NCBI GenBank assembly: GCA_025774555.1
Contig: JALGVT010000005.1
Location: 382-64,381, forward strand
DNA from: a candidate division LCP-89 bacterium
GTDB taxonomy: Bacteria > Electryoneota > B3-LCP
Length of the DNA: 64,000 nucleotides
Direction of reading: 5' to 3'
Shown: positions 1 to 64,000 of the stretch, one piece after another
Numbering within the stretch: the first letter of the stretch is position 1
How the letters are laid out: every line of letters begins with the position of its first letter
Translations under genes and position numbers: made by a program
Notes under the pieces: generated by a model
What the model saw: only the letters and a program-made list of their open reading frames with translations
Database searches by the model: none
Told to the model about the DNA's origin: nothing

Positions 1-537
1 GTCCTGATTCTTAATGCTGACGTAGATGCCAATAGACTGCGTTCTTTTGAAGACCTTGCAGCTTATCTCCGTTCAAACGACGTCTATGTTATTGCGCCGC
101 ACCCTTTTAGCTGGAGTCCGATCTGCCTGCGTGAATACGCATATAAGTATGCCGATCTATTTGACGCTGTTGAAATTCATCATTTCTATACCAAGCATCT
201 AAATCCGAATAAGAGGGCTTACCGCTTTGCTGAAGAATACGATAAATGTCTTATCGCCAATTCGGATTGTCATCATCCCAGGTATCTGGGGAAAACCTAT
301 TCGCTCATTCATACCGAATTTACCATCTCTTCTGTGTTGGATGCGCTAAGAAGAGGAGACATTAAAATAGTTACAGAACCTCTGGGGAGCGTTGAAGCCT
401 TCAATCTGCATACCTATCTCCGTATCGGGCAGTTTAAGAGAGCTGTAAGGCTTTTGCGGAGATCTGATGGATGCAAATCAATAATGGGATTGATAACGGG
501 AAGATCCGCGCCACTGAAGAAACCTAAAAATACTTAA
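1..537 (+). CDS. PHP-domain metal-dependent phosphoesterase, truncated at the window edge; C-terminal part only; possible CpsB-like phosphotyrosine phosphatase
   Basis: Frame 1 is open from base 1 to the stop at 535-537. Translation has PHP-type His-rich motifs (..VIAPHPF.., ..EIHHFY.., ..NSDCHHP..). The ORF-track entry 334..537 is only the tail of this frame. Confidence 0.55.
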   Translation, partial: VLILNADVDANRLRSFEDLAAYLRSNDVYVIAPHPFSWSPICLREYAYKYADLFDAVEIHHFYTKHLNPNKRAYRFAEEYDKCLIANSDCHHPRYLGKTYSLIHTEFTISSVLDALRRGDIKIVTEPLGSVEAFNLHTYLRIGQFKRAVRLLRRSDGCKSIMGLITGRSAPLKKPKNT

Positions 538-568
538 AATAATTATCGCGAACATTACGGGAAAAAGC

Positions 569-2488
569 ATGGCAGAAGATAAAATCGACGGATTTATGAG
601 AACCAATATTTTCGCTTTTAAGGCGGGAGCTATTGGCGGGATAGCAGGAGGTATTGTAGAGGTTCTGTTCATTTCAGATTTTGGCGGTCAAGCGGCGAAT
701 CTGTCGGGACTGTTCTTCGGTGCGCTTGCTTACGGTATATTAGGCGGAGCTATGGGAAAGTTGATAAACCTGTTCATTCGTCTATTGCCATTTCATGAAG
801 AGCGCAGAAAAAGCCGGCGCCAACTGGGCGGATTATTGATCGCTGCTTCCTTCAGCTTCATTTTGTTTCTCGTGTTCTTCTTCAGAGCATTCCGCGATTA
901 CCATGCTGAGAAAGTACGATACTTCGAGCCAACCGGTCTGGCGACAATCGCCGTTCTGGCGCTGGCGGCTTTGGTGATATTCTTCCTCCTGCGCTGGTTG
1001 TTATCGAAACCGCTTGGTGAGGTGTTAAGCTGGTTACTGCGTCCGTTTGGATTCATCGCATTCCTCGTTGTAATTTTGGCAATCGGGATTGTCTTGAGTT
1101 CTACGCTGGCAATGGATACGGAGCGGATCACCAGCGCTTTTTTGGGCGATAAACAAGCGGCTTTAGAAAAGAAACCCAATGTAATTTTGATTATGGTGGA
1201 TACTCTTCGTCCTGATTGGCTGGGGTGCTATGGGACAGAGACAGGCGTCAGCACGCCGAACATAGACGCTTTTGCACGTGACGCCGCGATGTTCAAACAG
1301 CATTACGCGCAGGCTACTCACACTAAACCGTCAACTGCCTCCTTATTGACGTCGAGGTATCCCACAGGTCATCGAGCCGTACATAAAACTGAAGCGCTTC
1401 CTCAGAGCGTCACCACAATATCCGAAGTGTTCGCAAATTCAGGTTATTATTGTGGTGGAATTGTAACTAATATAAATCTTGCGCCCATTTATAATTTTCA
1501 GCAAGGTTTCCACGAATATACCTACTTACCGCCCAAATTCCTTTTTGGAGCGAACGAAGCCGCATCGAGTCTGGTTATTTACGGAGTGATGCGCCTCGTA
1601 TGGATGAAGGTATCCAGTAGTAAATTCGTCTATCATTTTTACCGCAGCGGTGAAACGGTCAACGGCTATCTGAACAATTATATCGAGCGCAATAAGGATA
1701 ATAAATTCTTCCTTTTCCTGCACTATATGGATCCGCACGATCCCTATTTCGAGCATCCCTATTCCGGCAAGGGATATGCGCGCGCCTCGATGCCGAATCC
1801 CGATGGGAAATTCGCTGAACCGTTTCAGGAATTTTATAAGCAGGAGATTGAATACCTAGACTACTGGATAGGTCGTTTAGTTGAGACCTTGAAAGGCGCA
1901 GGCTTGTACGAAAACAGCATAATCGTTTTAACAAGTGATCACGGGGAAGAGTTCTATGAACATGGCGGCTGGTGGCATGGAACGACATTACATGAAGAAC
2001 AGGTTAGAGTGCCGCTGCTCTTCAAACAGCCGAATAGCCTTGGCGCTGAGACGGCATTTGATGAGTTGAGCAGCAGCGTTGACGTTGTTCCCACAATTCT
2101 ATCCGCTGTTGATTTGGACATTCCAGATATTATGCGCGGCAGAGATCTATTCGGTCCTCCGCCTCATGAAAAGTTTATAGTAGAAGTATTCTCTGAGGCG
2201 GACCATGAAGGCAATGTTGTTCAGATGATGCGCATCGGACCGTGGAAGTACATCCAGACAAATCCTGATAATCCACGTAAAAGACCCCCGCAGCAGTTAT
2301 TTTATATACCGGATGATCAAGGCGAAGTTAATAACCTGGTGGGTGCCGAGACCGACAAAGCTGGAGATATGCAGCTACTGATGAAGGCAAAATATCAGGA
2401 AATCATGGCATCAATGGAAGAGGGATTCGAGCAGGATATGGACGCCGCCACGCAGGAACGTCTGAGGGCGCTTGGATATACACAGTGA
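569..2488 (+). CDS. Membrane-anchored alkaline-phosphatase-superfamily enzyme (sulfatase-like / LtaS-like)
   Basis: About 190-aa N-terminal polytopic membrane region (5-6 hydrophobic helices). It is followed by a sulfatase-fold N-motif (NVILIMVDTLRPDWLGCYG) and a C-motif (LTSDHGEEF..GGWWHG). The formylglycine motif position reads ..HTKPSTASLLTS.. (Thr where the Cys/Ser would be, no Arg). Stop overlaps the next start (ATGA at 2485-2488). Confidence 0.75.
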   Translation: MAEDKIDGFMRTNIFAFKAGAIGGIAGGIVEVLFISDFGGQAANLSGLFFGALAYGILGGAMGKLINLFIRLLPFHEERRKSRRQLGGLLIAASFSFILFLVFFFRAFRDYHAEKVRYFEPTGLATIAVLALAALVIFFLLRWLLSKPLGEVLSWLLRPFGFIAFLVVILAIGIVLSSTLAMDTERITSAFLGDKQAALEKKPNVILIMVDTLRPDWLGCYGTETGVSTPNIDAFARDAAMFKQHYAQATHTKPSTASLLTSRYPTGHRAVHKTEALPQSVTTISEVFANSGYYCGGIVTNINLAPIYNFQQGFHEYTYLPPKFLFGANEAASSLVIYGVMRLVWMKVSSSKFVYHFYRSGETVNGYLNNYIERNKDNKFFLFLHYMDPHDPYFEHPYSGKGYARASMPNPDGKFAEPFQEFYKQEIEYLDYWIGRLVETLKGAGLYENSIIVLTSDHGEEFYEHGGWWHGTTLHEEQVRVPLLFKQPNSLGAETAFDELSSSVDVVPTILSAVDLDIPDIMRGRDLFGPPPHEKFIVEVFSEADHEGNVVQMMRIGPWKYIQTNPDNPRKRPPQQLFYIPDDQGEVNNLVGAETDKAGDMQLLMKAKYQEIMASMEEGFEQDMDAATQERLRALGYTQ

Positions 2489-4152
2489 TTAAGCATGGAG
2501 TAAAATGTCTGGTTTTGGCGCTGGATGGACTTGATCCCGACCTTTTTGTCCGTTTTAGAGACCAGATGCCAAATTTGTCCGCTCTGGCGGAGCAGGGTGT
2601 CTTCTGTCCCTTGAGGTCAACTACACCGCCTATGACATTTCCCGCCTGGTCAACCTGTCTCACGGGTGTAAATCCAGGGAAGCACGGGATTTTTGACTTC
2701 ACGGAGCGCATTACGGGTAAATACGGAGTGCGCTTTTTAAACTCCACACGCCGCCGTTATCCAACGTTTCTGCGAATATTGTCCGAAAGAGGATTTCGTG
2801 TGGGGTCAATTGGATTGCCGACGACCTATCCACCCGAACAATTGTCTGCTTTTCAAATTTCCGGATTCGACACGCCTTTGCCATCTAAAGCAGACTCATC
2901 CTACGTATATCCACCTGAATTATCGAAGGATATTGATAATGAGATGGGTGGTTATTATTTCGGTAACTTCAATGAAGGACGCATTGGACCAGCATGGCAT
3001 AAGAAGGTACTTAAGCAGTTATATCTAGGTGTTGATAGAAAAAAGAAACTCGTTAAATTTCTCGCAGAGCGTTTTCCGCTCGATTTACTCGTTCTGCATG
3101 TTGGTGAAACCGATACTGTGGGGCATCATTTCTGGTCGTTTTATGATCGGAAATCACCGAGGCACGTCGATAGAGGGGATTTAGATTTATCAGATGCCAT
3201 ATTAAATGTCTATCGCTCTGCTGATAAGCTTGCCGGTGATCTGCTTGATTTATTAGAACCCCGCTCTATTATAGTAGTCAGCGATCACGGGATGGGGGGG
3301 ACCTCGGACCGGATACTTTTCCTTAATAATTTCTTAGCCGAACATGGGTTTCTGCATTTTAGTGAAACCAGTGCACATACTGCAATAATAGGGAACCTGA
3401 AAAAGGCAGGGATGAAATGGATTCCTTATAGATGGCAGCAGACTCTATTTAAATTAGCTGACAGTAGAATCGCTTCAACAATTGAGTCAATTCAACGATT
3501 CTCCGGCATAGATTGGTCTAAAACCGTGGCATTTAGTGAAGAGTTGAATTACTTCCCGTCTATCTGGTTGAACGTCAAAGGGAGAGATCCTCGCGGAATC
3601 ATCACAGATAGCGATGTGGATTCCGTCATAAAGCGTATGAAATCAGCGCTTTATGATTGGAAATATCCCGATGATGGCTTGCCTGTTGTGAAGCAGGTAT
3701 ATCATCGGAATGAGATATACGAGGGCACCGAGATAGGCTGCGCCCCCGATTTGATATTAGAATTGAACAAACCGGAAGGTTATAGCTATGCTATGGGCAG
3801 AAGCAGTGCTCAGCGTGGGGGAGAAACCTGTCGGAAACTTACCCTGGATCAATATTTAGGGTACAAAGGCGAAACCATGAACGGCTCACACAGGCAGATG
3901 GGAACGTTTATTGCGAAATCAGATAACAAGACTTTCAACGTACAAGATGACTTTTCACTCACAGATATTTCGCCGACTATTCTACACTTATTCGGACTGG
4001 ATAGAATTGATTGGATGGATGGTAAGAGTTGTCTTGCCGGTGAACAGGGGGTTATAAATTCTAATTTCATTACACCAGATAACTACAAATATTCTAACGA
4101 AGAAGAGAATCAAATCAGAGAACGTTTATCATCCCTTGGGTATTTAGAATAA
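2485..4152 (+). CDS. Alkaline-phosphatase-superfamily type I phosphodiesterase / nucleotide pyrophosphatase-like protein
   Basis: N-terminal LVLALDGLDPDLF metal-ligand motif and VVSDHGMGG motif are typical of the NPP/AlkP-like family. Translationally coupled to the upstream gene. Confidence 0.65.
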   Translation: MIKHGVKCLVLALDGLDPDLFVRFRDQMPNLSALAEQGVFCPLRSTTPPMTFPAWSTCLTGVNPGKHGIFDFTERITGKYGVRFLNSTRRRYPTFLRILSERGFRVGSIGLPTTYPPEQLSAFQISGFDTPLPSKADSSYVYPPELSKDIDNEMGGYYFGNFNEGRIGPAWHKKVLKQLYLGVDRKKKLVKFLAERFPLDLLVLHVGETDTVGHHFWSFYDRKSPRHVDRGDLDLSDAILNVYRSADKLAGDLLDLLEPRSIIVVSDHGMGGTSDRILFLNNFLAEHGFLHFSETSAHTAIIGNLKKAGMKWIPYRWQQTLFKLADSRIASTIESIQRFSGIDWSKTVAFSEELNYFPSIWLNVKGRDPRGIITDSDVDSVIKRMKSALYDWKYPDDGLPVVKQVYHRNEIYEGTEIGCAPDLILELNKPEGYSYAMGRSSAQRGGETCRKLTLDQYLGYKGETMNGSHRQMGTFIAKSDNKTFNVQDDFSLTDISPTILHLFGLDRIDWMDGKSCLAGEQGVINSNFITPDNYKYSNEEENQIRERLSSLGYLE

Positions 4153-4156
4153 AATA

Positions 4157-5392
4157 ATGATAAAGCGGTTAAAAATAGCTATGGTTGCGGCTTGTCCGTT
4201 TCCAACCTCCCAGGGATCGCAGGTATTGATACGCGAGCTTTCCGAAGCCTTAGTTCGCAGAGGACACGAAGTTCACATTGTTACCTACCATTTCGGCGAG
4301 AATATCCCTTGTAAAGGGATGATTATCCATCGCATACCGGAATTCTTCCCGTACAGTAAGTTTCGTTCTGGTCCTGAAATTCGCAAGCCTTTGCTTGATT
4401 TACAGTTATCTTATAAACTCAATCAGGTTGTGAAAGAACATGGCGTCGATATAATGCACTGCCACAATTATGAAGCGCCCGTTGCCGCTTTTCCGGTGCG
4501 CTTTCTGCGCGGTATTCCGGTTGTCTATCACAGCCATAATACTATGTCGGACGAATTTTACACCTACTTCCGGCTGAAGATACCACAGATACTAGCTCGT
4601 GGAGCTGCGCATTTAATGGATCGTTATATACCCCGCCGCGCTGACTTCGTCATCGCTATAAATCGTAGTGTTGCAGATTTTTTGATACAGTCTGGAACGC
4701 CGCCTGATCGAGTTAAATACATCCCTCCCGGAATTGATTATGGTGATCAGGTTTCTGTGGATGAAGCTATGCTGCGGCAGAAGTATAACCTCGGTGAAGG
4801 CCCGTTGATTATCTATTCTGGCAATCTTGATGGATATCAAAGAATGGATATACTTTTAAAATCACTTCCTGATGTTGTTAAATCACATAATTCGACCAGA
4901 TTAGTTATATTAACGAGTTCCGATGCAGATGCGTTCTTGAAATATGCAGAGGAACAAAAGGTCGGCAAGTATATCTGTCTGATTAAAAGCCCCGGATTCG
5001 ATGTTGTAAAGCAATTGTATAAAATAGGCACGCTTGCTGTAAATCCAAGAATTTCATGGTCTGGTTTTCCGATAAAGCTATTGAACTATATGGCTGCAGG
5101 ATTACCGATAGTGGCTTTTCATGGCGCAGCGCCTTCTGTTCTGCACGGTTCTACTGGACTGCTTGCCCCAGCAGGTAACAGCGATTTATTTGGAAAACAT
5201 ATCTGCAGACTGATTGAATCGCCCGAGTATGCTGAATCAATTGGTAATAAAGCGAAAGGGACCGTGAAGGAACATTACTGTTGGGATAGTATAGCTAACG
5301 ATATTGAACAGGTTTATGCCAAAATACTGAACCTGAAAATATTCGCAGAGATAGAAACAAACAAAGCCGAATCCATGCGAGTTGCTATCTGA
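4157..5392 (+). CDS. Glycosyltransferase family 4 (GT-B, group 1)
   Basis: GT1-type C-terminal domain (..LIIYSGNLDGYQRMD.., ..GLPIVAF..GA..). Only 4 bp downstream of the previous gene. Confidence 0.75.
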   Translation: MIKRLKIAMVAACPFPTSQGSQVLIRELSEALVRRGHEVHIVTYHFGENIPCKGMIIHRIPEFFPYSKFRSGPEIRKPLLDLQLSYKLNQVVKEHGVDIMHCHNYEAPVAAFPVRFLRGIPVVYHSHNTMSDEFYTYFRLKIPQILARGAAHLMDRYIPRRADFVIAINRSVADFLIQSGTPPDRVKYIPPGIDYGDQVSVDEAMLRQKYNLGEGPLIIYSGNLDGYQRMDILLKSLPDVVKSHNSTRLVILTSSDADAFLKYAEEQKVGKYICLIKSPGFDVVKQLYKIGTLAVNPRISWSGFPIKLLNYMAAGLPIVAFHGAAPSVLHGSTGLLAPAGNSDLFGKHICRLIESPEYAESIGNKAKGTVKEHYCWDSIANDIEQVYAKILNLKIFAEIETNKAESMRVAI

Positions 5393-5564
5393 TACACATT
5401 TAAATTATGACCGATATGGTGATTTGAATTTCTACTGACAGATCATGGTATTTTTTGTAATGTTTAGAAATTAAAATATTTATCTTGACTTTTCGGAATA
5501 ATTAGTTTAATTTAGTATAATGGATAGAAGTACTGATACAGTGATTTAATCGAGGCATCCATCG

Positions 5565-7709
5565 ATGGAAATTAAGCAAGTATGGGATATTCTGCTCCGC
5601 AGAAAATGGGTGATTGTCCAGGGGTTTGTGGTTATCTTTGGGATAATACTGGTCACAACACTCCTGAAGCCAAAAACCTACCTCGCTGAAACTGTGCTTG
5701 TTATTGAAGGCGAAGGCACACAGGAAGCGCTATTGCGAAGTATTGGTCTTGAGTCGATCAGTGAAATCCTTTTCTCTGCGAACATGGGGCAGAGTAGTTC
5801 ACTCGCTGAAGTGGAAACGATGCGCATGCTCAGCAAACCCGTGTTAGATAAAGTTGCCCAGAAGCTTGATCTGCGTGAATCTGATGGAAGTTACACACCT
5901 GGACCATCGCTAAGACTGATATTTCAGACATTCCAGTGGGGAGCATTGCGCGGCTTAAAAGTGAAACCGTCTAAAAAATCTCCTCTGTTCACTATGCAGG
6001 GATATTCGCCCGATCCGCAGGAGGCTCTCGACTTGGCAAATACGCTTGCAGAAGTGTATCTGGCAACTGACGTTGAGAGAAGCCACCGGGAAACTGCTGA
6101 CGCAGCCCGTTTTGCTGATGAACAATCCAAACTTGCCAAGCGTGATTGGAATGAAGCTAAGAGGAAGCTTTTAGAATTTCAGGAAAACGGTGGAGTCGTG
6201 GATGTCAATAGTGAATTAAACAACCTGATCAGCCAGATTTCCGCATTACGCGCCGAACAAAACATAATTAACCTGTCGATCCAGGAATTCAATACAATGG
6301 AGCAGAACTTCCAGGGCGAAAGCGATCAAATCGGCGGTACAACTATATCATCGAAAAACCAGATTGGATACCTCAGGTCACAGCTATCACAATATGAATC
6401 AGAACTGCAATCCTCGCTGAGCAAATACACTGAAAGCCATCCTGTGATTATTTCGCTGCGAGAAAGAATCATCGATTTGCAAAAGAATCTTTTACAGGAA
6501 AAAGAGAACATCCAGGTTTCTGAGGAAACCCGGTACAGCGAAATCCAGAACCAGATCGATAAATACCAGGAAGAACTAAAGCAATTTCCGCAGAAACTAT
6601 ATACGCTCGCACAACTTCAGCTCTCAGCGAATACGAATGAGAGACTATACGAGATGCTCCTCGATATGAAATATAGGATGAATATCACCAAAGCGATGCA
6701 GCTTTCCAATATTAATATCATAGAGCCTGCCTGGAAATCGAAACTTCACTCACCTAACCTCGATGACAATATTATGATTGGCGCGGTGATGGGACTGATT
6801 TTTGCCCTCGGTCTCGCACTGTTGATCGAGTATCTCGATGATTCGGTAAAAGATGCTGATTCAATTCAGACAGCATTAGGCCTGCCTCTTCTGGGAAGTA
6901 TCCCTTTAATGAATCGGCGCGACGTACCTTTAATAGCAGGAATCGACGTCAACACATCCAAGAAATCAATGTATTTTTTAAGGGAAGCGTATAATATATT
7001 ATCGCACAATATTAAGTTGGGCAGCCTGGATGAAAAAGTAAGCAGCATTATGGTCACCAGCTCAATACCTGAAGAGGGTAAAACTCACATCAGTGCGAAT
7101 CTGGCGATAAATATGGCACAACAGGGGAAGAACGTTCTACTGGTTGATACTGATTATCCGAGACCCGACGTTTATAAGATATTCGGTGTTGAAAATGAGA
7201 TCGGACTGACCGAGGTAATTTTGGGCGAAGCTTCACTTGAAGAAGTGCTTAAACCATCTGGAATCGACCGACTCTGGATCATTACTACAGGACCAAAACC
7301 GCCCAATACTACTCAGCTATTTGAATCAAATCAGATGAAGGAATTCATTCGAGAAGCTGAAAAGCTATTTGACATTGTAATCTTCGATACCGCGCCGCTA
7401 TTCTCTTTGAATGATCCGGTTATTTTAGGCGCCATGGTAGATCGTGTAGTAGCAGTTGCTTCTGCAGGTGGAATTTCAAAGCAGATGCTGAAGCAGGCGA
7501 TGGAAACACTCGAACGAGGCAACAGCCGGCTTCTCGGAATTGTCCTAAACAAGATGCAGATGGAGGGCACGCACTACTACTACTACTATCACAGTTACAA
7601 TCAGATAGATGAAGGCGGTGGATTTAAGAAAATGGCATCTAAACCTTTAGCTTTGCTCGGATTGAAAAAACGATCTAGCAAACGGGGATTTAGAGATAAA
7701 CCAGTATAA
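5565..7709 (+). CDS. Polysaccharide co-polymerase / tyrosine autokinase (Wzc/EpsB-like BY-kinase)
   Basis: N-terminal Wzz-type TM helix, long coiled-coil periplasmic region, second TM helix. C-terminal P-loop ATPase with Walker A (SSIPEEGKTHIS), Walker A' (VLLVDTD) and Walker B (IVIFDTAP). Terminal tyrosine cluster THYYYYYHSY. Confidence 0.85.
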   Translation: MEIKQVWDILLRRKWVIVQGFVVIFGIILVTTLLKPKTYLAETVLVIEGEGTQEALLRSIGLESISEILFSANMGQSSSLAEVETMRMLSKPVLDKVAQKLDLRESDGSYTPGPSLRLIFQTFQWGALRGLKVKPSKKSPLFTMQGYSPDPQEALDLANTLAEVYLATDVERSHRETADAARFADEQSKLAKRDWNEAKRKLLEFQENGGVVDVNSELNNLISQISALRAEQNIINLSIQEFNTMEQNFQGESDQIGGTTISSKNQIGYLRSQLSQYESELQSSLSKYTESHPVIISLRERIIDLQKNLLQEKENIQVSEETRYSEIQNQIDKYQEELKQFPQKLYTLAQLQLSANTNERLYEMLLDMKYRMNITKAMQLSNINIIEPAWKSKLHSPNLDDNIMIGAVMGLIFALGLALLIEYLDDSVKDADSIQTALGLPLLGSIPLMNRRDVPLIAGIDVNTSKKSMYFLREAYNILSHNIKLGSLDEKVSSIMVTSSIPEEGKTHISANLAINMAQQGKNVLLVDTDYPRPDVYKIFGVENEIGLTEVILGEASLEEVLKPSGIDRLWIITTGPKPPNTTQLFESNQMKEFIREAEKLFDIVIFDTAPLFSLNDPVILGAMVDRVVAVASAGGISKQMLKQAMETLERGNSRLLGIVLNKMQMEGTHYYYYYHSYNQIDEGGGFKKMASKPLALLGLKKRSSKRGFRDKPV

Positions 7710-7802
7710 AGCCGAATACGGAATCAGAGTTAAAAGGGGACAGTGGAGAAGCCATTGCCTCCTTTTCTCTCCAAACACCAAAAAACAATAAAGAGGTCAA
7801 CC

Positions 7803-9833
7803 ATGAAATGCAGAACTCTAACAATTTTGTTGTTGCTGCTTCATATAACAGTAGCGTCTGCAATCGCTTACCAGCGCACGGTTCTGGTTGAAGATTTTAC
7901 CAACTGGGGTTGCGTTCCCTGTGCAATCCCGAACACTTATTTGCATAATGCCATTGAAAGTTTCACCTCGGACGAGGCGTTTGATATCGCCTATCATATG
8001 AGCTGGCCCAGCGGTAGTGATCCATTCTACCTTGCGAACCAGAGTGAAAATGACACCAGAAGGTACTATTACGGGGTCAATGCTGTCCCGCATATGCGTT
8101 GCAACGGAACGATCCAAATGAGTACCAGTTCACAGTCATCAATGATATCGGTCATCAATTCACAATTATCAATTCCTTCGGATATCTGGCTGGATCTTTC
8201 TGCTCAGGTTGTTGGCGATGAGATACACGTAACATGTACCGCGTATGCAGATGTGGCAATAACCGGTAATAAGGTGCTTCACATGCTCGTCCTCGACCGC
8301 TATACGTATCTCCCCGGGACTCCGAACGGCAATCCTAACCATTATCATGCCATGCTGGATATGGCGCCGACAGCATATGGACAGATGTTTAATGTGTCTG
8401 CTTTTGACTCGACATATTATATGGAAATATTTCCCTTAAATTCAAGCTGGCTGATTGAAAACCTGGACATTGCCTGTTTTGTGCAGGACAACGATACACA
8501 TTCTATCCTGCAAGCAAGAGTAGAGGAAATGCCGCTGGATTTTCCGAACATATTCATTGCAGAGTATGAAGTAACTGATCTAACGGGGAATAATGATGGC
8601 AGGGTCGATCCGGGTGAAACCGGTGAGATGATGGTCACACTGGAAAATATGGCGCCGTTCCACGATGCAACTGACGTTCAGGCAGAATTATCCACTGATG
8701 ATCCGTTAATCACGATTACTTCTAATACTGCTGCCTATCCAGATCTGATTTCAGGCGCATCAGCAGCTAACACTTCTAATCCATTCGTATTTGACGTCGA
8801 TCCAGCATTCGAAGCGCATGAAGTTACCTTTAATATCGCTGTTACGGCAGAGCCGGGAAGCTTCACATCAACGTATCAGATTACTTTCATGGTTGGTCGT
8901 CCTGACATTCTCTTACTGAACGATGATCTTCTCGGGTTCTATCAGGAATGGTATGAGGAGTCGCTTGATGAGGTGAACGAAGTCTATGATTCCTGGATTC
9001 AGCCGTTGCAGGGATTTCTGCCGCTGGATGAGATGAATCGGTATAATATCGTGATCTGGTACACAGGAGATGATAGTTATTCTCCATTGAGCGGAGATGA
9101 GCAGACCAAGATTGAGAACTTCCTGAACGAAGGCGGTCGCCTTCTGCTGTCAAGCCAATATGCAGGAGACGTTATCGGAGGTTCGACATTTCACGAAAAC
9201 GTTCTGCACTCCTGGCATCAAGTAAACTCAACAGGCGAACTGCTGTTATCGGGAGTTTCCGGCGATCCTGTTTCAGACAGCACGAGCATAACCTTCGCTG
9301 GTTCCGGCGGCGCTGGTAATAACAACTCTTGCTCGGGTATGGATCCGATTTCACCGGCAGTTGGAATTTATACCTACAACGTCTCGGGTCTGTTCGGTGC
9401 GCTGCGCTGCCAGACGGATGTAACGCGTTTTATATACTTCGGCTTTCCTCTTGAGGCTGCCACAGGCGCTGTGGGTACTACTCCGCGAGCAGAAATAATT
9501 GATAACTGCCTTAACTGGCTCAGAGGCGATGTCGCAGTTGAACCTGATGATCCTGCAACTTATCTACCAGAGCAGCTTGAATTAGACGGTGTTTATCCCA
9601 ATCCCTTCAATCCGTCTACCGAGATAAGGATAGCGCTTCCCACAAACCAACTCAGCAAATTACAGGTGTTTAATCTGCAAGGCAAGCTCGTTTCGGATCT
9701 TCTTAGCGGAGATTTGAACGCGGACAGATACAGTGTGCTATGGGATGCAAGTAACTTAGCATCTGGAGTCTATATAGTAACATTGAGTCATGGAACTGCA
9801 AGGCTTTCAACTAAAGCAATACTTATAAAATAA
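7803..9833 (+). CDS. Secreted T9SS cargo protein (CARDB-like and flavodoxin-like modules plus C-terminal sorting domain)
   Basis: Start moved to the ATG at 7803 (MKCRTLTILLLLLHITVASA signal peptide, AAAGAGG upstream). C-terminal T9SS CTD (..LDGVYPNPFNPSTEIRIALP..LQVFNLQGKLV..GVYIVTL..ILIK). Internal module shared with both S8 peptidases (RPDILLLNDD..VIWYTGDD..FLNEGGRLLL). Strong terminator immediately downstream. Confidence 0.7.
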   Translation: MKCRTLTILLLLLHITVASAIAYQRTVLVEDFTNWGCVPCAIPNTYLHNAIESFTSDEAFDIAYHMSWPSGSDPFYLANQSENDTRRYYYGVNAVPHMRCNGTIQMSTSSQSSMISVINSQLSIPSDIWLDLSAQVVGDEIHVTCTAYADVAITGNKVLHMLVLDRYTYLPGTPNGNPNHYHAMLDMAPTAYGQMFNVSAFDSTYYMEIFPLNSSWLIENLDIACFVQDNDTHSILQARVEEMPLDFPNIFIAEYEVTDLTGNNDGRVDPGETGEMMVTLENMAPFHDATDVQAELSTDDPLITITSNTAAYPDLISGASAANTSNPFVFDVDPAFEAHEVTFNIAVTAEPGSFTSTYQITFMVGRPDILLLNDDLLGFYQEWYEESLDEVNEVYDSWIQPLQGFLPLDEMNRYNIVIWYTGDDSYSPLSGDEQTKIENFLNEGGRLLLSSQYAGDVIGGSTFHENVLHSWHQVNSTGELLLSGVSGDPVSDSTSITFAGSGGAGNNNSCSGMDPISPAVGIYTYNVSGLFGALRCQTDVTRFIYFGFPLEAATGAVGTTPRAEIIDNCLNWLRGDVAVEPDDPATYLPEQLELDGVYPNPFNPSTEIRIALPTNQLSKLQVFNLQGKLVSDLLSGDLNADRYSVLWDASNLASGVYIVTLSHGTARLSTKAILIK

Positions 9834-9856
9834 CGCAGACTGATACTTTGAAGCAT

Positions 9857-9890
9857 GAGAGCCACGTTAAAGCGTGGCTCTCTTTTCTCT
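9857..9890 (+). terminator. Rho-independent terminator after the T9SS cargo gene
   Basis: Perfect 10-bp stem GAGAGCCACG / CGTGGCTCTC with loop TTAAAG, followed by TTTTCTCTT. Confidence 0.8.
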
Positions 9891-9952
9891 TGAAAACAAG
9901 ACTTTTAAAGATTAGATTATATAACCGAAATCATAACCGTCAAAATAACATT

Positions 9953-11953
9953 ATGAAGAAGAACATCCTGATTATCATTTTATTGGCGGGGGCGCTAGTC
10001 CGTATCTTCTATCTCGCCAGTATATGGAATACGCCTTTAGCAAACGTCCCCATTATCGACTCTGAATACTACCACACCTGGGCAGCCGCAATGGCGTCAG
10101 GAGTAAGTGGGGTTGAGGGTGTTTTCTTCATGAGTCCGCTCTATCCATATTTTCTCAGTTTGCTCTATAATCTATTCGGAGCAGTTCCGCATGTTGCGCT
10201 GATCTCGCATCTTATAATCGGTGTTCTACTTATCTTCCTCGTATATCTTCTCGGTAGAAGGATGTTTTCAGAGAATGCGGGTCTAATCAGCGCATTTCTC
10301 TGCGCTTTTTACATGCCGTTTATTTATTATGAAGGTATGATTTTAAGCGCCACACTTATTTTAGCCATCAATGCGTTAGTGCTCCTGCTCTTATTAAATC
10401 CAAATAAGGCAGTATGGCGGGAAATAGCCACCGGTTTTTTAATCGGTTTATCGGCTATGGCGAGACCGAATATACTGCTGTTTGCATTGCTGCTGATATT
10501 ATTTTATCTACTCTATCCTGCAAAGAGGGACTTACGGCGTGTGCTTCTTCTTTCAGTCGGTATAGCGATCATTCTAATCCCCATTGGGTATAGAAATCAC
10601 AGGATTGGCGGTGAGTGGATCTGGACTACGACGGGCGTTGGAATGAATTTTTACGCCGGTAATAATCCATCAGCCGAGGGAATATATTGGGAGGCGCCTT
10701 TTCTTCATTCAGCAGAGCCTCAATACGAGAATGAAGATTATCGAATGCAAGCCTCGCTGAATACAGGTCGTGAAATGACCGTTAATGAAGCATCTAAGTA
10801 TTGGCTCACGCGGGGAATTTCCTATATTTACAACCAGCCTGGCTCATATTTAAGGCTGTTATTAAAAAAATCCTTTCTCTTCTTTCATAATACGGAAATA
10901 CCTAATAATTTGAGCATCTACGCTGCTTTGGAGTTCAGTTCTGTCTTGCGACTGATTCCCTTCACTTTTGCGTTAATTGCTCCTATAGCTTTTGCAGGCT
11001 GGCTGTTTTTTAGAAGAAAATCGGGAATTGAAATAGTTCATCTCTATGGATTGAGTTATTTTACAGCGACTCTTTTCTTCTTTGCGGCATCGGAATATCG
11101 GTTGCCGATAGTTATCGTTCTGCTGCCTTTTGCTGGAAAGTTGCTGACCCAGTTAGTTAGTTACTTGAAGAATACAGAATGGGCTGCTATATTGAGGACT
11201 GTTTTATATGTGGTCGTTTTTGCTATCCCAATAAATATGCCCACCGGCTTCACGAAAAACCTTCAATCCAGCCGCATGGATTACTATAACCTTGGCAGCG
11301 TGCTGGAAAAACAGATGCGCTTTGAAGAGGCGTCTGAGATGCTGCAGCGTTCGCTCTTAATTGACCCGAGCTTTATTGAAGCGCATCGTGCTCTGGGGGA
11401 TTCCTATCATGCTTTAGGCATGCGCCAAGAAGCAGCCAGGGAATTTTCACTCGCAGGGGTGGATCCGAAACCGGAACTTTTGTTACTCGATGCCGAAGAG
11501 CAGATATTTGAAGCGCATTCTAAAGCAATGATGGGAGACTTAACGGGCGCGCTCAAAGCCTACGGGGAAGCAGTAGCAGCGCATCCTGATCCACCCGCAT
11601 ATGCATATTATAACATGGCTTATCTGGCGCTGCAATTGGGGGATACCCTCAGAGCAATGGATGAGATAAACATAGCCGCAGAAATTGAACCAGATGAACC
11701 GCAGATAGAATATCTAATCGGCTGGATTAACGAATGCAGGAATATGTGGAAGGAAGCGAACGATCATTATCTTTTCGCATTGCAGAAAAGACCGAACTTT
11801 CATAAGGCGCGCATTCAAAGCGCGAGGATGTACATTAGAATGGGAAATGCGGAGAAAGCTGCTGTAATGATAGAGCCTCTAATCGGAGTTCAACTTGATA
11901 ATGAGGAGATGTATAACGAAGTATTAGAAATTGCACGTGAGGTCGGGTACTAA
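9953..11953 (+). CDS. Glycosyltransferase family 39 (ArnT/PMT-like) membrane protein with C-terminal TPR repeats
   Basis: Start at the ATG at 9953 (MKKNILIIILLAGALV). The ORF-track start at 9848 overlaps the upstream terminator. More than ten hydrophobic helices typical of GT-C/GT39, then TPR repeats (..EASEMLQRSLLIDPSFIEAHRALGDSY..). Confidence 0.7.
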   Translation: MKKNILIIILLAGALVRIFYLASIWNTPLANVPIIDSEYYHTWAAAMASGVSGVEGVFFMSPLYPYFLSLLYNLFGAVPHVALISHLIIGVLLIFLVYLLGRRMFSENAGLISAFLCAFYMPFIYYEGMILSATLILAINALVLLLLLNPNKAVWREIATGFLIGLSAMARPNILLFALLLILFYLLYPAKRDLRRVLLLSVGIAIILIPIGYRNHRIGGEWIWTTTGVGMNFYAGNNPSAEGIYWEAPFLHSAEPQYENEDYRMQASLNTGREMTVNEASKYWLTRGISYIYNQPGSYLRLLLKKSFLFFHNTEIPNNLSIYAALEFSSVLRLIPFTFALIAPIAFAGWLFFRRKSGIEIVHLYGLSYFTATLFFFAASEYRLPIVIVLLPFAGKLLTQLVSYLKNTEWAAILRTVLYVVVFAIPINMPTGFTKNLQSSRMDYYNLGSVLEKQMRFEEASEMLQRSLLIDPSFIEAHRALGDSYHALGMRQEAAREFSLAGVDPKPELLLLDAEEQIFEAHSKAMMGDLTGALKAYGEAVAAHPDPPAYAYYNMAYLALQLGDTLRAMDEINIAAEIEPDEPQIEYLIGWINECRNMWKEANDHYLFALQKRPNFHKARIQSARMYIRMGNAEKAAVMIEPLIGVQLDNEEMYNEVLEIAREVGY

Positions 11954-12083
11954 GTCTGTTGGATCAATCGCATATCACTATAGCGATAAGACTTAAGGGC
12001 TGGAATCCATAATAAAAGCGTTGACATTGCTGTTTTTACGCTTTACGTTATTTTATTATGCACGACCGCTTGTCCATGATATT

Positions 12084-13079
12084 ATGAAAATTCCCGATAC
12101 AGAGAGCGAAAATAAAAAGATGCAGGAACTCTATGAGCTAAGCGTCCAGCGGATAGCTCGATCTAGCACTACCGTCCTGATTAGCGGCGAAAGCGGCACG
12201 GGCAAGGAACGCATGGCTAATCTCCTGCAATATCACAGTCCAAGAAGTGACAAACCATATATAAAAGTCAATTGTGCCGCGCTGCCGGAAAGCGTATTAG
12301 AAAGTGAACTGTTCGGACATGAGAAGGGGGCGTTCACCGGCGCTGAAAGTCGTAGGATAGGCAGATTTGAGGCGGCGCACACGGGCACTATTTTCTTAGA
12401 TGAAATTGCCGATCTAACCCTCAATGTACAGTCGAAACTTCTTCGAGTTATTCAGGAAAGAGAGATTGAGCGTGTCGGCGGGACAAAAACGATAGGTATC
12501 GACGTCCGCATTATCGCCGCCACAAACAAAACGTTAAGTCAGGAAGTCAGTGAGGGACGGTTCCGCGAAGATCTTTATTACCGCTTGAATGTCATCGCGA
12601 TTGAAATCCCGGCGCTACGCGACCGCCCGGAAGATATCCTTCCTTTAACAGACAAATTTATCAATAAATTCTGCGAACAAAACCAGCGCGATCTAATCAG
12701 TCTCAGTACTGAGGCAGCCGAACTGTTTCAGAAGTATAAGTGGCTCGGCAATGTTCGAGAGCTGGAAAACATCATTGAAAGACTGACAGTTCTGCTCCCT
12801 AGGAATATAGTAACTCCGGACGTTCTTCCACCAGAATTAACCTCCGTCGGGAATTTGAATTCAGTCCATAGAGTGGAAATAGAAGGTAAAACTCTTCGCG
12901 AAGCGAAAGCCGATTTTGAAAAACAGGTAATCGAGGATACATTGGCAAAGTGCAAGGGGAACGTATCCGCTTCATCATCTATGCTGGGTATTGCCAGAAA
13001 AAACCTTCAGGGCAAAATAAAGAGTTATGGAATTGAGGTAGATCGATTCCGTGGTGGCAATACCGACACTGAAGCTTGA
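12084..13079 (+). CDS. Sigma-54-dependent transcriptional activator lacking an N-terminal regulatory domain (AAA+ core plus Fis-type HTH only)
   Basis: Walker A GESGTGKE, the sigma-54 contact motif GAFTGA (GHEKGAFTGA), Walker B IFLDEIADL, arginine-finger region, C-terminal HTH (..KGNVSASSSMLGIARKNLQGKI..). The AAA+ domain begins within about 35 residues of the first Met, so there is no receiver or GAF/PAS domain. Start chosen at the MKIPDTE Met; 12021 is also possible. Confidence 0.85.
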   Translation: MKIPDTESENKKMQELYELSVQRIARSSTTVLISGESGTGKERMANLLQYHSPRSDKPYIKVNCAALPESVLESELFGHEKGAFTGAESRRIGRFEAAHTGTIFLDEIADLTLNVQSKLLRVIQEREIERVGGTKTIGIDVRIIAATNKTLSQEVSEGRFREDLYYRLNVIAIEIPALRDRPEDILPLTDKFINKFCEQNQRDLISLSTEAAELFQKYKWLGNVRELENIIERLTVLLPRNIVTPDVLPPELTSVGNLNSVHRVEIEGKTLREAKADFEKQVIEDTLAKCKGNVSASSSMLGIARKNLQGKIKSYGIEVDRFRGGNTDTEA

Positions 13080-13142
13080 CCAACTCCTACCTTCTGATAA
13101 CTCCAAATAAACATATAATTACACCTAATCTATAATTTCGCT

Positions 13143-13156
13143 GGAACAAAGAATGC
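13143..13156 (+). promoter_or_regulatory. Candidate sigma-54 -24/-12 element (TGGAAC-N5-ATGCC)
   Basis: GG and GC separated by exactly 10 nt. About 190 bp upstream of the small ORF at 13347. A second overlapping candidate GG-N10-GC (AAGGGG..TTTGCC) lies at 13165-13178. Confidence 0.25.
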
Positions 13157-13346
13157 CACCTAAAGGGGACAACTTTGCCTTATATGTAACCTTTTCGTTA
13201 CACTTAACAGCGGGTATATTCGTGTATATAATCTATAAATATAGCTATATCTGTATAATATACAATATGATATGGAAGTAAAGTGATTTTTTAACAAGTT
13301 TGGCAAAGACTTTGCATTACTATCAGCAAAAGCGGAAAGTAAAATT

Positions 13347-13601
13347 ATGAACAAGATCAATCCATTACAGAAGATTGCCGGTTTACCTGAAGACAGGCAA
13401 AGCGATAAACCTAAAGATTCGAAGATAGATTCCAATAAGATATCAAGCGAATCTGTGCATGTGGAAATATCACCGAAAGCCCGGATGGTTCAACAAGCTG
13501 ATGCAGCCCAGAAAACAAATTCTGGGGTTTCCGCAGAGGATACATATCGCGTGGGTGACCAGTGGTATCTGAACGGATACCTTCTAAAAGAAGCGGATTG
13601 A
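13347..13601 (+). CDS. Hypothetical small protein (84 aa)
   Basis: Intact ORF in the operon-like cluster downstream of the sigma-54 activator. No recognisable domain. Confidence 0.4.
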   Translation: MNKINPLQKIAGLPEDRQSDKPKDSKIDSNKISSESVHVEISPKARMVQQADAAQKTNSGVSAEDTYRVGDQWYLNGYLLKEAD

Positions 13602-13617
13602 TAACAATAAGCAGTGG

Positions 13618-13656
13618 AGCCGGAGTGGCAACTCCGGCTTCACTATGTGCCTTTTT
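13618..13656 (+). terminator. Possible rho-independent terminator
   Basis: 9-bp stem AGCCGGAGT / ACTCCGGCT with loop GGCA. A T-run (CCTTTTT) follows, but 11 nt downstream. Confidence 0.4.
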
Positions 13657-13745
13657 GCTGTAAGGCTAATTTGTAAGCCAACACCTTCTTGATCCAAGTC
13701 ATGTTGGCGACATGACGTTCAGATTAACAGTGGTTGAATCGCATT

Positions 13746-13767
13746 TTGAATTCCCGAAAAGGGAATC
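13746..13767 (+). promoter_or_regulatory. Inverted repeat GAATTCCC-N5-GGGAATCC (candidate activator-binding site / UAS)
   Basis: 8-bp imperfect palindrome with a 5-nt spacer, about 20 bp upstream of a sigma-54-like -24/-12 element. Confidence 0.3.
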
Positions 13768-13784
13768 CTTGTGGTTGTCAGTGC

Positions 13785-13800
13785 TGGACCTTTGTTGGCT
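13785..13800 (+). promoter_or_regulatory. Candidate sigma-54 promoter (TGGACC-N5-TTGGCT)
   Basis: GG (13786-87) and GC (13798-99) separated by 10 nt. Lies 46 bp upstream of the ATG at 13846. Confidence 0.35.
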
Positions 13801-13845
13801 CTAACTTTATAATCGGCAGGATTCTTTAAAACTTTAGTTGTGAAC

Positions 13846-15111
13846 ATGAATATTTCCTGGCTAAATTCCAATCCTCACATCAGTTCGTTCTTGGACAGGC
13901 ATATTTCTTCTGCTCGTGTCCTCGGCGGTTCTGCTGAAAGCGAGGAGGAATTTAAGTCGAGCATTCGAGACAGCAGGAATGCAGGAACGTTTCGCGGCAT
14001 AAACAGTTTCTTTGCAAGCCCATTTGAAATTAGTAAATTAAACAATTTCAAGGGAATGAAGGAAAACGTTCATAACAAACAGTTAAAACCGCCGTTTGCG
14101 CCGCCTTCTGAAAAATTACTTCATGCCAGATCAGATAGTGTTGAGAAGAAACTCGAGGTCACAAGCCGGATCAGAGAGGAAGATCAGGTTCTTCTCACTA
14201 AAAACAAGTCGTTGGCGGAATTAATAAGTAATGATACTGAACTGCGGGATGCATTCATCAATGGTGACTATGCAGACGTTAAGGAGAAGTTGTCCTTAGC
14301 TGCAAAGGAGAAACTTGGCTGGAATCCGAACATCACACAGAAATTCCTTGAAGAGCACCCTGATGAAGCAGCCATAATCACAGCAGATTTGGGCAATGTG
14401 TCGAACTTGTTGTCTGAAAAGGATTTGGCAGATGCGCTGACAAGCGATGTTCTTGACAGGTTGGAGAACGAGGTATTTGGGCGGCTTTCTGAAAAAGCTG
14501 CTAATCTTTTTTCCGATGCTCCGAAATTGAATGAAGAATTCTTCAATGAAAATCCCAAAGCTGCTTTATATCTGTTGAAACATCCTGAAGAGATAAATCG
14601 ATTAGACTCAAATCGAATTGCTCAGGACGAATTTCACGATCACGTCGCGCTATATGAAAATCTGGTAGATCCGGTGGCTGAAGCAAAGAAATTGGCGGAC
14701 GGAAACGTTGCATTGGGTAATGATTTCTGGGATGGTAATCCCGAGCTATCGCTGATAATGATGGCTGAAAGGGCAGTTGATTTAAGTAGCGAAATGCAGA
14801 AGAGCGCACTCGATTTTCCGAAGGAGAATTACGAAAAGAGCACACTGTATGAACTTCTTTCTCACGATCAAGCAAAAAGAGCCAAAAAGCTGCTGGGTGA
14901 TAATTCAACGCTCAGCTTAAGTTTTCTTGAAGAGCATAGCGGTTTTTCACGTTTGCTAAATGAAGATCCCGATTTTGCTGAGACATTAAATGAGGATTCA
15001 GGTGTTTCTGAACTATTTCAAGACAATGACAGCAAGACAGCTCGCATATTACGATCGTATGTTTCTGGACTACCAGGCAGAGATCGTTCTTCCTGGCACT
15101 GGTGGGCTTGA
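13846..15111 (+). CDS. Hypothetical acidic protein with internal F-x-E-E-H-P / F-x-N-E-N-P repeats
   Basis: Long ORF. The ORF-track start at 13840 is a GTG; the ATG at 13846 is preferred. Asp/Glu-rich. Repeated motifs FLEEHPDEAA, FFNENPKAALYLLKHPEE, FWDGNPELSL, FLEEHSGF. No match to a family I recognise. Confidence 0.5.
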   Translation: MNISWLNSNPHISSFLDRHISSARVLGGSAESEEEFKSSIRDSRNAGTFRGINSFFASPFEISKLNNFKGMKENVHNKQLKPPFAPPSEKLLHARSDSVEKKLEVTSRIREEDQVLLTKNKSLAELISNDTELRDAFINGDYADVKEKLSLAAKEKLGWNPNITQKFLEEHPDEAAIITADLGNVSNLLSEKDLADALTSDVLDRLENEVFGRLSEKAANLFSDAPKLNEEFFNENPKAALYLLKHPEEINRLDSNRIAQDEFHDHVALYENLVDPVAEAKKLADGNVALGNDFWDGNPELSLIMMAERAVDLSSEMQKSALDFPKENYEKSTLYELLSHDQAKRAKKLLGDNSTLSLSFLEEHSGFSRLLNEDPDFAETLNEDSGVSELFQDNDSKTARILRSYVSGLPGRDRSSWHWWA

Positions 15112-15113
15112 TA

Positions 15114-15530
15114 ATGAAGAATGAATTGATAAAACTCACAGCAGATAAAGTGACGATTTCTGAGCAGGGCAGAGCGGCTGCTCACAAATGGAAACCCGGC
15201 GATAAGCCGTTTGTGCAGTTTATAGCTGAGAGCGAAGAGCAGTTTGACAAAACTGAGCGAGTTAAAGACGATCAGGCTTGGTGGAGTGTTGATCCCGTTA
15301 AAGGAATTGATGAAAATGATCGTGATGCCAATCTCCCTGCTGATAAAAGAAAAGCAGGAATAGTTACTGCCGACAAGAAATTGACGTTGGATATTGGCAG
15401 CCGTCTGGAAATAGAGAACCTTCAAAACTTACGCGGACTAATTATCAGGAGCACTACGAAAGTTAATATGAGTAATGGAGACCCCACCTGTGAAACGAAC
15501 TGGGAGGTATTCCCAGAAGATTTGAAATAG
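15114..15530 (+). CDS. Hypothetical protein (about 138 aa)
   Basis: ATG 3 nt after the upstream stop, which suggests translational coupling. No recognisable domain. Confidence 0.45.
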   Translation: MKNELIKLTADKVTISEQGRAAAHKWKPGDKPFVQFIAESEEQFDKTERVKDDQAWWSVDPVKGIDENDRDANLPADKRKAGIVTADKKLTLDIGSRLEIENLQNLRGLIIRSTTKVNMSNGDPTCETNWEVFPEDLK

Positions 15531-15555
15531 ATTTGTTGATGAGAAGGGCTAAGAT

Positions 15556-15750
15556 ATGAGTATAAGCATAAAAAATCCTATTCAGGTGCAGGACCAGTTC
15601 CGACCTACAGGATCAAAGATGAAGTTAGATGAGTTTTTCAACCCGCTAAGCGAATCTTTGCAACGGATAGGAGAGATACGCGAAGAGAGAAGGGGCGAAA
15701 ACTTATCGATGCCTGATGAACAATATAAGCGAATAGATATTAAAGTGTAA
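15556..15750 (+). CDS. Hypothetical small protein (64 aa)
   Basis: AAGGG ribosome-binding site upstream (aagggctaagatATG). Part of the same-strand cluster. Confidence 0.35.
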   Translation: MSISIKNPIQVQDQFRPTGSKMKLDEFFNPLSESLQRIGEIREERRGENLSMPDEQYKRIDIKV

Positions 15751-15770
15751 GGAGGATATTATGGCTGATG

Positions 15771-15920
15771 GTATTGAAAAAATAGGGAACAATCATCCAC
15801 CACCGGAAGCAAGACGCTCCAACGTGGAAGATAAGTACAGAGAATTAGAAGAACTTGACAGACGTCGAGAAACGCTAGCCGAAGAGGGTAAAGGCGAGAC
15901 TATCGACGTGTACGCATAAA
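15771..15920 (+). CDS. Hypothetical small protein (49 aa), absent from the ORF track
   Basis: Perfect Shine-Dalgarno AAGGAGG 7 nt upstream of the ATG (aaggaggatattATGgctgat). Product MADGIEKIGNNHPPPEARR..TIDVYA. Confidence 0.3.
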
Positions 15921-15956
15921 ACAATGTAATACCAATAAAAAAAGCAGGGGGTTATT

Positions 15957-16298
15957 ATGGTAGATCAGACAAGGTTGCCAGGGTATATCGCTGGTAAATT
16001 GACAAACCAGCTGCAGAATGCTCAGAACGCTGCACAGCGCGAAAAATTGATGGATGAAATCGCCAATTCACAGCAGGTGGAGCATCTGAAGGAGGTCGTA
16101 AATCCTGACAGACTCAGTGAGAAAATGCAGAGTGTTACAAAGAATGAGAGAATCCAGGATTTCGTGCATATCTCACCCGAAGGCAGGGAAAAGCAGCAAG
16201 CTCAGGAAACTACCCAGACCAATCCGCAAGGACCGGGGAGCGAATCAAATCCGCATCCCGAACTGGGCGCTCTCGGCAATCTAAATCCGGAGGCATAA
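15957..16298 (+). CDS. Hypothetical protein (113 aa), Gln-rich
   Basis: GGGGG ribosome-binding site upstream. Ends 6 bp before hemW. Confidence 0.45.
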   Translation: MVDQTRLPGYIAGKLTNQLQNAQNAAQREKLMDEIANSQQVEHLKEVVNPDRLSEKMQSVTKNERIQDFVHISPEGREKQQAQETTQTNPQGPGSESNPHPELGALGNLNPEA

Positions 16299-16304
16299 TA
16301 TAAT

Positions 16305-17444
16305 TTGTTAGACCCGATAAGCCTCTACGTTCACGTTCCGTTCTGTCAACGGCGCTGTCCTTACTGTGCTTTCTATTCAGTTGAAAGCGCCCGCGAAGAG
16401 GAAATCACAAGCTACCCGCGTCTACTCCTTAAAGAATTGCAATTGATAAAGGAGTCCTGGCGCGGGTCTTCAATTGGGACTATATACTTCGGTGGCGGAA
16501 CGCCCTCAATTCTGCCGCCCAGCCTGGTAGAGAGTGTAATTAGCGCAGCTAAAGAAGCATTTCAGTTTGAAGATGATATAGAAGTGACTCTGGAATGCAA
16601 TCCGGGCACAGTCGATGCTGGCAAGATTGAAGCCTTCATATCTGCGGGAATCAATCGTCTGAGTATCGGCATTCAAGCGCTCAATGATGATAGACTTGGA
16701 TTTCTGGGACGGATTCATGATATGAATCAAGCAGTGGAGACGTTGAAAATAGCGACTGAAGCAGCTGGAGTCGATGTTTCAGCAGATCTCATGGCAGGTA
16801 CGCCTCTGGATACCAGAGAGAGCTGGTATAGAGAACTAGAAAAGCTCTTACCGTTTCGTCCCGATTCATTGTCCTTTTACAGTTTAACCGTCGAAGAAGG
16901 CACAGATCTGGCGTTACGATTAGAAAAAAACGAGAAAATATGCCTTGGATCAGACGAAGTAGTTGATCTGATGATGTATATCGGAGATCGATTGGCAGAC
17001 GCAGGATACCGTCACTACGAAGTGTCAAACTGGGCTTTGCCCGGACATGAATGCCGCCATAATTTGCATTATTGGCGGCGCGGAAGATATATCGGTTTAG
17101 GTCCATCGGCACACTCATTCGATGGAAAACGGCGCAGTTGGAATAAGCCGGATGTTACAAGCTATAGAGAAGCGCTGAATAATGGGAATCTCCCGCCGTC
17201 TGAATATGAAGTCTTGAGTGATGCAGAGGTGATGTCCGAGTGGGTTTATTTAGCGCTGCGAGTCGCTGATGGGCTTGATTTTGGAGAGTATCAGGAAATG
17301 TTCGGAGAAGTACCCTCGAGTTGGAAATCGTTACTTGAGAAAACTGCTGCATCAGGATACGGCGATTTCGATGGAGTGAGATTTAAACCAAACGACAGGG
17401 GTTTGCTGTTAGCGGATGAAATATCGGCGAGGATACTTGGATAG
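16305..17444 (+). CDS. hemW: Radical SAM heme chaperone HemW (HemN-like, oxygen-independent coproporphyrinogen III oxidase family)
   Basis: N-terminal radical SAM motif HVPFCQRRCPYCAFY (CxxxCxxC), GGGTPS motif, HemN C-terminal domain. Confidence 0.85.
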   Translation: MLDPISLYVHVPFCQRRCPYCAFYSVESAREEEITSYPRLLLKELQLIKESWRGSSIGTIYFGGGTPSILPPSLVESVISAAKEAFQFEDDIEVTLECNPGTVDAGKIEAFISAGINRLSIGIQALNDDRLGFLGRIHDMNQAVETLKIATEAAGVDVSADLMAGTPLDTRESWYRELEKLLPFRPDSLSFYSLTVEEGTDLALRLEKNEKICLGSDEVVDLMMYIGDRLADAGYRHYEVSNWALPGHECRHNLHYWRRGRYIGLGPSAHSFDGKRRSWNKPDVTSYREALNNGNLPPSEYEVLSDAEVMSEWVYLALRVADGLDFGEYQEMFGEVPSSWKSLLEKTAASGYGDFDGVRFKPNDRGLLLADEISARILG

Positions 17445-17447
17445 AAA

Positions 17448-17478
17448 AGGCAGGCGCTTACGCCTGCCTTTTCTGTTT
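17448..17478. terminator. Bidirectional rho-independent terminator between the convergent hemW and TPR-SLH genes
   Basis: AAAAGGCAGGCG-CTTA-CGCCTGCCTTTTCTGTTT: 9-bp GC-rich stem, A-tract on the 5' side and T-tract on the 3' side. Confidence 0.75.
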
Positions 17479-17493
17479 AAACTCTATTTTAGC

Positions 17494-18693
17494 TTACCAT
17501 TTCAGGGCGTTCATGATATCACGAACAAACAGCAGAGCATCCGGACCTGAGACATTTTCAGATGGTCGAAAATATCCCGTCATTTTATCCAGATCCATGA
17601 TATTGCGCTCGACAGCGAGCATGGCAGCGCCATAGAACGGATGATCGGTTCGCATGTCGCGAATATGCGACTCTTTTTCGCCTATATATTTTGAGAAGAT
17701 ACTTTCGTCGCGCGTTACCATGTAGATAAGTCGCTGCACCGCGCCGGCGAATTCGATTCTGGTTACAGGGTCATCCGGATAGTATTTATGATCCTGAGCT
17801 ATTTCGAAAATACCGGTGGCTACGAAATCACGTATCATTGATTCCGCCCAGTGACCGTCTATATCGAGAATTTCATTTCGATCTGGACCAGTTGCAGACG
17901 TCTGGAATTCAAGAGGATCCTCAGCCTTGAATGACAGGTCAGGAGCAGTGCTCCCGGCTTCGCGCCTCTCAATTCTTTCCACGACGTTCAATTCTTCAAT
18001 GAACAGGACAGCCATGTCTGCGCGGTTGATTTCATCGACGAGAGCAATTTTCTTACCCCACTTCGTGCCAGGTTGAGCCCGCACGATCTTGTGGACGCTC
18101 TCCATGGCTTCACCAGCTTTTTCAGACCATAAGCCGTTGATGTCGATGGCATTTCTAAGCATATCCTCTGAGCTTCTGAAACTGAAAGCCTGTTTGTATG
18201 CCAGACCCATGTAGTAATATGCTTCATCGCTGCGCGGATCGATCTTCAATGCTTTGCTCAAGCCTTTTTCACAATCCTTGATCCAGTTATCATCTTTCTG
18301 CATAATCGCATAGCAACGGATGTATGCAATCCAGACGCGGATATCTGAATCATCCAATCCCTTGGCATCGCCCAGGTGATCTTCAGCGCTTTTAAAATAT
18401 TCTTTCCGTATCTTGGATTTCGGATCTTTTATCTCTGATCCCAGTGCCGCATAGACCATACTCAAACCCGCATGAGCTGGAGCGAAATCCTTGTCGAGCA
18501 GCAGGGCATCTTTAAAGCGTGCTTCAGCCGCATCTAGATCGCCCGCATCGAACTTGCGAATACCCTGGTTGTAATGCGATTCGGGTGTATCCAGCAGCCC
18601 TTCTGCGGCACGTTGTTTAGGTCCGCAGCCGTTTATACAGAAAACTGCCGCGATAAAGGTTATCGTTAAAATAACGGGAATTATTCTTTTCAT
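17494..18693 (-). CDS. Lipoprotein with N-terminal TPR repeats and C-terminal SLH-like (S-layer homology) domains
   Basis: Start at the Met with GGAGGA upstream (MKRIIPVILTITFIAAVFCINGCGPKQ: lipobox with Cys). TPR region. The C-terminus matches the SLH pattern (..ILDIDGHWAESMIRDFVATGIFE..DPVTRIEFAGAVQRLI..). Confidence 0.6.
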   Translation of the reverse strand: MKRIIPVILTITFIAAVFCINGCGPKQRAAEGLLDTPESHYNQGIRKFDAGDLDAAEARFKDALLLDKDFAPAHAGLSMVYAALGSEIKDPKSKIRKEYFKSAEDHLGDAKGLDDSDIRVWIAYIRCYAIMQKDDNWIKDCEKGLSKALKIDPRSDEAYYYMGLAYKQAFSFRSSEDMLRNAIDINGLWSEKAGEAMESVHKIVRAQPGTKWGKKIALVDEINRADMAVLFIEELNVVERIERREAGSTAPDLSFKAEDPLEFQTSATGPDRNEILDIDGHWAESMIRDFVATGIFEIAQDHKYYPDDPVTRIEFAGAVQRLIYMVTRDESIFSKYIGEKESHIRDMRTDHPFYGAAMLAVERNIMDLDKMTGYFRPSENVSGPDALLFVRDIMNALKW

Positions 18694-18740
18694 ATACTCC
18701 TCCAATTGCAAATAAGCAATTAATTAAGCAGAATTACGGT

Positions 18741-19547
18741 TTAGTCGAGGATGACGATGACGCGGCATTTCTGCAGGAAGTTCAGGTTCTCCTTCATGCT
18801 GTGCAGAAGTTCAGCATCCTGATTGGAAATGACGACGTCGGCGCGATTCGGTCCTTCTGACTTTAATCCTTTCACAACCAGAGGTTTATCGGTGACTCTG
18901 TCATTCTTTGCCGCGGCTTCCATATCCTTTTCATAGCCGATCATACCGTATTGAATAGCCCACTCTTTGCTGACATAACTTGAACCGTACACTTCTTGAC
19001 CATCTTCATTCAGAACTCGTGGCGAAAGCGCAGGTCGGGCTCCCAAACCGGTTGCATCTATGATAAGACCGGTATAGACAACTCCTGATATAGCCGAAGA
19101 GAGTGGCTGTGCTCCCCCCATTTTCGCAGGCAAAACAGCTTCAAGGAAAGGACCATCAAGACTCATCTCAATGGTTACTTCGATTGAACCGTCATCGTAA
19201 TATCTTGGATCACCCACCTGCCGGAAATTCTGAGCAATCCCTTCAACTCTGGTCCGCACTACGTCACTTGACAACATTGAGTTTTTGACAGTGGTTTCAG
19301 ACGACATGGCGATACCTTGGATGACCTCAAGCATGTTTCGTAATGCGTCCATTTTAGCCGCACGAATAATGCCGGCTCTACCTCCAGGTCCGCCCGGCGC
19401 ACCGATTCCAGTGGCAGAGATCGTACGCTGAGTAAAATCTACAGATCCATTCATACCAATCTGTTGAACTACACCTTGTGCCAATCCGATCGTTGTCCAG
19501 AGCAGTAGTAATAAACAAACAGATGCTGCAACGGTGGATATGCGCAT
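18741..19547 (-). CDS. Periplasmic LPP20/FlgP-like family protein
   Basis: Start at MRISTVAASVCLLLLLW (AAGGAGG upstream). Motif ..ISATGIGAPGGPGGRAGIIRAAKMDALRNMLEVIQGI.. resembles the LPP20 lipoprotein family. Confidence 0.45.
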   Translation of the reverse strand: MRISTVAASVCLLLLLWTTIGLAQGVVQQIGMNGSVDFTQRTISATGIGAPGGPGGRAGIIRAAKMDALRNMLEVIQGIAMSSETTVKNSMLSSDVVRTRVEGIAQNFRQVGDPRYYDDGSIEVTIEMSLDGPFLEAVLPAKMGGAQPLSSAISGVVYTGLIIDATGLGARPALSPRVLNEDGQEVYGSSYVSKEWAIQYGMIGYEKDMEAAAKNDRVTDKPLVVKGLKSEGPNRADVVISNQDAELLHSMKENLNFLQKCRVIVILD

Positions 19548-19701
19548 AAGTACCTCCTTATGCATTTTATTTTTATTTTAGTATCAAACTCTAAACGGCG
19601 AAATGAGCTAAGATTAACCCATTTCGAAGTACTCTAAGAAATTTAATCCGTACTGCTGATTAATTCAAGTGAAAAGAGCGCTATTTTCAGCGATGTGTCT
19701 G

Positions 19702-20562
19702 CTATTTCTGATCGACCGCCTTGTCCTTTTCCAAGTTCCAGCGAACCCATTCAGTCTGTTCATCGGGATCTTCAGCTGAGAAGTCACCTGATGACAGCAG
19801 TTGACCTTTGCTGTCTATCCTGATCTCCTGCATGTTCTTTATAATATAGTACCACACCTCGAAGGTAACCCGCCGTGGTCCCTGGATCTGCTGGGGACCC
19901 TGAATCTGCTTAATATGAGGCAGTTCCTGAGGAACAAGCTCCTTTATATCGGCAGTATTTGTGATTTTTACCTCACCTTTATAGACCTTGAGAACAGTGG
20001 AGGAATCATCACCTACACTGATACGAAAACGCGTCCCGGTGATGGCTGCGCCAGCGACTGGTGTATTAACGTCAAAAGAGACCTCCTCTTTTTCTTCAGA
20101 CACCATTGCCCAGATATCACCCTTTACTACGTCTATTTGAGTTTCATCGAGTCCCTCTTTGGTCTCTTCATATAATTTGACTATGTCGATGGTCGTTAAT
20201 GGCGCCATGCGGATAATGTTTAGTTCTTTCAGGGTGAGTTCCGCACGTGATTCTCGAAGGGTGCGCACTTTGTCACCGCTGATAATTTCAGAACCTAAAA
20301 CTGCGCTCATCCAATTATCAGATGTCACCGGTAGTTTTCTGGCTCGCCCGTCCAGTTCCGTAACCTTTCCACGGTGATGAATATCCTCATCCTGAACGTC
20401 TGCGAAAAGCTCCTCGTCCGCCTTTACTCCAACATGCAGAAAAACTACAAGATTGCACAGAAATAGAAAAGCTATTACACGGTTGCGTCTCAGTAATCCG
20501 CTTCTTTTTACAGGCATCGCTTGTGCCTCCCGAATTATAGGTTCTATTTTCTTAAACCACAA
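19702..20562 (-). CDS. Membrane-anchored FecR-domain protein
   Basis: One N-terminal TM helix (VIAFLFLCNLVVFLHV). Periplasmic region with FecR-like pattern (..VKGDIWAMV..FDVNTPVAGAAITGTRFRISVGDDSSTVLKVYKGEVKI..). Confidence 0.5.
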   Translation of the reverse strand: MWFKKIEPIIREAQAMPVKRSGLLRRNRVIAFLFLCNLVVFLHVGVKADEELFADVQDEDIHHRGKVTELDGRARKLPVTSDNWMSAVLGSEIISGDKVRTLRESRAELTLKELNIIRMAPLTTIDIVKLYEETKEGLDETQIDVVKGDIWAMVSEEKEEVSFDVNTPVAGAAITGTRFRISVGDDSSTVLKVYKGEVKITNTADIKELVPQELPHIKQIQGPQQIQGPRRVTFEVWYYIIKNMQEIRIDSKGQLLSSGDFSAEDPDEQTEWVRWNLEKDKAVDQK

Positions 20563-20607
20563 TATTTAAATATTTCTCCCCAAAAGCAAGAAATATGTAG
20601 CTTAATT

Positions 20608-23600
20608 TCAATTAATATGAGATGCACCGGTTAGATTTCCCGTCGGTTCACCTGTCAGGATAAATGCAGCCCAATAAGAGGGATGCGCGTTAATGCGGTC
20701 ACGTATATGCCGTTGTGCACTCTGCATGGATTCTGCAGGAGAAAGCCCAGCCCTCAAGTTTCGATAGAACCGCTTGACGAGCACAGCCGTGGCGAGATCG
20801 TCAACTTTCCAGAGAGAGGAAAAGACGCGCGGAGCTCCCGCATAAATAAACGCCCGGTTAAATCCTATAATCTCTTCGCCGCCCGATATCCCTCCTAATC
20901 CGCTTTCACAAGCAGAAAGAAGAACTAAAGAGCAGTGATCGAGGTGAAGATCGAAAATTTCAAACATCTCAAGCCGCCCGTCCTGTTCATCATCCGGCGC
21001 TAAGAAAAGACTTGAAAATGTTGGATTCTTTGAATTGAACTCACCGTGACAGGCTAAATGAACCACGCTTGCGCTGTCGCTGAAATTCACAAGTTTGGAT
21101 TCCTTTGCCTGTTCACCAAGATAGATATTCACATCTTTATAGACATATTTGATTGCGCTAACTTCTTTTTCACCGAAAAACAGACTCTCCAGCGGCAGAC
21201 CTGTGTCAGGATTACCAAGCGCTAGAATTTTACCAATTTCATTATGAGATCTTTCTTCAACTCTGTTTCTACAGAATGAAAATATATTTGCTGAAGGCAC
21301 ATAATTGAGAGTGAAGTGGTCTATTATATAGCTGCCATCCGGTTCAATCAACAAGGCAAAAGGAAGATAGAAGAGAGAACTTGTCGGCGCTATGATCAGG
21401 TGACTTTTATCATTCAGACGTTTCACAATAGGCGCTATCAATATTCTATATAGTCTTATACATTCTTCTTGAACAGAGAGTTTCTTCTTCAATCTCATAC
21501 GCAGATTTTCAACCATAGTCTTCAGAGAATCACCTTTAATAGCAACTTTTGCAGCTTTTATCCCTTCACGATCCAGCGTGAATATCACTAATGCCTCATC
21601 TAACAGGTAGTACTCAAGCAGTATTTCCTCGTTTTTCAACATCGTTTGGATCTGCGTCGAAGGCGCTGGAGTAACAGAGGTAATGTCTCTGTAACCGGGA
21701 TGACTGTTCTCTATCCGTTCGAGCAGGTAGCGGTAATCATTCTCTAATGAATCGATTATTGTAGTATAGTTGGCAAAAAGCGCGTCCTCTTCCGGTGTTC
21801 TGACGGCGCCTTTCGTTTTGAGATATTCTACTTCTTTGCGAATTCCTGCCAATTTCGTGGATATAGCATTTACTTTATCCTGCATTTCGACTGAAAGCCC
21901 GGCGCTGTGGTCGATGCTGCGATTCTGAATCATATCTAAAAAGGTTCGAGAGCGCGATCTTTCCACAACATCGAGAGCGCCAAATGTATTATCCTCATTT
22001 AAAAGAATGCTGACAGCCAGCCTGTACACCTGACCTTTATTCTCCATGAAGCCGGTCTGCAAACCCTCTACGGCGATAGAAGCACGCGTTTTCTCAATCT
22101 GCTCCATGGCGCTGTAAAGAGATACCAATGCTTCTTCGTTTTTTCTATTTTTTATGAATGCTTCAGCACGTGCCAGCTCAATGCGCCATAAGAGGTCTTC
22201 TATGTTATTGTCTTCTGCTATTCTTCTAGCGAGATATAAATTGGAAATCGCCTCTTTAATAGCGCCATTAGCTATTTCAATAAGCCCCATTCCGAGAAAA
22301 GTTCTCGCGTGTATTCTTTGATCGGTAACCTGCGGAAGGATGTTTTTAACAGTTTTAAGCGCTTTCCTGGCTGAGTCTGCCTGATCTGTTTGAATATACG
22401 CATTGCCGAGATTAAGCAGTGAATACGCCATGCCGCGTATTGAATTAAGCTCTTTATCGATTTTATATGTCCGCCTGAAACGGATAATTGCCTTATCAAC
22501 CTCGCCGGATGAGAGTTCTATAAGACCTATGTTCTTTTCAATCTGCGATCTGCTCCTGTAATCACCTGTGGTGATAGCTCCTTCTAATGCGTGCTTGGCT
22601 TTTTTCAATGCCCTCTCGGCGTCTCCTAAGCTCAGATAAATAAGAGCTTCCGTATTTTCCGCAAGATAGACGTATTGATTTAATCCGAGTTCTGAGAATT
22701 GCTCACTCGCGATACGTATTCTGTCAAGTCCTTCCTGAAATCTTCCCTGTTTCCAGTAAAGTCCAGCGATATACTGATGCGACAGAGCAGTCGTCAAAGA
22801 ATTCTCCTGACCTTCAAGTTCAATCGCCTTACTCTGCATTCTTAGTGAGTTTTCATAGTCTGTCATGCCTTCGTAAGCTAAACCAAGGTGCTGATACAAT
22901 TCTGGCGGTATTGCTAGAGCATGTCCTGACGCTTCTTCCAGATTAGGAATATTATCAAGAATATCCTCGAGGAAACGGGAAGCCTTATAATAATCCTCCC
23001 TTATCAGCATCAGACGACAAAGATAGACACTGCTTATAATATAGGGTTCATATTCACCCCAGTCATAATATAGGTCCCGCGCTCTGGATATAGCAGTTTC
23101 AGCAGCATTATAATCTTTAAGTTTCTCATGGTATGTCGCAGTTATCTGGTCGTCAGAAGCCGCCCGCAATTCGTCTCCACGAACAATTGCCATACTGCGA
23201 GCCTTTGCACGCGCACCAATTGCGTTTGCAGTGCTGTCTAGGTTGTAGTAATATACCGAAAGGTTGCGGTATCCAGTCTCGACCAATTTCAGGTCTCTTT
23301 CTGCCCCGGCAATATCTATCAATATAGTCTGTGATTCGATAGCTTTTCCCCAAAAAGAAGCGCCGCGTGCCGCCTTGATTCGGAGCAGATGCAGTTTTTT
23401 GATGGAAGCCGCATCTTCTGTCTCTTCAGCCATGGCAAGCGCTGAATTATAGTACCGCAAAGCCCACTCGGCATCACCTTTCTGTAAATTATAGTTGCCC
23501 TTGAGAACGGTTGATGTGAAGTTCTGTTCTACGAATTCCTGTCGCTGAAAATGATCTAATCCACCGCTCCCATAATATTTAAAGCCAGAGAGTGCTTCAT

Positions 23601-26600
23601 CTAAAAATGAATCATTAGATTCCAGAGCGTCTAAAGCGTTATAATAAGCCTCTCCTGGAGAATTCGTAACCTTCTCTTCTATAAACACTTCGATGAAATG
23701 TTCGAGGTGGTCATCAGTGATATTCTCCGGTAAAATAATAATACTTGATACGCCTGTATAGAGCAAGCTCCTGATTAGAACTGTTTCGTCATAGATACTG
23801 CCCTTGATAAACAGTACATCTGCATTCGTGCTGATATTAAACAGTTCTGAAATCGGTATCTGTAAGTTGTTATCTTCATAGATAAGCTGGTCTAAGGGAT
23901 TGGAGACATTGTTTTTATCAATTGTAAGGTATATCATCCCCGCGTTCTCTATCGCGTCGATAAAATCCTCGCGGCTTTGTATTTCTATCTTATCAAATTG
24001 CGAAAGTTGCTCCTGATTCACTACATTTATGCGCTTACCTTGCCCGATTGATTGTTTCCCATTTAAAAAGACAATACTTTGAATGTCTGGAAGCATGTAT
24101 AGAGGTGTTTGATCACTGCCAACGGACTTGAGCCAGATACTTTGGACGGGGAGTTTAGACCATTCACCGGGCAGTATTAAGAATACCCTTTCACAATCCT
24201 GAAATCTTGATTGCTTTGATGCAAATACAGCTTGCAGTATATCTTCCGGGCTGCCATGTAGTCTGAGGCTGTCAACGTCCAGAGTGCGGTCATCCAATTG
24301 GATTAGATAGAGTTGTTTCACAGCCGACGTTATTTGCAATAGCAGATCACCAGACTGCAGGCAATTCATAATAGTATCTGGATCAAACGTAGGCATAGAA
24401 AACAATGATGCAAATTCCGGATCTTCTGTCGTTACTTTCTGCATGGTAGAGAGATATTCATCTTCTATATCGCTTAATTGCTCCCGTGCTTCTTCAAGCT
24501 CATCAATATCAGGTTTGGTTTCGGATTCAAATAGCGCTACTTGCTGTCTTGATTTGTTCAGTTTTCTGCGTAAGTAAGGAATGACGCCTCCGCCTCTGCC
24601 CCAAATAAACTTGCGGCGCTCGAATTTGACTGGGAACATACGGCTGCGTATCGCAGAAATCAATGTAAGGTTAGACCGTTGCTGCGCAATTTCGAGGACA
24701 CGTACTTTGTCCCCGACATTGAAAGCGTTGACAAGCGCTGATTCGAACATTATATTGGCTTCGATATCGGATTGAGTAATTGCGCCAGTTTCATCTTTGT
24801 TGGGCGGACGGTTTGACCAAGCGTCGATAGCCAGATCAAACCATTCATCGGCTGAATGAGATCCCACGATCAAGCTGATATCATTCGATAAGGACGTCCG
24901 TAATTGCGTGCTGCAAGATGTTATTCTGCCCAACCTCCAGAAAACACGCCACAAATATCTGATGTCGCCGATCCGTTCGGCTGTCCTCATCCCTTCAACT
25001 AATACTTTAGCGCTTTCTGAATAATCCTGCAAAGTGTATAGAAAATCTGATAGATCCAGACTAAGCAAAATCTCATCAGCAGGATGATTGAGACGTCTTG
25101 ATTCGTTTATACCGCTCTCAAAAACCCAGATTGCTTCAGCCTGGAGGTCGATTATTCTGAACAGGTCGATTTCGCTTGATTCGGGAACGTTGTTAGATGC
25201 CTTCAGGCATAATCTGCCATAAAGTCGATAGAGCCTAAGACGCTCATTAGTAAATCCGATTTTATCTGGACCGAACTTATCTATCTCCATTTTCAGCAGG
25301 GTTAGAAGCGTTTCGGCGTTAAAGGGTTGGTCATGATCTAATATCAGCAGACTGCTTAATAACTTCTGATCAGGGATTTCCGCATCATCGTCAAGTGGAT
25401 CAAGAGACTGATAAAAACGGCGTTGTATCGAATTTTTGAGGTCAGCTACGTCTGAAACATTTTCTGTTCGATTGACTGCTTCGATAATAAAAACCCAGAT
25501 ATCATCAGGATAACCGATGTTATAATGCTTAAACCATGTCATCTCGTCAGTTATATCAGCCTTGTTTATGGCATCTGAGGATGAACGCGAGAGTTCTAAG
25601 GAGGCTATGTTCAGCAGCGCTGAAAGCTGTCCTGATCTATATCCGTGACGATGACAGAGATCGTATGATCTGATAAAACATCGTTTAGATTTGACTAAAC
25701 GATGATTATTCCAGAAATAATTCCCTAATATATTCCAGAGGATAGCCTCTCCTTCGGGATCATCTCTGTTGATGGTGATCGCAAGACGCTCTGATGCTTC
25801 CTGTATAGCTTTGGTTGGATCCTTAGAACGATAATAGACGTCCTCTGCAATAGAGTGATTAAGAAGAATCTCATCCTTTTGAGTGAGACCTATCGCTGAC
25901 ATAGGAGAACCCGTGCCTAAATAACCGAAGTTCATAATTGGTATCGGAATGCCCAATATTTCAAGCACAAGTGGATTATAAAATTCAACTGTTGGAATAT
26001 CTGCGTTATCGGGAAGAGATTCTAATGCGTTGTCGGTTAAAAGCAGAGCATTCTCATCGTCCCCCATGTTTAACGCATTCAGCGCCATGTTTTCAAGCCA
26101 CAGACTCTGCGGGACATTCAGTCCTTCACGATCTGCTAATATCTGCGCCTGCCGGTAATATGAATTAGACAACTCCTCGTCCCTAATGACTTGATGTAAT
26201 TCAGCCAGTCGCAACAGGACGCGTAGTTCACCTTGAATCTGTTTGAGGTTGTGATAAAGTTCGAGTGATCGGCTGTAACTCGCCAATGCAATGTCGTTCT
26301 TGCCTATAATCGAGGCAGCCTGACCCATCTTCTCGCGTATATTAGCTTCCTGCTGTAATGAAGTAAAACTCGAGTCCCATTTTATCTTCGCGATGTAAGC
26401 GGTCAGCGAACGATGATAACCGAATTCACCCAGATTGAAATAATTGTTACCGAGGTTCAGATACAGTAAAGCCTCAAGTTCTGGATTTGTAGTCTCGTCA
26501 TTTATTGAGATGCCGAGTTGAAGCGCTTCGATTGCTTTCTCATAGCCCTGGAATGGGGGAGAAGCGCCTCTGAAGGTTAGTAATCTTCCCATGCTGTTCA

Positions 26601-29043
26601 CAGCCGAGCTCAAATTATGAACTATTTTCTTGAAGAAATTACCAGCAGTTTTCGATTGACTACTATTACGCTTTTCTTGCAATTCATAATTGTAGCTCAA
26701 AGTAGTATAGCCGTAAACCAGGTCTGATTCCAATGCAATCGCCGATTGAATAAGCTCGTTAGACTCGATAATATCAGCGGAGTTACCTTCTCCAGAATAA
26801 GATAGACACAAACCGAGAGCGTACATATTGGCTGCATTATCCGGCTCTTTCTCAAGCAGTTCCCGGTATTCTTGAGTTACCTCCTTTAGGTGGTTTAGAG
26901 ACATTGCGGAGGCAATTCTGCCGCGGTGCAATCTGACGTCATTGGGTGAGAGTCTCAGCGCTTTTCTAAAATTAACTTCAGCCAGTTCCCAATCGGATTG
27001 GTGAAGCAACTGTTCTGCCCGCTCAGTCAGCATCGATATTCTCAGCAGCCGAGCTTTGCGAACGTAATAGCTGTTCTTGAGGTCTTTAAAGAGGGCTTCT
27101 ACCTCTTCGAGGTGATTTTGAGCCAGGAGGTTCTCACCCATCTGATTTTCAAGTTCGGCTGACTCTATTAATGATTCCGCATAAAGAGACCTGATATACG
27201 AGTGTGGGTGCCTGATAGCATATCCTCGAATCCTTTCCCATTCGCTGAGAGCGATCTCTGTTTCGCCGCGTTCAGCAAAGATATCAGCGATTTTCTTCTG
27301 AGCTGCGGCTCCAAGCGCAGGGATTTCGGGATATCTTACGATGATGTTCTGCAACCCAGCTAAGGGATCATCACTTCCGACCTGTAGAGCAACAACATTC
27401 TCAATCGCTTTTTCCGTCGGAATTATGTTGTCTGAGAAATCTTTGATTTCTCGCAGGTAAGTATCCAATGCTTCACTTTTACTTCCGAAGCTGAAGTAAA
27501 TTGAAGCTATTCTCAACAGTGATTCAGCGGCATAATCACCTATTAAAACATAATCTGCCACTATTTGGTTATAAATATCAAGCGCCTGTTCAATATTGCC
27601 GGTTTGTTCGTGGTTTGCCGCAATCAAAAACAGGGCGCGAGCGGAAGACTCTGGATATTGTCCGGAATGATCGAAAATAGTTGTCAGGTTTGATATTAAT
27701 GAAGATGGATTTTCGCAGACGAACTTGCCATCATATTGAAAGGAACCGCTATGCACCTGAATCTGGTAATCTATTCGAGCTTGATTTATTACGGCAGTCT
27801 GTTCATCATATTGACGCGGAAGCCTCTTTAGAAAAGTAAGGGCACGCGAACCTTCGCCTGATTTATTCAATAACCTGGCTGATTCGAGCATCGATTTTGC
27901 GCCAAGCTCGCGCGCTTGAGGATGGTCAATTCTGACTCTTTCAAACGCTAATAGTGTCGCCAATAACTCTTCCCGCAATAACGGGCGTCCAATGATTTCT
28001 GCCTCCCTACCTATCGAAAGAGCGAAATTGAAACATGCCTCCGCTGTAGGTGCTCGTGGGACAGGACCCTCTGCAGGACCTTTCCATAAATCCATGCTGC
28101 CGCTTTTGTCGCTTGCGTGGTAAATATTGCCATCGCTCGCCCAGCAGGAATACGTCTCTGAGGCGTCACCAAGTGAGATAGCCCGCGCCACCGTGTTTGA
28201 ATCCACCTGGTTAAAACGGTAGAGAAACTGACCATCTATCGGTGTCAACAGTCCATCAAGATTTAGGTCTCTGTTGACTAAAACGGCACAGAAAGAATTT
28301 CCTGATGGAGACCAGCAGGGAGAAGAGGCAGGGAAAGAGCTTTCATAGACGATTTCCCATTTAGGCTGCGGTTCCTTCAAATCCTCTAAATGTAGAAGGC
28401 AGATATCACCACCGTAATCCTCAGCGGGGACCTTTATACAGATAATGTCATTATTAACAGGTGAAAAATCGGGTTGGATAAACCCATGTGGAGTCAGGAA
28501 TGTGCTTTTCTTCTTTGACAGGTTGAGCAGTTTTATTCTGCCCTGCACGCCTGCGCCATCTTGATACGCGATATATTTACCATTTTTAGAGAATGAGGGA
28601 TTGCTCTGATGTCCTGCTTCGTGGATAACAGTTTTTACGCGCAAAGCGCGCGGGGATTCATTTCGTAAGGTTATATTCAGTATGTAAAGATCGCCCTCAG
28701 GATCATCGCGCATAGACACAAAACAGATACGCTTTCCATCAGGAGACCATTCGGGATTGAAATCATCTGCAGGATGAGAAGTCAGCGGGACAGGCACACC
28801 TCCGCCTGTTTTGCGAATCCAGATGTCATAGTTGTCATTGCGGGTTGAAGCGTAGAGCAGCCAATTCCCATCAGGCGATATCGCGGGATCAATTTCAGAT
28901 CCCAAGTCGGCTGTTAAGGGTTGAGAATAGTGTATCGCAAGGGATTTGGGTATTCTGTTAGCTGGCTGAGGTTCCGCCTGTATTTGAGGTAATAATCCGC
29001 TGAGGATGAATAATACTGCCGTTATAGGCAAATAGCGGTGCAT
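20608..29043 (-). CDS. Giant secreted protein (2811 aa): signal peptide, TolB-like PD40 beta-propeller, very long TPR-repeat region, C-terminal CHAT (caspase-like) protease domain
   Basis: Uninterrupted 8.4-kb ORF. Signal peptide MHRYLPITAVLFILSGLLPQIQA. PD40 repeats (SPDGNWLLYASTRNDNYDIWI, SPDGKRICFVSMRDDPEGDLYIL). Dozens of TPR-like helices. CHAT hallmarks near the C-terminus (..SHLIIAPTSSLFYLPFALL.., VVHLACHGEF, LVLLSACESG, VDDLATAVLVKRFY). Confidence 0.85.
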   Translation of the reverse strand: MHRYLPITAVLFILSGLLPQIQAEPQPANRIPKSLAIHYSQPLTADLGSEIDPAISPDGNWLLYASTRNDNYDIWIRKTGGGVPVPLTSHPADDFNPEWSPDGKRICFVSMRDDPEGDLYILNITLRNESPRALRVKTVIHEAGHQSNPSFSKNGKYIAYQDGAGVQGRIKLLNLSKKKSTFLTPHGFIQPDFSPVNNDIICIKVPAEDYGGDICLLHLEDLKEPQPKWEIVYESSFPASSPCWSPSGNSFCAVLVNRDLNLDGLLTPIDGQFLYRFNQVDSNTVARAISLGDASETYSCWASDGNIYHASDKSGSMDLWKGPAEGPVPRAPTAEACFNFALSIGREAEIIGRPLLREELLATLLAFERVRIDHPQARELGAKSMLESARLLNKSGEGSRALTFLKRLPRQYDEQTAVINQARIDYQIQVHSGSFQYDGKFVCENPSSLISNLTTIFDHSGQYPESSARALFLIAANHEQTGNIEQALDIYNQIVADYVLIGDYAAESLLRIASIYFSFGSKSEALDTYLREIKDFSDNIIPTEKAIENVVALQVGSDDPLAGLQNIIVRYPEIPALGAAAQKKIADIFAERGETEIALSEWERIRGYAIRHPHSYIRSLYAESLIESAELENQMGENLLAQNHLEEVEALFKDLKNSYYVRKARLLRISMLTERAEQLLHQSDWELAEVNFRKALRLSPNDVRLHRGRIASAMSLNHLKEVTQEYRELLEKEPDNAANMYALGLCLSYSGEGNSADIIESNELIQSAIALESDLVYGYTTLSYNYELQEKRNSSQSKTAGNFFKKIVHNLSSAVNSMGRLLTFRGASPPFQGYEKAIEALQLGISINDETTNPELEALLYLNLGNNYFNLGEFGYHRSLTAYIAKIKWDSSFTSLQQEANIREKMGQAASIIGKNDIALASYSRSLELYHNLKQIQGELRVLLRLAELHQVIRDEELSNSYYRQAQILADREGLNVPQSLWLENMALNALNMGDDENALLLTDNALESLPDNADIPTVEFYNPLVLEILGIPIPIMNFGYLGTGSPMSAIGLTQKDEILLNHSIAEDVYYRSKDPTKAIQEASERLAITINRDDPEGEAILWNILGNYFWNNHRLVKSKRCFIRSYDLCHRHGYRSGQLSALLNIASLELSRSSSDAINKADITDEMTWFKHYNIGYPDDIWVFIIEAVNRTENVSDVADLKNSIQRRFYQSLDPLDDDAEIPDQKLLSSLLILDHDQPFNAETLLTLLKMEIDKFGPDKIGFTNERLRLYRLYGRLCLKASNNVPESSEIDLFRIIDLQAEAIWVFESGINESRRLNHPADEILLSLDLSDFLYTLQDYSESAKVLVEGMRTAERIGDIRYLWRVFWRLGRITSCSTQLRTSLSNDISLIVGSHSADEWFDLAIDAWSNRPPNKDETGAITQSDIEANIMFESALVNAFNVGDKVRVLEIAQQRSNLTLISAIRSRMFPVKFERRKFIWGRGGGVIPYLRRKLNKSRQQVALFESETKPDIDELEEAREQLSDIEDEYLSTMQKVTTEDPEFASLFSMPTFDPDTIMNCLQSGDLLLQITSAVKQLYLIQLDDRTLDVDSLRLHGSPEDILQAVFASKQSRFQDCERVFLILPGEWSKLPVQSIWLKSVGSDQTPLYMLPDIQSIVFLNGKQSIGQGKRINVVNQEQLSQFDKIEIQSREDFIDAIENAGMIYLTIDKNNVSNPLDQLIYEDNNLQIPISELFNISTNADVLFIKGSIYDETVLIRSLLYTGVSSIIILPENITDDHLEHFIEVFIEEKVTNSPGEAYYNALDALESNDSFLDEALSGFKYYGSGGLDHFQRQEFVEQNFTSTVLKGNYNLQKGDAEWALRYYNSALAMAEETEDAASIKKLHLLRIKAARGASFWGKAIESQTILIDIAGAERDLKLVETGYRNLSVYYYNLDSTANAIGARAKARSMAIVRGDELRAASDDQITATYHEKLKDYNAAETAISRARDLYYDWGEYEPYIISSVYLCRLMLIREDYYKASRFLEDILDNIPNLEEASGHALAIPPELYQHLGLAYEGMTDYENSLRMQSKAIELEGQENSLTTALSHQYIAGLYWKQGRFQEGLDRIRIASEQFSELGLNQYVYLAENTEALIYLSLGDAERALKKAKHALEGAITTGDYRSRSQIEKNIGLIELSSGEVDKAIIRFRRTYKIDKELNSIRGMAYSLLNLGNAYIQTDQADSARKALKTVKNILPQVTDQRIHARTFLGMGLIEIANGAIKEAISNLYLARRIAEDNNIEDLLWRIELARAEAFIKNRKNEEALVSLYSAMEQIEKTRASIAVEGLQTGFMENKGQVYRLAVSILLNEDNTFGALDVVERSRSRTFLDMIQNRSIDHSAGLSVEMQDKVNAISTKLAGIRKEVEYLKTKGAVRTPEEDALFANYTTIIDSLENDYRYLLERIENSHPGYRDITSVTPAPSTQIQTMLKNEEILLEYYLLDEALVIFTLDREGIKAAKVAIKGDSLKTMVENLRMRLKKKLSVQEECIRLYRILIAPIVKRLNDKSHLIIAPTSSLFYLPFALLIEPDGSYIIDHFTLNYVPSANIFSFCRNRVEERSHNEIGKILALGNPDTGLPLESLFFGEKEVSAIKYVYKDVNIYLGEQAKESKLVNFSDSASVVHLACHGEFNSKNPTFSSLFLAPDDEQDGRLEMFEIFDLHLDHCSLVLLSACESGLGGISGGEEIIGFNRAFIYAGAPRVFSSLWKVDDLATAVLVKRFYRNLRAGLSPAESMQSAQRHIRDRINAHPSYWAAFILTGEPTGNLTGASHIN

Positions 29044-29057
29044 ATCTGGTGCTTATA

Positions 29058-29609
29058 TCACTTGTTAATCCAACTGCCATCTTCTTTTTGGATCATGCTG
29101 CCGGGTGGTGAAGCGTCCCTGTTCATTTGCGCGAAAACTCTGGCGATTGCATCTGGATCCATAGGATTGACTGCCGAGTTGATCTCAACGATCCTGCGCA
29201 TGATGATCTCGCGGTCTCTATTCTCTTCGACGATGATCTTATTGACAAGTTCGCTGTACTCGAAATCTTCGTTATATCTGGATGTCGGAAGGATCGTCAG
29301 CAATCCTTCAATGTTCTCTCCAGTAACGCCGTCTTTTTTAAAATCTTCTATGTCATCAGCGTTGAACTTCCTATTCGCGAAAGCTTCCAGAACAATGCGT
29401 CTGCTTTCAGGGATAGTAATATCCGGCGATGAAGTCGAGCGGGCTGATGATATCATCCAGGCATCTTCTTCGATGGTGCGATAGGTACCCAAAATCTGCT
29501 TTTCAATTGCAGTTCTTTCGCTGGTGAAGGATACTTCAGGGGTTTTAATGGTGCAGCTAATCAAAAGAAGGAGGCTCACTATACCTGCCATAATGCGTAG
29601 ATGAATCAT
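29058..29609 (-). CDS. Small lipoprotein, DUF1318 (YdbL)-like
   Basis: Lipoprotein signal (IVSLLLLISCTIK). The C-terminal ..PGSMIQKEDGSWINK matches the DUF1318 terminal motif. Overlaps the folD stop by 4 bp. Confidence 0.45.
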   Translation of the reverse strand: MIHLRIMAGIVSLLLLISCTIKTPEVSFTSERTAIEKQILGTYRTIEEDAWMISSARSTSSPDITIPESRRIVLEAFANRKFNADDIEDFKKDGVTGENIEGLLTILPTSRYNEDFEYSELVNKIIVEENRDREIIMRRIVEINSAVNPMDPDAIARVFAQMNRDASPPGSMIQKEDGSWINK

Positions 29610-30502
29610 TGTATAATACCTGCTTTTCGTTTTGCTGCTATTAGTGTGTTCTTCAATAGCATGGCAATAGTCATCGGTCCCACTCCGCCGGGTACAGGGG
29701 TTATCGCAGAAGCGATCTTGCAGGCGGAATCGAAGTGAACGTCTCCCACGAGGCGGTAGCCTCGCTTATCCTCCGATTCGGGAACATTGACGCGATTGAC
29801 TCCAACATCTATGACGATACACCCCGGTTTTAACTGATCACCGTGGATGAATTCGGGAGAACCGATGGCTGCAACTACAATATCAGCCTGGCGTAGAAAT
29901 TGCGAAATATCACGCGTCCTCGAATGACATAGCGTAACCGTTGCATTGCCACCCTCACTTTTACGCGACAGGAGAGTTGCCAGAGGGCGTCCCACGATAT
30001 TACTCCTACCGACGATGACAACGTGTTTCCCAGATGGATCTATATCGCTTCTACGCATTAATTCTATCACACCGGCTGGTGTACATGGCATGAAAGACTC
30101 GCGACCCGAAGTCAGGCTGCCGACGTTATATGGCGTAAAGCAATCCACGTCCTTTACCGGATCGACGGATTCAATAATTTCCACTTCATTCAGGTGTCCG
30201 GGTAGAGGCAGTTGAATGAGAAAACCGTGTATGTCCGGGTTGACGTTGAATCTATTAACAAGGTCAAGCAGCTCTTCCTGTGTCGTTTCAGTGGGACGTC
30301 TTTCAGTCAGCGAATAGAAACCAACTCGTTCGCACGCTTTTCCTTTCATGCGCACATAGGTCTGCGATGCAGGATCATCTCCGACAAGAATGAATCCGAG
30401 GCCCGGGGTGATGCCTTTTTTTTGTAATTGAGCCGTTTCCTCTGCTATTTCGTTTTTAATTAGATCAGAAACTGCCTTACCATCTATAATCTTCGCTGAC
30501 AT
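29606..30502 (-). CDS. folD: Bifunctional methylenetetrahydrofolate dehydrogenase / methenyl-THF cyclohydrolase
   Basis: MSAKIIDGKAVSD..LGFILVGDDPASQTYVRMKGKACERVGF..., NAD(P)-binding GRSNIVGRP, conserved PGGVGPMT. Confidence 0.9.
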   Translation of the reverse strand: MSAKIIDGKAVSDLIKNEIAEETAQLQKKGITPGLGFILVGDDPASQTYVRMKGKACERVGFYSLTERRPTETTQEELLDLVNRFNVNPDIHGFLIQLPLPGHLNEVEIIESVDPVKDVDCFTPYNVGSLTSGRESFMPCTPAGVIELMRRSDIDPSGKHVVIVGRSNIVGRPLATLLSRKSEGGNATVTLCHSRTRDISQFLRQADIVVAAIGSPEFIHGDQLKPGCIVIDVGVNRVNVPESEDKRGYRLVGDVHFDSACKIASAITPVPGGVGPMTIAMLLKNTLIAAKRKAGIIQ

Positions 30503-30675
30503 TTATGCTCCTGTTTAAGTAATGAATAAGATAACTGCAAAGTTCCATAATTAACGTTAATATAAAGCGAATCGCAGAAAAATAAAAGTCAATTTTCATT
30601 AAAGAGCATATATTGTACACCTCCAATCTAAAAATCGTATCATCGAGGAGTTTGTCTTCTCCACAACAGAAATCG

Positions 30676-30697
30676 TTCAACCTGGTTTAAGGTTGAA
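30676..30697 (-). terminator. Possible terminator hairpin after the QueG/RdhA-like gene
   Basis: 7-bp stem TTCAACC / GGTTGAA with an 8-nt loop, directly downstream of the stop at 30704. Weak T-tract. Confidence 0.3.
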
Positions 30698-30703
30698 AAG
30701 CGG

Positions 30704-31828
30704 CTATTCAGGTTGCCTTTCCCATCTATTTTTCTTGATGCGTTGATCGAACCATCCGGGCAATTCAGCCGGTTGATATTTACCATATATGATTGGATGC
30801 AGCCATAATAGTATAATCCGAGCCATCTTCGATCTGGATGCAAGGCGAGCCGAAGTTCTGTGCATCCAATTATTTCTCTGCGTCCACGGACAGGACGCAA
30901 TGCACATACCGCAGTCCGTGCCGACTTTAGTCCAGTAGGTGTGACATTTCAGATCATCAATATACCATTTTTCTGTCCCGCGCACGACCACTTTATCCCC
31001 CATCGGGATTGATTTTGAGGGGCAGACATCAGCACAAATCTTACACCTGTTGCAAAAATCCTGAACGCCGATATCCACAGGCTCATCACATAGCAAAGAA
31101 AGAACAGAAGTAACGGTAGATAGACGCACACAGTTTCCACATTCCTTCGTTAAAAGAAATCCGCACCGTCCCAGTTCGCCAAGGCCAGCGTCTATAGCTA
31201 ACGGAACTGACAGAACCTGATAGTTGGCGAAATGATGCGCCCTGGCGGGGAAACCCAGACTGCGAATATACTCAGCCAACACTACTGAAGCAATGGCTGA
31301 GCGCAAATAAGTAAGAGACGTGTCCATCAGTTCAGGGGATCCTGGAGCGGTACGGATCAAATCGATGTCCTCCCTGAAACCCATAGATATAGCAAATTGG
31401 TGTGACAATTCGATTTTCTCACCCCACTGTTCTTCAGAGTAGCGCGTGCGACCACGGTTACTATATACATAAGCTTGGTTCACTGAGCTTATTCCGACGA
31501 GGTCTGCTCCCAACTGTTTAGCAAAATTCTTAATTTTATTCGTGGCAGCTTCTGGAGATAAATGTACCTTCTGTGGAGCAGGAGATCCATCGACAACTTC
31601 CGGGCTGCCGATATGCTGCATGAGCCACGCTGGCGCTTCATAGAATCCCATATCAGCATCACTGATAAAGGAGCCTATTTCCGGTCGTGTGCGATTATTA
31701 TCGTCAGGTTCCTTCCATTCCGGATGACGCGAATAAAACTCGTCGTATTCGGGCGTTTCCGGTTGAAGATCGCGTCTGGCAAAAACGTTGTCTCGTTCGT
31801 CGAATTGAATTTGATCGTTTTCTGGCAT
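30704..31828 (-). CDS. Reductive-dehalogenase-superfamily Fe-S protein, most like epoxyqueuosine reductase QueG (cytoplasmic, no Tat signal)
   Basis: Two ferredoxin-type cluster motifs CNRCKICADVCP and C..11..CGMCIASCPW (CPW as in QueG). ..GLGELGRCGFLLTKECG.. segment and ..KIKNFAKQLGADLVGI.. N-terminal region shared by QueG/RdhA. Confidence 0.5.
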   Translation of the reverse strand: MPENDQIQFDERDNVFARRDLQPETPEYDEFYSRHPEWKEPDDNNRTRPEIGSFISDADMGFYEAPAWLMQHIGSPEVVDGSPAPQKVHLSPEAATNKIKNFAKQLGADLVGISSVNQAYVYSNRGRTRYSEEQWGEKIELSHQFAISMGFREDIDLIRTAPGSPELMDTSLTYLRSAIASVVLAEYIRSLGFPARAHHFANYQVLSVPLAIDAGLGELGRCGFLLTKECGNCVRLSTVTSVLSLLCDEPVDIGVQDFCNRCKICADVCPSKSIPMGDKVVVRGTEKWYIDDLKCHTYWTKVGTDCGMCIASCPWTQRNNWMHRTSARLASRSKMARIILLWLHPIIYGKYQPAELPGWFDQRIKKNRWERQPE

Positions 31829-31896
31829 TAAAATCTTACTTAGCTAATTTCAGCTTTGAGTAAATTCCGGTTTGTCATGTGCATTGGTGATATAAC

Positions 31897-32033
31897 AAGG
31901 GGCTGTCCCAAAAGAAGAATATCTCGTCATTACGAGGAACGTAGAGACATGGTAATCTCTTATATTACAAACTATTAAAGATTGCCACACTTCATTCGCA
32001 ATGACAGTTCTAAGGCTTTTGGTACAGCCCCTT
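31897..32033. repeat. Palindromic MITE-like intergenic repeat, copy A
   Basis: Terminal inverted repeats AAGGGGCTGTCCCAAAAG ... CTTTTGGTACAGCCCCTT with inner inverted blocks GTCATTACGA / CAATGAC and TGGTAATCTCTTA / AGATTGCCAC. Homologous to the element at 36782-36920. Confidence 0.7.
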
Positions 32034-32069
32034 GGTTTTTCCTGCTATTCCATCATTGAATGCTTTAAA

Positions 32070-32936
32070 TTACCGCCCTGTTCGCGGGGTTTCGAGGTAT
32101 TTGAACAGAGGTGAATCCGAACTGATAACAAGTGAAGTGCCCTCTTTCAAAGACTTATTATACAGTTCCAGGCTGCGAAGAAACGCGTAAAACTCGGGGT
32201 CCTTGTTGAAGGCATTGGCGTATATTTTGATTGATTTTGCGTCGCCTTCGCCGCGGATTATTTCGCTTTTACGCTGAGCTTCAGCGATAATGATTGTCTT
32301 ATCCTTATCAGTTGTAGCTTTAATCTTCAACTGTTCCTCAGCTCCTTCACTGCGGTATCGCTTGGCAATTCTATGACGTTCAGCACGCATTCTGGCGTAA
32401 ATACTTTCCGCAATTTCAACCGGGAAATCGGTCCTCTTAATGCGGACGTCCACGATTTCAACGCCAAATTCCTTGCCTTTCTCTTTAGTAATTGCCTGAA
32501 CATCATTCATTATAGGTTCGCGTTTTTCGGTGATAATTTCTGATTGGTTGTGAGAAGCGACCGCTTCACGCAGTGCTGAAGAGATAATCGCGTCTAACCG
32601 CGCATTGGCTCTCGGCATGTCTCGCAAAGTTTCATAGAATACTCGCGGATCTACAATCTTATAACGTGAATACGCGTCAACCACGAGTGTTTTTTTGTCT
32701 TTGGTGAGGAATTCGGCGATCGGAGCGTCATAACGTAACAATCGTTTTTCGTAAGTCGTAATTGACTGTATGAACGGTAGTTTAGCGTGGAGTCCGGGAT
32801 TCCGAACCTCCTTAACGAAACGACCGAGTTGGATGATTATTATCTGCTTGGTTTCATCGACTGTATAGAAAGCATCAGTAACCAGGATGAATGCAACTAA
32901 AGCTGCGACGATGTATATCAGTGTCTTCTTTTTCAT
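32070..32936 (-). CDS. hflC: Protease modulator HflC (SPFH/band-7)
   Basis: N-terminal TM helix, SPFH domain. Follows hflK with an ATGA overlap. Confidence 0.8.
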   Translation of the reverse strand: MKKKTLIYIVAALVAFILVTDAFYTVDETKQIIIIQLGRFVKEVRNPGLHAKLPFIQSITTYEKRLLRYDAPIAEFLTKDKKTLVVDAYSRYKIVDPRVFYETLRDMPRANARLDAIISSALREAVASHNQSEIITEKREPIMNDVQAITKEKGKEFGVEIVDVRIKRTDFPVEIAESIYARMRAERHRIAKRYRSEGAEEQLKIKATTDKDKTIIIAEAQRKSEIIRGEGDAKSIKIYANAFNKDPEFYAFLRSLELYNKSLKEGTSLVISSDSPLFKYLETPRTGR

Positions 32937-33985
32937 GGCTGTCCTCCTTTTTGTGCATCGGCAAGAGGTATCGCTGAACCGAGATCACCCAGCGGTAGAA
33001 GAGGAAGAGTTTTCCCTGCAACTTCAGGTGAAATCACTATCTTATTTACTTTGGACAGGACCTCCTGCATCGTCTCGAGGTAGAGCCTGCGACGCGTTAC
33101 GTCTTTCGCCATTCGATATTCCTTCAGCATAGCAAGAAAGCGCGCTGCGTCACCCTGAGAGATTCTGATTTTGCTTTCCATGTATGCCTCTGCTTCGCGA
33201 AGCATCTGTTCAGCCTCACCGCGTGCTTTCGGAAGGATATCCTCTTTATAGGCTTCCGCTTCATTGATGATGCGTTCGCGATCTTCCTTGGCGCTGACAA
33301 CATCTTTAAAAGCGGCCTGTACCTGCTCAGGAGGATCGACTGCCTGGAGTTTTACGGCGGTAATCTGGAGACCGGTTTGATATAGATCCATCAGTTGCTG
33401 CAGGTGAACCCGTGTGTCTTCCTGTACCTTTGCTCTGCCTGTCGTGAGAATGTCATCTATCATCATGCTGCCAACAACGCCGCGCAGAGCCGTTTCTGCG
33501 GCATCTTTCAGCGTTCGTTGATCGGCGACGCCCTCCGGATCCCAGACCTTAAACAGATAATCCGGGAGATTGCTGATTCGGTACTGAACTACAACCCTGA
33601 TATTCACGAGGTTTTCATCGCCGGTGATCATAAGGGATTCTACCGGGTAAGATTTTATTCGGGGAGGAGGTCCCGGATGTATTGTCCGGAATCCCAGTTC
33701 CATACTCCGAATCTGTTCGACTTTGACAACGTCAACCTGCTCGAAAGGTCGAGGTATATGCCAGTGAGGGCCAGAATCCGCAGTAGAGGTCATCTTACCG
33801 AACCGTCGCACGACACCCATCTCGCCGGGATCAACAATGTATATTCCGGTTAACAGCCAGATGATGAAAATCGCGCCGACCAAGTAAAACAGCATTCGTC
33901 CGGTACCCTGACCGAGGAATTTCTCCTTCAATTGATTGAGAATATCCCCATCAAAAAGCTCCTCTATTGATTTGTCCATGGGCAA
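32933..33985 (-). CDS. hflK: Protease modulator HflK (SPFH/band-7)
   Basis: TM helix, SPFH domain (..VVRRFGKMTSTADSGPHWHIP..), C-terminal coiled coil. Operon with hflC. Confidence 0.8.
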   Translation of the reverse strand: MPMDKSIEELFDGDILNQLKEKFLGQGTGRMLFYLVGAIFIIWLLTGIYIVDPGEMGVVRRFGKMTSTADSGPHWHIPRPFEQVDVVKVEQIRSMELGFRTIHPGPPPRIKSYPVESLMITGDENLVNIRVVVQYRISNLPDYLFKVWDPEGVADQRTLKDAAETALRGVVGSMMIDDILTTGRAKVQEDTRVHLQQLMDLYQTGLQITAVKLQAVDPPEQVQAAFKDVVSAKEDRERIINEAEAYKEDILPKARGEAEQMLREAEAYMESKIRISQGDAARFLAMLKEYRMAKDVTRRRLYLETMQEVLSKVNKIVISPEVAGKTLPLLPLGDLGSAIPLADAQKGGQP

Positions 33986-34280
33986 CTCCTATCTTTTATG
34001 TTTTATTGCTATTTAATTCTACAATATGACACACAGAATGGACATTATCAAGAAATATATGAATTGAATGCTATCGCAAAATGAACCCGCCATGATAGAA
34101 ATACTACAGGAGGATATGTACTGAAATGATACATTGTTAGATGTATCCTCACAGTTTAAGACATATAACTGCGTATATGTTGAAGCGAATCCGCTTACGA
34201 GCTGATGGTATAAATATTGCTTTAATAAATCTGATAAATTCGTTATAATAAACGTGTCAATGAAATATCAGGGCGAGATT

Positions 34281-35837
34281 ATGAGACAATTCATTGTATT
34301 ATCTCTGCTGTGCGTTGCTGCTATGATAGCGCATGCTGAAACAAATGATCTCTTTCAGCAGGCATGGGACTTGAATTGGCGTGGGGAACATGCTGCCGCG
34401 GTCAGTGGATACGAGCAGTTTGCATCAGATAACGTTGGACAGACGCTCGCGCCCGTGGCGCTGTTTAACGCGGCAAGCATTACAATGGTGGAAATGGGAG
34501 ATATTGATGCCGCCAGAATGAAATTTAAGGAATTAACTGAAACCTATCCCGGAACAAAATGGACGGCTGACTCATATCGGAGACTGGCGGAGATTGCGCT
34601 CGAAAAAGGTGATATCAAGGTAGCAGTCGATAATTATAAACTCGGCTTGAAAAACTATCGCGGCGAAGATTTCGAAATGCCTGACGTATGGGTGACTGAG
34701 ATGATTGACGGTTGTAGAGATAATCTGGTTGCCATCGATGATCCAGGTTATTCAGTAATTGTGTATGAGGATGTCCTCGCATTCATCCCTCATGGCAGTA
34801 TCTTTGCTGAAACCCAGTACAACCTCGCTGGCGCTCTAAAATCATTAGGACGGAATGAAGAAGCTGCCGATAAGATGTGTTTTCTCCTGTATAATTACGC
34901 CGCGTTTCCAATATCAGCAACTGTGATGGCAGAAGAACGCGAGTTTATCTCTGAGTATGTCGAGCTTCCTTGGGGAGATATCGAAAAGATGAACCTGATT
35001 CAGGGGCTTTTTCAACAGTCCGATTACGATCAGGTGGAACAGATATTCAGCGAAGTAAGAGAAAACAACCCCGACACGCCTCTCGACGATAGATGTCAAT
35101 ACGGTTTGATCATAACCAATGTGTATAGAAGCGGCGATTTCAAAACTGCTCTGGATAATATAGAAGATCTGCTGGCAAAGTTTCCTGAAAGTGGTTGGAG
35201 TAATCAGGCACGAAACAACATTGGATTCTGGGAGGAGGCACAGAGTTTAAAAGACAGATTAAAACTCGAACCAGATGATTATTCGACTCATGTAAGCTTA
35301 GGATACAGGCTGCTGCGCAACCGGTTCAATGAACAGGCAGAAGAGCATTTCTTAGTTGCCACAGCCGATACCACGTCCGATGCCGCGTATATGGGGCTGG
35401 GTTATACCTATCTGAGAAGCGGGCGCGTTGATGATGCGATAAAAGCATTTGACAAGTTTCTTGAGAGCAGTCCCGATGATGGAAACGTGTATAATCAGGT
35501 TGGTTATGCCTACATCGGACAGGGACAGCCTGAAGAGGCACTTAGATACTTTGAACGCTATCGTGAACTGGAGCCGGATAATCCAAATTCGCACGACAGT
35601 TATGCGGAATGTTTGATGAATCTGGAAAGGTACGAGGAAGCCATTGCGGAATACAAACGGGCGATTGAACTTAATCCCGGCTTCACCAACCCGTATTTCA
35701 TGTTGGGCGAAATCTATAATCGAACCGGCGACACTGAAAGGGCTTTGAAATACTACCAGCAATACATTGATAGCGATCCGAACGGATTCCAAAGTGCAAG
35801 CGCCCGGGAAAACGTACAGAATCTTACCAAGCAATAG
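34281..35837 (+). CDS. Secreted TPR-repeat protein
   Basis: Start at MRQFIVLSLLCVAAMIAHA (signal peptide). Multiple TPR motifs (..AIKAFDKFLESSPDDGNVYNQVGYAY.., ..AIAEYKRAIELNPGFTNPYFMLGEIY..). Confidence 0.6.
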   Translation: MRQFIVLSLLCVAAMIAHAETNDLFQQAWDLNWRGEHAAAVSGYEQFASDNVGQTLAPVALFNAASITMVEMGDIDAARMKFKELTETYPGTKWTADSYRRLAEIALEKGDIKVAVDNYKLGLKNYRGEDFEMPDVWVTEMIDGCRDNLVAIDDPGYSVIVYEDVLAFIPHGSIFAETQYNLAGALKSLGRNEEAADKMCFLLYNYAAFPISATVMAEEREFISEYVELPWGDIEKMNLIQGLFQQSDYDQVEQIFSEVRENNPDTPLDDRCQYGLIITNVYRSGDFKTALDNIEDLLAKFPESGWSNQARNNIGFWEEAQSLKDRLKLEPDDYSTHVSLGYRLLRNRFNEQAEEHFLVATADTTSDAAYMGLGYTYLRSGRVDDAIKAFDKFLESSPDDGNVYNQVGYAYIGQGQPEEALRYFERYRELEPDNPNSHDSYAECLMNLERYEEAIAEYKRAIELNPGFTNPYFMLGEIYNRTGDTERALKYYQQYIDSDPNGFQSASARENVQNLTKQ

Positions 35838-35861
35838 ATCGAATAATCTGACGGAGGATAT

Positions 35862-36767
35862 ATGGCAATCACTAGAAGAGAATTTATAAAAGGCGGGTTG
35901 GGAATTGCTTCGGCGGCAACAGTTGCATCTGCGCCATTTCATCCCTTAATCACATATTCCGCAGGTTTATCACTAACACCTGATGTTATGGTTACTTCTG
36001 GTGATTCACCTGCTAAAAATGTCCGTAAGGTTATCGAAGCGTTGGGAGGTATAGAGAAATTCGTCAAACCAGGAGATAGAGTCTTCTTGAAGCCTAACAG
36101 CATTTCGCCAATGGGTCCTGAGTATGCGGTGAATACTAATCCTGATGTGGTTGCGGAAGTGGCGAGACTATGCAAAAAGGCGGGCGCATCCAAGATTTTA
36201 GCAATTGCTCATGATGATCCCGGAAGCTGGGTGGCAAATGGTATTGGCGATGCGATCAATGCTCACGATGGTGTTCTGGGCACCGCGGATAATATCGAAA
36301 TGTATCAGCAGGTCAATATCCCGATGGGAATGATTTTAAGAGAAACAGCCGTGATTAAGGAATTCCTGGAATATGATGTTTTCATCAATCTGCCGGTCGC
36401 TAAGCATCATGGTGGTGCGCAACTAACGCTCGGGATGAAGAACTATATGGGATTAAATTGGGATCGTCAAATTATGCACAGGACGGATCTGGATCAGACA
36501 ATCGCCGACCTGGTAACTGTGCGCAGACCGGATCTGACCATTGTTGACGCCACCAGAATGCTGTTGAACAACGGACCCAGTGGACCGGGCACGGTACGTG
36601 AAGTTAAGAGCGTTGTAGCATCAACGGATATAGTAGCAGTCGATGCTTATACTGCAACGCTTTTTAAGCATGAGCCTCGTGAAATCAGACACATTCGCTA
36701 TGCTGCGGAAATGGGACTTGGAGAGATGGAAGTCAAGAAGATGAATATCGTAAAACTAACATCCTGA
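35862..36767 (+). CDS. Tat-signal DUF362-family protein
   Basis: Twin-arginine signal MAITRREFIKGGLGIASAATVASA. DUF362-type ..GDRVFLKPN.. core. GGAGG ribosome-binding site upstream. Confidence 0.6.
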   Translation: MAITRREFIKGGLGIASAATVASAPFHPLITYSAGLSLTPDVMVTSGDSPAKNVRKVIEALGGIEKFVKPGDRVFLKPNSISPMGPEYAVNTNPDVVAEVARLCKKAGASKILAIAHDDPGSWVANGIGDAINAHDGVLGTADNIEMYQQVNIPMGMILRETAVIKEFLEYDVFINLPVAKHHGGAQLTLGMKNYMGLNWDRQIMHRTDLDQTIADLVTVRRPDLTIVDATRMLLNNGPSGPGTVREVKSVVASTDIVAVDAYTATLFKHEPREIRHIRYAAEMGLGEMEVKKMNIVKLTS

Positions 36768-36781
36768 TAGAAGTATTCAGA

Positions 36782-36920
36782 AAAAGGGGCTGTCCCAAAA
36801 GTCTATAAACTGTCATTACGAACGAAGTGTGGTAATCTCTTAGTGCTTGTATAATAGGAGATTGCCACGTCACTTCGTTCCTCGCAATGACGTTGCTTTC
36901 TTCTTTTGGGACAGCCCCTT
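36782..36920. repeat. Palindromic MITE-like intergenic repeat, copy B (near-perfect palindrome)
   Basis: AAAAGGGGCTGTCCCAAAAG..GTCATTACGAACGAAGTGTGGTAATCTCTTA..AGATTGCCACGTCACTTCGTTCCTCGCAATGAC..CTTTTGGGACAGCCCCTTT. Sits between convergent genes and could fold into a very long hairpin serving as a bidirectional terminator. Confidence 0.7.
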
Positions 36921-36942
36921 TATTTTTATATTTAGAGAATCA

Positions 36943-37944
36943 TCAGTAGCCGGAAATCTGCAGCGATATACGTTGCACGGCATCGAGATCGCCGAGATCT
37001 GCATATGCAAAATCCACCGTGATATGAAATTCAGAAACAGGGATACTTAGTCCAGTGCCGAAAGACCACCGCTCTGTATCGTGACCGAATACATAGCCGG
37101 TACGCAGGAAAAGCATTTGCTTAAATGCATATTGATAGCCCAATCTCCAGTGCGTGAAGCCTTCATTGATATGGCGGGCGTCAAAAGCTATGATGCTGTC
37201 ATTATTCTGACTCTCTGATAAAGCATCGTTCTTGCCCCACAGGTGCCAACCGAATCCAACCTGAAATGTTAGCGGCAGAGGCCAGGAAGAGACCTGATAT
37301 TCGGTTGCAGGCTCATCTGGCTCACTGGTGATAATGTCTCTTCCATCAAGCTCCATCTCGCCGCCAAGGTTAGTCATTGCCATACCGATGGAAAATCCGG
37401 GTAAGTCTGTGCGCAAAGAAGTGCCAACGTCCACGGCAATTGTCGAAGCAGTTTCATGGAATAGCTTCTGGCGGATATATTTAAGAGTGCCGCCAATACT
37501 GAAATAATCGGTTAGTGAATGGGCGTATGAGGCGCCGATAGCCATATCAAGATACTCGACCATAACGTTATTGCCTTCCTGATATGTCAGAGTTGTCTGC
37601 TCAAATTCATCGCCTCCCAAAGTGATGGCAGATAAACCGAATGTTCCAGAATAACCGACAGGAACGGTCACTCCTATAAACTGATGCCTTAAGTCAGCGA
37701 TCCAGTCGGCATAGTAAGCAGATACGGCAAATTGACGGTTCTGCGCGATTCTGCCCGGATTCCAGTAAAGAGCTTCCGGACCTTCAATAATGGCAATCCC
37801 TGCGCTGCCCATACCTGATAATTTAGCGCCGATGCCGATCTGAAGAAATTGAGCCGCAGTCGTGCCCACTTTATCAAATCCAAATCCGCTGTTCACGAAG
37901 ATGAGAAAAGATAAGATTAAAGCTGAGTAAATTGCTCTTTTCAT
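36943..37944 (-). CDS. porV: T9SS outer-membrane beta-barrel protein PorV (LptO)
   Basis: Signal peptide, then the PorV N-terminal signature ..VGTTAAQFLQIGIGAKLSGMGSAGIAIIEGPEALYWNPGRIA... Ends with an aromatic residue. Start overlaps the upstream gene (ATGA). Confidence 0.8.
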   Translation of the reverse strand: MKRAIYSALILSFLIFVNSGFGFDKVGTTAAQFLQIGIGAKLSGMGSAGIAIIEGPEALYWNPGRIAQNRQFAVSAYYADWIADLRHQFIGVTVPVGYSGTFGLSAITLGGDEFEQTTLTYQEGNNVMVEYLDMAIGASYAHSLTDYFSIGGTLKYIRQKLFHETASTIAVDVGTSLRTDLPGFSIGMAMTNLGGEMELDGRDIITSEPDEPATEYQVSSWPLPLTFQVGFGWHLWGKNDALSESQNNDSIIAFDARHINEGFTHWRLGYQYAFKQMLFLRTGYVFGHDTERWSFGTGLSIPVSEFHITVDFAYADLGDLDAVQRISLQISGY

Positions 37945-40900
37945 CGGATTACCATCAGTTTACCGGTTGTGGATTTTCCGTTCGGCGTCTTTATTACATA
38001 AATATAGACGCCGTAGGCAACATTCATTCCCTGGTGATTTTTAATATCCCAGAATTTATATCCCTCGCCGCTTTCAGACTTGTGGTGAAGAGTGACAACC
38101 CTGTTCGCTGAAACAGTGTAAATGGCTATATCGCATTCGGCGGGAAGATGAGTGAACATAACTTTCGATTCGTAAGGATTGCTCTCCAGACCAGAGCTGA
38201 CAATCAGAGGATTTGGGACCACTTTAACTCTGGATAAGACATCCTCAGTTGCATCGTTTATGATAGGCGCCTGCGTATCAAATCGATAGACCATCCCGGA
38301 ATTAAAGGGTTTAAAGGTTATTAATGCGAAAACATCGCCAACGGATGGAGGAATAGCGTCTGCAGGACCATTCTGAGTTTTAATCCAGACTTCTGAACCT
38401 GTGGTATCGACTTCATCGTCACGCAGGATAAGCATATCGGGCCATAACGTGCCGAGATCGCCATTTGGATTATACGCCGCGCCACCTGGTATCAAATCCC
38501 AGCCATAAGGACCCAGAGACGGTATTGAACCGAACGCTAAGATCAAATCCGAGATGAGCAGGTGATCGGTTGCATCGACCCAAACACCTCCAGAATCATA
38601 TACCGATCTCTCAACTTTCAGGTTTACCCATACTGCAGAATCTCCCGCTTCATATCCAAATCCACCGGCAATTACAGGACACAGAATAGAGTCTTCTGTT
38701 ATCGTGATGCGCCAGTCATCCAGACCGATTACGATCTCTTCGTAGGATTGGTTATTTCCCGGATGACGATTCTCTGTCCACCAATCGAAAGTGGTAACGC
38801 TGTCAGGATCGGAACTTCCAGAAGGCGTCTGCCAGCCTATCTGGTTCACCCCGAAGCCTTCAACGTTCTTTGCAAAGAGCCGAAAACCATTGACGATGGG
38901 CAGATCGTCACCAGTTAGTGATATGTTTTGATAAGTGAACTCTTCACCGGTTATTGCGTCAATGAACTGGAAGGTACTATCCGTAATGTCCTCCAGGTTC
39001 AGGGTCGGTTGATAAGTTGTGTCTTCGGCTACAATAACCGTATCGCCAAAATCGTTGAAAGTTATCTCATAGGTATGATCTAAAAGTTTCCCCGGATCGA
39101 CAATTATTACTTCGAGTTGACCGTCGGCAATCTTGCCCTCCTGTTCCACCGGCATTGGTGTAGATCCGGGCGTAATGTTTGATGATTGCGTATGAGGCAC
39201 CGCCGCGATAACGTTGACTTCGTATTCGGAAACACCCAGAACATTTTCATAACTGGGCTCAGTCAAAGACGGGTCTGTCGGATCGAAAACACCTTTGTCG
39301 TAGGCAGTAACACAGTACCATACTTCCTGACCGTTGACCACATTGGAATCTGTGAATGCGTGAAAGATTCCAGTGTCGTCGCCGAGCCATTTATTGGCAT
39401 TGGGAAAATCAGGACCGTACGCTGGATCTATCCCTGTAAGACTGTCCACAAGATCGCATTGTGCTATGGGAATCCACCCGATAATGTCGCCGTAATAATT
39501 GGTGACAGGATCACCCCAGGTATCACCAAAATTCTCGCTTTTATACAGTTTGTAGCCTTCAAAATCCATTGTGCAGTTGATAGGATCGATGCTGCTTTCA
39601 GCGCGGTTGTCCCAGAATAGGTTGACCACGCCATCGCCAGCCGTGGCTGTCAGTATTGGCGTCAATGGAGGACCCGAGCCCTGGTATGAAAGATCATTTC
39701 CCATGTAATAAGCCGTCGAAGCATTCAGTCGCAGGTCGGTGGAATCCTCGCCTATGGCGAATACGATTGAAAAATCTACGCTGTCACCCGCTGACAATTG
39801 AAATGGACCGCTGCCGAAAGTAAAGGTGATCTCCGTGCCGGGCAGACTGTTGTTATCCACTTCATTCCACAGTGCAGGATCATCGAAGGCAGTGTCAGAA
39901 CCGTGGAAGTATTCATCGATATTGGGCAGGGGAGAGGCATCATCGTTTTTGAGCATAGCCGCGAAGTACTGGTCATCGGTCGGAGACCAGTCATCGTGGT
40001 AATAATGAAAGGAAGTTACACCCATATCGTTCGGGCTCTCAATCATACCCATGCCTATGTATCCGACCGGACCTTCCCATAAATCTTCAAAATGCGAGGA
40101 ATCGTCACGCTGGGCGACGCCGTTGTGATCCCATTTATAGAAGAAAGCGGGGTTTTCATTATACTCATCGAAAGTCCAGTGCTGAATGTAGTCGTCTGCG
40201 TAGAAATCCGGTTTCAGATCAGCCTGAAAACCGATGTAACAGGAATCATAGTCAGCGCTGCCTTCATTGAACAGGCGATATTTAATAAATATTAAATCCT
40301 CAGCATAGTATCTGCCATAGCAGTACACCGTCTGATCAACACGCAGACCCATGCCGTAGTCGTCCTGCAGTACACAGAAGATATCACGATCAGAAGTAAA
40401 TTCACCCGGCACGCTATTCCCCGGATTCTGAAGATTATCCCGGTAATACCCGGGCCAGGTCGGGGTTCCGTTTATAATGGGCCAGGTATCGCGCATGTCG
40501 CTGAAAGCCATAAACGGCGTAATGCCGTCACCGGCAGTATTAAAATCGTTGCGCACGTCATTATAGTACAATCCCAACGATCCATCGCAAGCTTCCCATC
40601 CAAAATCTAAAGCCGCCGATGATTGGTCATAGACGGAAGTGATAATATTATCGTCAGCTATCATCATAAAACTAACGCCGAATCCGTAATGCTGCACGTC
40701 TGAGCCTGATCTGGGCCAATGAAGCGCCGGGCTGCCGAGGTGGAAGTTCGAGAGCACTCCGTAATTAGTGAAAATGTTGGACAGTTCGCCTTTATCAGCC
40801 AATCCTAAAGCTCTATCGCTTACAGAGTTTATTCCATCGGGACGAAACCAGCGATCCGGGTCTTTCAGATAATGAAGACCGGCTTTTTGTTTGTCCTGCG

Positions 40901-40946
40901 CGAAGAGCAGCGCAGGGATGAACAGCATTATTAGCAGACGTCGCAT
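37941..40946 (-). CDS. Large secreted protein with T9SS C-terminal domain, co-operonic with porV (PorU-like candidate; catalytic motifs not verified)
   Basis: Signal peptide MRRLLIMLFIPALLFAQD. 1001 aa. C-terminal CTD-like tail (..IAIYTVSANRVVTL..GYKFWDIKN..GVYIYVIKT..KLMVIR). Immediately upstream of and overlapping porV, the position PorU holds in Bacteroidetes. I could not recognise C25 motifs by eye. Confidence 0.5.
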   Translation of the reverse strand: MRRLLIMLFIPALLFAQDKQKAGLHYLKDPDRWFRPDGINSVSDRALGLADKGELSNIFTNYGVLSNFHLGSPALHWPRSGSDVQHYGFGVSFMMIADDNIITSVYDQSSAALDFGWEACDGSLGLYYNDVRNDFNTAGDGITPFMAFSDMRDTWPIINGTPTWPGYYRDNLQNPGNSVPGEFTSDRDIFCVLQDDYGMGLRVDQTVYCYGRYYAEDLIFIKYRLFNEGSADYDSCYIGFQADLKPDFYADDYIQHWTFDEYNENPAFFYKWDHNGVAQRDDSSHFEDLWEGPVGYIGMGMIESPNDMGVTSFHYYHDDWSPTDDQYFAAMLKNDDASPLPNIDEYFHGSDTAFDDPALWNEVDNNSLPGTEITFTFGSGPFQLSAGDSVDFSIVFAIGEDSTDLRLNASTAYYMGNDLSYQGSGPPLTPILTATAGDGVVNLFWDNRAESSIDPINCTMDFEGYKLYKSENFGDTWGDPVTNYYGDIIGWIPIAQCDLVDSLTGIDPAYGPDFPNANKWLGDDTGIFHAFTDSNVVNGQEVWYCVTAYDKGVFDPTDPSLTEPSYENVLGVSEYEVNVIAAVPHTQSSNITPGSTPMPVEQEGKIADGQLEVIIVDPGKLLDHTYEITFNDFGDTVIVAEDTTYQPTLNLEDITDSTFQFIDAITGEEFTYQNISLTGDDLPIVNGFRLFAKNVEGFGVNQIGWQTPSGSSDPDSVTTFDWWTENRHPGNNQSYEEIVIGLDDWRITITEDSILCPVIAGGFGYEAGDSAVWVNLKVERSVYDSGGVWVDATDHLLISDLILAFGSIPSLGPYGWDLIPGGAAYNPNGDLGTLWPDMLILRDDEVDTTGSEVWIKTQNGPADAIPPSVGDVFALITFKPFNSGMVYRFDTQAPIINDATEDVLSRVKVVPNPLIVSSGLESNPYESKVMFTHLPAECDIAIYTVSANRVVTLHHKSESGEGYKFWDIKNHQGMNVAYGVYIYVIKTPNGKSTTGKLMVIR

Positions 40947-40964
40947 AATATCGTATATTTGTGA

Positions 40965-43628
40965 TTAGAACTTCGCTTGAAGACCGATTTTAATGATTCT
41001 TGGTCTATCTACTTTTGACGGATTGTAAAGTTGATCCAGCGCTATTGCGTCGCTCGCTGTGGGTGATTCCCACGGTTCTCCGGTGCGCGAATTTACTCGA
41101 AGATCGTTGGTCAGATCGAAGAGGTTCTCAACGTAGGCGAGCAGCATCACTTTTACAGGCGTATTAACTAACGGTTTTGTGAAGCGGATATCGACTGTTG
41201 CAGTAGGATCCATCCGGGAGGAGTTGGTGAGCGCCAAACGTTCGCCAGCTCCGGTATAAGGAGTGTAAGGAAGACCACTCGACCAGGACGCGGTAGCGCC
41301 TAAGGTTATATCGGAAAGTAGAGCTTTAATGGTCTGCCCTCCGCTGACAGCGCCGCTCTGCCATATCAGCATGGCGTTCAATACGTGGCGTCGGTCGAAA
41401 TCCAGGTAGTATTCCTGAAAGGCTTCCGGTTGTTGATAATAGACGTTCCAGAAACCTTCGAGAGGCTCGGATGAATTGCCTTTCGCCACGGAATAGGTGT
41501 AATTGCCTTCAAACGACCAGTGATCTGAGAAAGTGCGGCTTATCCCTAATTCAACGCCAATCACAGACGCATAGTCGATATTCCTGAAAAGAGCATAGTT
41601 GTATTTGGTGCCTATTCTAACCTGTTTAGTGCCGACAAGGTCGGTAATGTCTTTGTAGAAAGCTGTAACTTTAAATCCTAAATTATCACTGAGATTCCCC
41701 TTCAAACCGACCTCGTAGGCAACCGTTCGTTGAGGTTTCAATGACCTGTTACCCACCGCGTCGAAGGCGCGTCCAGCTAAAGTATCAGGATTCAGATCGA
41801 CGCTATTCATAAAGAGAGTCTCATAATGCGGATACTGAAAGAAGTGACCATAAGCGAAATAGAGACTCATTCTATCATTGATCGGATGCGCTAAACCGAG
41901 ACGCGGACTGAACTGATATTCTGCATCGACCTGCGTCATCCCCGAATCGGGATTTTCAGGATTAGACCAGCCTTCGGTGCGTGGATCAACATAGTCCAAT
42001 CTGATTCCCGCATTGACGACCATATAGGAAAGCTCTATCTTATCCTGAATATAAGCGCCCAGTTCAATCGGATTCTCAACGTATGAATCGATAATTCCGG
42101 CAGGCTGGTCATTCTCGTCTATGGTTAATTCACGGATGTCAAGCATTTCGATTTCTAAGAGTCGCGCTTCAATGCCAGATTTCAACAAGTGGTGATTTCC
42201 ATATTGAAATGTGCCGTCCGTCTTCAGGGAGTAAGTCTCAGTACGGCTCTCACGCCAGACGTCAGACCAGTCGGTCTCTTCATAGAAATTGAATTTGAAA
42301 TCCTTCTGTTGATAACCGCTTTCAAGGTAATCATCCCACTCTTCAAACAATTTTGCATCATGAGATTGTCTGTAATAACCCAGGGATACGTCGAAGAAGG
42401 CACGCTTGCTTAAAGGGTGTGTCCAGCGAAGATCATACCGTGTATCACGCAGGAAATGCTTGTGATAATGCTCCGGCACATATTTCCAGTCGTGGTTGTA
42501 GGTCTGATAGTTTTCCCAGCCCATTCCTGTCGAAAATGAAATCTTTCCGCCGCTGCCATACGATTGAGTAATCTTAGCTATCAGTGAACGCTCCTGTTCG
42601 TAGCCGAATGGCAGATATCCATTTTCGTTATTCACCATCCCGCTAATGAAGAAATGCGTGTTATCCGCCAGTTTTAAAGGACCGCTCGTAGTAAGCGCCA
42701 GACGCCCGACCGTGCCCAGGATATTCGTAGGTTCATCCAGCACATCGTTGGGTTCGTAGAGTGAATTACCATCAGCATCCCTGATCACATCGTAGTTTTT
42801 ACCTGCCCAGTCAGTTTCGCGGTAAGGGCTGGAATTGATCATAGGCGATAAATATTCAACGTTGACGCTCAGATCATCACCGCCTTCTCTGGTGATAATC
42901 TGAACTACACCCGACATAGCGTCGCCGTATTCGGCGTTGAAGGTGCCGGATAGCAGCGTCAATTCCTGCACCGCTTCTCGATTGATAAAAAGCGAGCTTT
43001 CTCCGGTAATGGGATTTTCAATGCGCTGACCGTCCACGTAATAGACAATTTCACCAGATCTGCCGCCGCGAAGGTGAAGCTCACCGTAAGCGTCCGTAAC
43101 TGCGCCAGCTTGCAACTCTAAAGCCTGAGTGATGGTTTCAACAGGAAGCTCTTCCAGCAGTTCCTGACGAACGACAGACCGCGAGGAAGTCTCCTGCAGA
43201 TCGACAGGCGGTTTTTCCCAGGTTACGACGACTTCATCCATTTGAAGGACTGATGGAACCAGCGAGAGATTAAGCCAGGTCGTTTGACCGCTGTTCACCT
43301 GGACGCCGATGATTTTCTTTGAAGAATAACCGAGCAGAGACGAGGTGATCTCGTAAGTGCCCGGCGATACGTTCAGGATGAAGTACTCGCCATTGATATC
43401 GGTTGCAGATCCCAGAGGCGTTTCTTCGATAATCACATTGGCGTCGATCAGCGCCGCGCCTGTTTCGCTATCCGTAACCCTTCCGGCGATCTTCCCTGTC
43501 TGAGCTAAGGAAGGGGTGGATAAGATGAAAAGAAGGGTCAGTATCAGGGATAAGCGAAGTAGAGAGATAATTCGTATTCTGCGTGATTCAGATGGGAATC
43601 TGATTACGAGTTTGGGAGGATTATTCAT
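40965..43628 (-). CDS. TonB-dependent outer-membrane receptor with N-terminal carboxypeptidase-regulatory-like domain
   Basis: CarbopepD_reg-like domain (..GKIAGRVTDSETGAALIDANVIIEETPLG..TDINGEYFI..), plug domain, long beta-barrel ending ..GLQAKF (C-terminal Phe). Confidence 0.8.
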   Translation of the reverse strand: MNNPPKLVIRFPSESRRIRIISLLRLSLILTLLFILSTPSLAQTGKIAGRVTDSETGAALIDANVIIEETPLGSATDINGEYFILNVSPGTYEITSSLLGYSSKKIIGVQVNSGQTTWLNLSLVPSVLQMDEVVVTWEKPPVDLQETSSRSVVRQELLEELPVETITQALELQAGAVTDAYGELHLRGGRSGEIVYYVDGQRIENPITGESSLFINREAVQELTLLSGTFNAEYGDAMSGVVQIITREGGDDLSVNVEYLSPMINSSPYRETDWAGKNYDVIRDADGNSLYEPNDVLDEPTNILGTVGRLALTTSGPLKLADNTHFFISGMVNNENGYLPFGYEQERSLIAKITQSYGSGGKISFSTGMGWENYQTYNHDWKYVPEHYHKHFLRDTRYDLRWTHPLSKRAFFDVSLGYYRQSHDAKLFEEWDDYLESGYQQKDFKFNFYEETDWSDVWRESRTETYSLKTDGTFQYGNHHLLKSGIEARLLEIEMLDIRELTIDENDQPAGIIDSYVENPIELGAYIQDKIELSYMVVNAGIRLDYVDPRTEGWSNPENPDSGMTQVDAEYQFSPRLGLAHPINDRMSLYFAYGHFFQYPHYETLFMNSVDLNPDTLAGRAFDAVGNRSLKPQRTVAYEVGLKGNLSDNLGFKVTAFYKDITDLVGTKQVRIGTKYNYALFRNIDYASVIGVELGISRTFSDHWSFEGNYTYSVAKGNSSEPLEGFWNVYYQQPEAFQEYYLDFDRRHVLNAMLIWQSGAVSGGQTIKALLSDITLGATASWSSGLPYTPYTGAGERLALTNSSRMDPTATVDIRFTKPLVNTPVKVMLLAYVENLFDLTNDLRVNSRTGEPWESPTASDAIALDQLYNPSKVDRPRIIKIGLQAKF

Positions 43629-43663
43629 ATTATTACTGCAAATGATTGATTTGCAATGGATTG

Positions 43664-46333
43664 TTATTTCAAGTAGACTGCTTTACGGCTTAACGTCAAG
43701 CCTGACGAGGTCAGGTTGATGATGTAAATTCCCGAAGATATCTGATTGTCTGCCTGCCAGGTCCAGAAACTTCTGCCAGCGGGCGCTCTATTCTGATGCA
43801 TAGCGGCAATACGCTCTCCCTGAATGTTGAATATCTCTATTTCAACCGGAGCAGATTGTGGTAAATCATAAGCAATTCTAAGCTGCGAATTGAAGGGATT
43901 GGGGTAGGGAAGATGCAGCGCCATTTTACTGGGTATTTGGTTTTCATCGGGCATTTCAACTGGAATTATTCCAAACTCTTCAAACATCATACTTAACAGG
44001 TCATAACGTGTGTTACCCGATGAGGTGGAATCGTTGATGCCTTCGATGCCGAAGCAGCAGTAGAACAGATCGCTGACGGCAGTCTGCACGCGCACTCCGG
44101 CGAGTTCATCGGGATTTTCTTGACGATAGATGAAGGTCGGTTCTGACCCGACCGGAAGCGCGGTAATGACGTCCATAGAATACTGATTCCAGGCGCCGCC
44201 GCTGCCAGCCATCACAAAATACAAATCTTCGGTCAAGGGATTCCCTTCGATTCCTCTGACGGTGAGTATCTCGGCGTGAGGCGCTAAATAGCTTACTCTG
44301 AAGATGTTCGTCAGAATAGAAGGCTGGCTTACCGATAAATCCTCGGCAACGTTTTGCCCAGTAACTATCATTTTTCCCCCGGAATCCAAGTATTCGTCAA
44401 GGTCATCCCAGTCGCCAGCCGGGAAGATATTCGTCTCCGCTGTGCCCGAGAAGTGGATTACCGCCTCATATTCCATCAATTCCGTTCCGAGAATTTCGCG
44501 GTCATTCCGTTTCCATGTTTCACTGGTGTAGCCGATTTGATCTAAAGCATCTTCATAGTAGATAGATGTGTTCTCTTCATTGTTCTGGTCAGCGTCTATA
44601 ATTAGAATCTGTGCTCTACCTACAGGTATCTGAAGGATTTGAGAATAATTAAAGCTATCACCGGTAATTTGAGCTTCCACTTCGATAATCTCGAAGTCAT
44701 CGTCTCCCTGCTGGACATTGATCACAAACGGCTCGGCGCTGTTATCTCCGACTTGTCCTTGAATCAGATTGCCTGCGTAGTGGTTTGATTGCGTGAAACT
44801 GACTGCTGGGTTTGAGCTGCTGACCGTGATGTTGACATTGTTTGCGGTATCGAAGAATTTGTGATACTGCACAAATAGCGACCCATCTTGATTAAACAGG
44901 AGGCGGTCGCCACCCTGCCCGTTGTCAACCCAAATTGAATCAATAGTGACAAATAGATCAACAGCCTTAGCGGCATTTAGACGTCCGCCGCCCATCATGC
45001 CGACATAGCCGGGATTCTGAGTATCTATATTGTCAGCAGTCCAATACAACCAAGAACTTACGTCAGCGATGCCCCATTCAGGTTTTAAGGATTTGACAGA
45101 AGCGGCAACTCCGGCAGTGACAGGTGTTGCCATTGAGGTGCCGCTCATACTGCCGTAACCTTCTATCAGAGTGGACTTGATACCGTCTCCCGGCGCGCAT
45201 ACTGTTATCCACGTTCCATAGTTTGTGAAGTCAGCCAGCACATCTCCCGGAGCCGTCGCCGCAACAGCAATTACGAAGTCATAGCCGGCAGGGTACTGGA
45301 TACTGCTTGATGCATCGTTTCCAGCCGCTGCAATAGGGATCAAACCGTAATTGCTTGCCATTTCCAGAGTAGCGCTGAAATAAGGCACAACGCCGGGACC
45401 TCCGAAACTCATAGAGAGCACTTCAGCGTCCATATCGACGGCATAATAGACAGCCTGCATGGCAGCATACAGATCGACATATCCCATTCCGCTCGATGAT
45501 AAATATCCAGCGCGCAGCGCCATAATCTGGCAGTCGAATCCCGGTGATGCGACTCCGATACCGTTATTTGTCACTGCGCAGGCGTCTCCGGCGCAGTGTG
45601 TGCCATGCCCGTCGAAATCTGAAGGATCATTATCGGGCGGACCCGGGTCTTCGCCGGGCCAGACGGCAGATGAATCCAGATCAATCCAGTCCCAGCCCCA
45701 GAAATCGTCAATATAACCGTTGCCGTCGTTGTCGATGCTGTCAATCTCAGAAGGCTCTATGAAGCGGTTGTTATTTAAATCTTCACCCGAGTTCATCCAT
45801 ATATTAGCAGATAGGTCAGGATGCAGATAGTTCACGCCGCCGTCTATGATAGCAACCTGAACGTCAGAAGAGCCTCTGTGAATTGCCCAGGCAGCCGGCG
45901 TCTGAATCGCCTCAATGTGCCACTGTCCCGGAATCAGCATATCATCCGGATTGAACTTCAGTTCATCCCAGGGAACCAACACAGAAGGCCAGGCATTCTT
46001 CGTGCCCTGCCATGATTTCAGTTGCGCTATAGCATCTTCAACACTGACCTCGGACGGAAAAGATACTAAGTATAGTTCAGGATAGTGCCGCTGCGCCGAT
46101 TGAATTAAAGTTTCAGCGGATATTCCCACCAGAATCGCATCCAGATCGGCGTCACCTGTGTACACTTCGCCGTTATTTAATTGCTGGGGCGAAGTGAGTA
46201 GAGGCTGTACCATTTCAAGGACAACTTTGCCCGATCTGACAGTATTCCATTCGAATGCGGATTCGATATCATCGGCAACGGCGCTCATGCCTAAAAAGCA
46301 GACAAGCGCCGTTGCAAGGAGAATGTTTTTCAT
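43664..46333 (-). CDS. Subtilisin-like S8 serine peptidase with T9SS C-terminal sorting domain
   Basis: Catalytic triad motifs VAIIDGGV (Asp), DGHGTHCAG (His), GTSMATP (Ser). CTD ..LPYPNPFNSQLRIAYDLP..IEIFNIQGERIA..GIYIINL..VYLK. Confidence 0.85.
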   Translation of the reverse strand: MKNILLATALVCFLGMSAVADDIESAFEWNTVRSGKVVLEMVQPLLTSPQQLNNGEVYTGDADLDAILVGISAETLIQSAQRHYPELYLVSFPSEVSVEDAIAQLKSWQGTKNAWPSVLVPWDELKFNPDDMLIPGQWHIEAIQTPAAWAIHRGSSDVQVAIIDGGVNYLHPDLSANIWMNSGEDLNNNRFIEPSEIDSIDNDGNGYIDDFWGWDWIDLDSSAVWPGEDPGPPDNDPSDFDGHGTHCAGDACAVTNNGIGVASPGFDCQIMALRAGYLSSSGMGYVDLYAAMQAVYYAVDMDAEVLSMSFGGPGVVPYFSATLEMASNYGLIPIAAAGNDASSSIQYPAGYDFVIAVAATAPGDVLADFTNYGTWITVCAPGDGIKSTLIEGYGSMSGTSMATPVTAGVAASVKSLKPEWGIADVSSWLYWTADNIDTQNPGYVGMMGGGRLNAAKAVDLFVTIDSIWVDNGQGGDRLLFNQDGSLFVQYHKFFDTANNVNITVSSSNPAVSFTQSNHYAGNLIQGQVGDNSAEPFVINVQQGDDDFEIIEVEAQITGDSFNYSQILQIPVGRAQILIIDADQNNEENTSIYYEDALDQIGYTSETWKRNDREILGTELMEYEAVIHFSGTAETNIFPAGDWDDLDEYLDSGGKMIVTGQNVAEDLSVSQPSILTNIFRVSYLAPHAEILTVRGIEGNPLTEDLYFVMAGSGGAWNQYSMDVITALPVGSEPTFIYRQENPDELAGVRVQTAVSDLFYCCFGIEGINDSTSSGNTRYDLLSMMFEEFGIIPVEMPDENQIPSKMALHLPYPNPFNSQLRIAYDLPQSAPVEIEIFNIQGERIAAMHQNRAPAGRSFWTWQADNQISSGIYIINLTSSGLTLSRKAVYLK

Positions 46334-46357
46334 CTTACGATCATCTATTTAGTGTGA

Positions 46358-48058
46358 TTATTTTACCAGTAACAACGGTTGAACGGATCGTTGTCCGTTG
46401 CCGTCCAATACGGCGAAATATGTGCCAGCCGCAATCTCTTCGCCTGACCACGTTACTTCCCAAACGCCGGCAGGATGGAAACCGTCAGTCAGCACCGCAA
46501 TCTCACGTCCTGCTACGTCAAAGATCGACAGCTTTAATATGCCAGGTTCTATATTTTCGTAACGCAGGGCAACTGTTGGATTGAAAGGATTAGGATAGAC
46601 ACTGGATATCTTGAAATCTTCCGCCGAAGCGTTCAACTGTGAAGGATCCCACCAGATGCCCGGACCGGTGCCGACGTCAAAGCCTTCGAGGATCATATTA
46701 TTCCATTCTGCAAATTCATCCACCCAATTATCCGGGTCAATTGTCCATTCATAGTAGTGAAAGCCAAGTTCAGCAGTCCAGGGTGAGGTGACGGTTTGGT
46801 AAGTTTGTCCAGACTCCACCGATGGTATGGTTGTCAGGAAGAAGTCCTCGCCGTCAAGATCCATGGTGATGTTGAAAGCGCCCGATGCTCCTGTCCCCAT
46901 CGGTGTTGACCAGTGCAGGACAAAAAGCACTTCCTGATCTACGTAAGGTTCAGTTTGTATTGTGTCGCTGTCAGTTACCCAGGCGCTGTCCGCTGAAAAA
47001 TCGAAAGATCCCTCAGGAAGAACCAGGAAAGATTCCTCGAGTTCGTTGTTATCCTCATTCCCCTCGGGAACAGTCCCGCCAGAATCGAGCGTCCACCTTA
47101 GAGCGTGCTCGCCAAGTGTTGCTGTCCAGGCGTCTGACACAGTTTCATGCGTAGAATTCGGTTCGACGCCAGGATTATTATCGGTGAAAATCTCAATGTT
47201 GTCTATTTCAAGTTTAACATCAAATGCCGGACTTGTGCCAGGACCGTTGATGGCGTCCCAATCGAGCTGGAAGTGAATCTGCTGGTTTTCAGCCGGACGG
47301 ATCGTCATCTCCTGTAGAAATTCGTCGAGGTAATGATTATCCTGTGCAATGAAGTCGAAAGGTTGAGCGCCAGCATCACCCAGGACAATAATGTCATCGC
47401 AGTACACTTCATCAGCGCCGGTCATATTGAATACATATAGACCGAAGAAGCCACGGCTCGTTTGTGAATCGGTGTAAGGACAGCCGGAAAGTTCAGTGCC
47501 ATCCCAATATACCCAGATCTGATTCCCCTCGAATTTAATCCCCATCAGATGCCATTCATCCACCGTGGGAACACCGCCCGGGATTTCGGCTCCGGTCCAT
47601 TCCGCGATACTCTCGCCGGTTGCTCCGACGTATTTGCGCAGTTGAAGCCGCTGGCTGGCGTCGAAATCAGCGCGGAAACTGTAGAACGATCCGAGACCCC
47701 CAACGCTGTCCCATCTGGCGACTATTCCTTTATAAGGTCCCATCATGCCGCCGCCTGGAGTGATATAAACCTGAGCCTGGAATTCGTAATCAGTGTCATT
47801 CAGACTTCCAGCCAAAGCTGTGCCGACTTGTGCGGTCATGTCATTACCCACAAAGCCGACCCAGTTGTCGCCTGACGGGTTGCCTTCCCAGTAGTCAATT
47901 TCCATGTTATTGCCGCCTTCCCAGCCTGAGAACCAGTTCAGGGAAGCTGAACCATCAGTAAAGTATTCGGTGTAGAGTGTATCCTGTCCCCATACGCAGT
48001 TCACAGCAATCAGCAGGAAAGAAAAAACGATCAAACTTTTCATTGATTTCATGATCAT
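46358..48058 (-). CDS. Secreted T9SS cargo protein of unknown function
   Basis: Signal peptide. CTD ..KISSVYPNPFNPTVALRYE..LKLSIFDVAGREIAVL..GTYFAVL..LLLVK. Confidence 0.65.
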   Translation of the reverse strand: MIMKSMKSLIVFSFLLIAVNCVWGQDTLYTEYFTDGSASLNWFSGWEGGNNMEIDYWEGNPSGDNWVGFVGNDMTAQVGTALAGSLNDTDYEFQAQVYITPGGGMMGPYKGIVARWDSVGGLGSFYSFRADFDASQRLQLRKYVGATGESIAEWTGAEIPGGVPTVDEWHLMGIKFEGNQIWVYWDGTELSGCPYTDSQTSRGFFGLYVFNMTGADEVYCDDIIVLGDAGAQPFDFIAQDNHYLDEFLQEMTIRPAENQQIHFQLDWDAINGPGTSPAFDVKLEIDNIEIFTDNNPGVEPNSTHETVSDAWTATLGEHALRWTLDSGGTVPEGNEDNNELEESFLVLPEGSFDFSADSAWVTDSDTIQTEPYVDQEVLFVLHWSTPMGTGASGAFNITMDLDGEDFFLTTIPSVESGQTYQTVTSPWTAELGFHYYEWTIDPDNWVDEFAEWNNMILEGFDVGTGPGIWWDPSQLNASAEDFKISSVYPNPFNPTVALRYENIEPGILKLSIFDVAGREIAVLTDGFHPAGVWEVTWSGEEIAAGTYFAVLDGNGQRSVQPLLLVK

Positions 48059-48628
48059 ACCCCTATTATTACAGATTTTAGGTTTTATCGGTTAAACGCG
48101 TACGATTCAGATAGAATGGAATATAATAATTACCACACTGCAAACGACTGCATTAAAACATATTATAAATAAAACTGGCGTGAAATCCAAGTGATAAACA
48201 CCAAATAATTCTTTGGATTGCATGAATTTCACGTTTGCTGTGCTGATTATGCGTAATTTTACCTCACTCCTTTTGAATCATCGATGAGTTAGTCCAGCTG
48301 AATGGAAGCCCATACACAAGAAGAACTAGAGCATCTTATTGTTATATATAGAAATACAGTATATTATTGTATAATGCTAAACGTCAACCTCAGTGAATGG
48401 AATGAATTATGCGATATAATGGATCTTTAGTTGGATCAACCTAAAAAAAAGTACTTGATAAAGAAGAATATTTTTATTATATTATAGAGTCATAATCAAT
48501 CGAATATTCCAGCTTTAAAGTGGATGAATATTGCGAAGAGAATTTAAAGCTGGTATATGATAGAATCACTCAATAATTTACATACTCTCCTGGAAATCCA
48601 GTGAAGTTGAACAAGTAACGAGGTTGCT

Positions 48629-51600
48629 ATGAAGAGCGTTAAAGTCCTTAGTATCTGTACACTCCTGTTGCTGGGATTAAGCACGGCTTTTGCCGGGTTT
48701 GTTCCACTGCGAACTGATGTGGAAAATGATAGACCTGAAACTGAAATTCTCTATTCAGGGGCAGATCGTATTGAGTTTGAAGTAAGACTGCCTGGCATAG
48801 AAATGTTAGAGGCGACCCTGGAAGGTCGCAACTGGGATCGAATTGAGATACCAGGAGGCGGTTTCAGTGATGATCTCGGATCACCCGAAGTTCCCAATTA
48901 CAATCGAATGATCGCTATCCCCGCTACTGCGGGAGTAAGAGTGGAATTCGTACCGATAGAAGTAACCACTCTTGAAGATGTCGATTTAATGCCCGCTCAA
49001 GGCGATGATCCAGCTGATCTTCTGGAGAATAAACAACCCTCTAGAATGGATGACGCTGCCTATGAAAAAGACGAATTTTATCCCAGCGTTGAAGCTTCAA
49101 GTTCAGAACCGGCAATTATGCGGGGTGTCAGGCTTGTTTCAGTGCGGATGAATCCGGTGCGTTACAATCCAGTTAGCAAGGAACTGAAGATTGCTCACAA
49201 GTTCCTTGTCAAGGTGTATTTCGAAGGAACCGATCAGCGTAATCAGTTAGAGCGAGGCGCACGACCGATGTCGCGTTCATGGGCGAAGCTAATGAGCGCT
49301 TCAATCATGAACTTCGACCAGCTCGACCTTGAAATTGTGCCAGTCGGATCATATCTGATTGTATGCGAAAACGACAACTATCTGCTCAATACACTGCTGC
49401 CGACTTTCATCGAATGGAAAAAGCGGAAGGGGCATGCCGTCTTCGTCGAAACGTTCTCGCCGGGCGCTTCTGAATCGACTATAAAGTCGATAATCCAGAA
49501 TTTCTATAATCAGTCTGAAATCCCGCCCGAATTCGTCCTCCTGGTTGGAGATACTGATGGCAATTATGCACTCCAGGGTTGGCCCGTGGGTTGGTGGCCC
49601 GCTGATGAAGTAGATCATCCCTTTTCACAGCTTGAAGGAAATGACATTTTAGCAGACGTTGCCGTCGGGCGGTTTGCAGCTTATGACGACTACCAATATA
49701 TGACGCTGCAGAACAAGGTGATTCTATATGAGAAGATGCCTTTAATAACCGAAGATGAATGGTATCATCAGGGGTGTGTCATAGCGGGAAACAGTTACTC
49801 AGGAATATCTACTATACAAGTTGGACGCTGGCTTAAAACACGTATGTTCGAGAACCAATTCACACGCGTGGATACCTTCTGGTACTGGATGGGAGGATCG
49901 GTTGAAACTACTACGGATAACGCCTTTCGTGATGGGATTTCCGTATATAATTATCGCGGAAACTACATGATGGAAAACTTCTCCGTCAACGATGTAAACT
50001 ACCTGGAAAATGGCAGAGACATGCCATTCGTGATCACGATAACATGCGGCACTGGCGGTTTTGCTGGTTCAACTTCGTTTATGGAGCAGTTTGCAGAAGT
50101 GGGTTCACCTACTTCACCTAAAGGTGCTATTGCTGCTGTCGGCACAGCGACGCTTGAAACTCATACACGGCAGAATAATACTATAGCGTACGGTACCTGG
50201 GGAGGTATATTCGAAGAAGGTTTAACGCAAGCAGGGAACGCCTTAAACCGTGGAAAATTGGAACTCTACAACACCTTCCAGGCGCATAATTCCAGTACTG
50301 TGAGCAGCTTCTCCAAATACGCGGCTCTTGCCGGCGATCCTGGCGTTGAACTATTCAATGCTCCCATCCGGTACATGTCCTGTACGATTCCAGCTTCTAT
50401 GACTTTTGGCGAGAACAGCTTGACCTTGACGGTTAATGAAACCGGCATAGGACCCCTTGAAGAAGCTACAGTCTGCTTCTATAAAGAAAATGATTTGCAG
50501 GAGGTAGGGTTAACTGATGCTGCGGGACAAGTTACACTACCTATGGGTGTCGCCAGTCAGGGTAACGTAAAAGTGACCATAACCAGGCAAAATTTTTACC
50601 CAATCGTTGATTCTCTGAATGTTATACAAGCAGACGTTGCCGTCGGTTATTACGATCATTCCATTGACGATGACTCGAATGGTAGCAGCAGCGGTGACGG
50701 TGACGGTTTCATCAATCCAAATGAGACGATTGAAATTCCACTCGTCTTTAAGAACTACGGTTCTTCGGTTACCGCTACGAGCATTAGTGTGACAGCAACG
50801 TCAACCGATGATTACATAACGATAGACGATGGGTATGAATCCTTCCCGAATATGTCAGCCGGGGGAACCGGCAGCAGCAGTGATGATATAGACATTACCA
50901 TAGCACCGGATTGTCCTCATGGGCATATAGTTCACCTCGATTTTGAGACGAATTCAAGCCAGGGATCATGGGATGGCGGATTGGACGTTGAGGTGATTTC
51001 ATCTGATATGGACGTGAGGTCGATTTCATTCGCTGGTGGAGATACAATTCTGACTGCCGGCGCCACGGGAGATTTCGTTCTGACAGTAGGCAATGTCGGT
51101 GGAAAAGCTGCAAGCTCTCTAACAGCAGTTTTAACATCTAATGATCCATACATTGCGATAAATGACAACTATGCGGCATTTGGCACAATCAACCCTGATG
51201 GTATCGGCGATTGCAGCGGTAATCCCTTCAATATTACTACGGATGAAGCTACGCCGCCCGGCTATTGCGCTGAATTCACGGTTGATTTCACGACATCAGG
51301 CGGCGCGGAACAGAACGTTGCCTTCGATGTTGCCGTTGGGGAAAAAACACAGAACGATCCTCAGGGACCGGATGAATATGGCTATTACTGCTTCGATAAC
51401 ACCGACATGCTGTACAGTGAAATGCCTGTCTATAATTGGGTAGAAATCAATCCTAATTACGGTGGAACCGGAACCCAGCTTGCTATCAACGATCCCAGTG
51501 AAAACCAGGATATGTCGGTTACCATACAACTTCCCTTCACCTTCCGGTATTACGGACAAGATGTGGATGACATAACTGTATGCAGCAATGGCTGGATCGC

Positions 51601-52762
51601 CGCTATCGCTGACAATTCGTATGCCGACTTTAGAAATTACCCGATACCATCCATGATTGGACCAGATGCCATGATCGCTCCCTTCTGGGATGATCTGATT
51701 ACCTGGTCGAGCGGCAAGGTCTATGCGTGGTATGATGATTCGAATCATCGCTTCATCGTGGAATGGTCTCATCTGAAAAATTATGGATCCAGCACTCAAC
51801 AGGTATTTGAAGTCATATTATACGATCCTGTATATTATCCAACGCCGACGGGAGACAGTGAGATTGTTTTCCAGTATCAGGATATCACTGATATTTACGG
51901 ACCGAGCGATGACAATAAATACTCAACCGTCGGTATTGAAAATTTCGATCAGCGCGACGGAATCGAAATCGTCTATTGGCATGCTTACGACGACCCAGCC
52001 GCTGCTGAATTGCAGGACGGTAGAGCCTATAAGTTCACAACCAGTATGACCTATAACCTGATTGGCAGCGACATCGATATAGAATTGACCTACCAATCAG
52101 GATCCCCGGTGCCTGAAGCAGGCGGCAATCTTTACTTCGATGTATATGCCGGCAATGTCAGTGGTGTTGCACAAGACTACGACGCCTGGCTGGCTATATC
52201 ATACCAAGGGGGAGAGCCGACCACGATGGTGCAGAGATCGTTCACGAACTTCTTGCCTGGATGGGCTATCAACAGACCAAATATGTATTTCCCGGTTCCG
52301 GGAAGTTATGCAGCCGGAAATTACACTTTCTACGGGAGAGTTGGTGATCATCCTGACGATATCTGGGATGAGAGTTCGTTTCCATTCAATAAATTAGGGA
52401 TGTATAACAGCGGAGTGAATTTTGCACTTTTCGTTCCTTCGGGAGTTCCCAACCCATTTGATATAATTGAAGGAAGTGATGTGAGTGAAGCGGTTCCGGA
52501 TGAATTCGAACTTCTTGGAAGTTACCCGAATCCCTTCAATCCAACGACAGCTATCAGCTATCAGCTTCCAGTGGTCAGCTTTGTGAATCTTGCAATCTAT
52601 GATATCTCCGGGAGGAAAGTTGCTGATCTGGTCAACGGCAGCCGCGAAGCGGGCGTTCACGAAGTTACCTTCGATGCTTCGGATCTGGCTTCTGGAATCT
52701 ATCTCTATCGCTTAGAAGCCGGCAGCTTCAGTGCGACAGGCAAGATGGTGCTGATGAAGTAA
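48629..52762 (+). CDS. Gingipain-like C25 cysteine peptidase with CARDB-like domains and T9SS C-terminal domain
   Basis: Signal peptide. C25 signature ..FVLLVGDTDGNYA..HPFSQLEGNDILADVAVGRFAAYDD.. and ..ITITCGTGGFAG.. (putative catalytic Cys). Several CARDB-like beta-sandwich repeats. CTD ..LGSYPNPFNPTTAISYQLP..LAIYDISGRKVADL..GIYLYRLEAGSF..MVLMK. Confidence 0.75.
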   Translation: MKSVKVLSICTLLLLGLSTAFAGFVPLRTDVENDRPETEILYSGADRIEFEVRLPGIEMLEATLEGRNWDRIEIPGGGFSDDLGSPEVPNYNRMIAIPATAGVRVEFVPIEVTTLEDVDLMPAQGDDPADLLENKQPSRMDDAAYEKDEFYPSVEASSSEPAIMRGVRLVSVRMNPVRYNPVSKELKIAHKFLVKVYFEGTDQRNQLERGARPMSRSWAKLMSASIMNFDQLDLEIVPVGSYLIVCENDNYLLNTLLPTFIEWKKRKGHAVFVETFSPGASESTIKSIIQNFYNQSEIPPEFVLLVGDTDGNYALQGWPVGWWPADEVDHPFSQLEGNDILADVAVGRFAAYDDYQYMTLQNKVILYEKMPLITEDEWYHQGCVIAGNSYSGISTIQVGRWLKTRMFENQFTRVDTFWYWMGGSVETTTDNAFRDGISVYNYRGNYMMENFSVNDVNYLENGRDMPFVITITCGTGGFAGSTSFMEQFAEVGSPTSPKGAIAAVGTATLETHTRQNNTIAYGTWGGIFEEGLTQAGNALNRGKLELYNTFQAHNSSTVSSFSKYAALAGDPGVELFNAPIRYMSCTIPASMTFGENSLTLTVNETGIGPLEEATVCFYKENDLQEVGLTDAAGQVTLPMGVASQGNVKVTITRQNFYPIVDSLNVIQADVAVGYYDHSIDDDSNGSSSGDGDGFINPNETIEIPLVFKNYGSSVTATSISVTATSTDDYITIDDGYESFPNMSAGGTGSSSDDIDITIAPDCPHGHIVHLDFETNSSQGSWDGGLDVEVISSDMDVRSISFAGGDTILTAGATGDFVLTVGNVGGKAASSLTAVLTSNDPYIAINDNYAAFGTINPDGIGDCSGNPFNITTDEATPPGYCAEFTVDFTTSGGAEQNVAFDVAVGEKTQNDPQGPDEYGYYCFDNTDMLYSEMPVYNWVEINPNYGGTGTQLAINDPSENQDMSVTIQLPFTFRYYGQDVDDITVCSNGWIAAIADNSYADFRNYPIPSMIGPDAMIAPFWDDLITWSSGKVYAWYDDSNHRFIVEWSHLKNYGSSTQQVFEVILYDPVYYPTPTGDSEIVFQYQDITDIYGPSDDNKYSTVGIENFDQRDGIEIVYWHAYDDPAAAELQDGRAYKFTTSMTYNLIGSDIDIELTYQSGSPVPEAGGNLYFDVYAGNVSGVAQDYDAWLAISYQGGEPTTMVQRSFTNFLPGWAINRPNMYFPVPGSYAAGNYTFYGRVGDHPDDIWDESSFPFNKLGMYNSGVNFALFVPSGVPNPFDIIEGSDVSEAVPDEFELLGSYPNPFNPTTAISYQLPVVSFVNLAIYDISGRKVADLVNGSREAGVHEVTFDASDLASGIYLYRLEAGSFSATGKMVLMK

Positions 52763-52866
52763 TCATGCAAAATGGGGGGGCGGAGGATAAACATTCTCCG
52801 TAGGTTCGTAGAACTCCTATGGAGAGTCCTTAGGACTTGTCTGTCATTAAGTCAAAAGCTAGATTT

Positions 52867-52903
52867 AGGGGCTGTCTTAAAAGCAATTGAGACAGCCCCT
52901 TTT
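52867..52903. repeat. Short hairpin copy of the GGGGCTGTC palindromic repeat; likely terminator of the C25 peptidase gene
   Basis: GGGGCTGTCT-TAAAAGCAATTG-AGACAGCCCC followed by TTTTAATTT. An upstream GTCATTAAGTC resembles the inner block of the long copies. Confidence 0.55.
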
Positions 52904-52916
52904 AATTTGCCGTTTA

Positions 52917-53522
52917 TCAGGAATTATCTTCAGGAAGGTATTTTCTGCGGATGTATCTCGTATATAAGGAGACAGCTGGGTTATGACCCAATACGCGGTC
53001 CTTGACTATAAATGTAGTAACTGGAGCTTTCGAGCACATTGTGAATACTGCGTCATGCCCAACGCAAAGACCACAGATGATATTCAATTCTGTGCCGGCA
53101 TCATTCAGTAACTGTGCCTGTCCGGCGGGATTGCACATCACCTCAACCTCTTTTTCTGGATGAATCTGTTCCAGATTGTATTCAGATTTTGGTATAGCTG
53201 ATACCTTGCAACAGACAGAAATGACGTCAAAATCCTGCTTTAAAATATCCGCAAGAACCTTGGCTTCTTCCTGCATACCAACGCAAAAAGCAAGCCCCAG
53301 TTTGCGGAAATTCATCTCCTTCGCGAAGAGGATGATTTCTCGCAGGCGGGGCTCAATACAGTAATGCCTGCCTTCAATAGCAGTAGCTGCCCGATGCAGC
53401 TCTTTTATATGCTCTGAGTTATATAGCTCCCGATGTGAATCCGCACGGGAGAAGCAGTCTTTGTCAATGTAGCAGTCGAAGTGCTTGCAGGAAGCGCAGC
53501 GCGGCTTTGGATTTTTCTTCAT
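52917..53522 (-). CDS. Cys-rich putative metal-binding protein (DUF1847-like)
   Basis: N-terminal CASCKHFDCYIDKDC and C-terminal ..NIICGLCVGHDAVFTMC.. cysteine clusters. About 200 aa. Confidence 0.4.
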   Translation of the reverse strand: MKKNPKPRCASCKHFDCYIDKDCFSRADSHRELYNSEHIKELHRAATAIEGRHYCIEPRLREIILFAKEMNFRKLGLAFCVGMQEEAKVLADILKQDFDVISVCCKVSAIPKSEYNLEQIHPEKEVEVMCNPAGQAQLLNDAGTELNIICGLCVGHDAVFTMCSKAPVTTFIVKDRVLGHNPAVSLYTRYIRRKYLPEDNS

Positions 53523-53527
53523 CGAAC

Positions 53528-53881
53528 TCAGTCTGCGCGCTTGCGGTTATTCTCATCGACAAAGATAACCTTCGATTGAAGATATCGCGCCTCTTCATCT
53601 TCCACTTCACAATACGAAATGATGATCACCTTATCGCCGCGCACCGCATCGCGTGCTGCTGCTCCATTCAGAAGCACTGTTCCTGAGCCGCGTTCTGCGG
53701 GTATGGCATAGGTGATCATGCGCGCGTTGTTGCTAAGATTTAGGACGTGAACCTGTTCCCCGGGGAGAATGTCCGCTTCATCGAGGAGGTTCATATCTAT
53801 GGCAATACTGCCTTCGTAGTCTATTTCAGTTCCAGTTAAGGTTGCTCGATGAATTTTCGATTTGAGCATCAACCGTTTCAT
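53528..53881 (-). CDS. panD: Aspartate 1-decarboxylase (pyruvoyl-dependent)
   Basis: [57 protein letters not shown]. Conserved Gly-Ser self-cleavage site (YEGS) and full-length similarity to E. coli PanD. Confidence 0.9.
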
Positions 53882-54068
53882 TGCCCTACCGTAACTTTAA
53901 GCCAAATTTATACAACTGGATCTTTCTAAGATACAGAAATAAATCCTGCTTGTCAAGTAAAATTATGAACTAAAGAAATAGAAACTTTTTTAAATTATAA
54001 AGTACCGAATTTGCAATCGCTTAACAGTGTTATGGATCACTATTTGAATTTCGCATATACTTTTTTGA

Positions 54069-54161
54069 AGGGAAGCATCGATGCTTTCTACGGGATTGTA
54101 TATTTATCGGCTCGAAGCTGGCGAAATGTCTTACAGCAAGAAGGCTGTGCTGGTGAAGTGA
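54069..54161 (+). pseudogene. Remnant of the 3' end of a T9SS-cargo gene (last ~23 codons of a CTD)
   Basis: A frame preceded by a TGA stop encodes ..MLSTGLYIYRLEAGEMSYSKKAVLVK*. This closely matches the CTD tails of the intact cargo genes (SGIYLYRLEAGSFSATGKMVLMK, SGIYIYRLESENFSETRKMVILK). No upstream body remains. A terminator follows. Confidence 0.6.
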
Positions 54162-54192
54162 TGCTTGTGGATCAAAGTACTATGGTGAGCAT

Positions 54193-54218
54193 AAAACGCA
54201 GCTAATCGGCTGCGTTTT
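54193..54218. terminator. Bidirectional rho-independent terminator (serves cdaA on the minus strand and the decayed cargo gene on the plus strand)
   Basis: AAAACGCAGC-TAATCG-GCTGCGTTTT: 10-bp stem flanked by an A-tract and a T-tract. Confidence 0.7.
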
Positions 54219-54244
54219 ACCTTTATTGTCACAGCTATAATGCT

Positions 54245-55093
54245 CTATTTTGCAGATGCTTTTCCCTGCGCTAGGAGTTTTTCAAGTAGAGATTCGGTTT
54301 TCGGTTTGGTTGGCTCTTTTTCAACTGTTTTCTCAAATAGTATCTTTTCGAGCTGTTTTTTAAGTATCTCAGGGCTATAATCGCGTCCGAGATAGCGACC
54401 ATCTTTAGCCAGCGATATCTTCCCGGTCTCTTCGGAAACGACTATCACAGTTGCGTTAGTTTCTTCCACCATACCGAGAGCCGCTCGATGACGTGTACCC
54501 ATTGAAGGATCTACTTTGGGACTATCTGAAAGCGGCAGAATACACTTTGCCGCTTGAATAACGTCTCCGCGAATGATGACAGCGCCGTCGTGAAGAGGAG
54601 TGCGCGGGAAGAATATGGATACGATTAAATCAGATGTAACTTCGGCGCCTATTTGTACGCCTGTTTCCTGAATACCACGAATGCCGGTCTTTCCCTGGAT
54701 TACGATCAAGCCCCCATATCGTTTCTGCGACAAAGTTTCCGTGGCTAATATAATTTCATCAACAGTGGATGTTCCTCTCTCCTTAACAATAGCGCGCACG
54801 AGTCTCGTCTGTCCGAGCTGTACTAAAAGACGACGCAGTTCTGGCTGAAATACGATAACAAAGGCTATCACCCAGACGGTTGATACCGATTGTATCAGCC
54901 ATGACATTCCCTGCATACCCAATAACTGCACAATAAAGGAGGCGACAAAAATCAGTATCAAACCGGTGAACATCTGCGATGCTCTGGTTCCCTTCATAAT
55001 CAAGTAAAGCTGATAGAAAACGATATAGACAGCCAGAATATCGAAGACGTCAATTAGCGTAAAACGCAGAAATCCTATTTGAAATAACTCCAT
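54245..55093 (-). CDS. cdaA: Diadenylate cyclase CdaA (c-di-AMP synthase)
   Basis: Three N-terminal TM helices then a DAC domain with motifs ..LHDGAVII.. and ..GTRHRAALG... Confidence 0.85.
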   Translation of the reverse strand: MELFQIGFLRFTLIDVFDILAVYIVFYQLYLIMKGTRASQMFTGLILIFVASFIVQLLGMQGMSWLIQSVSTVWVIAFVIVFQPELRRLLVQLGQTRLVRAIVKERGTSTVDEIILATETLSQKRYGGLIVIQGKTGIRGIQETGVQIGAEVTSDLIVSIFFPRTPLHDGAVIIRGDVIQAAKCILPLSDSPKVDPSMGTRHRAALGMVEETNATVIVVSEETGKISLAKDGRYLGRDYSPEILKKQLEKILFEKTVEKEPTKPKTESLLEKLLAQGKASAK

Positions 55094-55096
55094 GAT

Positions 55097-55768
55097 CTAA
55101 ACTCGTTTCCTTGGGAACGCGTAGCAATATTGAGGTTCGCTTTCCATTATATCGTCGAACTGTCCATTAACAAACTTGGTTCTGGCTATAATGGCAGTGC
55201 TGTGCACCAGCGGCTTAACTTTAATTGTCTGTTTATTTAGAATTAGAGTATTCTTAAATATCCGATCAATTTCAGTTTGATGCTTAATGTAACCTTCGCC
55301 TACAGGAAAAACCTCCCCGTCAATTTTCTGATTCAATATGGAAATATCATCGAGTTGGTTTTCTGTCAAACGATCCCATTTAGAAGCACTCCATTCAAAA
55401 ACAGCCCAATAGACTTCAGTTGCTCTTGCGGACATCAAGGTTAAAACCCGCCCGACTTCAGAAGAGACAGACGCAGCTAATCCATCTAAAGTAGGCACTG
55501 TAATGAATGGAATCTTCCATGCCATACAGAGACCTTTAGCCGCCGCCATCCCCACTCGCAGACCTGTGAATGAACCGGGACCGGAAGAAACTGCAACTGC
55601 AGAGAGCTTAGCGCCAGATATCGCATTATCTGCTAAAAGGCGATCTATCTCGCTAAGGAGAATTTCATTATGTTTCAAGCCTCCTTCGATAATGCGCATT
55701 TGGAAATAATCTTCCCATAAAAGAGCAATACCGCAATCATGTCCTGTTGTATCCAGGGCTAATATCAT
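55097..55768 (-). CDS. tsaB: tRNA threonylcarbamoyladenosine (t6A) biosynthesis protein TsaB
   Basis: MILALDTTGHDCGIALL.. and ..VSSGPGSFTGLRVGMAAAKGL.. (YeaZ/TsaB). Confidence 0.85.
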   Translation of the reverse strand: MILALDTTGHDCGIALLWEDYFQMRIIEGGLKHNEILLSEIDRLLADNAISGAKLSAVAVSSGPGSFTGLRVGMAAAKGLCMAWKIPFITVPTLDGLAASVSSEVGRVLTLMSARATEVYWAVFEWSASKWDRLTENQLDDISILNQKIDGEVFPVGEGYIKHQTEIDRIFKNTLILNKQTIKVKPLVHSTAIIARTKFVNGQFDDIMESEPQYCYAFPRKRV

Positions 55769-56244
55769 TACGTCTCAGTATTGAAATCACCAATGATTAT
55801 TTTTAAGGTTTCTTCTCTGGAAACCTCATGGCGTGAAAAAGTGATGATTCTTGAGTTTTCAGATTTTTCGCTGTAACTGAATTTCAATATCCAATTCCAT
55901 TGATCATAATATTCAGCAATCAAATCCGCCCATTCGACAATAAGAATACTGTTGTCACTGAAATACTCTTCTAATCCGGCTGAAAGAACTTGCGCCCTGT
56001 TTCTAAGTCGAAAGCAATCGGCATGGTACACTCGCTGATTTGCTTTATAATCATGCACGAGAGTATAAGTTGGGCTGGTCACAGCGCCCTTATAATTAAA
56101 ACCCCTCATTATCCCGCGCACGAAGACCGTTTTACCTGTGCCAAGGTCTCCCAACAATGAGACACTGTCTCCCGGCTTGAAAAGCCTGCTACATGTCTCT
56201 CCAAATCTTGCAGTTTCTTCAGTGCTGTGTGTGGTGACCTGCAT
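55768..56244 (-). CDS. tsaE: tRNA t6A biosynthesis ATPase TsaE
   Basis: Walker A GDLGTGKTVFVRG, ..VTSPTYTLVHDY.., ..LIVEWAD... ATGA start/stop overlap with tsaB. Confidence 0.8.
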   Translation of the reverse strand: MQVTTHSTEETARFGETCSRLFKPGDSVSLLGDLGTGKTVFVRGIMRGFNYKGAVTSPTYTLVHDYKANQRVYHADCFRLRNRAQVLSAGLEEYFSDNSILIVEWADLIAEYYDQWNWILKFSYSEKSENSRIITFSRHEVSREETLKIIIGDFNTET

Positions 56245-56255
56245 CGTTGCGCGTA

Positions 56256-57815
56256 TTATTTCGGATCCATGGTCACAACAGGCAGAATCATTTCATCCAT
56301 AGATATTCCACCGTGCTGGAAGCTGTTTTTGTAAAGATTGACGTACTTATTATAATTAGTTGGATAGACGAAGTAGTAATCGTCCTTGGCGATGATATAG
56401 TTGATATTGATGCCTCTACGCGGTAGTTTAAAATCTTGAGGATCACGTACGAACATTGCATGTTTTGGATCGCATTTAAGGTTTCTGCCATGTTTGTACC
56501 TGAGATTTGTCGATGCGTCTTTATCAGAAATCACCTTCGCTCCCCTCTGAACACGCAGTGAACCGTGATCAGTCGTCAGAACAATATGAATGTCCTGTTT
56601 TGAAAAGCTCCTTAATATATTTAGCAGCGACGAGTGTTCGAACCAGGAAGTAGTCACGGCGCGATAAGACGCTTCATTACGCACCATCTCTTTAATCACG
56701 TCTGAATTTGACCGCGAATGCACGAGAATGTCAACGAAATTGAAGACCATGGAAACAAGAGGCTGATTGAAGTAAGACGCAACCTTTCTATCAACGCTGT
56801 CAGCCTCTTCCATATCCAGAATTTTTACGTATTTTGAACCTGATGGCAGACTGACGCCCAACCGCTCAAGCTGTTTGTCGAGAAGTTCATGTTCAAAACG
56901 GTTCGATGATGACTCATCATCTTCTCCGCGCTTCCACAGATCTGGGCGTTGACGCTCTAGTTCGCTTGGATAAAATCCGCTGAATATCGCATTTCGTGAA
57001 TAGGGTGTGGAAGTCGGGAGGATAGAGAAATAATAATCCCGTTTGACATTGTAAAGTTCGTGAAGGATCGGTTCAATTGCCAGGTATTGATCCATTCGCA
57101 GACAGTCGATTACTATAAAAAGAACGTTTTTACCCTGCTTCAAGGGAGTTGCCAGGTATTTTTGTGCAATGTCAACTGATAGTGTGGGCTCATCATCGCT
57201 ATTGATCCAATTGATATAGTTGTCTTCTACATACCTGCAGAATTCCAGATTGCACTGGCTTTTTTGATCTTGAAATACGTCTTCCAAGCCGAGATCCGGA
57301 AATTTCTCCAGTTCTATATCCCATTCACAGAGCTTGTAGTGAATGTCGATCCAATCCTGCCAGTTAGCGCCGGCAGCTATAATCGAGGACACACGATTAA
57401 ACTGCGAAAGATATTCCTTCGCGATTCTGTCTCGGTTAATCTGCGAAGACTCCGTCAGCTTTTTAAGCGCCAGCAAAATTTGGCTTGGATTAACAGGCTT
57501 CGTCAAGAAGTCATCGATACGCTGCCCGATAGCCTCTTCCATCAAACCTTCTTCCTCGCTCTTGGTGATCATTACGGTTGAGATTCCCGGGCGAATCGCT
57601 TTAATGTCGGTGAATGTAGCAATACCATCCTTGCCGGACATATGTTCATCAAGCAGGACGACGTCGAAGGAGCCGCGATGAATCTGTGCTATGGCGTCCT
57701 CGCCACTTGTTACTGCAGTCACATCATAGCCGCGCTCTTCAAGAAATAGAATATGCGGTTTAAGCATATCTATTTCATCATCAGCCCAAAGGATTCTTTT
57801 TCTTTCCACAGGCAC
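56256..57815 (-). CDS. porX: T9SS response regulator PorX-like (CheY-like receiver plus PglZ / alkaline-phosphatase-like domain)
   Basis: Receiver domain (ILWADDE..; phospho-acceptor Asp in VVLLDEHMSGKDG; conserved Lys in ..FLTKP). C-terminal PglZ-type motifs (..VLFIVIDCLRMDQY.., ..LPTSTPYSRNAIFSG.., ..HIVLTTDHGS..). About 519 aa, as for PorX. Confidence 0.75.
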   Translation of the reverse strand: MPVERKRILWADDEIDMLKPHILFLEERGYDVTAVTSGEDAIAQIHRGSFDVVLLDEHMSGKDGIATFTDIKAIRPGISTVMITKSEEEGLMEEAIGQRIDDFLTKPVNPSQILLALKKLTESSQINRDRIAKEYLSQFNRVSSIIAAGANWQDWIDIHYKLCEWDIELEKFPDLGLEDVFQDQKSQCNLEFCRYVEDNYINWINSDDEPTLSVDIAQKYLATPLKQGKNVLFIVIDCLRMDQYLAIEPILHELYNVKRDYYFSILPTSTPYSRNAIFSGFYPSELERQRPDLWKRGEDDESSSNRFEHELLDKQLERLGVSLPSGSKYVKILDMEEADSVDRKVASYFNQPLVSMVFNFVDILVHSRSNSDVIKEMVRNEASYRAVTTSWFEHSSLLNILRSFSKQDIHIVLTTDHGSLRVQRGAKVISDKDASTNLRYKHGRNLKCDPKHAMFVRDPQDFKLPRRGININYIIAKDDYYFVYPTNYNKYVNLYKNSFQHGGISMDEMILPVVTMDPK

Positions 57816-57875
57816 TCCAGCTTAATGAGAAAAATCTATACGGTCGCTAAAGAGACTCGGAGAGGATTTCTTAGA

Positions 57876-58781
57876 TTATGAAAGTAGTATCTGCTCAATA
57901 GCTTTTGCTTTATCTTTTGCCAAACCATGCTCTAAAGCCAATGATAAGGCCTTCAAACTCAAGAGCTTGTATATTCTTGATAGCAAAGGATCAAATGATT
58001 GCAGCGCCGTGACATGTTCCTGCACCGTGGATATATCACCTCGCGAAACTGGTCCAGTAAGAGCTTCAAGCTCACCTCTGTCAAGGCAATTATTCAGCGA
58101 TGTTGTCATAAGCGGTGCTAACATCTTGCGGCTATCCACGTCAGACAGACCCGCCTGACGCATCAGTTCAACAGAGGCGTTCATCAATACTGGAATAAAA
58201 TTAGAGGCAAAAACAGCCGCAGAATGATAGAGTGTCTTGTCGCCTTCAGGAAGGTGAATGGGAATGCCTCCGATATCCTTCACAATTTTACCAAGAGTGT
58301 TTCGCAACTGCTCGGCGCCCTCCAGAACGAAATAAATATCCTTTAAGGGTGGGGGAGAGTGTGGCGAGAATGTTTGCAGTGGATGAAGCGACCCCACAGA
58401 TATTCCGCTTTGTTGTAAAGATTGTAATATTGATCCGGGAAACGCGCCGGAAGTATGAACACAGGATTTAATGTCAAGATTACTACTATAACTCGCTATC
58501 ATCCTATCGACTTCAGCGATCTGTGAGTCAGGAACAGCGATTATCAGAAGATCAATATCTACAGCAATTTCAGGAAAGGTGTGGGCACAGGTTTTCAGAT
58601 CAAGCCGCTTCGCCAATCCGATGGCTGCGGCATTATCGGAATCGATTAGGCAGGCAATGCTATACCCTGTTTTTAGAAGAGTATGTGCGAGCGCGCCTCC
58701 AACAGCTCCTGTTCCAACAAATCCGATTTCTTTAACTGGTAAAAAGCCTGTAGGGTTATCTGAATTATACTCCTGAGTCAG
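57876..58781 (-). CDS. NAD(P)-binding Rossmann-fold protein with DUF2520-like C-terminal domain (ProC/ketopantoate-reductase-like); start codon uncertain
   Basis: The frame is open for about 55 codons upstream of the ORF-track start (a TTG at 58616) and encodes a canonical dinucleotide-binding motif ..IGFVGTGAVGGALA... No in-frame ATG/GTG/TTG precedes that motif. A CTG at 58781 sits 6 nt after a GGAGG. Confidence 0.5.
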   Translation of the reverse strand: MTQEYNSDNPTGFLPVKEIGFVGTGAVGGALAHTLLKTGYSIACLIDSDNAAAIGLAKRLDLKTCAHTFPEIAVDIDLLIIAVPDSQIAEVDRMIASYSSNLDIKSCVHTSGAFPGSILQSLQQSGISVGSLHPLQTFSPHSPPPLKDIYFVLEGAEQLRNTLGKIVKDIGGIPIHLPEGDKTLYHSAAVFASNFIPVLMNASVELMRQAGLSDVDSRKMLAPLMTTSLNNCLDRGELEALTGPVSRGDISTVQEHVTALQSFDPLLSRIYKLLSLKALSLALEHGLAKDKAKAIEQILLS

Positions 58782-58802
58782 TAGATACCTCCGCTATAAG
58801 AT

Positions 58803-58831
58803 AAACCGGTTCGCTGATGGCGAACCGGTTT
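58803..58831 (-). terminator. Rho-independent terminator after the S8 peptidase gene
   Basis: AAACCGGTTCGC-TGATG-GCGAACCGGTTT: 12-bp stem, followed on the minus strand by ATCTTAT. Confidence 0.6.
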
Positions 58832-58858
58832 ATTATCTGAACGGCAAGCTCATCAGCG

Positions 58859-61525
58859 TTACTTCAAGATGACCATTTTTCGAGTCTCAGAGAAATTCTC
58901 TGATTCCAAACGGTAGATGTAAATTCCGCTTGCGAGTGATGCACCGTTGAAAGTTTGAGTGTAGCTGCCAGCAGGTAGATGAGTGTCCAGCAGGGAAGCC
59001 ACTTTTCTGCCTGAAAGATCGAAGACGGACAGTTTCACTATGCCCGATGAAGGCAGGCTGAAAGCGATCTCCGTCGTTGGATTGAACGGATTTGGATAGT
59101 TCTGTCCGAGGTTATAGTCTTCAGGCGCTCTTGTGCTTGATCCATGATCTGTAACCGGTACAAAATCAAACCAATTGAGGATGCTAGTAATGATCTCTTC
59201 TCGAGTAGTAGATCCAATCCCGGATACTGCTTCCAGACAGAACGGCAGGTACACCAGATCGCTGTTAGCGCCCGACCAACGTATTCCAGCGCCGTCACCA
59301 GAAGGAATGTACTCGAATATTAAACTTGCGTCATCAAGCGCGTCGATAGTTGCTGGTGACTGGCTGTTTTGAGCGCCGCCGGCGCCGAAAAGCAGCATGG
59401 TAAAACCGTTTGTGATTGGATCACCATCGATTCCGGTCACTTGAAGGCCCGTTGTTCCCGAGGTCGATGACGCGTGGAGGACGTCCGAATAGAATGAACT
59501 CCCCGCCATCTGTTCATCAATGTTTTCACCAATCAGTAGGAGCTGACCACCATTATTTAGGAAATCAGTTATCAGAGTCTCTTCACCAGCGCTGATGGGA
59601 TCATCAGCATTAGATGTGTGCCAGAAGACTATAGGGTAAAGAGCCAGTTCTGTATCTGTGATTGCTCCGTTCTCATAGACATCCCAGACGTCAGGCTGTA
59701 CTCCAAGAGCACGCAGGTCTTGATCGTACCAGGTGTGATAGGTTGACTCTTCATCGTCAGAAATAATGACGATGGGCGGACGACCGATCATCTGAACGAT
59801 CTCTTCAACCAGTGTGATGTCATAGACCGGTTCATGCATAGTAAGGGTAAATGTTACGTCATGTGCGTATGACAACGGATCAATAGTGAACTGAAGCGGA
59901 TCGCTGTGATTGTTCACTGTGGATGACTGTGGAATGTCACCGAGACTGTTTGTCCCGTTGATAATAGTAACGTCTGGATCATCACATTCGAGAGTGAGTT
60001 CGACACTGTTTGCGCCAACGGAAAGCGAAGCATTCTCCACAGTTACCAGCAGATCGACCGTCTCACCAGGGTCGGGGCGACCATCTCCATTTCCAGCGCT
60101 ATCATCAAAGGAATTATCGGAAATTGCAAGATTGGGGAACATGGAGGAGATGGCGGCTCCGGCATCAATTCTACCCCATCCGAGAAGACCAGCGTAACCG
60201 GGATTCAAATCGTCTATATTCACACAGGTGAAGTAGATTTGATATTCGACCGCCTCATTAGTCATCGTCGGATCGGCAGCCCAGATCATCAGAGCAAGTC
60301 CTGCCGCAATAGGTGTGGACATCGACGTCCCCTGAGTGCTCTGGTAAATGTTACCAACCATAGTGCTGAAGATATCGACACCGGGAGCGCATATATCAAT
60401 CATAGTGCCGTAATTGCTGAATCCTGCTTTATGATCGTTCTGGTCTGTGGCTGCTACATTGATGACGTCGTTATAGCAGGAAGGATAATGAATAGCGGAA
60501 TTGCCGTCGTTCCCCGCAGATCCAAAGAAGAGGACGCCGTCTAGATAGCCGTTGGTGATTATATTCTGTTCGTAGGCGGAATAACCTGGACCGCCATAAG
60601 ACATGGATATCACATTAGCGCCGTTTTCTATGCAGTAGCTGATGCCCTGCGTCCCTGCATAGATCAGTTCATTGCCCACACGAGCAGGCATGATTTTGGC
60701 TGAGCAGCCGAGGCTGGCAATACCCACAACATTATCCGTGACTGCATTGGCGTCTCCGGAGCAATGGGTTCCGTGTCCGCCGTCAGGAGGATCCTGGATA
60801 TTATTATTATTATACCAGAGGTTCCAACCCCAGAAATCATCCACGAAGGAGTTGTTATCATCATCGATGCCGTTCCATTCCATAGGTTCGATGATGCCGT
60901 TTCCGTTCAGATCTTCACCGGGATTGACCCACAGATTTGCCTTTAGGTCATCATGGAGAGTATCAACACCTGAATCCACAATGCCTATGATAAGATCGGA
61001 GCTGCCCAAAGTATAATCATAGGCGATTTCCGCTCCCACTTTCGACATTGCCCATTGTGTATTGAAGTAGGTGTCGCTGGGGATATAATCGGATTTCCGG
61101 ATAAGGTAAGGTTCGGCGGTTACGATCTCGGGGAGCTTTTCGTATTCACCAATAACCTCATGCAGATCAACCTCATAAGGAAATTCGAGGATATAATACC
61201 TTGAAATATCGGTCTTATAAGATTCAGCCGGTTTTTCTGACCAGGGGATTAACTTGGATATATTCATCACGTTGAACCTGGCTGCTAATGCGTCGAGTTT
61301 GTCATTCCCGAGAAGCGCCAATCCGTCTTTAGATTCCACATTAATGGTTCCAAGGTCGTCAGATAGGAAAACAACAATCCGTCCCTCCCATTCATAATTT
61401 TCCGTCATAGGGGGCGAAAAAACTGCAAACGCGCTCGATACCATGAGAACTGCAGTTATAATGCTAAGCAGCGGGAGATTGCGGGATATCATGATTATGC
61501 CTCTTTGAAAGTAATTCTGTAACAC
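58859..61525 (-). CDS. Subtilisin-like S8 serine peptidase with CARDB-like and flavodoxin-like modules and T9SS C-terminal domain (paralog of 43664-46333)
   Basis: Triad motifs IVDSGVD (Asp), GGHGTHCSG (His), GTSMSTP (Ser). CTD ..LGQNYPNPFNPTTEIAFSLP..VKLSVFDLSGRKVASL..GIYIYRL..MVILK. Confidence 0.85.
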   Translation of the reverse strand: MLQNYFQRGIIMISRNLPLLSIITAVLMVSSAFAVFSPPMTENYEWEGRIVVFLSDDLGTINVESKDGLALLGNDKLDALAARFNVMNISKLIPWSEKPAESYKTDISRYYILEFPYEVDLHEVIGEYEKLPEIVTAEPYLIRKSDYIPSDTYFNTQWAMSKVGAEIAYDYTLGSSDLIIGIVDSGVDTLHDDLKANLWVNPGEDLNGNGIIEPMEWNGIDDDNNSFVDDFWGWNLWYNNNNIQDPPDGGHGTHCSGDANAVTDNVVGIASLGCSAKIMPARVGNELIYAGTQGISYCIENGANVISMSYGGPGYSAYEQNIITNGYLDGVLFFGSAGNDGNSAIHYPSCYNDVINVAATDQNDHKAGFSNYGTMIDICAPGVDIFSTMVGNIYQSTQGTSMSTPIAAGLALMIWAADPTMTNEAVEYQIYFTCVNIDDLNPGYAGLLGWGRIDAGAAISSMFPNLAISDNSFDDSAGNGDGRPDPGETVDLLVTVENASLSVGANSVELTLECDDPDVTIINGTNSLGDIPQSSTVNNHSDPLQFTIDPLSYAHDVTFTLTMHEPVYDITLVEEIVQMIGRPPIVIISDDEESTYHTWYDQDLRALGVQPDVWDVYENGAITDTELALYPIVFWHTSNADDPISAGEETLITDFLNNGGQLLLIGENIDEQMAGSSFYSDVLHASSTSGTTGLQVTGIDGDPITNGFTMLLFGAGGAQNSQSPATIDALDDASLIFEYIPSGDGAGIRWSGANSDLVYLPFCLEAVSGIGSTTREEIITSILNWFDFVPVTDHGSSTRAPEDYNLGQNYPNPFNPTTEIAFSLPSSGIVKLSVFDLSGRKVASLLDTHLPAGSYTQTFNGASLASGIYIYRLESENFSETRKMVILK

Positions 61526-61770
61526 TCTAAATTGGGATTGAAATTATGTTGTATATGATGATTGAGTTGATCGGTCTGAAAGTTCTATTCCCTCACCTTA
61601 AATAATATAGAAAATAAAATGTTCGGTGTCAAGCGAAATTATTTGCACTTTACACAGTATCCGTTTTATTCCAACGCCTAACTTGGAATGATTTTGATTG
61701 ACATTCACCCCTTTTCAACGTACATTACATAGCTGATAACACATCGATAAAACAGCCACTAAATTTCACT

Positions 61771-62814
61771 TTGATGCCAAAAGAAATCGTAACAACGTTA
61801 ATCGTTATTTCCCTGATTCTGTTAATTATTTCGGGATTTATAACCAGTCAAACATATAACGCGCTATACGGTCTGAATGCGCATAACATAGAGAGTGATA
61901 CGCGAACTCTGCATATCGTTCCGGGTATGAGCCTCATGAAAGTGGCGGAGCTACTGCGGGAAACTAAAATCATCGACCGACAGGAAGATTTCATCTTTGC
62001 TGCGGAGTTCTTGAATTTCGATCACCGCATACAAGCAGGTGAATACGATCTTCCTTACGGCATATCCAACAGCTCTCTGCTGTCGATGATCGTTAATGCC
62101 GGCGGCGCAGCTTCACTGGTCACGATTCCTGAAGGATACACATCCAGGCAAATCGCCGGAATACTGCAAACTGAAATCGGAATAGATTCTACTTCTTTTA
62201 TGGAGGCAGTATATGATACCGTCCACATTAATAAATACGGATTATTGACTCCGTCATTTGAAGGATTTCTCTTTCCCGACAGTTATAACTTTCACAAAGG
62301 CATGAGCGCATCGCAGGTAATCGATCTGATGGTCAACCGTTTTTTTACCGTTTTTCATAAATGTGTTGACGCCAGTCCAGATGAAGTGAATCTCTCCTTC
62401 ACGGAGCTGGTTACACTCGCTTCTATTGTAGAAGGCGAAATGTCGCTCCTCCCAGAAGCTCCGAAAATATCGGCTATCTACCAGAACCGATTGCGGAAGA
62501 ACATGCGCTTACAAGCTGATCCGACAATTCAATACATTATAAAGAAAGGTCCAAGACGTCTTTACAACGGGGATCTTGCAATAGATTCGCCCTACAATAC
62601 GTACCTTTATTCAGGCTTGCCGCCGGGACCTGTCTGCAATCCGGGCAGGGCAGCATTAATGGCAGCGTTAAATCCTGCGCCAGATCCTTATCTCTATATG
62701 GTTTCAAAAGGTGATGGCAGCCATGCTTTTAATACAAAATTTAGTGATCATCTACGCGATAAAGCAAGATTGGACAGCCTCAGAATTGTTGTTTCACGAG
62801 AGAGGCGAAAATAA
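61771..62814 (+). CDS. mltG: Endolytic murein transglycosylase MltG (YceG family)
   Basis: N-terminal TM helix. YceG-family motifs ..LVTLASIVEGE.. and ..LQADPTIQY.., ..LPPGPVCNPG... Confidence 0.7.
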   Translation: MMPKEIVTTLIVISLILLIISGFITSQTYNALYGLNAHNIESDTRTLHIVPGMSLMKVAELLRETKIIDRQEDFIFAAEFLNFDHRIQAGEYDLPYGISNSSLLSMIVNAGGAASLVTIPEGYTSRQIAGILQTEIGIDSTSFMEAVYDTVHINKYGLLTPSFEGFLFPDSYNFHKGMSASQVIDLMVNRFFTVFHKCVDASPDEVNLSFTELVTLASIVEGEMSLLPEAPKISAIYQNRLRKNMRLQADPTIQYIIKKGPRRLYNGDLAIDSPYNTYLYSGLPPGPVCNPGRAALMAALNPAPDPYLYMVSKGDGSHAFNTKFSDHLRDKARLDSLRIVVSRERRK

Positions 62815-62823
62815 CGAACATTA

Positions 62824-64000
62824 ATGGACACTTTTTTAAATACAAAAGATCTTAATCCTGAACAGCTCAAAGCTGTAGAATCCTTTAACGGTCCCGTGCT
62901 TGTTCTTGCTGGAGCTGGCAGTGGGAAAACACGCGTTATAACGTATAGAATCGCCCTGCTGTTACTGGAGAATTATGCTAAACCGTGGCAGATATTAGCG
63001 GTAACATTTACCAACAAAGCCGCTTCGGAAATGCGTCAGCGAGTGAACAGTATGCTCGGGATGAAGAACTCAACCGACCTGTTCATTGGCACGTTTCACG
63101 CCTTTGGTGCGAAATTGCTAAGGAGGCACGCCGCCGAATTCGACAGAACTGGTAATTTTACAATTTACGATGACGACGATAAAACCAGACTGTTACGCAC
63201 AATTTTAAAACCAAAGGTGAGCAGCGCTGAAGTAAAGAGCTACTTAGCAGCAGTCAAGGGCTTTATAAACCGTGTAAAAGGCAGCCTCGGTGATCCTGAA
63301 ATCATCGCTAACACAGGCTTGAGCAGTAATTCAGACCTGCTGATTGAAATTTATCATCAATATAATAAGGCACTGCAGCAAAACAACGCCTTTGACTTTG
63401 ACGATCTCATCAATCTGCCCTGTCTGCTGTTCAGGGAAAATGCCAGAATTAAGAGTAAATACCGCGATCGCTTTCAATATCTGTTAATCGATGAGTTTCA
63501 GGATACCAATCTGCCACAGGGAGAGATAGTGCGGCTGTTGGGAGCGCCAACCGGCAATGTTATGGCAGTCGGAGACGATGATCAGTCCATTTACGGCTGG
63601 CGAGGAGCTCATCTGGGCAATATCCTACAATTTGACAAGGACTTTAAAGGAGTTAAGACTTTTAAGCTCGAGCAGAACTACCGTTCAACTCAGGCTATTT
63701 TAAACGTTGCTCATAGAGTTATTAAGAATAACGCGTCGAGGCATCCGAAAAAGCTTTGGACTAAACGTAAAGGCGGGGGCAAACCTGTCGTCATTCCAAC
63801 CAATGACGATCGCGAGGAAGCATCGACCGTAATTGAGACGATTCAAGAACTACATTCGAACGAGAATCACAATCTTGAAGACTTTGTTATCCTTTACAGA
63901 ACAAACGCACAATCGCGTACTTTTGAAGACATACTTCGACAGAATACTATTCCGTATATAATAGTAGGCGGATTACGTTTCTACGAGAGGAAAGAGGTAA
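62824..64000 (+). CDS. UvrD/PcrA/Rep-family ATP-dependent DNA helicase, truncated at the window edge
   Basis: ATG at 62824. Motif I ..VLVLAGAGSGKTRVITYRIA.., motif II ..LLIDEFQDTN.., ..AVGDDDQSIYGWRGA... The frame is open to the window end. Absent from the ORF track because it is incomplete. Confidence 0.8.
   Translation, partial: MDTFLNTKDLNPEQLKAVESFNGPVLVLAGAGSGKTRVITYRIALLLLENYAKPWQILAVTFTNKAASEMRQRVNSMLGMKNSTDLFIGTFHAFGAKLLRRHAAEFDRTGNFTIYDDDDKTRLLRTILKPKVSSAEVKSYLAAVKGFINRVKGSLGDPEIIANTGLSSNSDLLIEIYHQYNKALQQNNAFDFDDLINLPCLLFRENARIKSKYRDRFQYLLIDEFQDTNLPQGEIVRLLGAPTGNVMAVGDDDQSIYGWRGAHLGNILQFDKDFKGVKTFKLEQNYRSTQAILNVAHRVIKNNASRHPKKLWTKRKGGGKPVVIPTNDDREEASTVIETIQELHSNENHNLEDFVILYRTNAQSRTFEDILRQNTIPYIIVGGLRFYERKEV

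Follow-up and report, generated by a model that had tools for sequence, protein, structure and literature searches.

A self-contained sigma-54 regulatory module, composed of a sensor-less activator, a conserved promoter and a six-gene cluster and controlled in trans, is the reading in which we place moderate confidence for a stretch of about 5 kb in the 64-kb window (the whole stretch of DNA that was analysed). To our knowledge, few sigma-54 activators lack a sensor, and the cases studied, Psp and Hrp, have each revealed a distinct trans-acting control protein. The module would provide a third example of such a system, clean, compact, conserved and from an uncultured lineage, and it could be rebuilt in E. 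coli since all of its parts lie within ~5 kb. What is new here is the structured RNA between g1 and g2, the g2 repeat family, the FlgM-like motif in g1, g3 and g6 and the presence of hemW after g6 (Table 1). The module offers three unannotated objects that can be tested, namely a widespread five-repeat helical family (g2), whose predicted fold is confident and lacks a solved relative, five co-inherited micro-proteins and a covarying leader RNA without an Rfam family.

Table 1. Positions of the features in the window, with the observations attached to each
Feature	Position	Strand	Observation
Sensor-less sigma-54 enhancer-binding protein, 331 aa	12084..13079	+	AAA+ sigma-54 interaction domain with GAFTGA, lid, Fis-type HTH
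Box A (TGNCACC-N5-GGGNNCANCTTTNCC), candidate enhancer (UAS)	13154..13179	+	conserved in 9/9 aligned sequences (8 lineages)
Box B (TGWWAC-CTTTTC-GTNNCA), candidate enhancer, ~31 bp from box A	13185..13202	+	alignment
A/T-rich block (TAATATACAATATGATA), between boxes and promoter	13254..13273	+	conserved in the alignment
Sigma-54 promoter TGGCAAAGACTTTGCA (-24 GG, -12 GC)	13301..13316	+	invariant across loci
g1, 84-aa hydrophilic protein	13347..13601	+	orthologues in 9 loci; dN/dS 0.13
Stem-loop, 12 bp, directly 3' of the g1 stop codon	13614..13643	+	8/12 pairs changed on both sides
Structured RNA core, g1-g2 spacer	13676..13800	+	covariation, folding
g2, 421-aa acidic all-alpha protein, five ~64-aa helical repeats	13846..15111	+	dN/dS 0.07
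g3, 138 aa	15114..15530	+	19 relatives; dN/dS 0.12
g4, 64 aa	15556..15750	+	FNPL motif and C-terminal I-D-(L/I)-x-(I/A/V) conserved; dN/dS 0.29
g5, 52-aa acidic protein	15761..15919	+	C-terminus EEGKGxx(V/I)DxY(A/V) conserved; dN/dS 0.08
g6, 113 aa	15957..16298	+	invariant D-x-VHIS, then AQxLYRA; C-terminal LGxxDPE; dN/dS 0.04
hemW, radical SAM haem chaperone	16305..17444	+	TIGR00539, 234.7 bits vs cut-off 205.4

Conservation of the six-gene cluster

A preliminary description of this DNA had listed six ORFs of 84, 421, 138, 64, 49 and 113 aa, five of them with a Shine-Dalgarno sequence or translational coupling and none with a recognisable domain. Five of these sizes stood, while the fifth ORF was found to encode 52 aa, with orthologues of 53-55 aa. 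A Shine-Dalgarno sequence or coupling was indeed visible for 5/6 genes, g2 having no Shine-Dalgarno sequence, and all six products remained below threshold in Pfam, NCBIfam, PADLOC, PHROGs and PDB sequence searches. The conservation and coding signal by which the small ORFs were to be judged were both found. The order and spacing of the cluster are kept in about eight other lineages, with ~2 nt between g2 and g3 and hemW starting 6-7 nt past g6 in all six loci measured, and all six genes showed purifying selection, with dN/dS values of 0.04-0.29 as against 0.10 for hemW (L001 vs L003). The absence of any database family and the short, hydrophilic, often over-called nature of these proteins could suggest that they represent chance or annotation noise and that the real genes are limited to the activator and hemW. 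However, considering the conservation of order, length and spacing, the motifs present in each product and the dN/dS values, the probability of this explanation is negligible, and, on the comparative evidence, the six ORFs are real genes.

The same synteny with a sensor-less activator was recovered elsewhere, as had been proposed: counting the window, the activator gene lies immediately 5' of g1 in six lineages (the window, L002, L004/L015, L005, L006 and L009/L016/L017), the L002 activator being a C-terminal fragment that ends in TDTEA. In L001, and probably also in L003, a citrate-synthase-like gene occupies the place of the activator and no activator was found within 7.5 kb upstream, so that the adjacency of activator and cluster is not obligatory. 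Among about 185,000 GTDB species representatives, searched with one g3 peptide pattern, only 2 were found to have the cluster, and genome and metagenome scans with a g3 alignment returned 2 genomes and 1 contig; the corresponding scans with a 4-sequence g2 alignment found no loci. The host bacterium is uncultured, carries type IX secretion genes and probably falls within the Fibrobacteres-Chlorobi-Bacteroidetes (FCB) group.

The activator, its candidate binding boxes and the sigma-54 promoter

It was previously claimed that the activator begins at its AAA+ domain, and this was borne out by its Pfam domains (Sigma54_activat PF00158, E = 9.2e-70; AAA_lid_14 PF25601; HTH_8 PF02954, E = 5e-9), the first of which starts at about residue 10, with no N-terminal regulatory domain. 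Orthologues from four other lineages (330-339 aa, 63-68% identity) share this short N-terminus though the genes 5' of them differ. Since, in addition, the gene upstream of the activator stops at 11953, leaving a gap of 130 nt, a sensor exon or domain missed through a frameshift, for which a check had been advised, is implausible. Judged from these orthologues, the sensor-less state is ancestral within the group. The Walker A and B motifs (GESGTGKE and IFLDE) are invariant among the orthologues; the sigma-54-contacting loop reads HEKGAFTGA in the window, with GAFTGA kept in 4/5 orthologues and replaced by GSFTGA in the remaining one; and the LGIARKNLQxKI sequence of the Fis-type HTH is identical in all five. 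The HTH region is largely invariant across orthologues, in keeping with the conservation of boxes A and B, and is followed by an extra conserved C-terminal tail, RFRGxxTDTEA. The closest solved relative, in both the AAA+ and the HTH domains, is ZraR (1ojl, E = 5e-84); however, the receiver domain of ZraR/NtrC is wholly absent in all orthologues here, and the additional tail is a further difference. The identity of the activator as a PspF orthologue was rejected, given scores of 281 bits for TIGR02974 (cut-off 443.55 (443.6)) and 242.5 for NF008622 (cut-off 529).

The existence of a sigma-54 -24/-12 element between the activator and the cluster had also been proposed. Such an element is present 5' of g1, but the two sites originally indicated fail on conservation: that at 13168-13190 overlaps box A and loses its -12-like GC in most loci, so that box A is no sigma-54 promoter, and that at 13811 (13785-13811) lies within the RNA element and varies from 9 to 11 nt in its GG-to-GC spacing between loci in the alignment. 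A lone match to the consensus applied (TGGCAC-N5-TTGCW) in one window is non-significant by itself; here, TGGCA-N6-TTTGCA was invariant in 9/9 loci searched, plus L017, while its spacer and flanks vary. The GG and GC doublets are one helical turn apart, and the position before g1 is fixed, with the TGG 44-46 nt 5' of the g1 ATG in all loci examined. The six cluster genes are probably driven by this conserved promoter beside the activator, with a predicted transcription start near 13327.

The two boxes are found directly downstream of the activator gene and ~100-150 bp upstream of the promoter. Both are kept in all 9 aligned sequences, which represent 8 lineages; one of these is L001, whose activator gene does not adjoin the cluster. 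The dyad of box A recalls that of NtrC sites (consensus TGCACC-N5-GGTGCA). Box B is a perfect palindrome in the window (TGTAAC-N6-GTTACA), where it is the sole intergenic match, and its arms covary, GTAAC/GTTAC in the window being replaced by GATAC/GTATC in L005. The A/T-rich block that separates the boxes from the promoter may be a DNA-bending or IHF-type site. In the mechanism that we propose, an oligomer of the activator would bind the two dyad-like boxes (13154-13202) and, by way of its GAFTGA loop, use ATP hydrolysis to open the promoter.

In the window, L004 and L005, exopolysaccharide-type genes precede the activator on the same strand (those just 5' of it being Wzz/BY-kinase, Omp28/type IX secretion and PMT_2/TPR genes), so the activator could have other or additional targets. 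Together with the retention of promoter and boxes in L001, which has no adjacent activator, this could indicate that activator and cluster are neighbours rather than partners, the activator serving other promoters, for example those of the exopolysaccharide genes, and a different activator, encoded at some other place, firing the g1 promoter. However, this explanation seems quite improbable, considering that the activator (63-68% identity) adjoins g1 in six lineages while the upstream genes change, that the boxes are directly 3' of its gene and that a search of the window found no second TGGCA-N6-TTGCA and no second box B copy near the activator. In L006 and L009, the ORFs upstream of the activator are on the minus strand.

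The g1-g2 spacer and the probable extent of the transcription unit

The stem-loop that follows g1 is a candidate partial terminator or 3' stabiliser. Beyond it, the spacer contains a structured, covarying RNA of ~230 nt, with 94.6% of the cells paired in the alignment and 15 pairs changed on both sides, as against 6.2 +/- 1.7 in shuffled alignments (0/500 reach 15) and 2-5 in slid controls. Its core comprises a closing stem (AGCCAAC/GTTGGCT), a hairpin P2 (GTCATG...CATGAC), a conserved GGTTGAATCGC and a hairpin P3, which is variable in sequence and yet was found at the same place in 8/9 distinct sequences folded. When positions 12900-14100 were compared with Rfam at E <= 10, no match came near its gathering score (best E = 1.9), and none reached it in a search of the whole window. 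The spacer RNA is a putative leader without an Rfam family.

A sigma-70-like promoter sequence (TGGACC-N16-18-TAtAAT) can also be read in the 3' part of the spacer, so that g2-g6 could be served by a promoter of their own. TGGACC-N17-TATAAT is matched at 13785-13813 in the window, and the other loci have an A/T-rich hexamer of -10 type at a distance of 16-18 nt downstream, the TGGACC-like hexamer being recognisable in 7/9 (alignment, by eye). Taken with the strong 12-bp hairpin after g1, this could mean that g2-g6, with hemW, represent a separate unit under a sigma-70-type promoter, in which the stem-loop is a full terminator and the spacer a DNA-level regulatory sequence. We regard this as rather unlikely, since P2, P3 and the post-g1 stem keep their pairing through two-sided changes and changes in length, as expected for RNA and not for protein-binding DNA. 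Additionally, base pairing within the RNA accounts for the invariance of AGGCCAAC...GTTGGCCT, whose two halves are separated by ~125 nt, and in most loci the hairpin lacks a U tract. The sigma-70 promoter and RNA-element readings of the spacer are mutually compatible.

In the module as we conceive it, transcription from the sigma-54 promoter would proceed through g1, past the stem-loop and the structured leader, and then through g2-g6 and probably hemW, with which the unit probably ends, given that hemW starts 6-7 nt after g6. The most likely role of the stem-loop and leader would be to fix the level of g1 relative to g2-g6, which could be achieved by partial termination, by processing or by translational control of the g2 start, which has no Shine-Dalgarno sequence.

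Cluster products and comparison with known systems

The layout had been compared to that of the Psp and Hrp regulons, with novel components. The comparison is apt as regards the sensor-less activator, the cluster, the promoter and the domainless proteins, but no feature tested placed the module within either system. In the E. coli phage shock system (PspF/pspABCDE), the activator likewise consists of AAA+ and HTH domains only, without a cis-regulatory domain, and its gene likewise adjoins a sigma-54 promoter with an upstream activating sequence; however, pspF is divergent from its target, whereas the activator here is co-directional. The operon products here are unrelated to Psp proteins, homologues of PspA/IM30, PspB and PspC being absent from the module, and, since g1-g6 match no Pfam or NCBIfam family at threshold, no PspA or FlgM is recognisable among the six proteins. 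HrpR/HrpS form a co-dependent pair, whereas a single activator gene is present here; type III secretion and hrp genes are absent; and in none of the libraries, searched as a whole, did g1-g6 show resemblance to HrpV or HrpG. As to control, it was established that PspA, the first product of the Psp operon, inhibits PspF in trans, and that HrpR/HrpS, the sensor-less activators of type III secretion in Pseudomonas syringae, are restrained by HrpV from their own regulon (PMC7057263).

By analogy, a Psp/Hrp-like regulatory logic is plausible for the module. The activator has no sensor and its activity would therefore have to be set in trans, most economically through negative feedback by one of the operon products. 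The leading candidate for such a putative anti-activator is g1, because it heads the cluster, is set apart from the other genes by the stem-loop and carries a FlgM-like motif.

Conserved features of g1 include the N-terminus M-x-K-I-N-P-L, the motif (D)xVEIS-xx-AR-xVQ and the C-terminal QWYxxGY. A short D-x-V-x-I-S motif is common to g1, g3 and g6, and in the form D-x-V-x-(I/L)-S-x-x-A it matches the start of the FlgM model; FlgM is, like these proteins, short, disordered and acidic. The g6 protein matched Pfam FlgM (PF04316) with E = 0.007 and 16.9 bits, below the 25-bit gathering cut-off, and over model positions 1-23 of 55, so that it does not qualify as FlgM by gathering score over the 55-position domain; sub-threshold matches were obtained for 3/9 g6 and 2/9 g1 orthologues. 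Profile-profile comparison linked g1 to g6 (E = 1.3e-4) and, more weakly, g3, giving modest support to a FlgM-like motif shared by the three. Sigma-54 controls flagellar genes in several phyla, and this recurrent weak match could suggest a motility regulon in which the small proteins act as anti-sigma-28 factors of the FlgM type or as other substrates of flagellar export. Such a role is, however, very improbable: the score and the span of the match fall short as described, the second half of the domain is missing, FlgM was not retrieved by PDB profile searches, and flagellar genes are absent from the 64-kb window and from the conserved neighbourhood. Additionally, a scan of the window ORFs of >= 150 aa and of the related loci revealed no flagellar domains or fliA context.

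The repeats of g2 were supported by repeat-repeat hhalign probabilities of 55-97%, and its family is wider and unannotated, with 83 representative clusters (E <= 1e-3); a word-indexed search with a 61-sequence family alignment found at least 4 proteins. Its AlphaFold2 model is confident (pLDDT 83.4, pTM 0.76), and Foldseek comparison of the model with PDB and BFVD gave no fold match (best E of 0.6 and 0.15, respectively, TM-scores ~0.1). PDB sequence-profile searches with g1, g2, g3 and g6 yielded chance-level matches only. In Candidatus Aureabacteria, a distantly related g2 gene stands alone next to pilus genes, with neither an activator nor small-protein partners, and its genomic context provided no functional clue. 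In g3, both termini are conserved, the N-terminus (MKxxLIxLxxDKVTISEQGxAAxxKWxxGDKPF) being followed by an acidic linker and the C-terminus (LDIGSRLE...IRSTTRVN...CETxWEV) being beta-rich; its AlphaFold2 model is poor (pLDDT 57) and unfit for structure search.

Overall, the g1-g6 products are acidic and largely helical-repeat or disordered. None carries a signal peptide or a type IX sorting domain, for which reason a reading as secreted type IX cargo was dropped; the products are most likely cytoplasmic. In the module as proposed, g2 may act as a scaffold. We also suggest, as a rather doubtful extension, an undescribed cytoplasmic assembly in which the other five products would be disordered partners that attach to the g2 scaffold by their short linear motifs, one of them, most likely g1, doubling as a new kind of trans-acting anti-activator, with the RNA, a new cis-acting element, tuning the ratio of g1 to the other products. 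Peptide or RiPP maturation by the downstream radical SAM gene was discarded, since this gene scores as a HemW equivalog. A second short linear motif, a C-terminal hydrophobic-Asp-hydrophobic sequence, is found in g4 and g5.

Gene cluster and the adjacent sensor-less activator

The best-supported reading of the locus is a sigma-54 operon that would comprise g1, a leader RNA, g2-g6 and probably hemW, and that would be fired by the adjacent sensor-less activator acting at two enhancer-like elements, boxes A and B, upstream of the g1 promoter. The layout given in the preliminary description, an activator followed by six ORFs on the same strand (g1-g6), was borne out by ORF listing and by the raw sequence, with sizes of 84, 421, 138, 64 and 113 aa as stated, except that the fifth ORF encodes 52 aa rather than 49. 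A g2 search returned three relatives of about 46% identity and a g3 profile search 19, and the seven genes up to hemW were found in identical order in the related loci L001-L011 and L015-L017. Their spacing is near-identical, with intergenic gaps of 214-244 nt (g1-g2), about 2 nt (g2-g3), 9-12 nt (g4-g5) and 6-7 nt (g6-hemW). Conserved motifs are present in each of the six proteins, and dN/dS between L001 and L003 was 0.13, 0.07, 0.12, 0.29, 0.08 and 0.04 for g1 to g6, compared with 0.10 for hemW. Since order, spacing and motifs are conserved and dN/dS lies at 0.04-0.29, the concern that the small ORFs might lack conservation or coding signal does not hold, and all six are real genes. The cluster is rare and narrowly distributed: when about 185,000 GTDB species representatives were scanned with one peptide pattern from g3, it turned up in 2 of them, and beyond these in a few metagenome contigs. 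Samples containing it include SRR15988951-3, ERR14790950, SRR14699975 and JGI 3300041077.

Features of the locus and its surroundings (window positions)
Feature	Position	Strand	Details
Exopolysaccharide-type genes	569-11953	same as activator	sulfatase and phosphodiesterase, GT4 glycosyltransferase, Wzz/BY-kinase-like ATPase, type IX-sorted Omp28-like protein, PMT_2/TPR protein
Sigma-54 activator	12084-13079		from ATG; 331 aa; Sigma54_activat (9e-70), AAA_lid_14, HTH_8
RFRGxxTDTEA tail	13032-13076		activator C-terminus, after HTH; invariant in all orthologues
Box A	13154-13179		~100-150 bp 5' of promoter; conserved across loci
Box B	13185-13202		~100-150 bp 5' of promoter; conserved across loci
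A/T-rich block	13254-13273		between boxes and promoter; alignment conservation
-24/-12 element TGGCA-N6-TTTGCA	13301-13316		sigma-54 type; upstream of g1; invariant across loci
g1	13347-13601	same as activator	84 aa
12-bp stem-loop	13614-13643		directly 3' of g1 stop codon; RNAalifold
RNA core	13676-13800		
Closing stem AGGCCAAC/GUUGGCCU	g1-g2 spacer		long-range; RNAalifold and single-sequence folds
Hairpin P2	g1-g2 spacer		internal; RNAalifold and single-sequence folds
g2	13846-15111	same as activator	421 aa
g3	15114-15530	same as activator	138 aa
g4	15556-15750	same as activator	64 aa
g5	15761-15919	same as activator	52 aa
g6	15957-16298	same as activator	113 aa
hemW	16305-17444		HemW-type radical SAM gene after g6; TIGR00539, 234.7 bits, above cut-off
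Downstream genes	17494-29043	minus	TPR/SLH (405 aa), LPP20-like lipoprotein (274 aa), FecR-domain (286 aa), CHAT-TPR-PD40 giant (2811 aa)
Type IX secretion hallmarks	36943-61525		PorV-like protein, C25 gingipain-like peptidase (1377 aa), two S8 subtilases with Por_Secre_tail; also CdaA (c-di-AMP synthase), TsaB/TsaE, PglZ-domain response regulator

The activator carries an intact GAFTGA loop, and its AAA+ domain starts about 10 residues from the N-terminus. The preceding PMT_2/TPR gene ends at 11953, which leaves no space for a sensor domain, and a missed upstream exon or domain is implausible. The orthologues of L004, L005, L006 and L009 (63-68% identity to the window protein, 330-339 aa) share the short N-terminus although their upstream genes differ, so the loss of the sensor dates back to the ancestor of the group and does not stem from the assembly. 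In six lineages (window, L002, L004/L015, L005, L006 and L009/L016/L017) g1 is directly preceded by the activator gene, L002 retaining only a C-terminal fragment that ends in ...TDTEA. In L001, no activator was found within 7.5 kb upstream of the cluster; its place is taken by a truncated-looking citrate-synthase-like gene (6324-7229, 301 aa), and L003 aligns with L001 over the region upstream of g1. A C-terminal tail after the HTH is unusual in this class of activators, and the RFRGxxTDTEA tail might be where a partner protein docks. Among solved structures, ZraR minus the receiver domain is the closest; PspF orthology was rejected, since neither of the two PspF models reached its cut-off score.

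Promoter of g1 and the g1-g2 spacer

The element TGGCA-N6-TTTGCA was found upstream of g1 in all nine loci searched, including L011, and also in L017, with its TGG 44-46 nt 5' of the g1 ATG; the spacer of six bases differs between loci, as do the flanks. Six matches to the sigma-54 pattern were found in the 64 kb, where seven are expected, so that a lone match is not significant; that this element is invariant and fixed in position in lineages with only about 40% protein identity, however, is significant. The preliminary description was thus right in placing a sigma-54 element between activator and cluster, but both sites that it named fail: that at 13168-13190 coincides with box A and its GC doublet is not kept across loci, and that at 13785-13811 is ruled out by a GG-to-GC spacing that varies between 9 and 11 nt. 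A perfect match to the sigma-54 pattern, TGGTATAAATATTGCT, was also observed at 34206-34221, 33 nt 5' of the gene for a 527-aa TPR protein (34254-35837), and a match with one mismatch at 34793-34808.

Boxes A and B are separated by roughly three helical turns. In the window, box B is a perfect palindrome, TGTAAC-N6-GTTACA, whose arms covary in L005 (GATAC-N6-GTATC), and box A resembles an NtrC-type dyad. L001, with its activator gene elsewhere, still has both boxes and the sigma-54 promoter. The region upstream of g1 matches the standard layout of enhancer, bend and -24/-12 element (PMC7057263).

The g1-g2 spacer (13602-13845 in the window) is conserved to the same degree as the coding regions. 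In the RNAalifold structure, 15 of 38 pairs show two-sided changes in at least one sequence. In the nine-sequence alignment, paired cells amounted to 94.6%, and the 15 pairs with two-sided changes compare with 6.2 +/- 1.7 in shuffles, none of 500 shuffles reaching 15, and with 2-5 after sliding the partners by 1-3 columns. Eight of the nine distinct sequences folded also form a hairpin, P3, at a shared position, with varying sequence and length; L006 lacks it. An Rfam scan of the spacer gave no match even at E <= 10, and this covarying leader RNA has not been previously described. As had been claimed, Shine-Dalgarno sequences or coupling serve five of the six ORFs; g2 alone lacks a Shine-Dalgarno sequence and is preceded by the conserved ATCGGCAG and AACTTTAG. 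The 3' part of the spacer fits a sigma-70-like promoter pattern and could, as a rival reading, be such a promoter, which is compatible with the RNA. The spacer is read as a putative cis-acting RNA that would set g2-g6 expression relative to g1.

Proposed control, known systems and neighbourhood

Without a sensor domain, the activity of such an activator must be set in trans (PMC7057263), and trans control is accordingly expected here. The simplest model would be feedback on the activator by an operon product; we infer g1 to be the leading candidate for such an anti-activator. The preliminary description had compared the cluster with Psp and Hrp regulons with novel components. The likeness stands for the sensor-less activator, the neighbouring sigma-54 operon and the presumed trans control, whereas the cluster failed every test for PspF/PspA, and neither Hrp-like components nor a type III secretion setting was found here. 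As a regulatory arrangement this is ordinary, and the support for it is now good; undescribed are the cargo proteins, the leader RNA and the repeat family of g2.

L004 and L005 share part of the arrangement of exopolysaccharide-type genes upstream of the activator. The type IX secretion hallmarks and the genes listed with them suggest that the DNA comes from an uncultured bacterium of the FCB group. Downstream of hemW, the TPR/SLH, LPP20-like and FecR genes recur in most related loci, and the CHAT-TPR-PD40 giant was seen where contigs reach (L002, L008 and an ERR13166145 contig), other genes being found instead in L001 and L003. The hemW linkage and these downstream genes give no clear functional direction; the module is neat and open to testing, and it offers several orphan parts but no functional lead.

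Small proteins and the g2 repeat family

In agreement with the earlier claim, Pfam, NCBIfam, PADLOC and PHROGs yielded no match at threshold to the six proteins, and PDB sequence-profile searches with g1, g2, g3 and g6 found nothing. The proteins are hydrophilic throughout, with acidic to near-neutral pI values (4.8-6.2) and GRAVY from -0.6 to -1.35, and no signal peptide or type IX sorting domain is present in any. A D-x-V-x-I-S-x-x-A motif is common to g1, g3 and g6; in profile-profile comparison g1 and g6 matched at E = 1.3e-4, comparisons with g3 being weaker, and the AlphaFold2 model of g3 was poor. FlgM was the only recurrent Pfam match, and it came from this same stretch; this identity was rejected, as the match always fell below cut-off and covered only model positions 1-23 of 55, and the cluster proteins failed every FlgM membership test. 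Among the window ORFs of 150 aa or more that were scanned, none is flagellar.

Exhaustive profile searching with g2 gave 83 representative clusters with E <= 1e-3, of which 39 have E <= 1e-10; their lengths are mostly 380-450 aa, and none of the ten members tested has a Pfam domain above its curated cut-off; g2 belongs to an unannotated, undescribed family of at least 83 clusters. One distant member, from Candidatus Aureabacteria, stands alone as a solo gene, which shows that the family also exists outside this operon. The AlphaFold2 model of g2 (61-sequence alignment) is all-alpha and confident (pLDDT 83.4, pTM 0.76), with residues ~45-98 disordered, and Foldseek found no match to it in PDB or BFVD. 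Residues ~100-412 form five tandem helical repeats of ~64 aa, with pairwise hhalign probabilities of 55-97% and E down to 6e-11.

A short hydrophobic-Asp/Ser-hydrophobic C-terminus is carried by g4, g5 and most wider g2-family members (IDIKV, IDVYA, VDIIV, IDIFA and VSIVV among g4, g5 and P0031-P0104). These C-termini and the internal motif of g1, g3 and g6 may represent one shared beta-strand-type linear motif. The C-termini were observed to resemble the internal motif in its RVEIS, KVTIS and FVHIS forms. The five g2 repeats equal in number the small co-inherited proteins, possibly by chance.

Follow-up and report, generated by a model that had tools for sequence, protein, structure and literature searches.

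Within a 64,000-nucleotide stretch of a candidate division LCP-89 genome (hereafter, the window), four genes, g1 to g4, are co-directional and tightly spaced, with intergenic gaps of 45, 136 and 29 bp, just as an earlier note made from the letters alone had described them, and Pfam confirms that folD and a DUF1318 (YdbL-like) lipoprotein gene lie upstream (Table 1). The stop codon of folD overlaps the start of the DUF1318 gene by 4 nt, an overlap and gene order that recur in a related locus (L167), and because of this overlap folD probably heads the transcription unit that runs through the DUF1318 gene into g1. No strong terminator was found between folD and g4, and the hairpin beyond g4 is common to this unit and a convergent hemN-like gene. 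In LCP-89, folD, the DUF1318 gene, g1, g2, g3 and g4 are probably carried in that order on a single transcript that ends at this hairpin. A weak stem (19692-19679) lies immediately 3' of g2, and a promoter scan returned 24 sites against 25 expected. Every product, that is, g1 to g4 and the DUF1318 lipoprotein, has a predicted export signal, called from a hydrophobicity scan and motifs. The locus is no variable island; it has been inherited vertically beside folD and hemN, and base composition is uniform across the window.

Table 1. Genes, protein domains and signals of the locus, in positions of the window.
Feature	Positions	Strand	Description
folD	29606-30502	minus	Pfam THF_DHG_CYH and THF_DHG_CYH_C
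DUF1318 (YdbL-like) lipoprotein gene	29058-29609	minus	183 aa; Pfam DUF1318
g1	20608-29043	minus	ORF of 2811 aa; giant exported protein
g1 Sec signal peptide, residues 1-23, MHRYLPITAVLFILSGLLPQIQA	28975-29043	minus	predicted from hydrophobicity scan and sequence
g1 PD40/TolB-like beta-propeller, residues ~40-330	28054-28926	minus	Pfam PD40, 87.7 bits, E=3.9e-25
g1 internal CHAT-like pseudo-protease domain, residues ~1595-1830	23554-24261	minus	hhalign
g1 C-terminal CHAT domain, residues 2528-2799	20647-21462	minus	Pfam CHAT, E=3e-66
g2	19702-20562	minus	ORF of 286 aa; periplasmic FecR-domain protein; Pfam FecR
g2 FecR domain, residues 97-199	19966-20274	minus	PF04773
g3	18741-19565	minus	ORF of 274 aa; secreted two-domain protein, Tp0624 D1-D2 equivalent
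g3 D1, residues ~33-137	19155-19469	minus	FlgP/LPP20-like
g3 D2, residues ~160-274	18744-19088	minus	without Pfam model
g4	17494-18711	minus	ORF of 405 aa; predicted outer-membrane lipoprotein, TPR and SLH
g4 SLH domain, residues ~225-405	17497-18039	minus	three complete repeats
Bidirectional terminator hairpin	17437-17480		20-bp stem; closes the unit

The length, signal peptide, CHAT domain and TolB-propeller/TPR regions that had been assigned to g1 were all borne out. From its N-terminus, the protein comprises a signal peptide with predicted cleavage between IQA and EP, a PD40 propeller, a TPR/helical array, an internal pseudo-CHAT domain, a TPR array and a C-terminal CHAT domain, with ~700 residues of TPR between the two caspase-like domains. 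Pfam reports numerous TPR matches; the TolB propeller model TIGR02800 gives E=3.5e-18, under its cut-off, and among the orthologues there are Tricorn_N matches and, in two, a precomputed Peptidase_C50 match. The C-terminal domain covers model positions 4-289 of 289 of CHAT (PF12770) at 224.2 bits, against a cut-off of 24, and its catalytic dyad is intact: H2666 (HLACHG; codon 21046-21048) and C2712 (LSACESG; codon 20908-20910), the latter being the cysteine of LLSACESG, occupy columns that are invariant in a 22-sequence alignment. The internal domain aligns with it over 235 columns (hhalign of alignment slices, 99.8% probability, E=2e-27), and its catalytic position is not occupied by His, with a deletion at the site of the Cys loop. 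By these residues, the C-terminal CHAT domain is active-looking and the internal one appears inactive. The dyad is missing in the relatives P0129, P0130/L167, L010 and L012, and synteny is retained in the three whose flanks are known (L167, L010 and L012); proteolysis is therefore not the indispensable core of the association. Besides the signal peptide, g1 has one hydrophobic 19-mer, within the CHAT core, and neither a TM helix nor a zinc anti-sigma domain. Members of the giant family are ~2600-2900 residues long, and nearly all of those listed begin with a signal peptide or lipobox; two begin within the propeller and look truncated. A chimeric assembly, which would have undone the reading of g1 as one protein, is ruled out, because independent assemblies hold orthologues that align end to end (2732-2845 aa, 97-100% query coverage, 39-48% identity). 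A protein identical to g1 is also on record, from an 83-kb contig.

This architecture has several parallels. In separase and Craspase Csx29, as in g1, helical repeats form a long scaffold ahead of a caspase-like domain, and separase combines an inactive with an active caspase-like domain, much as g1 pairs an inactive-looking copy with an active-looking one. Unlike g1, however, separase and Csx29 are cytoplasmic, far smaller, and controlled by securin or by the RNA-guided Cas7-11, respectively. CHAT proteases such as Csx29 are known in defence, and g1 has a weak NCBIfam match to Csx29 itself (E=3.6e-6, 26 bits), which would fit an anti-phage or conflict system with CHAT as its effector protease, comparable to type III-E Craspase and other TPR-CHAT defence proteins. 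We consider such a role extremely improbable and rejected it: the Csx29 cut-off is 300 bits, the anti-phage models of PADLOC returned a generic TPR model and nothing else, CRISPR, gRAMP, Cas and other defence genes are absent nearby, and g1 is exported and encoded in a vertically conserved, compositionally uniform housekeeping context. Nor is an exported TPR-CHAT protein without precedent, given the periplasmic TPR-CHAT anti-sigma factor DdvA of M. xanthus (PMC11506125). DdvA and g1 are alike in their periplasmic TPR-CHAT unit, His-Cys dyad and separase/craspase-like architecture, but DdvA is a single-pass membrane protein of 991 aa with a cytoplasmic zinc anti-sigma domain, paired with an ECF sigma factor and with a defence island, whereas g1 is a soluble exported protein of more than twice that length with a TolB-like propeller, two CHAT-like domains and housekeeping neighbours.

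Across phyla, the partner of the giant is not any of g2 to g4; it is the DUF1318 lipoprotein, which the earlier four-gene module had left out. Giant family members occur in LCP-89, Desulfobacteraceae, Nitrospinae, Nitrospirales, Spirochaetes and Leptospira, and a DUF1318 gene stands directly upstream of the giant, on the same strand, in 15 loci and, beyond these, in L167, L168 and L169, among which are a Nitrospirales and a Spirochaetes locus. The giant's deeply conserved partner, across at least five phyla, is this YdbL-like lipoprotein. FecR, g3 or g4, on the other hand, adjoined the giant in none of the 19 giant loci outside the LCP-89 clade (L004-L006, L087-L089, L091-L099, L102, L104, L119 and L134). 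The window protein matches Pfam DUF1318 at residues 84-183 (36.5 bits; cut-off 27), carries the lipobox LISC19 (Cys19), and has a conserved N-terminal extension with the motif SERTA(I/L)E(K/N)Q(I/V)LG.Y. All 11 of the giant-linked homologues scanned match DUF1318, and a profile built from them finds 28oj_A, the structure of E. coli YdbL (E=2.9e-4); the single sequence, like those of g2 and g4, returned TPR design proteins or noise only from the PDB. A metagenome scan with the 22-sequence giant alignment found no close LCP-89 relatives.

In E. coli, YdbH-YnbE-YdbL forms an AsmA-like intermembrane lipid bridge with a periplasmic modulator (PMC11126948, PMC13464000), in which YdbL is a YnbE-binding protein that tunes the YdbH-YnbE bridge and undergoes degradation by DegP (PMC13464000). 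As the periplasmic protease DegP controls YdbL levels, a protease-bearing neighbour is plausible for a YdbL-like protein. Two features liken our loci to that system. First, the protein upstream of the giant contains a genuine DUF1318/YdbL domain. Second, the DUF1318 gene in other phyla is often preceded by one for a 987-1330-aa protein with repeated weak, sub-threshold matches to AsmA, DUF748, YhdP and TamB, as ydbH precedes ydbL. This upstream protein is a probable AsmA-like protein, a label that we keep provisional because BLASTP between its Desulfobacteraceae and Leptospira versions and a profile search of PDB sequences were both empty and because hhalign joined the two versions at 33% probability only (E=5e-4, N-terminal 73 columns only). 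There are also differences: the giant-linked proteins, unlike YdbL, are ~190-aa lipoproteins with an additional conserved N-terminal half; no YnbE family match was found in a search for a YnbE-like partner of the giant-linked DUF1318 homologues; and in the window no AsmA-like gene adjoins the DUF1318 gene, folD standing there instead. The idea that the N-terminal half is a fused YnbE was set aside as speculation; Pfam lends it nothing at E<=1 across the 11 members. Genes for an SH3 protein and an M48 peptidase lie downstream of the giant in 8 loci, and E. coli has no counterpart of the giant PD40-TPR-CHAT protein.

Turning to the other end of the locus, g3 and g4 form a pair of their own. The description of g3 as periplasmic and FlgP-like fits a predicted Sec signal peptide that ends between GLA and QG and an N-terminal half whose family profile finds FlgP chains of known structure, from flagellar motors, at E=1e-10 to 1e-4. 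The only Cys (Cys17) lies inside the hydrophobic core of that signal, and because a lipobox is absent, g3 is no lipoprotein. Among the profile searches that the earlier note had proposed, those for CHAT, PD40, TPR, FecR and SLH bore out the calls, while LPP20 (PF02169) reached 23.3 bits in g3 against a cut-off of 25.9; many orthologues have a precomputed PF02169 match. The fold is SHS2-like, and ~40 additional residues separate the SHS2 helix from the strand that follows, at the site of the insert in ring-forming FlgP and FlgT (PMC12222027). The FlgP/Lpp20/FlgT SHS2-fold family, to which D1 is homologous, tends toward rings near the outer membrane (PMC12222027); g3 differs from these proteins in not being a lipoprotein, in its additional D2, and in having no flagellar genes alongside. 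Further, g3 is equivalent to the D1-D2 tandem of Treponema pallidum Tp0624 (PDB 5JIR), both domains being present, colinear and of the same fold (cf. PMC5104382). That unit, called 'previously uncharacterized' when it was described (PMC5104382), belongs to a family of at least 1393 sequence clusters. In Tp0624, a wall-binding divergent OmpA-like D3 follows in the same chain (PMC5104382), whereas g3 stops after D2, with no OmpA-like D3, and the candidate wall-binding domain is an SLH in the product of the adjacent gene, the TPR lipoprotein g4.

The FlgP relationship raises the question of motility, in that g3 and its partners could be an accessory of a flagellum or another motility machine, forming a FlgP/FlgT-like disk or collar to which g4 would contribute a collar-like TPR lipoprotein. 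The match of the N-terminal half of g3 to flagellar-motor FlgP, its insertion at the ring insert site, a partner gene in other phyla with a FlgT_N domain, and a weak match of g4 to the spirochaete collar protein FlcA all point that way. We nevertheless regard this as very unlikely. Among 80 g3 loci, none of the recurrent neighbour families is flagellar; those annotated are an AI-2E transporter, a CDP-alcohol phosphatidyltransferase, an M20 peptidase and a T9SS-tail protein. The window ORFs scanned gave no flagellar family matches, the organism has T9SS cargo and a PorV-like gene, and the FlcA match, like one to PilW, is generic TPR and far under cut-off. In L002, the annotated neighbours of g3 are a DUF512 radical-SAM protein and a Der-type GTPase.

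The other member of the pair, g4, is the TPR lipoprotein with SLH domains that had been proposed, with a predicted lipobox INGC29 (Cys29), TPR repeats at ~residues 40-215, an SLH match (PF00395) of 32.6 bits against a cut-off of 20.8, and a complete three-repeat SLH fold. SLH repeats carry TRAE-type motifs, and in g4 the conserved NRAD (R230, D232) and VTRIE (R318) stand at the SLH motif positions. These are motif-level hints that the domain may bind a pyruvylated secondary wall polymer or peptidoglycan; a scan of window ORFs turned up no pyruvyl transferase. Because it combines a complete SLH fold with a membrane anchor, g4 could link the outer membrane to the wall. In diderm SLH tethers of the OmpM or Slp type, SLH is joined to a beta-barrel porin; in g4, it is instead joined to a lipid anchor and TPR, and g3 is a constant companion.

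A survey of g3 homologues in 79 species placed this pair in a wider context. Specifically, g4 adjoins g3 in 65 of the 68 loci with room for it, and where at least 6.5 kb is available downstream (48 loci), a FlgT_N-like gene is present in 38, a CsgG-like gene in 33 and a FecR gene in 30. The typical cluster elsewhere thus reads g3 - g4 - FlgT_N-like - CsgG-like - FecR, without a CHAT gene. All three downstream genes are lacking in only six of the 48, namely four LCP-89-type loci and two with the g3-g4 pair only (L015 and L042). A giant upstream of g3 and g4 is restricted to the LCP-89-type loci of the survey, and all of these with room (window, L001, L009, L011, L012, L014 and L167) keep the order folD - DUF1318 - giant - FecR - g3 - g4, even L014, whose g3 is 55% identical. 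FlgT_N-like and CsgG-like genes are absent near the LCP-89 loci, a statement that holds for the neighbourhood only. The four-gene order is, then, confined to LCP-89 and close relatives: the expected co-conservation holds across the LCP-89 clade and breaks down outside it, where giant loci have no adjacent FecR, g3 or g4.

The survey also settles the affiliation of g2. Aligned with the FecR proteins of the cluster, g2 is colinear over its full length (27-36% identity, E=1e-19 to 1e-33), its orthologues have 250-300 aa and the same layout, and g2 is an orthologue of the FecR gene that closes the g3/g4 cluster. The earlier note had called g2 a single-TM FecR-domain protein and, from there, proposed trans-envelope proteolytic signalling, in which the FecR protein would pick up a signal in the periplasm and be coupled with the exported CHAT protease in the manner of anti-sigma cascades. 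The first description stands as far as it goes, with a FecR match (PF04773) of 50 bits against a cut-off of 24 and one hydrophobic segment, an N-terminal signal or anchor (residues 27-50 of the longest ORF), but is misleading in its anti-sigma sense. No more than 26 residues, or 11 from start M16, precede the segment, hence g2 is without a cytoplasmic N-terminal sigma-binding domain, and neither Pfam nor NCBIfam gives an anti-sigma family match; the neighbours annotated in the window, L001 and L167 include no ECF sigma factor (Sigma70_r2/Sigma70_r4). Lacking a cytoplasmic domain and a nearby ECF sigma factor, g2 is no anti-sigma factor.

The signalling proposal draws on the FecR domain being the periplasmic part of FecR-type anti-sigma factors, on the 45 bp between g1 and g2, and on the proposed role of the periplasmic TPR-CHAT protein DdvA in sigma-factor release (PMC11506125). 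Set against this, g2 shares with FecI/FecR systems the FecR domain but not the cytoplasmic anti-sigma domain, sigma factor or transducer: the sole TonB-dependent receptor in the window lies 20 kb off (40965-43628), and its Pfam domains are CarboxypepD_reg, Plug and the barrel, with no signalling-extension family. Moreover, g2 resembles stand-alone periplasmic FecR-domain proteins, its best NCBIfam neighbours being the Leptospira FecR-domain lipoproteins LipL45 and Lsa33; its conserved partners are g3, g4 and the FlgT_N-like and CsgG-like genes, not CHAT; and g1, besides having no TM helix or zinc anti-sigma domain, has lost its dyad in relatives. We therefore rejected the FecR signalling model as highly improbable, the anti-sigma domain, sigma factor and transducer all missing and the coupling of FecR and CHAT not co-conserved outside LCP-89.

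We thus favour, with moderate confidence, a reading of the stretch as two envelope modules that serve envelope architecture and homeostasis and are neighbours in the LCP-89 lineage only. Module A, the DUF1318 lipoprotein and the giant, would provide a periplasmic giant scaffold for outer-membrane biogenesis or quality control, whose caspase-like domain would be a regulated and dispensable add-on, as in separase, and whose YdbL-like partner may be a chaperone-like modulator or a client. Module B, g2 to g4, appears to be a trimmed and rearranged form of the widespread g3 - g4 - FlgT_N-like - CsgG-like - FecR cluster, in which g4 would be lipid-anchored and hold the wall through its SLH domain, and in which g2, g3 and g4 together may form a tether or lattice from the outer membrane to the wall. 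The gene order, domains, export signals, phyletic patterns and dyad losses are observations, cellular roles, partners and substrates are inferred, and the experimental work concerns the distant relatives YdbL, Tp0624, FlgP and DdvA. More speculatively, and with low confidence, we suggest that the giant is a separase-like periplasmic scaffold/protease and an unrecognised accessory of AsmA-like/YdbL intermembrane bridges in several phyla. It would bind the YdbL-like lipoprotein or some component of the bridge, and with an intact dyad also cleave it, and would thereby govern how bridges assemble or how outer-membrane homeostasis is kept, in parallel to the control of YdbL by DegP in E. coli; in LCP-89, it would also be wired to a FlgP-like SLH-anchored tether.

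Alternatively, the two modules may have fused into one machine in LCP-89, the giant docking through its TPR or propeller on the g2-g3-g4 tether and dyad-intact giants processing a tether protein or the DUF1318 protein, without any sigma signalling. Although g1 is 39-48% identical, the folD-to-g4 order persists in all LCP-89-type loci that have room for it; gaps are short, and no strong terminator interrupts the unit. In addition, the LCP-89 FecR gene has shifted from the 3' end of the cluster to just after the giant, and the FlgT_N and CsgG genes are gone nearby, a pattern that looks like remodelling rather than chance adjacency. However, the partners never occur together outside the LCP-89 clade, the dyad is gone from four members of the clade, of which the three with known flanks retain the gene order, synteny within a single phylum can be a matter of descent with no function behind it, and the weak stem behind g2 could split the transcripts. 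The adjacency of modules A and B across so deep a clade (down to 39% identity in g1) may mean that the two are truly linked in function in LCP-89, but a single fused machine seems to us unlikely, and two neighbouring modules remain our preferred reading.

No characterised system has the same combination of genes, as the earlier note had supposed, and a literature search found no paper describing either CHAT with FecR and LPP20 or an LPP20/CsgG/FlgT/FecR cluster. Both modules touch open fields in Gram-negative bacteria, namely lipid transport to the outer membrane and the holding of the outer membrane to the wall. The mechanism of YdbL dates from 2024-2026 only, and E. coli gave no view of the association of the giant family, exported and with two caspase-like domains, with a YdbL-like lipoprotein encoded right before it and, often near the pair, a putative AsmA-like protein and an M48 peptidase. 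For annotation more generally, a FecR domain beside a protease should not lead to a call of sigma-factor signalling without an anti-sigma domain and a sigma factor. Finally, the D1-D2 unit of syphilis Tp0624 gains a large family and a fixed TPR-SLH lipoprotein partner, and this fixed partner supports a wall-tethering role for the unit.

The best-supported reading of this locus is that two envelope modules, module A (a DUF1318, YdbL-like lipoprotein and the giant g1) and module B (the FecR-domain protein g2, the FlgP/LPP20-like g3, and the TPR/SLH lipoprotein g4), are united in one LCP-89 operon. The ORF map and Pfam (DUF1318, 36.5 bits; FolD) bore out the earlier note on the four co-directional genes, spaced by 45, 136, and 29 bp, and on the placement of folD and the DUF1318 gene upstream of g1. 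Because the folD stop codon overlaps the DUF1318 start, both here and in the distant LCP-89 relative L167 (again by 4 nt, 5410-5413), translation of this one-carbon housekeeping enzyme seems to be coupled to that of the envelope genes. The hairpin at the end of the unit looks like a bidirectional terminator, and no comparable one occurs between the genes of the unit. A chimeric assembly of the giant ORF is ruled out: the identical protein is recorded on an 83-kb contig, and end-to-end g1 orthologues (2732-2845 aa) are encoded in independent assemblies.

Features of the folD-to-g4 unit (window coordinates)
Feature	Position	Strand	Description
folD	29606-30502		stop codon shares 4 nt with DUF1318 start (29606-29609)
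DUF1318 gene	29058-29609		14 bp upstream of g1
g1	20608-29043	minus	ORF, 2811 aa
g2	19702-20562	minus	ORF, 286 aa
g3	18741-19565	minus	ORF, 274 aa
g4	17494-18711	minus	ORF, 405 aa
Hairpin	17437-17480	both	near-perfect 20-bp stem, T runs either side, between convergent hemN-like gene and g4

The Pfam search upheld CHAT (E=3e-66), PD40, and many TPR matches in g1, FecR in g2 (50 bits), and SLH (32.6 bits) with TPR in g4, while LPP20 in g3 scored slightly under its cut-off (23.3 versus 25.9 bits). Every product of the unit carries an N-terminal export signal, specifically Sec signal peptides in g1 and g3, lipoboxes in g4 (INGC29) and the DUF1318 protein (LISC19), and one hydrophobic segment in g2. 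The earlier note had called export unusual for a CHAT protein of this size. Export of a TPR-CHAT alone is not new, since the Myxococcus xanthus anti-sigma factor DdvA has a periplasmic TPR-CHAT (PMC11506125). A defence function for the locus has little support, and PADLOC models of anti-phage defence proteins gave no relevant match in the region.

Profile-profile comparison of alignment slices revealed a second CHAT-like domain in g1, at approximately residues 1595-1830 (probability 99.8%, E=2e-27), that is without the His at the catalytic position and has a deletion in place of the Cys loop. The giant therefore has two CHAT-like domains, the internal one a pseudo-CHAT, in the layout signal peptide, PD40 propeller, TPR/helical array, pseudo-CHAT, TPR array, and CHAT (H2666, C2712). 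Separase, too, has a helical scaffold followed by a pair of caspase-like domains, one inactive and one active. Most family members keep the C-terminal dyad, but it is lost in the homologues P0129 and P0130 (H to Q, C to L) and at the loci L010 (C to F) and L012 (H to K), and CHAT is wholly absent from the Spirochaete members. Because L167, which encodes the dyad-less P0130, retains the full folD-to-g4 order, proteolysis is, to judge from these sequences, dispensable for whatever holds the giant and its neighbours together.

The conservation of module B was surveyed by scanning the g3 family alignment against one genome per species, which gave at least 449 stretches with a g3 relative; the best 80 loci were kept, and 79 were analysed (L008 being the same stretch as L001), with ORFs mapped by profiles from the window proteins and one annotated Zhuqueibacterota locus. 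Among these, g4 follows g3 in 65 of the 68 loci with room. Where at least 6.5 kb downstream was available (48 loci), we found FlgT_N-like (38), CsgG-like (33), and FecR (30) genes, usually in the order g3, g4, FlgT_N-like, CsgG-like (one or two copies), and FecR; all three are absent in six, comprising four LCP-89-type loci and two with the g3-g4 pair only (L015, L042). Among the g3 loci examined, those with a giant CHAT gene and with FecR upstream are all of LCP-89 type (the window, L001, L009-L012, L014, and L167), ordered folD, DUF1318, giant, FecR, g3, g4, so that the four genes are co-conserved within LCP-89 but not outside it. Further, the FecR proteins from this widespread cluster match g2 from end to end (27-36% identity, E=1e-19 to 1e-33), whereas an unrelated Leptospira FecR protein aligns over only 69 residues. 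Taken with the synteny, this makes g2-g3-g4 a trimmed, rearranged copy of that cluster, of which CHAT is not a member. L167 has another FecR setting, not related to that of g2, at 1-4236 (minus strand, divergent from folD), with a CHASE2-guanylate cyclase, a 788-aa protein, a second FecR-domain protein (239 aa), and a 355-aa protein. The earlier note's proposal that FecR and CHAT form a proteolytic trans-envelope signalling system fails on its three defining components: g2 lacks an anti-sigma domain, and neither a sigma factor nor a signalling-type transducer was seen nearby.

The D1 domain of g3 is homologous to FlgP (E=1e-10), and a flagellar reading has little support. In Treponema pallidum Tp0624, D1-D2 and a wall-binding domain share one chain, whereas the g3-g4 pair divides them between two. 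The authors of the Tp0624 study described D2 as a new fold and counted approximately 50 proteins with D1-D2 but no OmpA-like D3 (PMC5104382); exhaustive profile search now gives at least 1393 clusters at E<=1e-30. Unusual architectures in the g3 family (P0265, P0273, P0284) include a 1448-aa protein that the profile matches in six places, most strongly over its FlgP-like half, and two proteins of 791 and 1123 aa with the entire D1-D2 unit C-terminal.

Exact look-ups of loci and a metagenome scan gave the neighbourhoods of the giant family (~2500-2900 aa, with PD40, TPR, and usually CHAT), which occurs in LCP-89, Desulfobacteraceae, Nitrospinae, Nitrospirales, Spirochaetes, and Leptospira. A ~190-aa DUF1318 lipoprotein gene lies immediately upstream on the same strand at 15 loci, as it does at the loci looked up in Nitrospirales and Spirochaetes, and no FecR, g3, or g4 adjoins the giant in the loci examined outside LCP-89. 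There, a 987-1330-aa protein with repeated sub-threshold AsmA, DUF748, YhdP, and TamB matches recurs upstream of DUF1318, and SH3 and M48 peptidase genes recur downstream of the giant. Pfam DUF1318 matched all 11 giant-linked DUF1318 proteins, and their profile found the Escherichia coli YdbL structure (E=2.9e-4). In that species YdbL interacts with YnbE, a lipoprotein, and modulates how the YdbH-YnbE bridge between the membranes is formed; DegP degrades YdbL (PMC13464000). The large upstream proteins (L006 4350-7343; L169 2419-5382; L096 5254-9237) are almost without family assignment, the Leptospira one being NCBIfam 'LIC_11026 family'; their faint, N-terminal AsmA, YhdP, and TamB signals could mark them as divergent members of the AsmA-like bridge proteins.

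Whereas gene order, domain content, export signals, and phyletic distribution were observed, the cellular roles that follow are our inferences. Given its partners in other phyla, module A may belong with outer-membrane biogenesis or quality control, the giant acting as a periplasmic scaffold whose caspase-like activity would be optional and regulated, and the YdbL-like lipoprotein as its modulator or client. Module B could form a tether or lattice linking outer membrane and wall. That the two are truly linked in function in LCP-89 seems to us rather unlikely. Literature searches returned no paper on either gene cluster or on the DUF1318-giant CHAT link. Three features appear undescribed: the combination of two CHAT-like domains and a TolB-like propeller in one giant protein; the linkage of this giant, across phyla, with a YdbL-like lipoprotein and, probably, with an AsmA-like protein and M48 peptidase; and the g3, g4, FlgT_N-like, CsgG-like, FecR cluster that has the Tp0624 D1-D2 unit at its core.

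By its g3 and g1 homologues, the window falls in candidate division LCP-89, a lineage of the FCB group close to KSB1 and Calditrichota. A block for polysaccharide/envelope biosynthesis (569-11953) includes a sulfatase-type enzyme, a phosphodiesterase, a GT4 glycosyltransferase, a Wzz/GNVR tyrosine-kinase-like protein, and a PMT_2-TPR protein; a pyruvyl transferase, as would be needed for SLH ligands, was not found among the window ORFs scanned. Plus-strand ORFs of 423, 142, and 113 aa (13840-16298), the first and last with no Pfam match, recur in the same order beside hemN in other LCP-89 loci, where their counterparts (families f10, f13, and f7) are without Pfam annotation. One fusion joins a response-regulator receiver domain to PglZ (56256-57815). 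T9SS-related genes are dense at 36943-52762 and 58859-61525, and occur also at 7743-9833; Por_Secre_tail sorting domains are borne by two S8 subtilases, a 1377-aa C25 gingipain-like peptidase, a CARDB protein, and an Omp28-like protein, and a PorV-like gene (36943-37944) adjoins a 1001-aa ORF without Pfam match (37941-40946) and a TonB-dependent receptor.

Follow-up and report, generated by a model that had tools for sequence, protein, structure and literature searches.

Gene and domain organization of the locus

A run of minus-strand genes in the window (the whole 64-kb stretch of candidate division LCP-89 DNA analysed here) is dominated by one that encodes a protein of 2811 aa (Table 1). The ORF list and the translation agree with the initial annotation that it is a single open reading frame. 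From N- to C-terminus, the protein is composed of a signal-like N-terminus, a PD40 propeller, helical-repeat arrays that are split by a dead CHAT module, and a live-type CHAT module. The initial annotation had described the two ends of this layout, namely PD40 repeats at the N-terminus and a C-terminal CHAT domain with a His/Cys dyad, and both stand. However, the continuous array of about 1800 TPR residues that it placed between them is broken by a CHAT-fold module of about 340 residues (residues ~1492-1830), which had been overlooked, and by a 160-residue stretch without TPR character (residues 1141-1299). The TPR-type solenoid totals about 1500 residues in three arrays.

Table 1 Features of the giant gene and its neighbours, with positions in the window
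Feature	Position	Strand	Evidence and remarks
Whole gene, 2811-aa exported (predicted) PD40/TPR/pseudo-CHAT/TPR/CHAT protein	20608..29043	-	ORF list and translation; full-length orthologues
Signal peptide, Sec-type (predicted), residues 1-23	28975..29043	-	MHR / YLPITAVLFILSGLLP / QIQA; predicted cleavage before EPQ
PD40 beta-propeller, residues 41-323, probably six blades	28075..28923	-	PF07676, E 3.9e-25
First TPR-like helical-repeat array, residues 340-1140	25624..28026	-	Pfam TPR at 470-540 and 670-810; hhalign probability 88-99%
Stretch without TPR similarity, residues 1141-1299	25147..25623	-	hhalign probability 0.3% against TPR reference
TPR-like segment before dead CHAT, residues 1300-1490	24574..25146	-	hhalign probability 96%
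Pseudo-CHAT module, residues ~1492-1830	23554..24570	-	hhalign, AlphaFold, Foldseek
Second TPR array, residues 1850-2340, clearest TPR_12-type repeats	22024..23496	-	PF13424, E 4e-20, three stretches; hhalign probability 99.5-100%
Active-type CHAT module, residues ~2395-2803 (Pfam core 2528-2799)	20635..21861	-	PF12770, E 3e-66
His2666 codon (ACHGE), presumed catalytic	21046..21048	-	Translation; aligns with DdvA H862 and Csx29 CHG His
Cys2712 codon (SACES), presumed catalytic	20908..20910	-	Translation; aligns with DdvA C907 and Csx29 GACE Cys
DUF1318 (YdbL-like) lipoprotein, 183 aa, lipobox LLISC	29058..29609	-	PF07027; upstream, 14 nt before giant gene
folD	29606..30502	-	Pfam; stop overlaps DUF1318 start
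Exported FecR-domain protein, likely start MPVKRS, no anti-sigma N-domain	19702..20562	-	PF04773, E 4e-13; downstream
Exported LPP20-like protein, 274 aa, signal peptide	18741..19565	-	PF02169, 23.3 bits, just below cut-off 25.9; downstream
TPR and SLH lipoprotein, lipobox INGC, last gene of run	17494..18711	-	SLH 32.6 bits (cut-off 20.8); TPR_11
Bidirectional terminator hairpin, 20-bp stem, closes minus-strand run	17437..17480	.	Terminator scan

The gene order in the LCP-89 clade is folD, DUF1318, giant gene, FecR, LPP20-like, TPR/SLH lipoprotein. All envelope neighbours of the giant gene carry a signal peptide or a lipobox in their sequences. The DUF1318 protein matches the YdbL family over its residues 84-183 (PF07027, 36.5 bits against a cut-off of 27); a Pfam search at E<=1 gave no support to the idea that its N-terminal part is a fused YnbE. 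The LPP20-like and TPR/SLH lipoprotein genes are conserved in three related loci (L001, L002 and L006), and FecR is kept downstream only in LCP-89 and some KSB1-like loci. Radical-SAM HemN-like genes also lie nearby.

N-terminal features and predicted export

By inspection, the N-terminus (MHRYLPITAVLFILSGLLPQIQA/EPQ) opens with a basic n-region, followed by 16 hydrophobic core residues and an I-Q-A site. Its Kyte-Doolittle 12-residue maximum, 2.59, falls at residues 7-18, and equally hydrophobic windows elsewhere in the 2811 residues are limited to short buried CHAT-module strands and a single stretch around residue 1025. A hydrophobic signal-like N-terminus or a lipobox is found in 44 of the 46 relatives that we checked; about ten carry the lipobox, which in some lineages takes the place of the hydrophobic N-terminus. 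Together with the signal peptides and lipoboxes of the operon neighbours, these findings support the earlier prediction of export, and the protein looks like a soluble, periplasmic, Sec-exported one.

The propeller follows directly, and its extent matches the earlier estimate of residues ~50-320. Its blades span residues 43-83, 84-125, 136-178, 180-221, 229-282 and 285-323; a blade profile found five of these, and the sixth (180-221) was recognized by eye only. Beyond the propeller, TPR-like regions were called using hhalign of 160-residue family blocks against a clear TPR block (residues 2040-2300). By this measure, the stretch at residues 1141-1299 has no TPR similarity, and it has no Pfam match either.

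A live-type CHAT module and a catalytically dead one

The C-terminal module matches PF12770 with 224.2 bits (cut-off 24), covering profile positions 4-289 of 289. Its AlphaFold model (pLDDT 85.5, pTM 0.80) has the caspase fold that the initial annotation had expected, and Foldseek matches it to Csx29 (4e-15), DdvA (1e-11) and separase (3e-10), as well as to SAVED-CHAT and caspase-4/11. The motifs VVHLACHGEF, with His2666, and LVLLSACESG, with Cys2712, are both present, and the two residues align with the dyads of DdvA and Csx29, in line with the earlier view that the dyad is intact. In the model, His2666 directly follows a beta-strand, and each dyad residue lies at the end of a strand, as it does in caspases. 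On this alignment and model, the C-terminal module is apparently a live caspase-like (CHAT) protease.

The middle module was revealed only by profile-profile comparison and structure prediction. A Pfam search gave no match in residues 1500-1960, so that PF12770 misses this copy, and when the middle region was compared with the C-terminal CHAT by pairwise BLASTP, the alignment (64 residues, out of register) had a non-significant E of 0.009. Using hhalign, we found that the two modules align over 337 columns with a probability of 100% (E 6e-41). The AlphaFold model of the middle module (pLDDT 85.9, pTM 0.82) consists of a helical hairpin, a small beta subdomain and a caspase-like alpha/beta core, with Csx29 (9e-9), separase (9e-7) and DdvA (3e-5) as top Foldseek matches. 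It has MIYLTIDKNN in place of HLACHG and VLFIKGSIY in place of LSACESG, leaving it without the catalytic His and Cys. The dyad is likewise absent from this position in all 39 relatives examined; one relative (P0017) has two Pfam CHAT matches. Judged by these alignments, the middle module has the fold and homology of CHAT and is catalytically dead, not an active CHAT member.

A TPR superhelix lies immediately N-terminal to the C-terminal CHAT on the same polypeptide (residues 1850-2340, then 2395-2803), which is the TPR-CHAT architecture of separase and craspase. The same order recurs at the middle module, where residues 1300-1490 precede the pseudo-CHAT. By its predicted domains, the protein is thus a variant of the TPR-CHAT type with a propeller and a second, dead CHAT module.

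A size-conserved family in which most members keep the dyad

We gathered related loci with the C-terminal CHAT alignment, which biases the set toward members whose C-terminal CHAT is well conserved; the pseudo-CHAT alignment, having no conserved stretch of 7-10 columns, was unsuited as a locus query. In the set obtained in this way, relatives occur in at least 246 species genomes from KSB1, Calditrichota, LCP-89, Desulfobacterota, Geobacterales, Nitrospinota, Sumerlaeota and Leptospira, with ORFs of a uniform 2.6-2.9 kaa. Full-length orthologues share 39-48% identity and are all 2.7-2.85 kaa long. Two relatives (P0013 and P0017) show a weak Pfam Peptidase_C50 match. In the open-access literature, we found no description of such proteins under CHAT in combination with DUF1318, AsmA or PD40, under tandem or inactive CHAT domains, or under PD40 proteins of Leptospira. 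The family is thus previously uncharacterised, size-conserved and spread over multiple phyla.

Both His and Cys are kept in 73 of 79 giant ORFs in this C-terminal-CHAT-selected set, across distant phyla and at 25-50% overall identity, and the flanking motifs HxxCHG and LSACE/QTG are among the best-conserved columns. Such retention indicates purifying selection on the dyad. It has been lost in the spirochaetal members, where both CHAT modules are dead, and in a few close relatives (Q/L in P0009, P0010 and L002; K/C in L006). The dyad-less members all keep their size, and Leptospira also keeps the gene order described below, indicating that proteolysis cannot be the sole conserved function.

Conserved gene order upstream of the giant gene

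A DUF1318 gene lies immediately upstream of the giant gene in 32 of 62 evaluable loci, in several phyla, and within 3 kb in 7 more; it is missing from 13 Nitrospinota loci and 10 others. Where DUF1318 is present (43 loci), an AsmA-like ORF directly precedes it in 29, a pairing seen in Geobacterales, Desulfobacterota, KSB1, Sumerlaeota and Leptospira. The multi-phylum gene order is therefore AsmA-like, DUF1318, giant gene. There is no AsmA-like gene anywhere in the 64-kb window; in the LCP-89 clade its slot is held by folD, in the same order in L001, L002 and L006. Across 60+ loci, no conserved downstream partner was found, and the neighbours on this side are lineage-specific: FecR, LPP20-like and TPR/SLH genes occur only in the LCP-89 clade and some KSB1-like loci.

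Comparison with characterized proteins

To our knowledge, DdvA is the only characterised TPR-CHAT protein in the periplasm, and its signal and substrate are still unknown. Among PDB sequences, it matches the C-terminal module best (8ROT/8RW5, E 2e-9; fold match 1e-11). The dyad of this periplasmic Myxococcus xanthus protein (H862/C907) has an inactive resting geometry and is believed to require a signal (PMC11506125). DdvA is a 991-aa single-pass TM anti-sigma factor that has a cytoplasmic zinc-binding domain and an ECF sigma partner, controls a CBASS-CRISPR island and dimerises, whereas the giant protein is soluble, predicted to be exported by a signal peptide, 2811 aa long, and equipped with a PD40 propeller and a second, dead CHAT. 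Specifically, its 23-residue signal peptide leads at once into PD40 with no TM-anchored anti-sigma domain, and the surrounding ORFs include no sigma-factor or anti-sigma genes.

Csx29, the TPR-CHAT subunit of Craspase (type III-E CRISPR), is the best fold match of both CHAT modules; it too has TPRs before its CHAT, and its dyad motifs CHG and ACE align with those of the giant protein. It is, however, a cytoplasmic protein of ~700 aa that target RNA activates in its complex with Cas7-11. The giant protein scores 26.1 bits with the Csx29 model NF041237 (NCBIfam; cut-off 300), and no cas genes are found among the neighbours of its gene.

Separase (clan CD, family C50) is likewise a giant built of helical repeats that ends in a caspase-like protease, and its fold match has a TM score of ~0.5 over the whole protease domain of 5FBY. 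It joins a pseudo-protease domain with an active one. Separase is eukaryotic, cytoplasmic or nuclear, and controlled by securin and Cdk1, and its pseudo-domain is adjacent to the active domain. In the giant protein, by contrast, the dead module duplicates the live one in full, about 500 TPR residues separate the two, and export is predicted.

The AsmA-like and DUF1318/YdbL-family genes upstream mirror ydbH...ydbL of Escherichia coli. In that species, the YdbH-YnbE lipid bridge is modulated by YdbL (DUF1318), which the periplasmic protease DegP controls in turn (PMC13464000, PMC11126948). The E. coli operon has no giant CHAT gene. The DUF1318 proteins of the family differ from YdbL in being lipoproteins of ~180-240 aa that have an additional N-terminal region; a separate ynbE is absent, and the AsmA-like neighbour matches AsmA, YhdP and DUF748 models rather than the YdbH model.

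Proposed role and alternatives

We propose that the giant protein serves envelope biogenesis in the periplasm, both as a scaffold and as a latent CHAT protease whose activity is gated by a partner. This function is inferred from the features above, and we consider it about as probable as all the other readings taken together. Activation of separase, Csx29 and DdvA alike is allosteric and runs through their TPR parts, and by this analogy envelope partners or substrates are the probable ligands of the giant protein's propeller and TPR arrays. Of the two CHAT modules, the dead one would probably regulate or pair with the live one, comparable in this to the pseudo-protease domain of separase or to the second subunit of a dimeric caspase. 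A periplasmic target would then be cleaved, and the DUF1318 protein or the AsmA-like protein would be the most likely partner or substrate. By guilt by association, the conserved AsmA-like/DUF1318 order and the exported envelope neighbours point to the biogenesis of the outer membrane or of intermembrane bridges. A more specific version, in which the protein is a dedicated periplasmic regulator of AsmA-like intermembrane lipid bridges, is speculative and rather unlikely as it stands: via its propeller and TPRs the protein would dock on the bridge or on its YdbL-like lipoprotein, the state of the envelope would trigger the intramolecular dead/live pair to cut the bridge protein or the YdbL-like chaperone, and spirochaetes would keep the scaffold role only.

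The strongest alternative, which we regard as possible if less than probable, is that the protein acts mainly as a non-catalytic periplasmic scaffold or adaptor, with CHAT folds that are structural and a dyad that is a dispensable remnant or serves self-processing only. One CHAT module is dead in all members, the spirochaetal proteins are dead in both and yet keep their size (in Leptospira also AsmA-like and DUF1318), and P0009, P0010 and L006 have lost His and/or Cys. On the other hand, it is difficult to see why, unless catalysis is selected for, 73 of 79 proteins at such low identity should keep the dyad within motifs whose conservation is among the highest.

TPR-CHAT proteins are typical of defence systems, Csx29 and DdvA are the closest solved structures, and DdvA shows that periplasmic sensing by a TPR-CHAT protein is possible (PMC11506125). 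It is nevertheless very unlikely that the giant protein is a periplasmic sensor-protease of anti-phage or other conflict, comparable to DdvA or to the CHAT effectors of CRISPR type III-E, CBASS and gasdermin systems. There are no defence genes nearby (the neighbours are folD, envelope lipoproteins and the radical-SAM HemN-like genes), PADLOC returns only a generic TPR match, the Csx29 model is far from its cut-off, and no sigma or anti-sigma domain is encoded in the vicinity. Moreover, size, architecture and AsmA-like/DUF1318 synteny are stable across phyla, unlike those of mobile and patchy defence islands. On our preferred reading, then, the giant protein is not a defence protein.

The initial annotation had suggested that a TolB-like propeller might tether the protease to peptidoglycan or outer-membrane partners; the corresponding role would be that of a TolB paralogue with a place in Tol-Pal, bound to Pal or peptidoglycan. 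TolB is also a periplasmic PD40 beta-propeller, and a sequence search of the PDB with the N-terminal 340 residues is led by TolB propellers (E 1e-10, best over residues 41-175); Leptospira relatives bear the annotation 'TolB-like translocation protein', and the operon in the LCP-89 clade ends with a lipoprotein whose SLH domain binds peptidoglycan polymers. However, the TolB equivalog TIGR02800 gives 65.7 bits against a cut-off of 343.15, in an alignment limited to the propeller blades (profile positions 228-381 of 418), the N-terminal alpha/beta (TolA-binding) domain of TolB is missing, and none of tolQ/R/A, pal and cpoB is among the neighbouring genes. PD40 propellers are generic, occurring also in tricorn and DPP-IV-type peptidases, and the SLH partner is confined to the LCP-89 clade. 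Docking of the TolB kind thus finds no support and a place in Tol-Pal is highly improbable; by the profile comparison, the resemblance is one of repeat type only, and the protein is not a TolB orthologue.

Least probable is a degradative protease exported past the outer membrane to the surface or the medium, as the predicted signal peptide and the abundance of secreted peptidases in the window (S8 twice, C25) might suggest: these two S8 and the C25 peptidases carry the T9SS sorting domain Por_Secre_tail, which is absent from the 2811-aa protein, where the CHAT domain itself forms the C-terminus; CHAT enzymes cut at specific sites and under regulation rather than degrading in bulk; and the lipobox variants among relatives favour a membrane-anchored periplasmic location.

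Implications

We know of bacterial CHAT and other caspase-like proteases almost only as cytoplasmic defence effectors. The family described here is widespread, size-conserved and apparently housekeeping, a predicted exported TPR-CHAT protein with a built-in pair of dead and live protease modules. The AsmA-like and YdbL-like pair beside the giant gene is central to an open question, namely the route by which phospholipids reach the outer membrane and the regulation of the bridges. If the giant protein does regulate such bridges, it would be the first caspase-type protease in outer-membrane lipid homeostasis. Since members are found in cultivable, tractable or medically relevant bacteria (Citrifermentans bremense, Geomonas and Leptospira), this proposed link is directly testable, and the lineages that naturally lack the dyad offer a ready-made separation of the scaffold and protease functions.

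Domain architecture and catalytic dyad

Our predictions show that the giant protein, a single uninterrupted 2811-codon ORF (window ORF list and translation), combines a propeller, TPR arrays and two CHAT modules, one dead and one live, and would be exported. Its N-terminus, MHRYLPITAVLFILSGLLPQIQA followed by EPQ, resembles a Sec signal in its n, h and c regions, with predicted cleavage before EPQ, and a hydrophobicity check over the protein found no further membrane-span-like segment. The PD40 repeats that the initial annotation placed near the N-terminus are recovered by Pfam (PF07676, E 3.9e-25). Five blades were found by a blade profile and a sixth (180-221) by eye, which fits a predicted six-bladed propeller covering residues 41-323.

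The C-terminal CHAT domain, also read from the sequence earlier, matches PF12770 at 224 bits against a cut-off of 24 (residues 2528-2799), with both quoted motifs present: His2666 in ACHGE and Cys2712 in SACES. An AlphaFold model of residues 2340-2811 (pLDDT 85.5, pTM 0.80) and Foldseek against the PDB agree on a predicted caspase fold, with matches to Csx29/craspase (4e-15), DdvA (1e-11) and separase protease domains (3e-10; for 5FBY, TM about 0.5 across the entire chain), as well as to SAVED-CHAT and caspase-4/11. In the model, His2666 and Cys2712 each sit just past the end of a beta-strand. They align in Csx29 with the residues of its CHG and GACE motifs, and also with H862/C907 of DdvA (8ROT, the best PDB-sequence match of the module in a profile search), the catalytic dyad named in its cryo-EM structure (PMC11506125).

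Both residues are kept in 73 of 79 giant ORFs, from loci retrieved via the CHAT-domain motif, which skews dyad retention and family counts toward CHAT-conserving members. The dyad is replaced by Q and L in L002/P0009/P0010 (39% identical to the window protein) and His by Lys in L006, while in the spirochaetal branch (P0044-P0056, L005) both CHAT-like modules are recognisable yet degenerate, as in GIIHLYSKF and LLVASSGG of P0044. Dyad-less orthologues retain their size, and those of Leptospira retain synteny with AsmA-like and DUF1318 (YdbL-like) genes as well. The dyad-less lineages support a pure, non-catalytic scaffold, but the strong conservation of the dyad speaks against this; the pattern indicates that catalysis is under selection in most lineages and that the protein is retained without the dyad in some.

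Features of the giant gene, its neighbours and the rest of the window
Feature	Position	Strand	Remark
HemN-like radical-SAM gene	16305-17444	+	convergent with TPR/SLH gene
Terminator hairpin	17437-17480	both	perfect 20-bp stem, T-runs on either strand; closes run
TPR/SLH lipoprotein	17494-18711	-	last gene of run; lipobox INGC; one SLH, 32.6 bits vs cut-off 20.8
Exported LPP20-like protein	18741-19565	-	downstream of FecR gene
Exported FecR-domain protein	19702-20562	-	downstream of giant
Giant	20608-29043	-	third gene of run
Cys2712 codon	20908-20910	-	in SACES, translation
His2666 codon	21046-21048	-	in ACHGE, translation
Residues 1141-1299 of giant	25147-25623	-	between two TPR arrays
DUF1318 lipoprotein	29058-29609	-	ends 14 nt before giant
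folD	29606-30502	-	first gene of run; stop overlaps DUF1318 start
SPFH/Band-7 genes (two)	32070-33985	-	288 and 350 aa; adjoining, overlapping
423-aa ORF	13840-15111	+
PorV-like gene	36943-37944
1001-aa ORF	37941-40946	-	directly upstream of PorV-like gene
TonB-dependent receptor	40965-43628
S8 subtilases (two)	43664-46333, 58859-61525		Por_Secre_tail
CARDB protein	46358-48058
Gingipain-like C25 peptidase	48629-52762		1377 aa; propeptide and T9SS tail

A second CHAT module lacks the catalytic pair

The TPR repeats of the initial annotation are present (Pfam/NCBIfam), but their supposed continuity did not hold, because the middle of the protein contains a second CHAT-fold module; the TPR-like signal falls in three blocks, residues 340-1140, 1300-1490 and 1850-2340. 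The conserved stretch of about 160 residues between the first two arrays matches nothing (TPR hhalign probability 0.3%, no Pfam family).

Pfam gives no match in residues ~1140-1960, and pairwise BLAST of the middle region against the C-terminal CHAT was uninformative; by eye, its translation looks like CHAT with substituted catalytic residues. Using 39 aligned full-length relatives, we used hhalign to compare the family profiles of the middle (residues 1480-1960) and C-terminal (residues 2330-2811) regions. The two match with 100% probability (E 6e-41, 337 columns) over the whole module, comprising helical hairpin, small beta subdomain and caspase-like core. HMMs from the two modules each match the other, and the relative P0017 offers independent support in two precomputed Pfam CHAT matches with TPR_12 in between. 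A confident AlphaFold model of residues 1470-1900 (pLDDT 85.9, pTM 0.82) has Csx29 (9e-9), separase (9e-7) and DdvA (3e-5) as its closest PDB folds. LTIDKN stands at the catalytic His-Gly position and FIKGSI at that of the catalytic Cys, and a His plus Cys pair is absent from the module in every one of the aligned relatives. The middle module is a dead CHAT lacking the catalytic pair.

Family distribution and predicted location

The giant belongs to a conserved family. Full-length relatives are 39-48% identical to it, the closest named one coming from candidate division LCP-89, and many more share 22-32% identity; nearly all are 2.6-2.9 kaa long. When one genome per species was scanned, relatives turned up in 246 genomes. 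The best 80 loci (ORFs of 2.6-2.87 kaa) come from KSB1, Calditrichota, LCP-89, Zhuqueibacterota, Desulfobacterota, Nitrospinota, Sumerlaeota, Planctomycetota and cultured Geobacterales (Citrifermentans bremense R1, Geomonas spp.). Leptospira members have 2590 aa and are annotated 'PD40 domain-containing' or 'TolB-like translocation protein'. Searched against 1.8 billion representatives, the middle-module profile found mostly family-sized proteins, matched at the same middle position.

N-termini are hydrophobic and signal-like in nearly all members, with a lipobox instead in about ten, which argues for a predicted extracytoplasmic, membrane-proximal location. Unlike the S8 and C25 peptidases of the window, the giant has no T9SS sorting domain. 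This argues that it would remain periplasmic and not be sent past the outer membrane, and it counts against an extracellular protease.

These peptidases belong to a T9SS-related gene cluster (36943-52762 and 58859-61525), whose C25 member is a further clan-CD cysteine protease in the window. A Pfam search at E<=0.01 matched neither the 1001-aa nor the 423-aa ORF, and the two SPFH/Band-7 genes lie upstream of a 4Fe-4S gene and folD.

Conserved gene neighbourhood

Comparison of loci shows that synteny of the family with DUF1318 and AsmA-like genes is conserved. Of 62 evaluable loci, 32 have DUF1318 as the immediate upstream gene in the same orientation and 7 others carry it no further than 3 kb away; the remaining 23, including all 13 from Nitrospinota, have no such neighbour. 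Where a DUF1318 gene is present (43 loci), an AsmA-like ORF directly precedes it in 29; Geobacterales, Desulfobacterota, KSB1, Sumerlaeota and Leptospira are represented, and the ORF in locus L004 matches Pfam AsmA, YhdP and DUF748. In the window clade folD fills this slot, and no AsmA-like gene occurs in the whole 64 kb.

Family-linked DUF1318 proteins (window, L004, L005) are lipoproteins of 180-240 aa, whereas E. coli YdbL has 108 aa and lacks their N-terminal extension of ~80 residues, for which Pfam gives no match. The AsmA-like and DUF1318 genes have no separate ynbE-like gene between them. E. coli has three redundant AsmA-like systems for phospholipid transport, of which the intermembrane bridge YdbH-YnbE is one; YdbL modulates its assembly, and the periplasmic protease DegP controls YdbL levels (PMC11126948, PMC13464000). 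In two very distant members, from an unclassified MAG (L003 2285-5578) and Leptospira santarosai (L005 16877-19393), an HtrA-like Trypsin-PDZ protease gene sits beside an aminotransferase gene a few kb at most from the giant. The pair could be a chance or a second conserved neighbour; the protease draws attention given that E. coli YdbL is degraded by DegP.

Among fetched loci, the FecR/LPP20-like/TPR-SLH trio after the giant is limited to the LCP-89 clade and to some KSB1-like genomes, and the TPR/SLH lipoprotein gene is kept 3' of it only in the LCP-89 clade (L001, L002, L006). In a T9SS-bearing diderm its product could be an outer-membrane-to-cell-wall tether. The strong hairpin between this gene and the HemN-like gene is likely a bidirectional terminator.

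Were the giant a defence sensor, its surroundings would not reflect it: they hold no defence context, and PADLOC was negative. Residues 1-340 find TolB propellers as closest PDB sequence matches (E 1e-10), but a TolB paralogue fails the family test (65.7 bits against the equivalog cut-off of 343, aligning only at propeller positions 228-381); TolB has its own N-terminal domain, which the giant lacks, no tol/pal genes were found in the window neighbourhood, and the resemblance is one of repeat type only.

Predicted role

From homology and synteny, we infer that the giant would act in the periplasm as a scaffold and as a latent caspase-like protease gated by a partner, in the service of envelope (outer-membrane or bridge) biogenesis, with the DUF1318 or AsmA-like protein as its likely partner or substrate. 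Separase and Csx29 are allosterically activated, and separase has a pseudo-protease domain. By analogy with that domain, caspase dimers and allosteric TPR-CHAT activation, the dead module may serve the live one as a regulatory partner within the same chain.

TPR-CHAT proteases are already known, and the individual domains of the giant are annotated in databases. DdvA, for which allosteric activation has been proposed, is one periplasmic example (PMC11506125). We found no description in the open-access literature of this family, its tandem dead and live CHAT modules or the AsmA-like/YdbL linkage. What we propose is relevant to outer-membrane lipid transport, and cultured Geobacterales and Leptospira would allow it to be tested.
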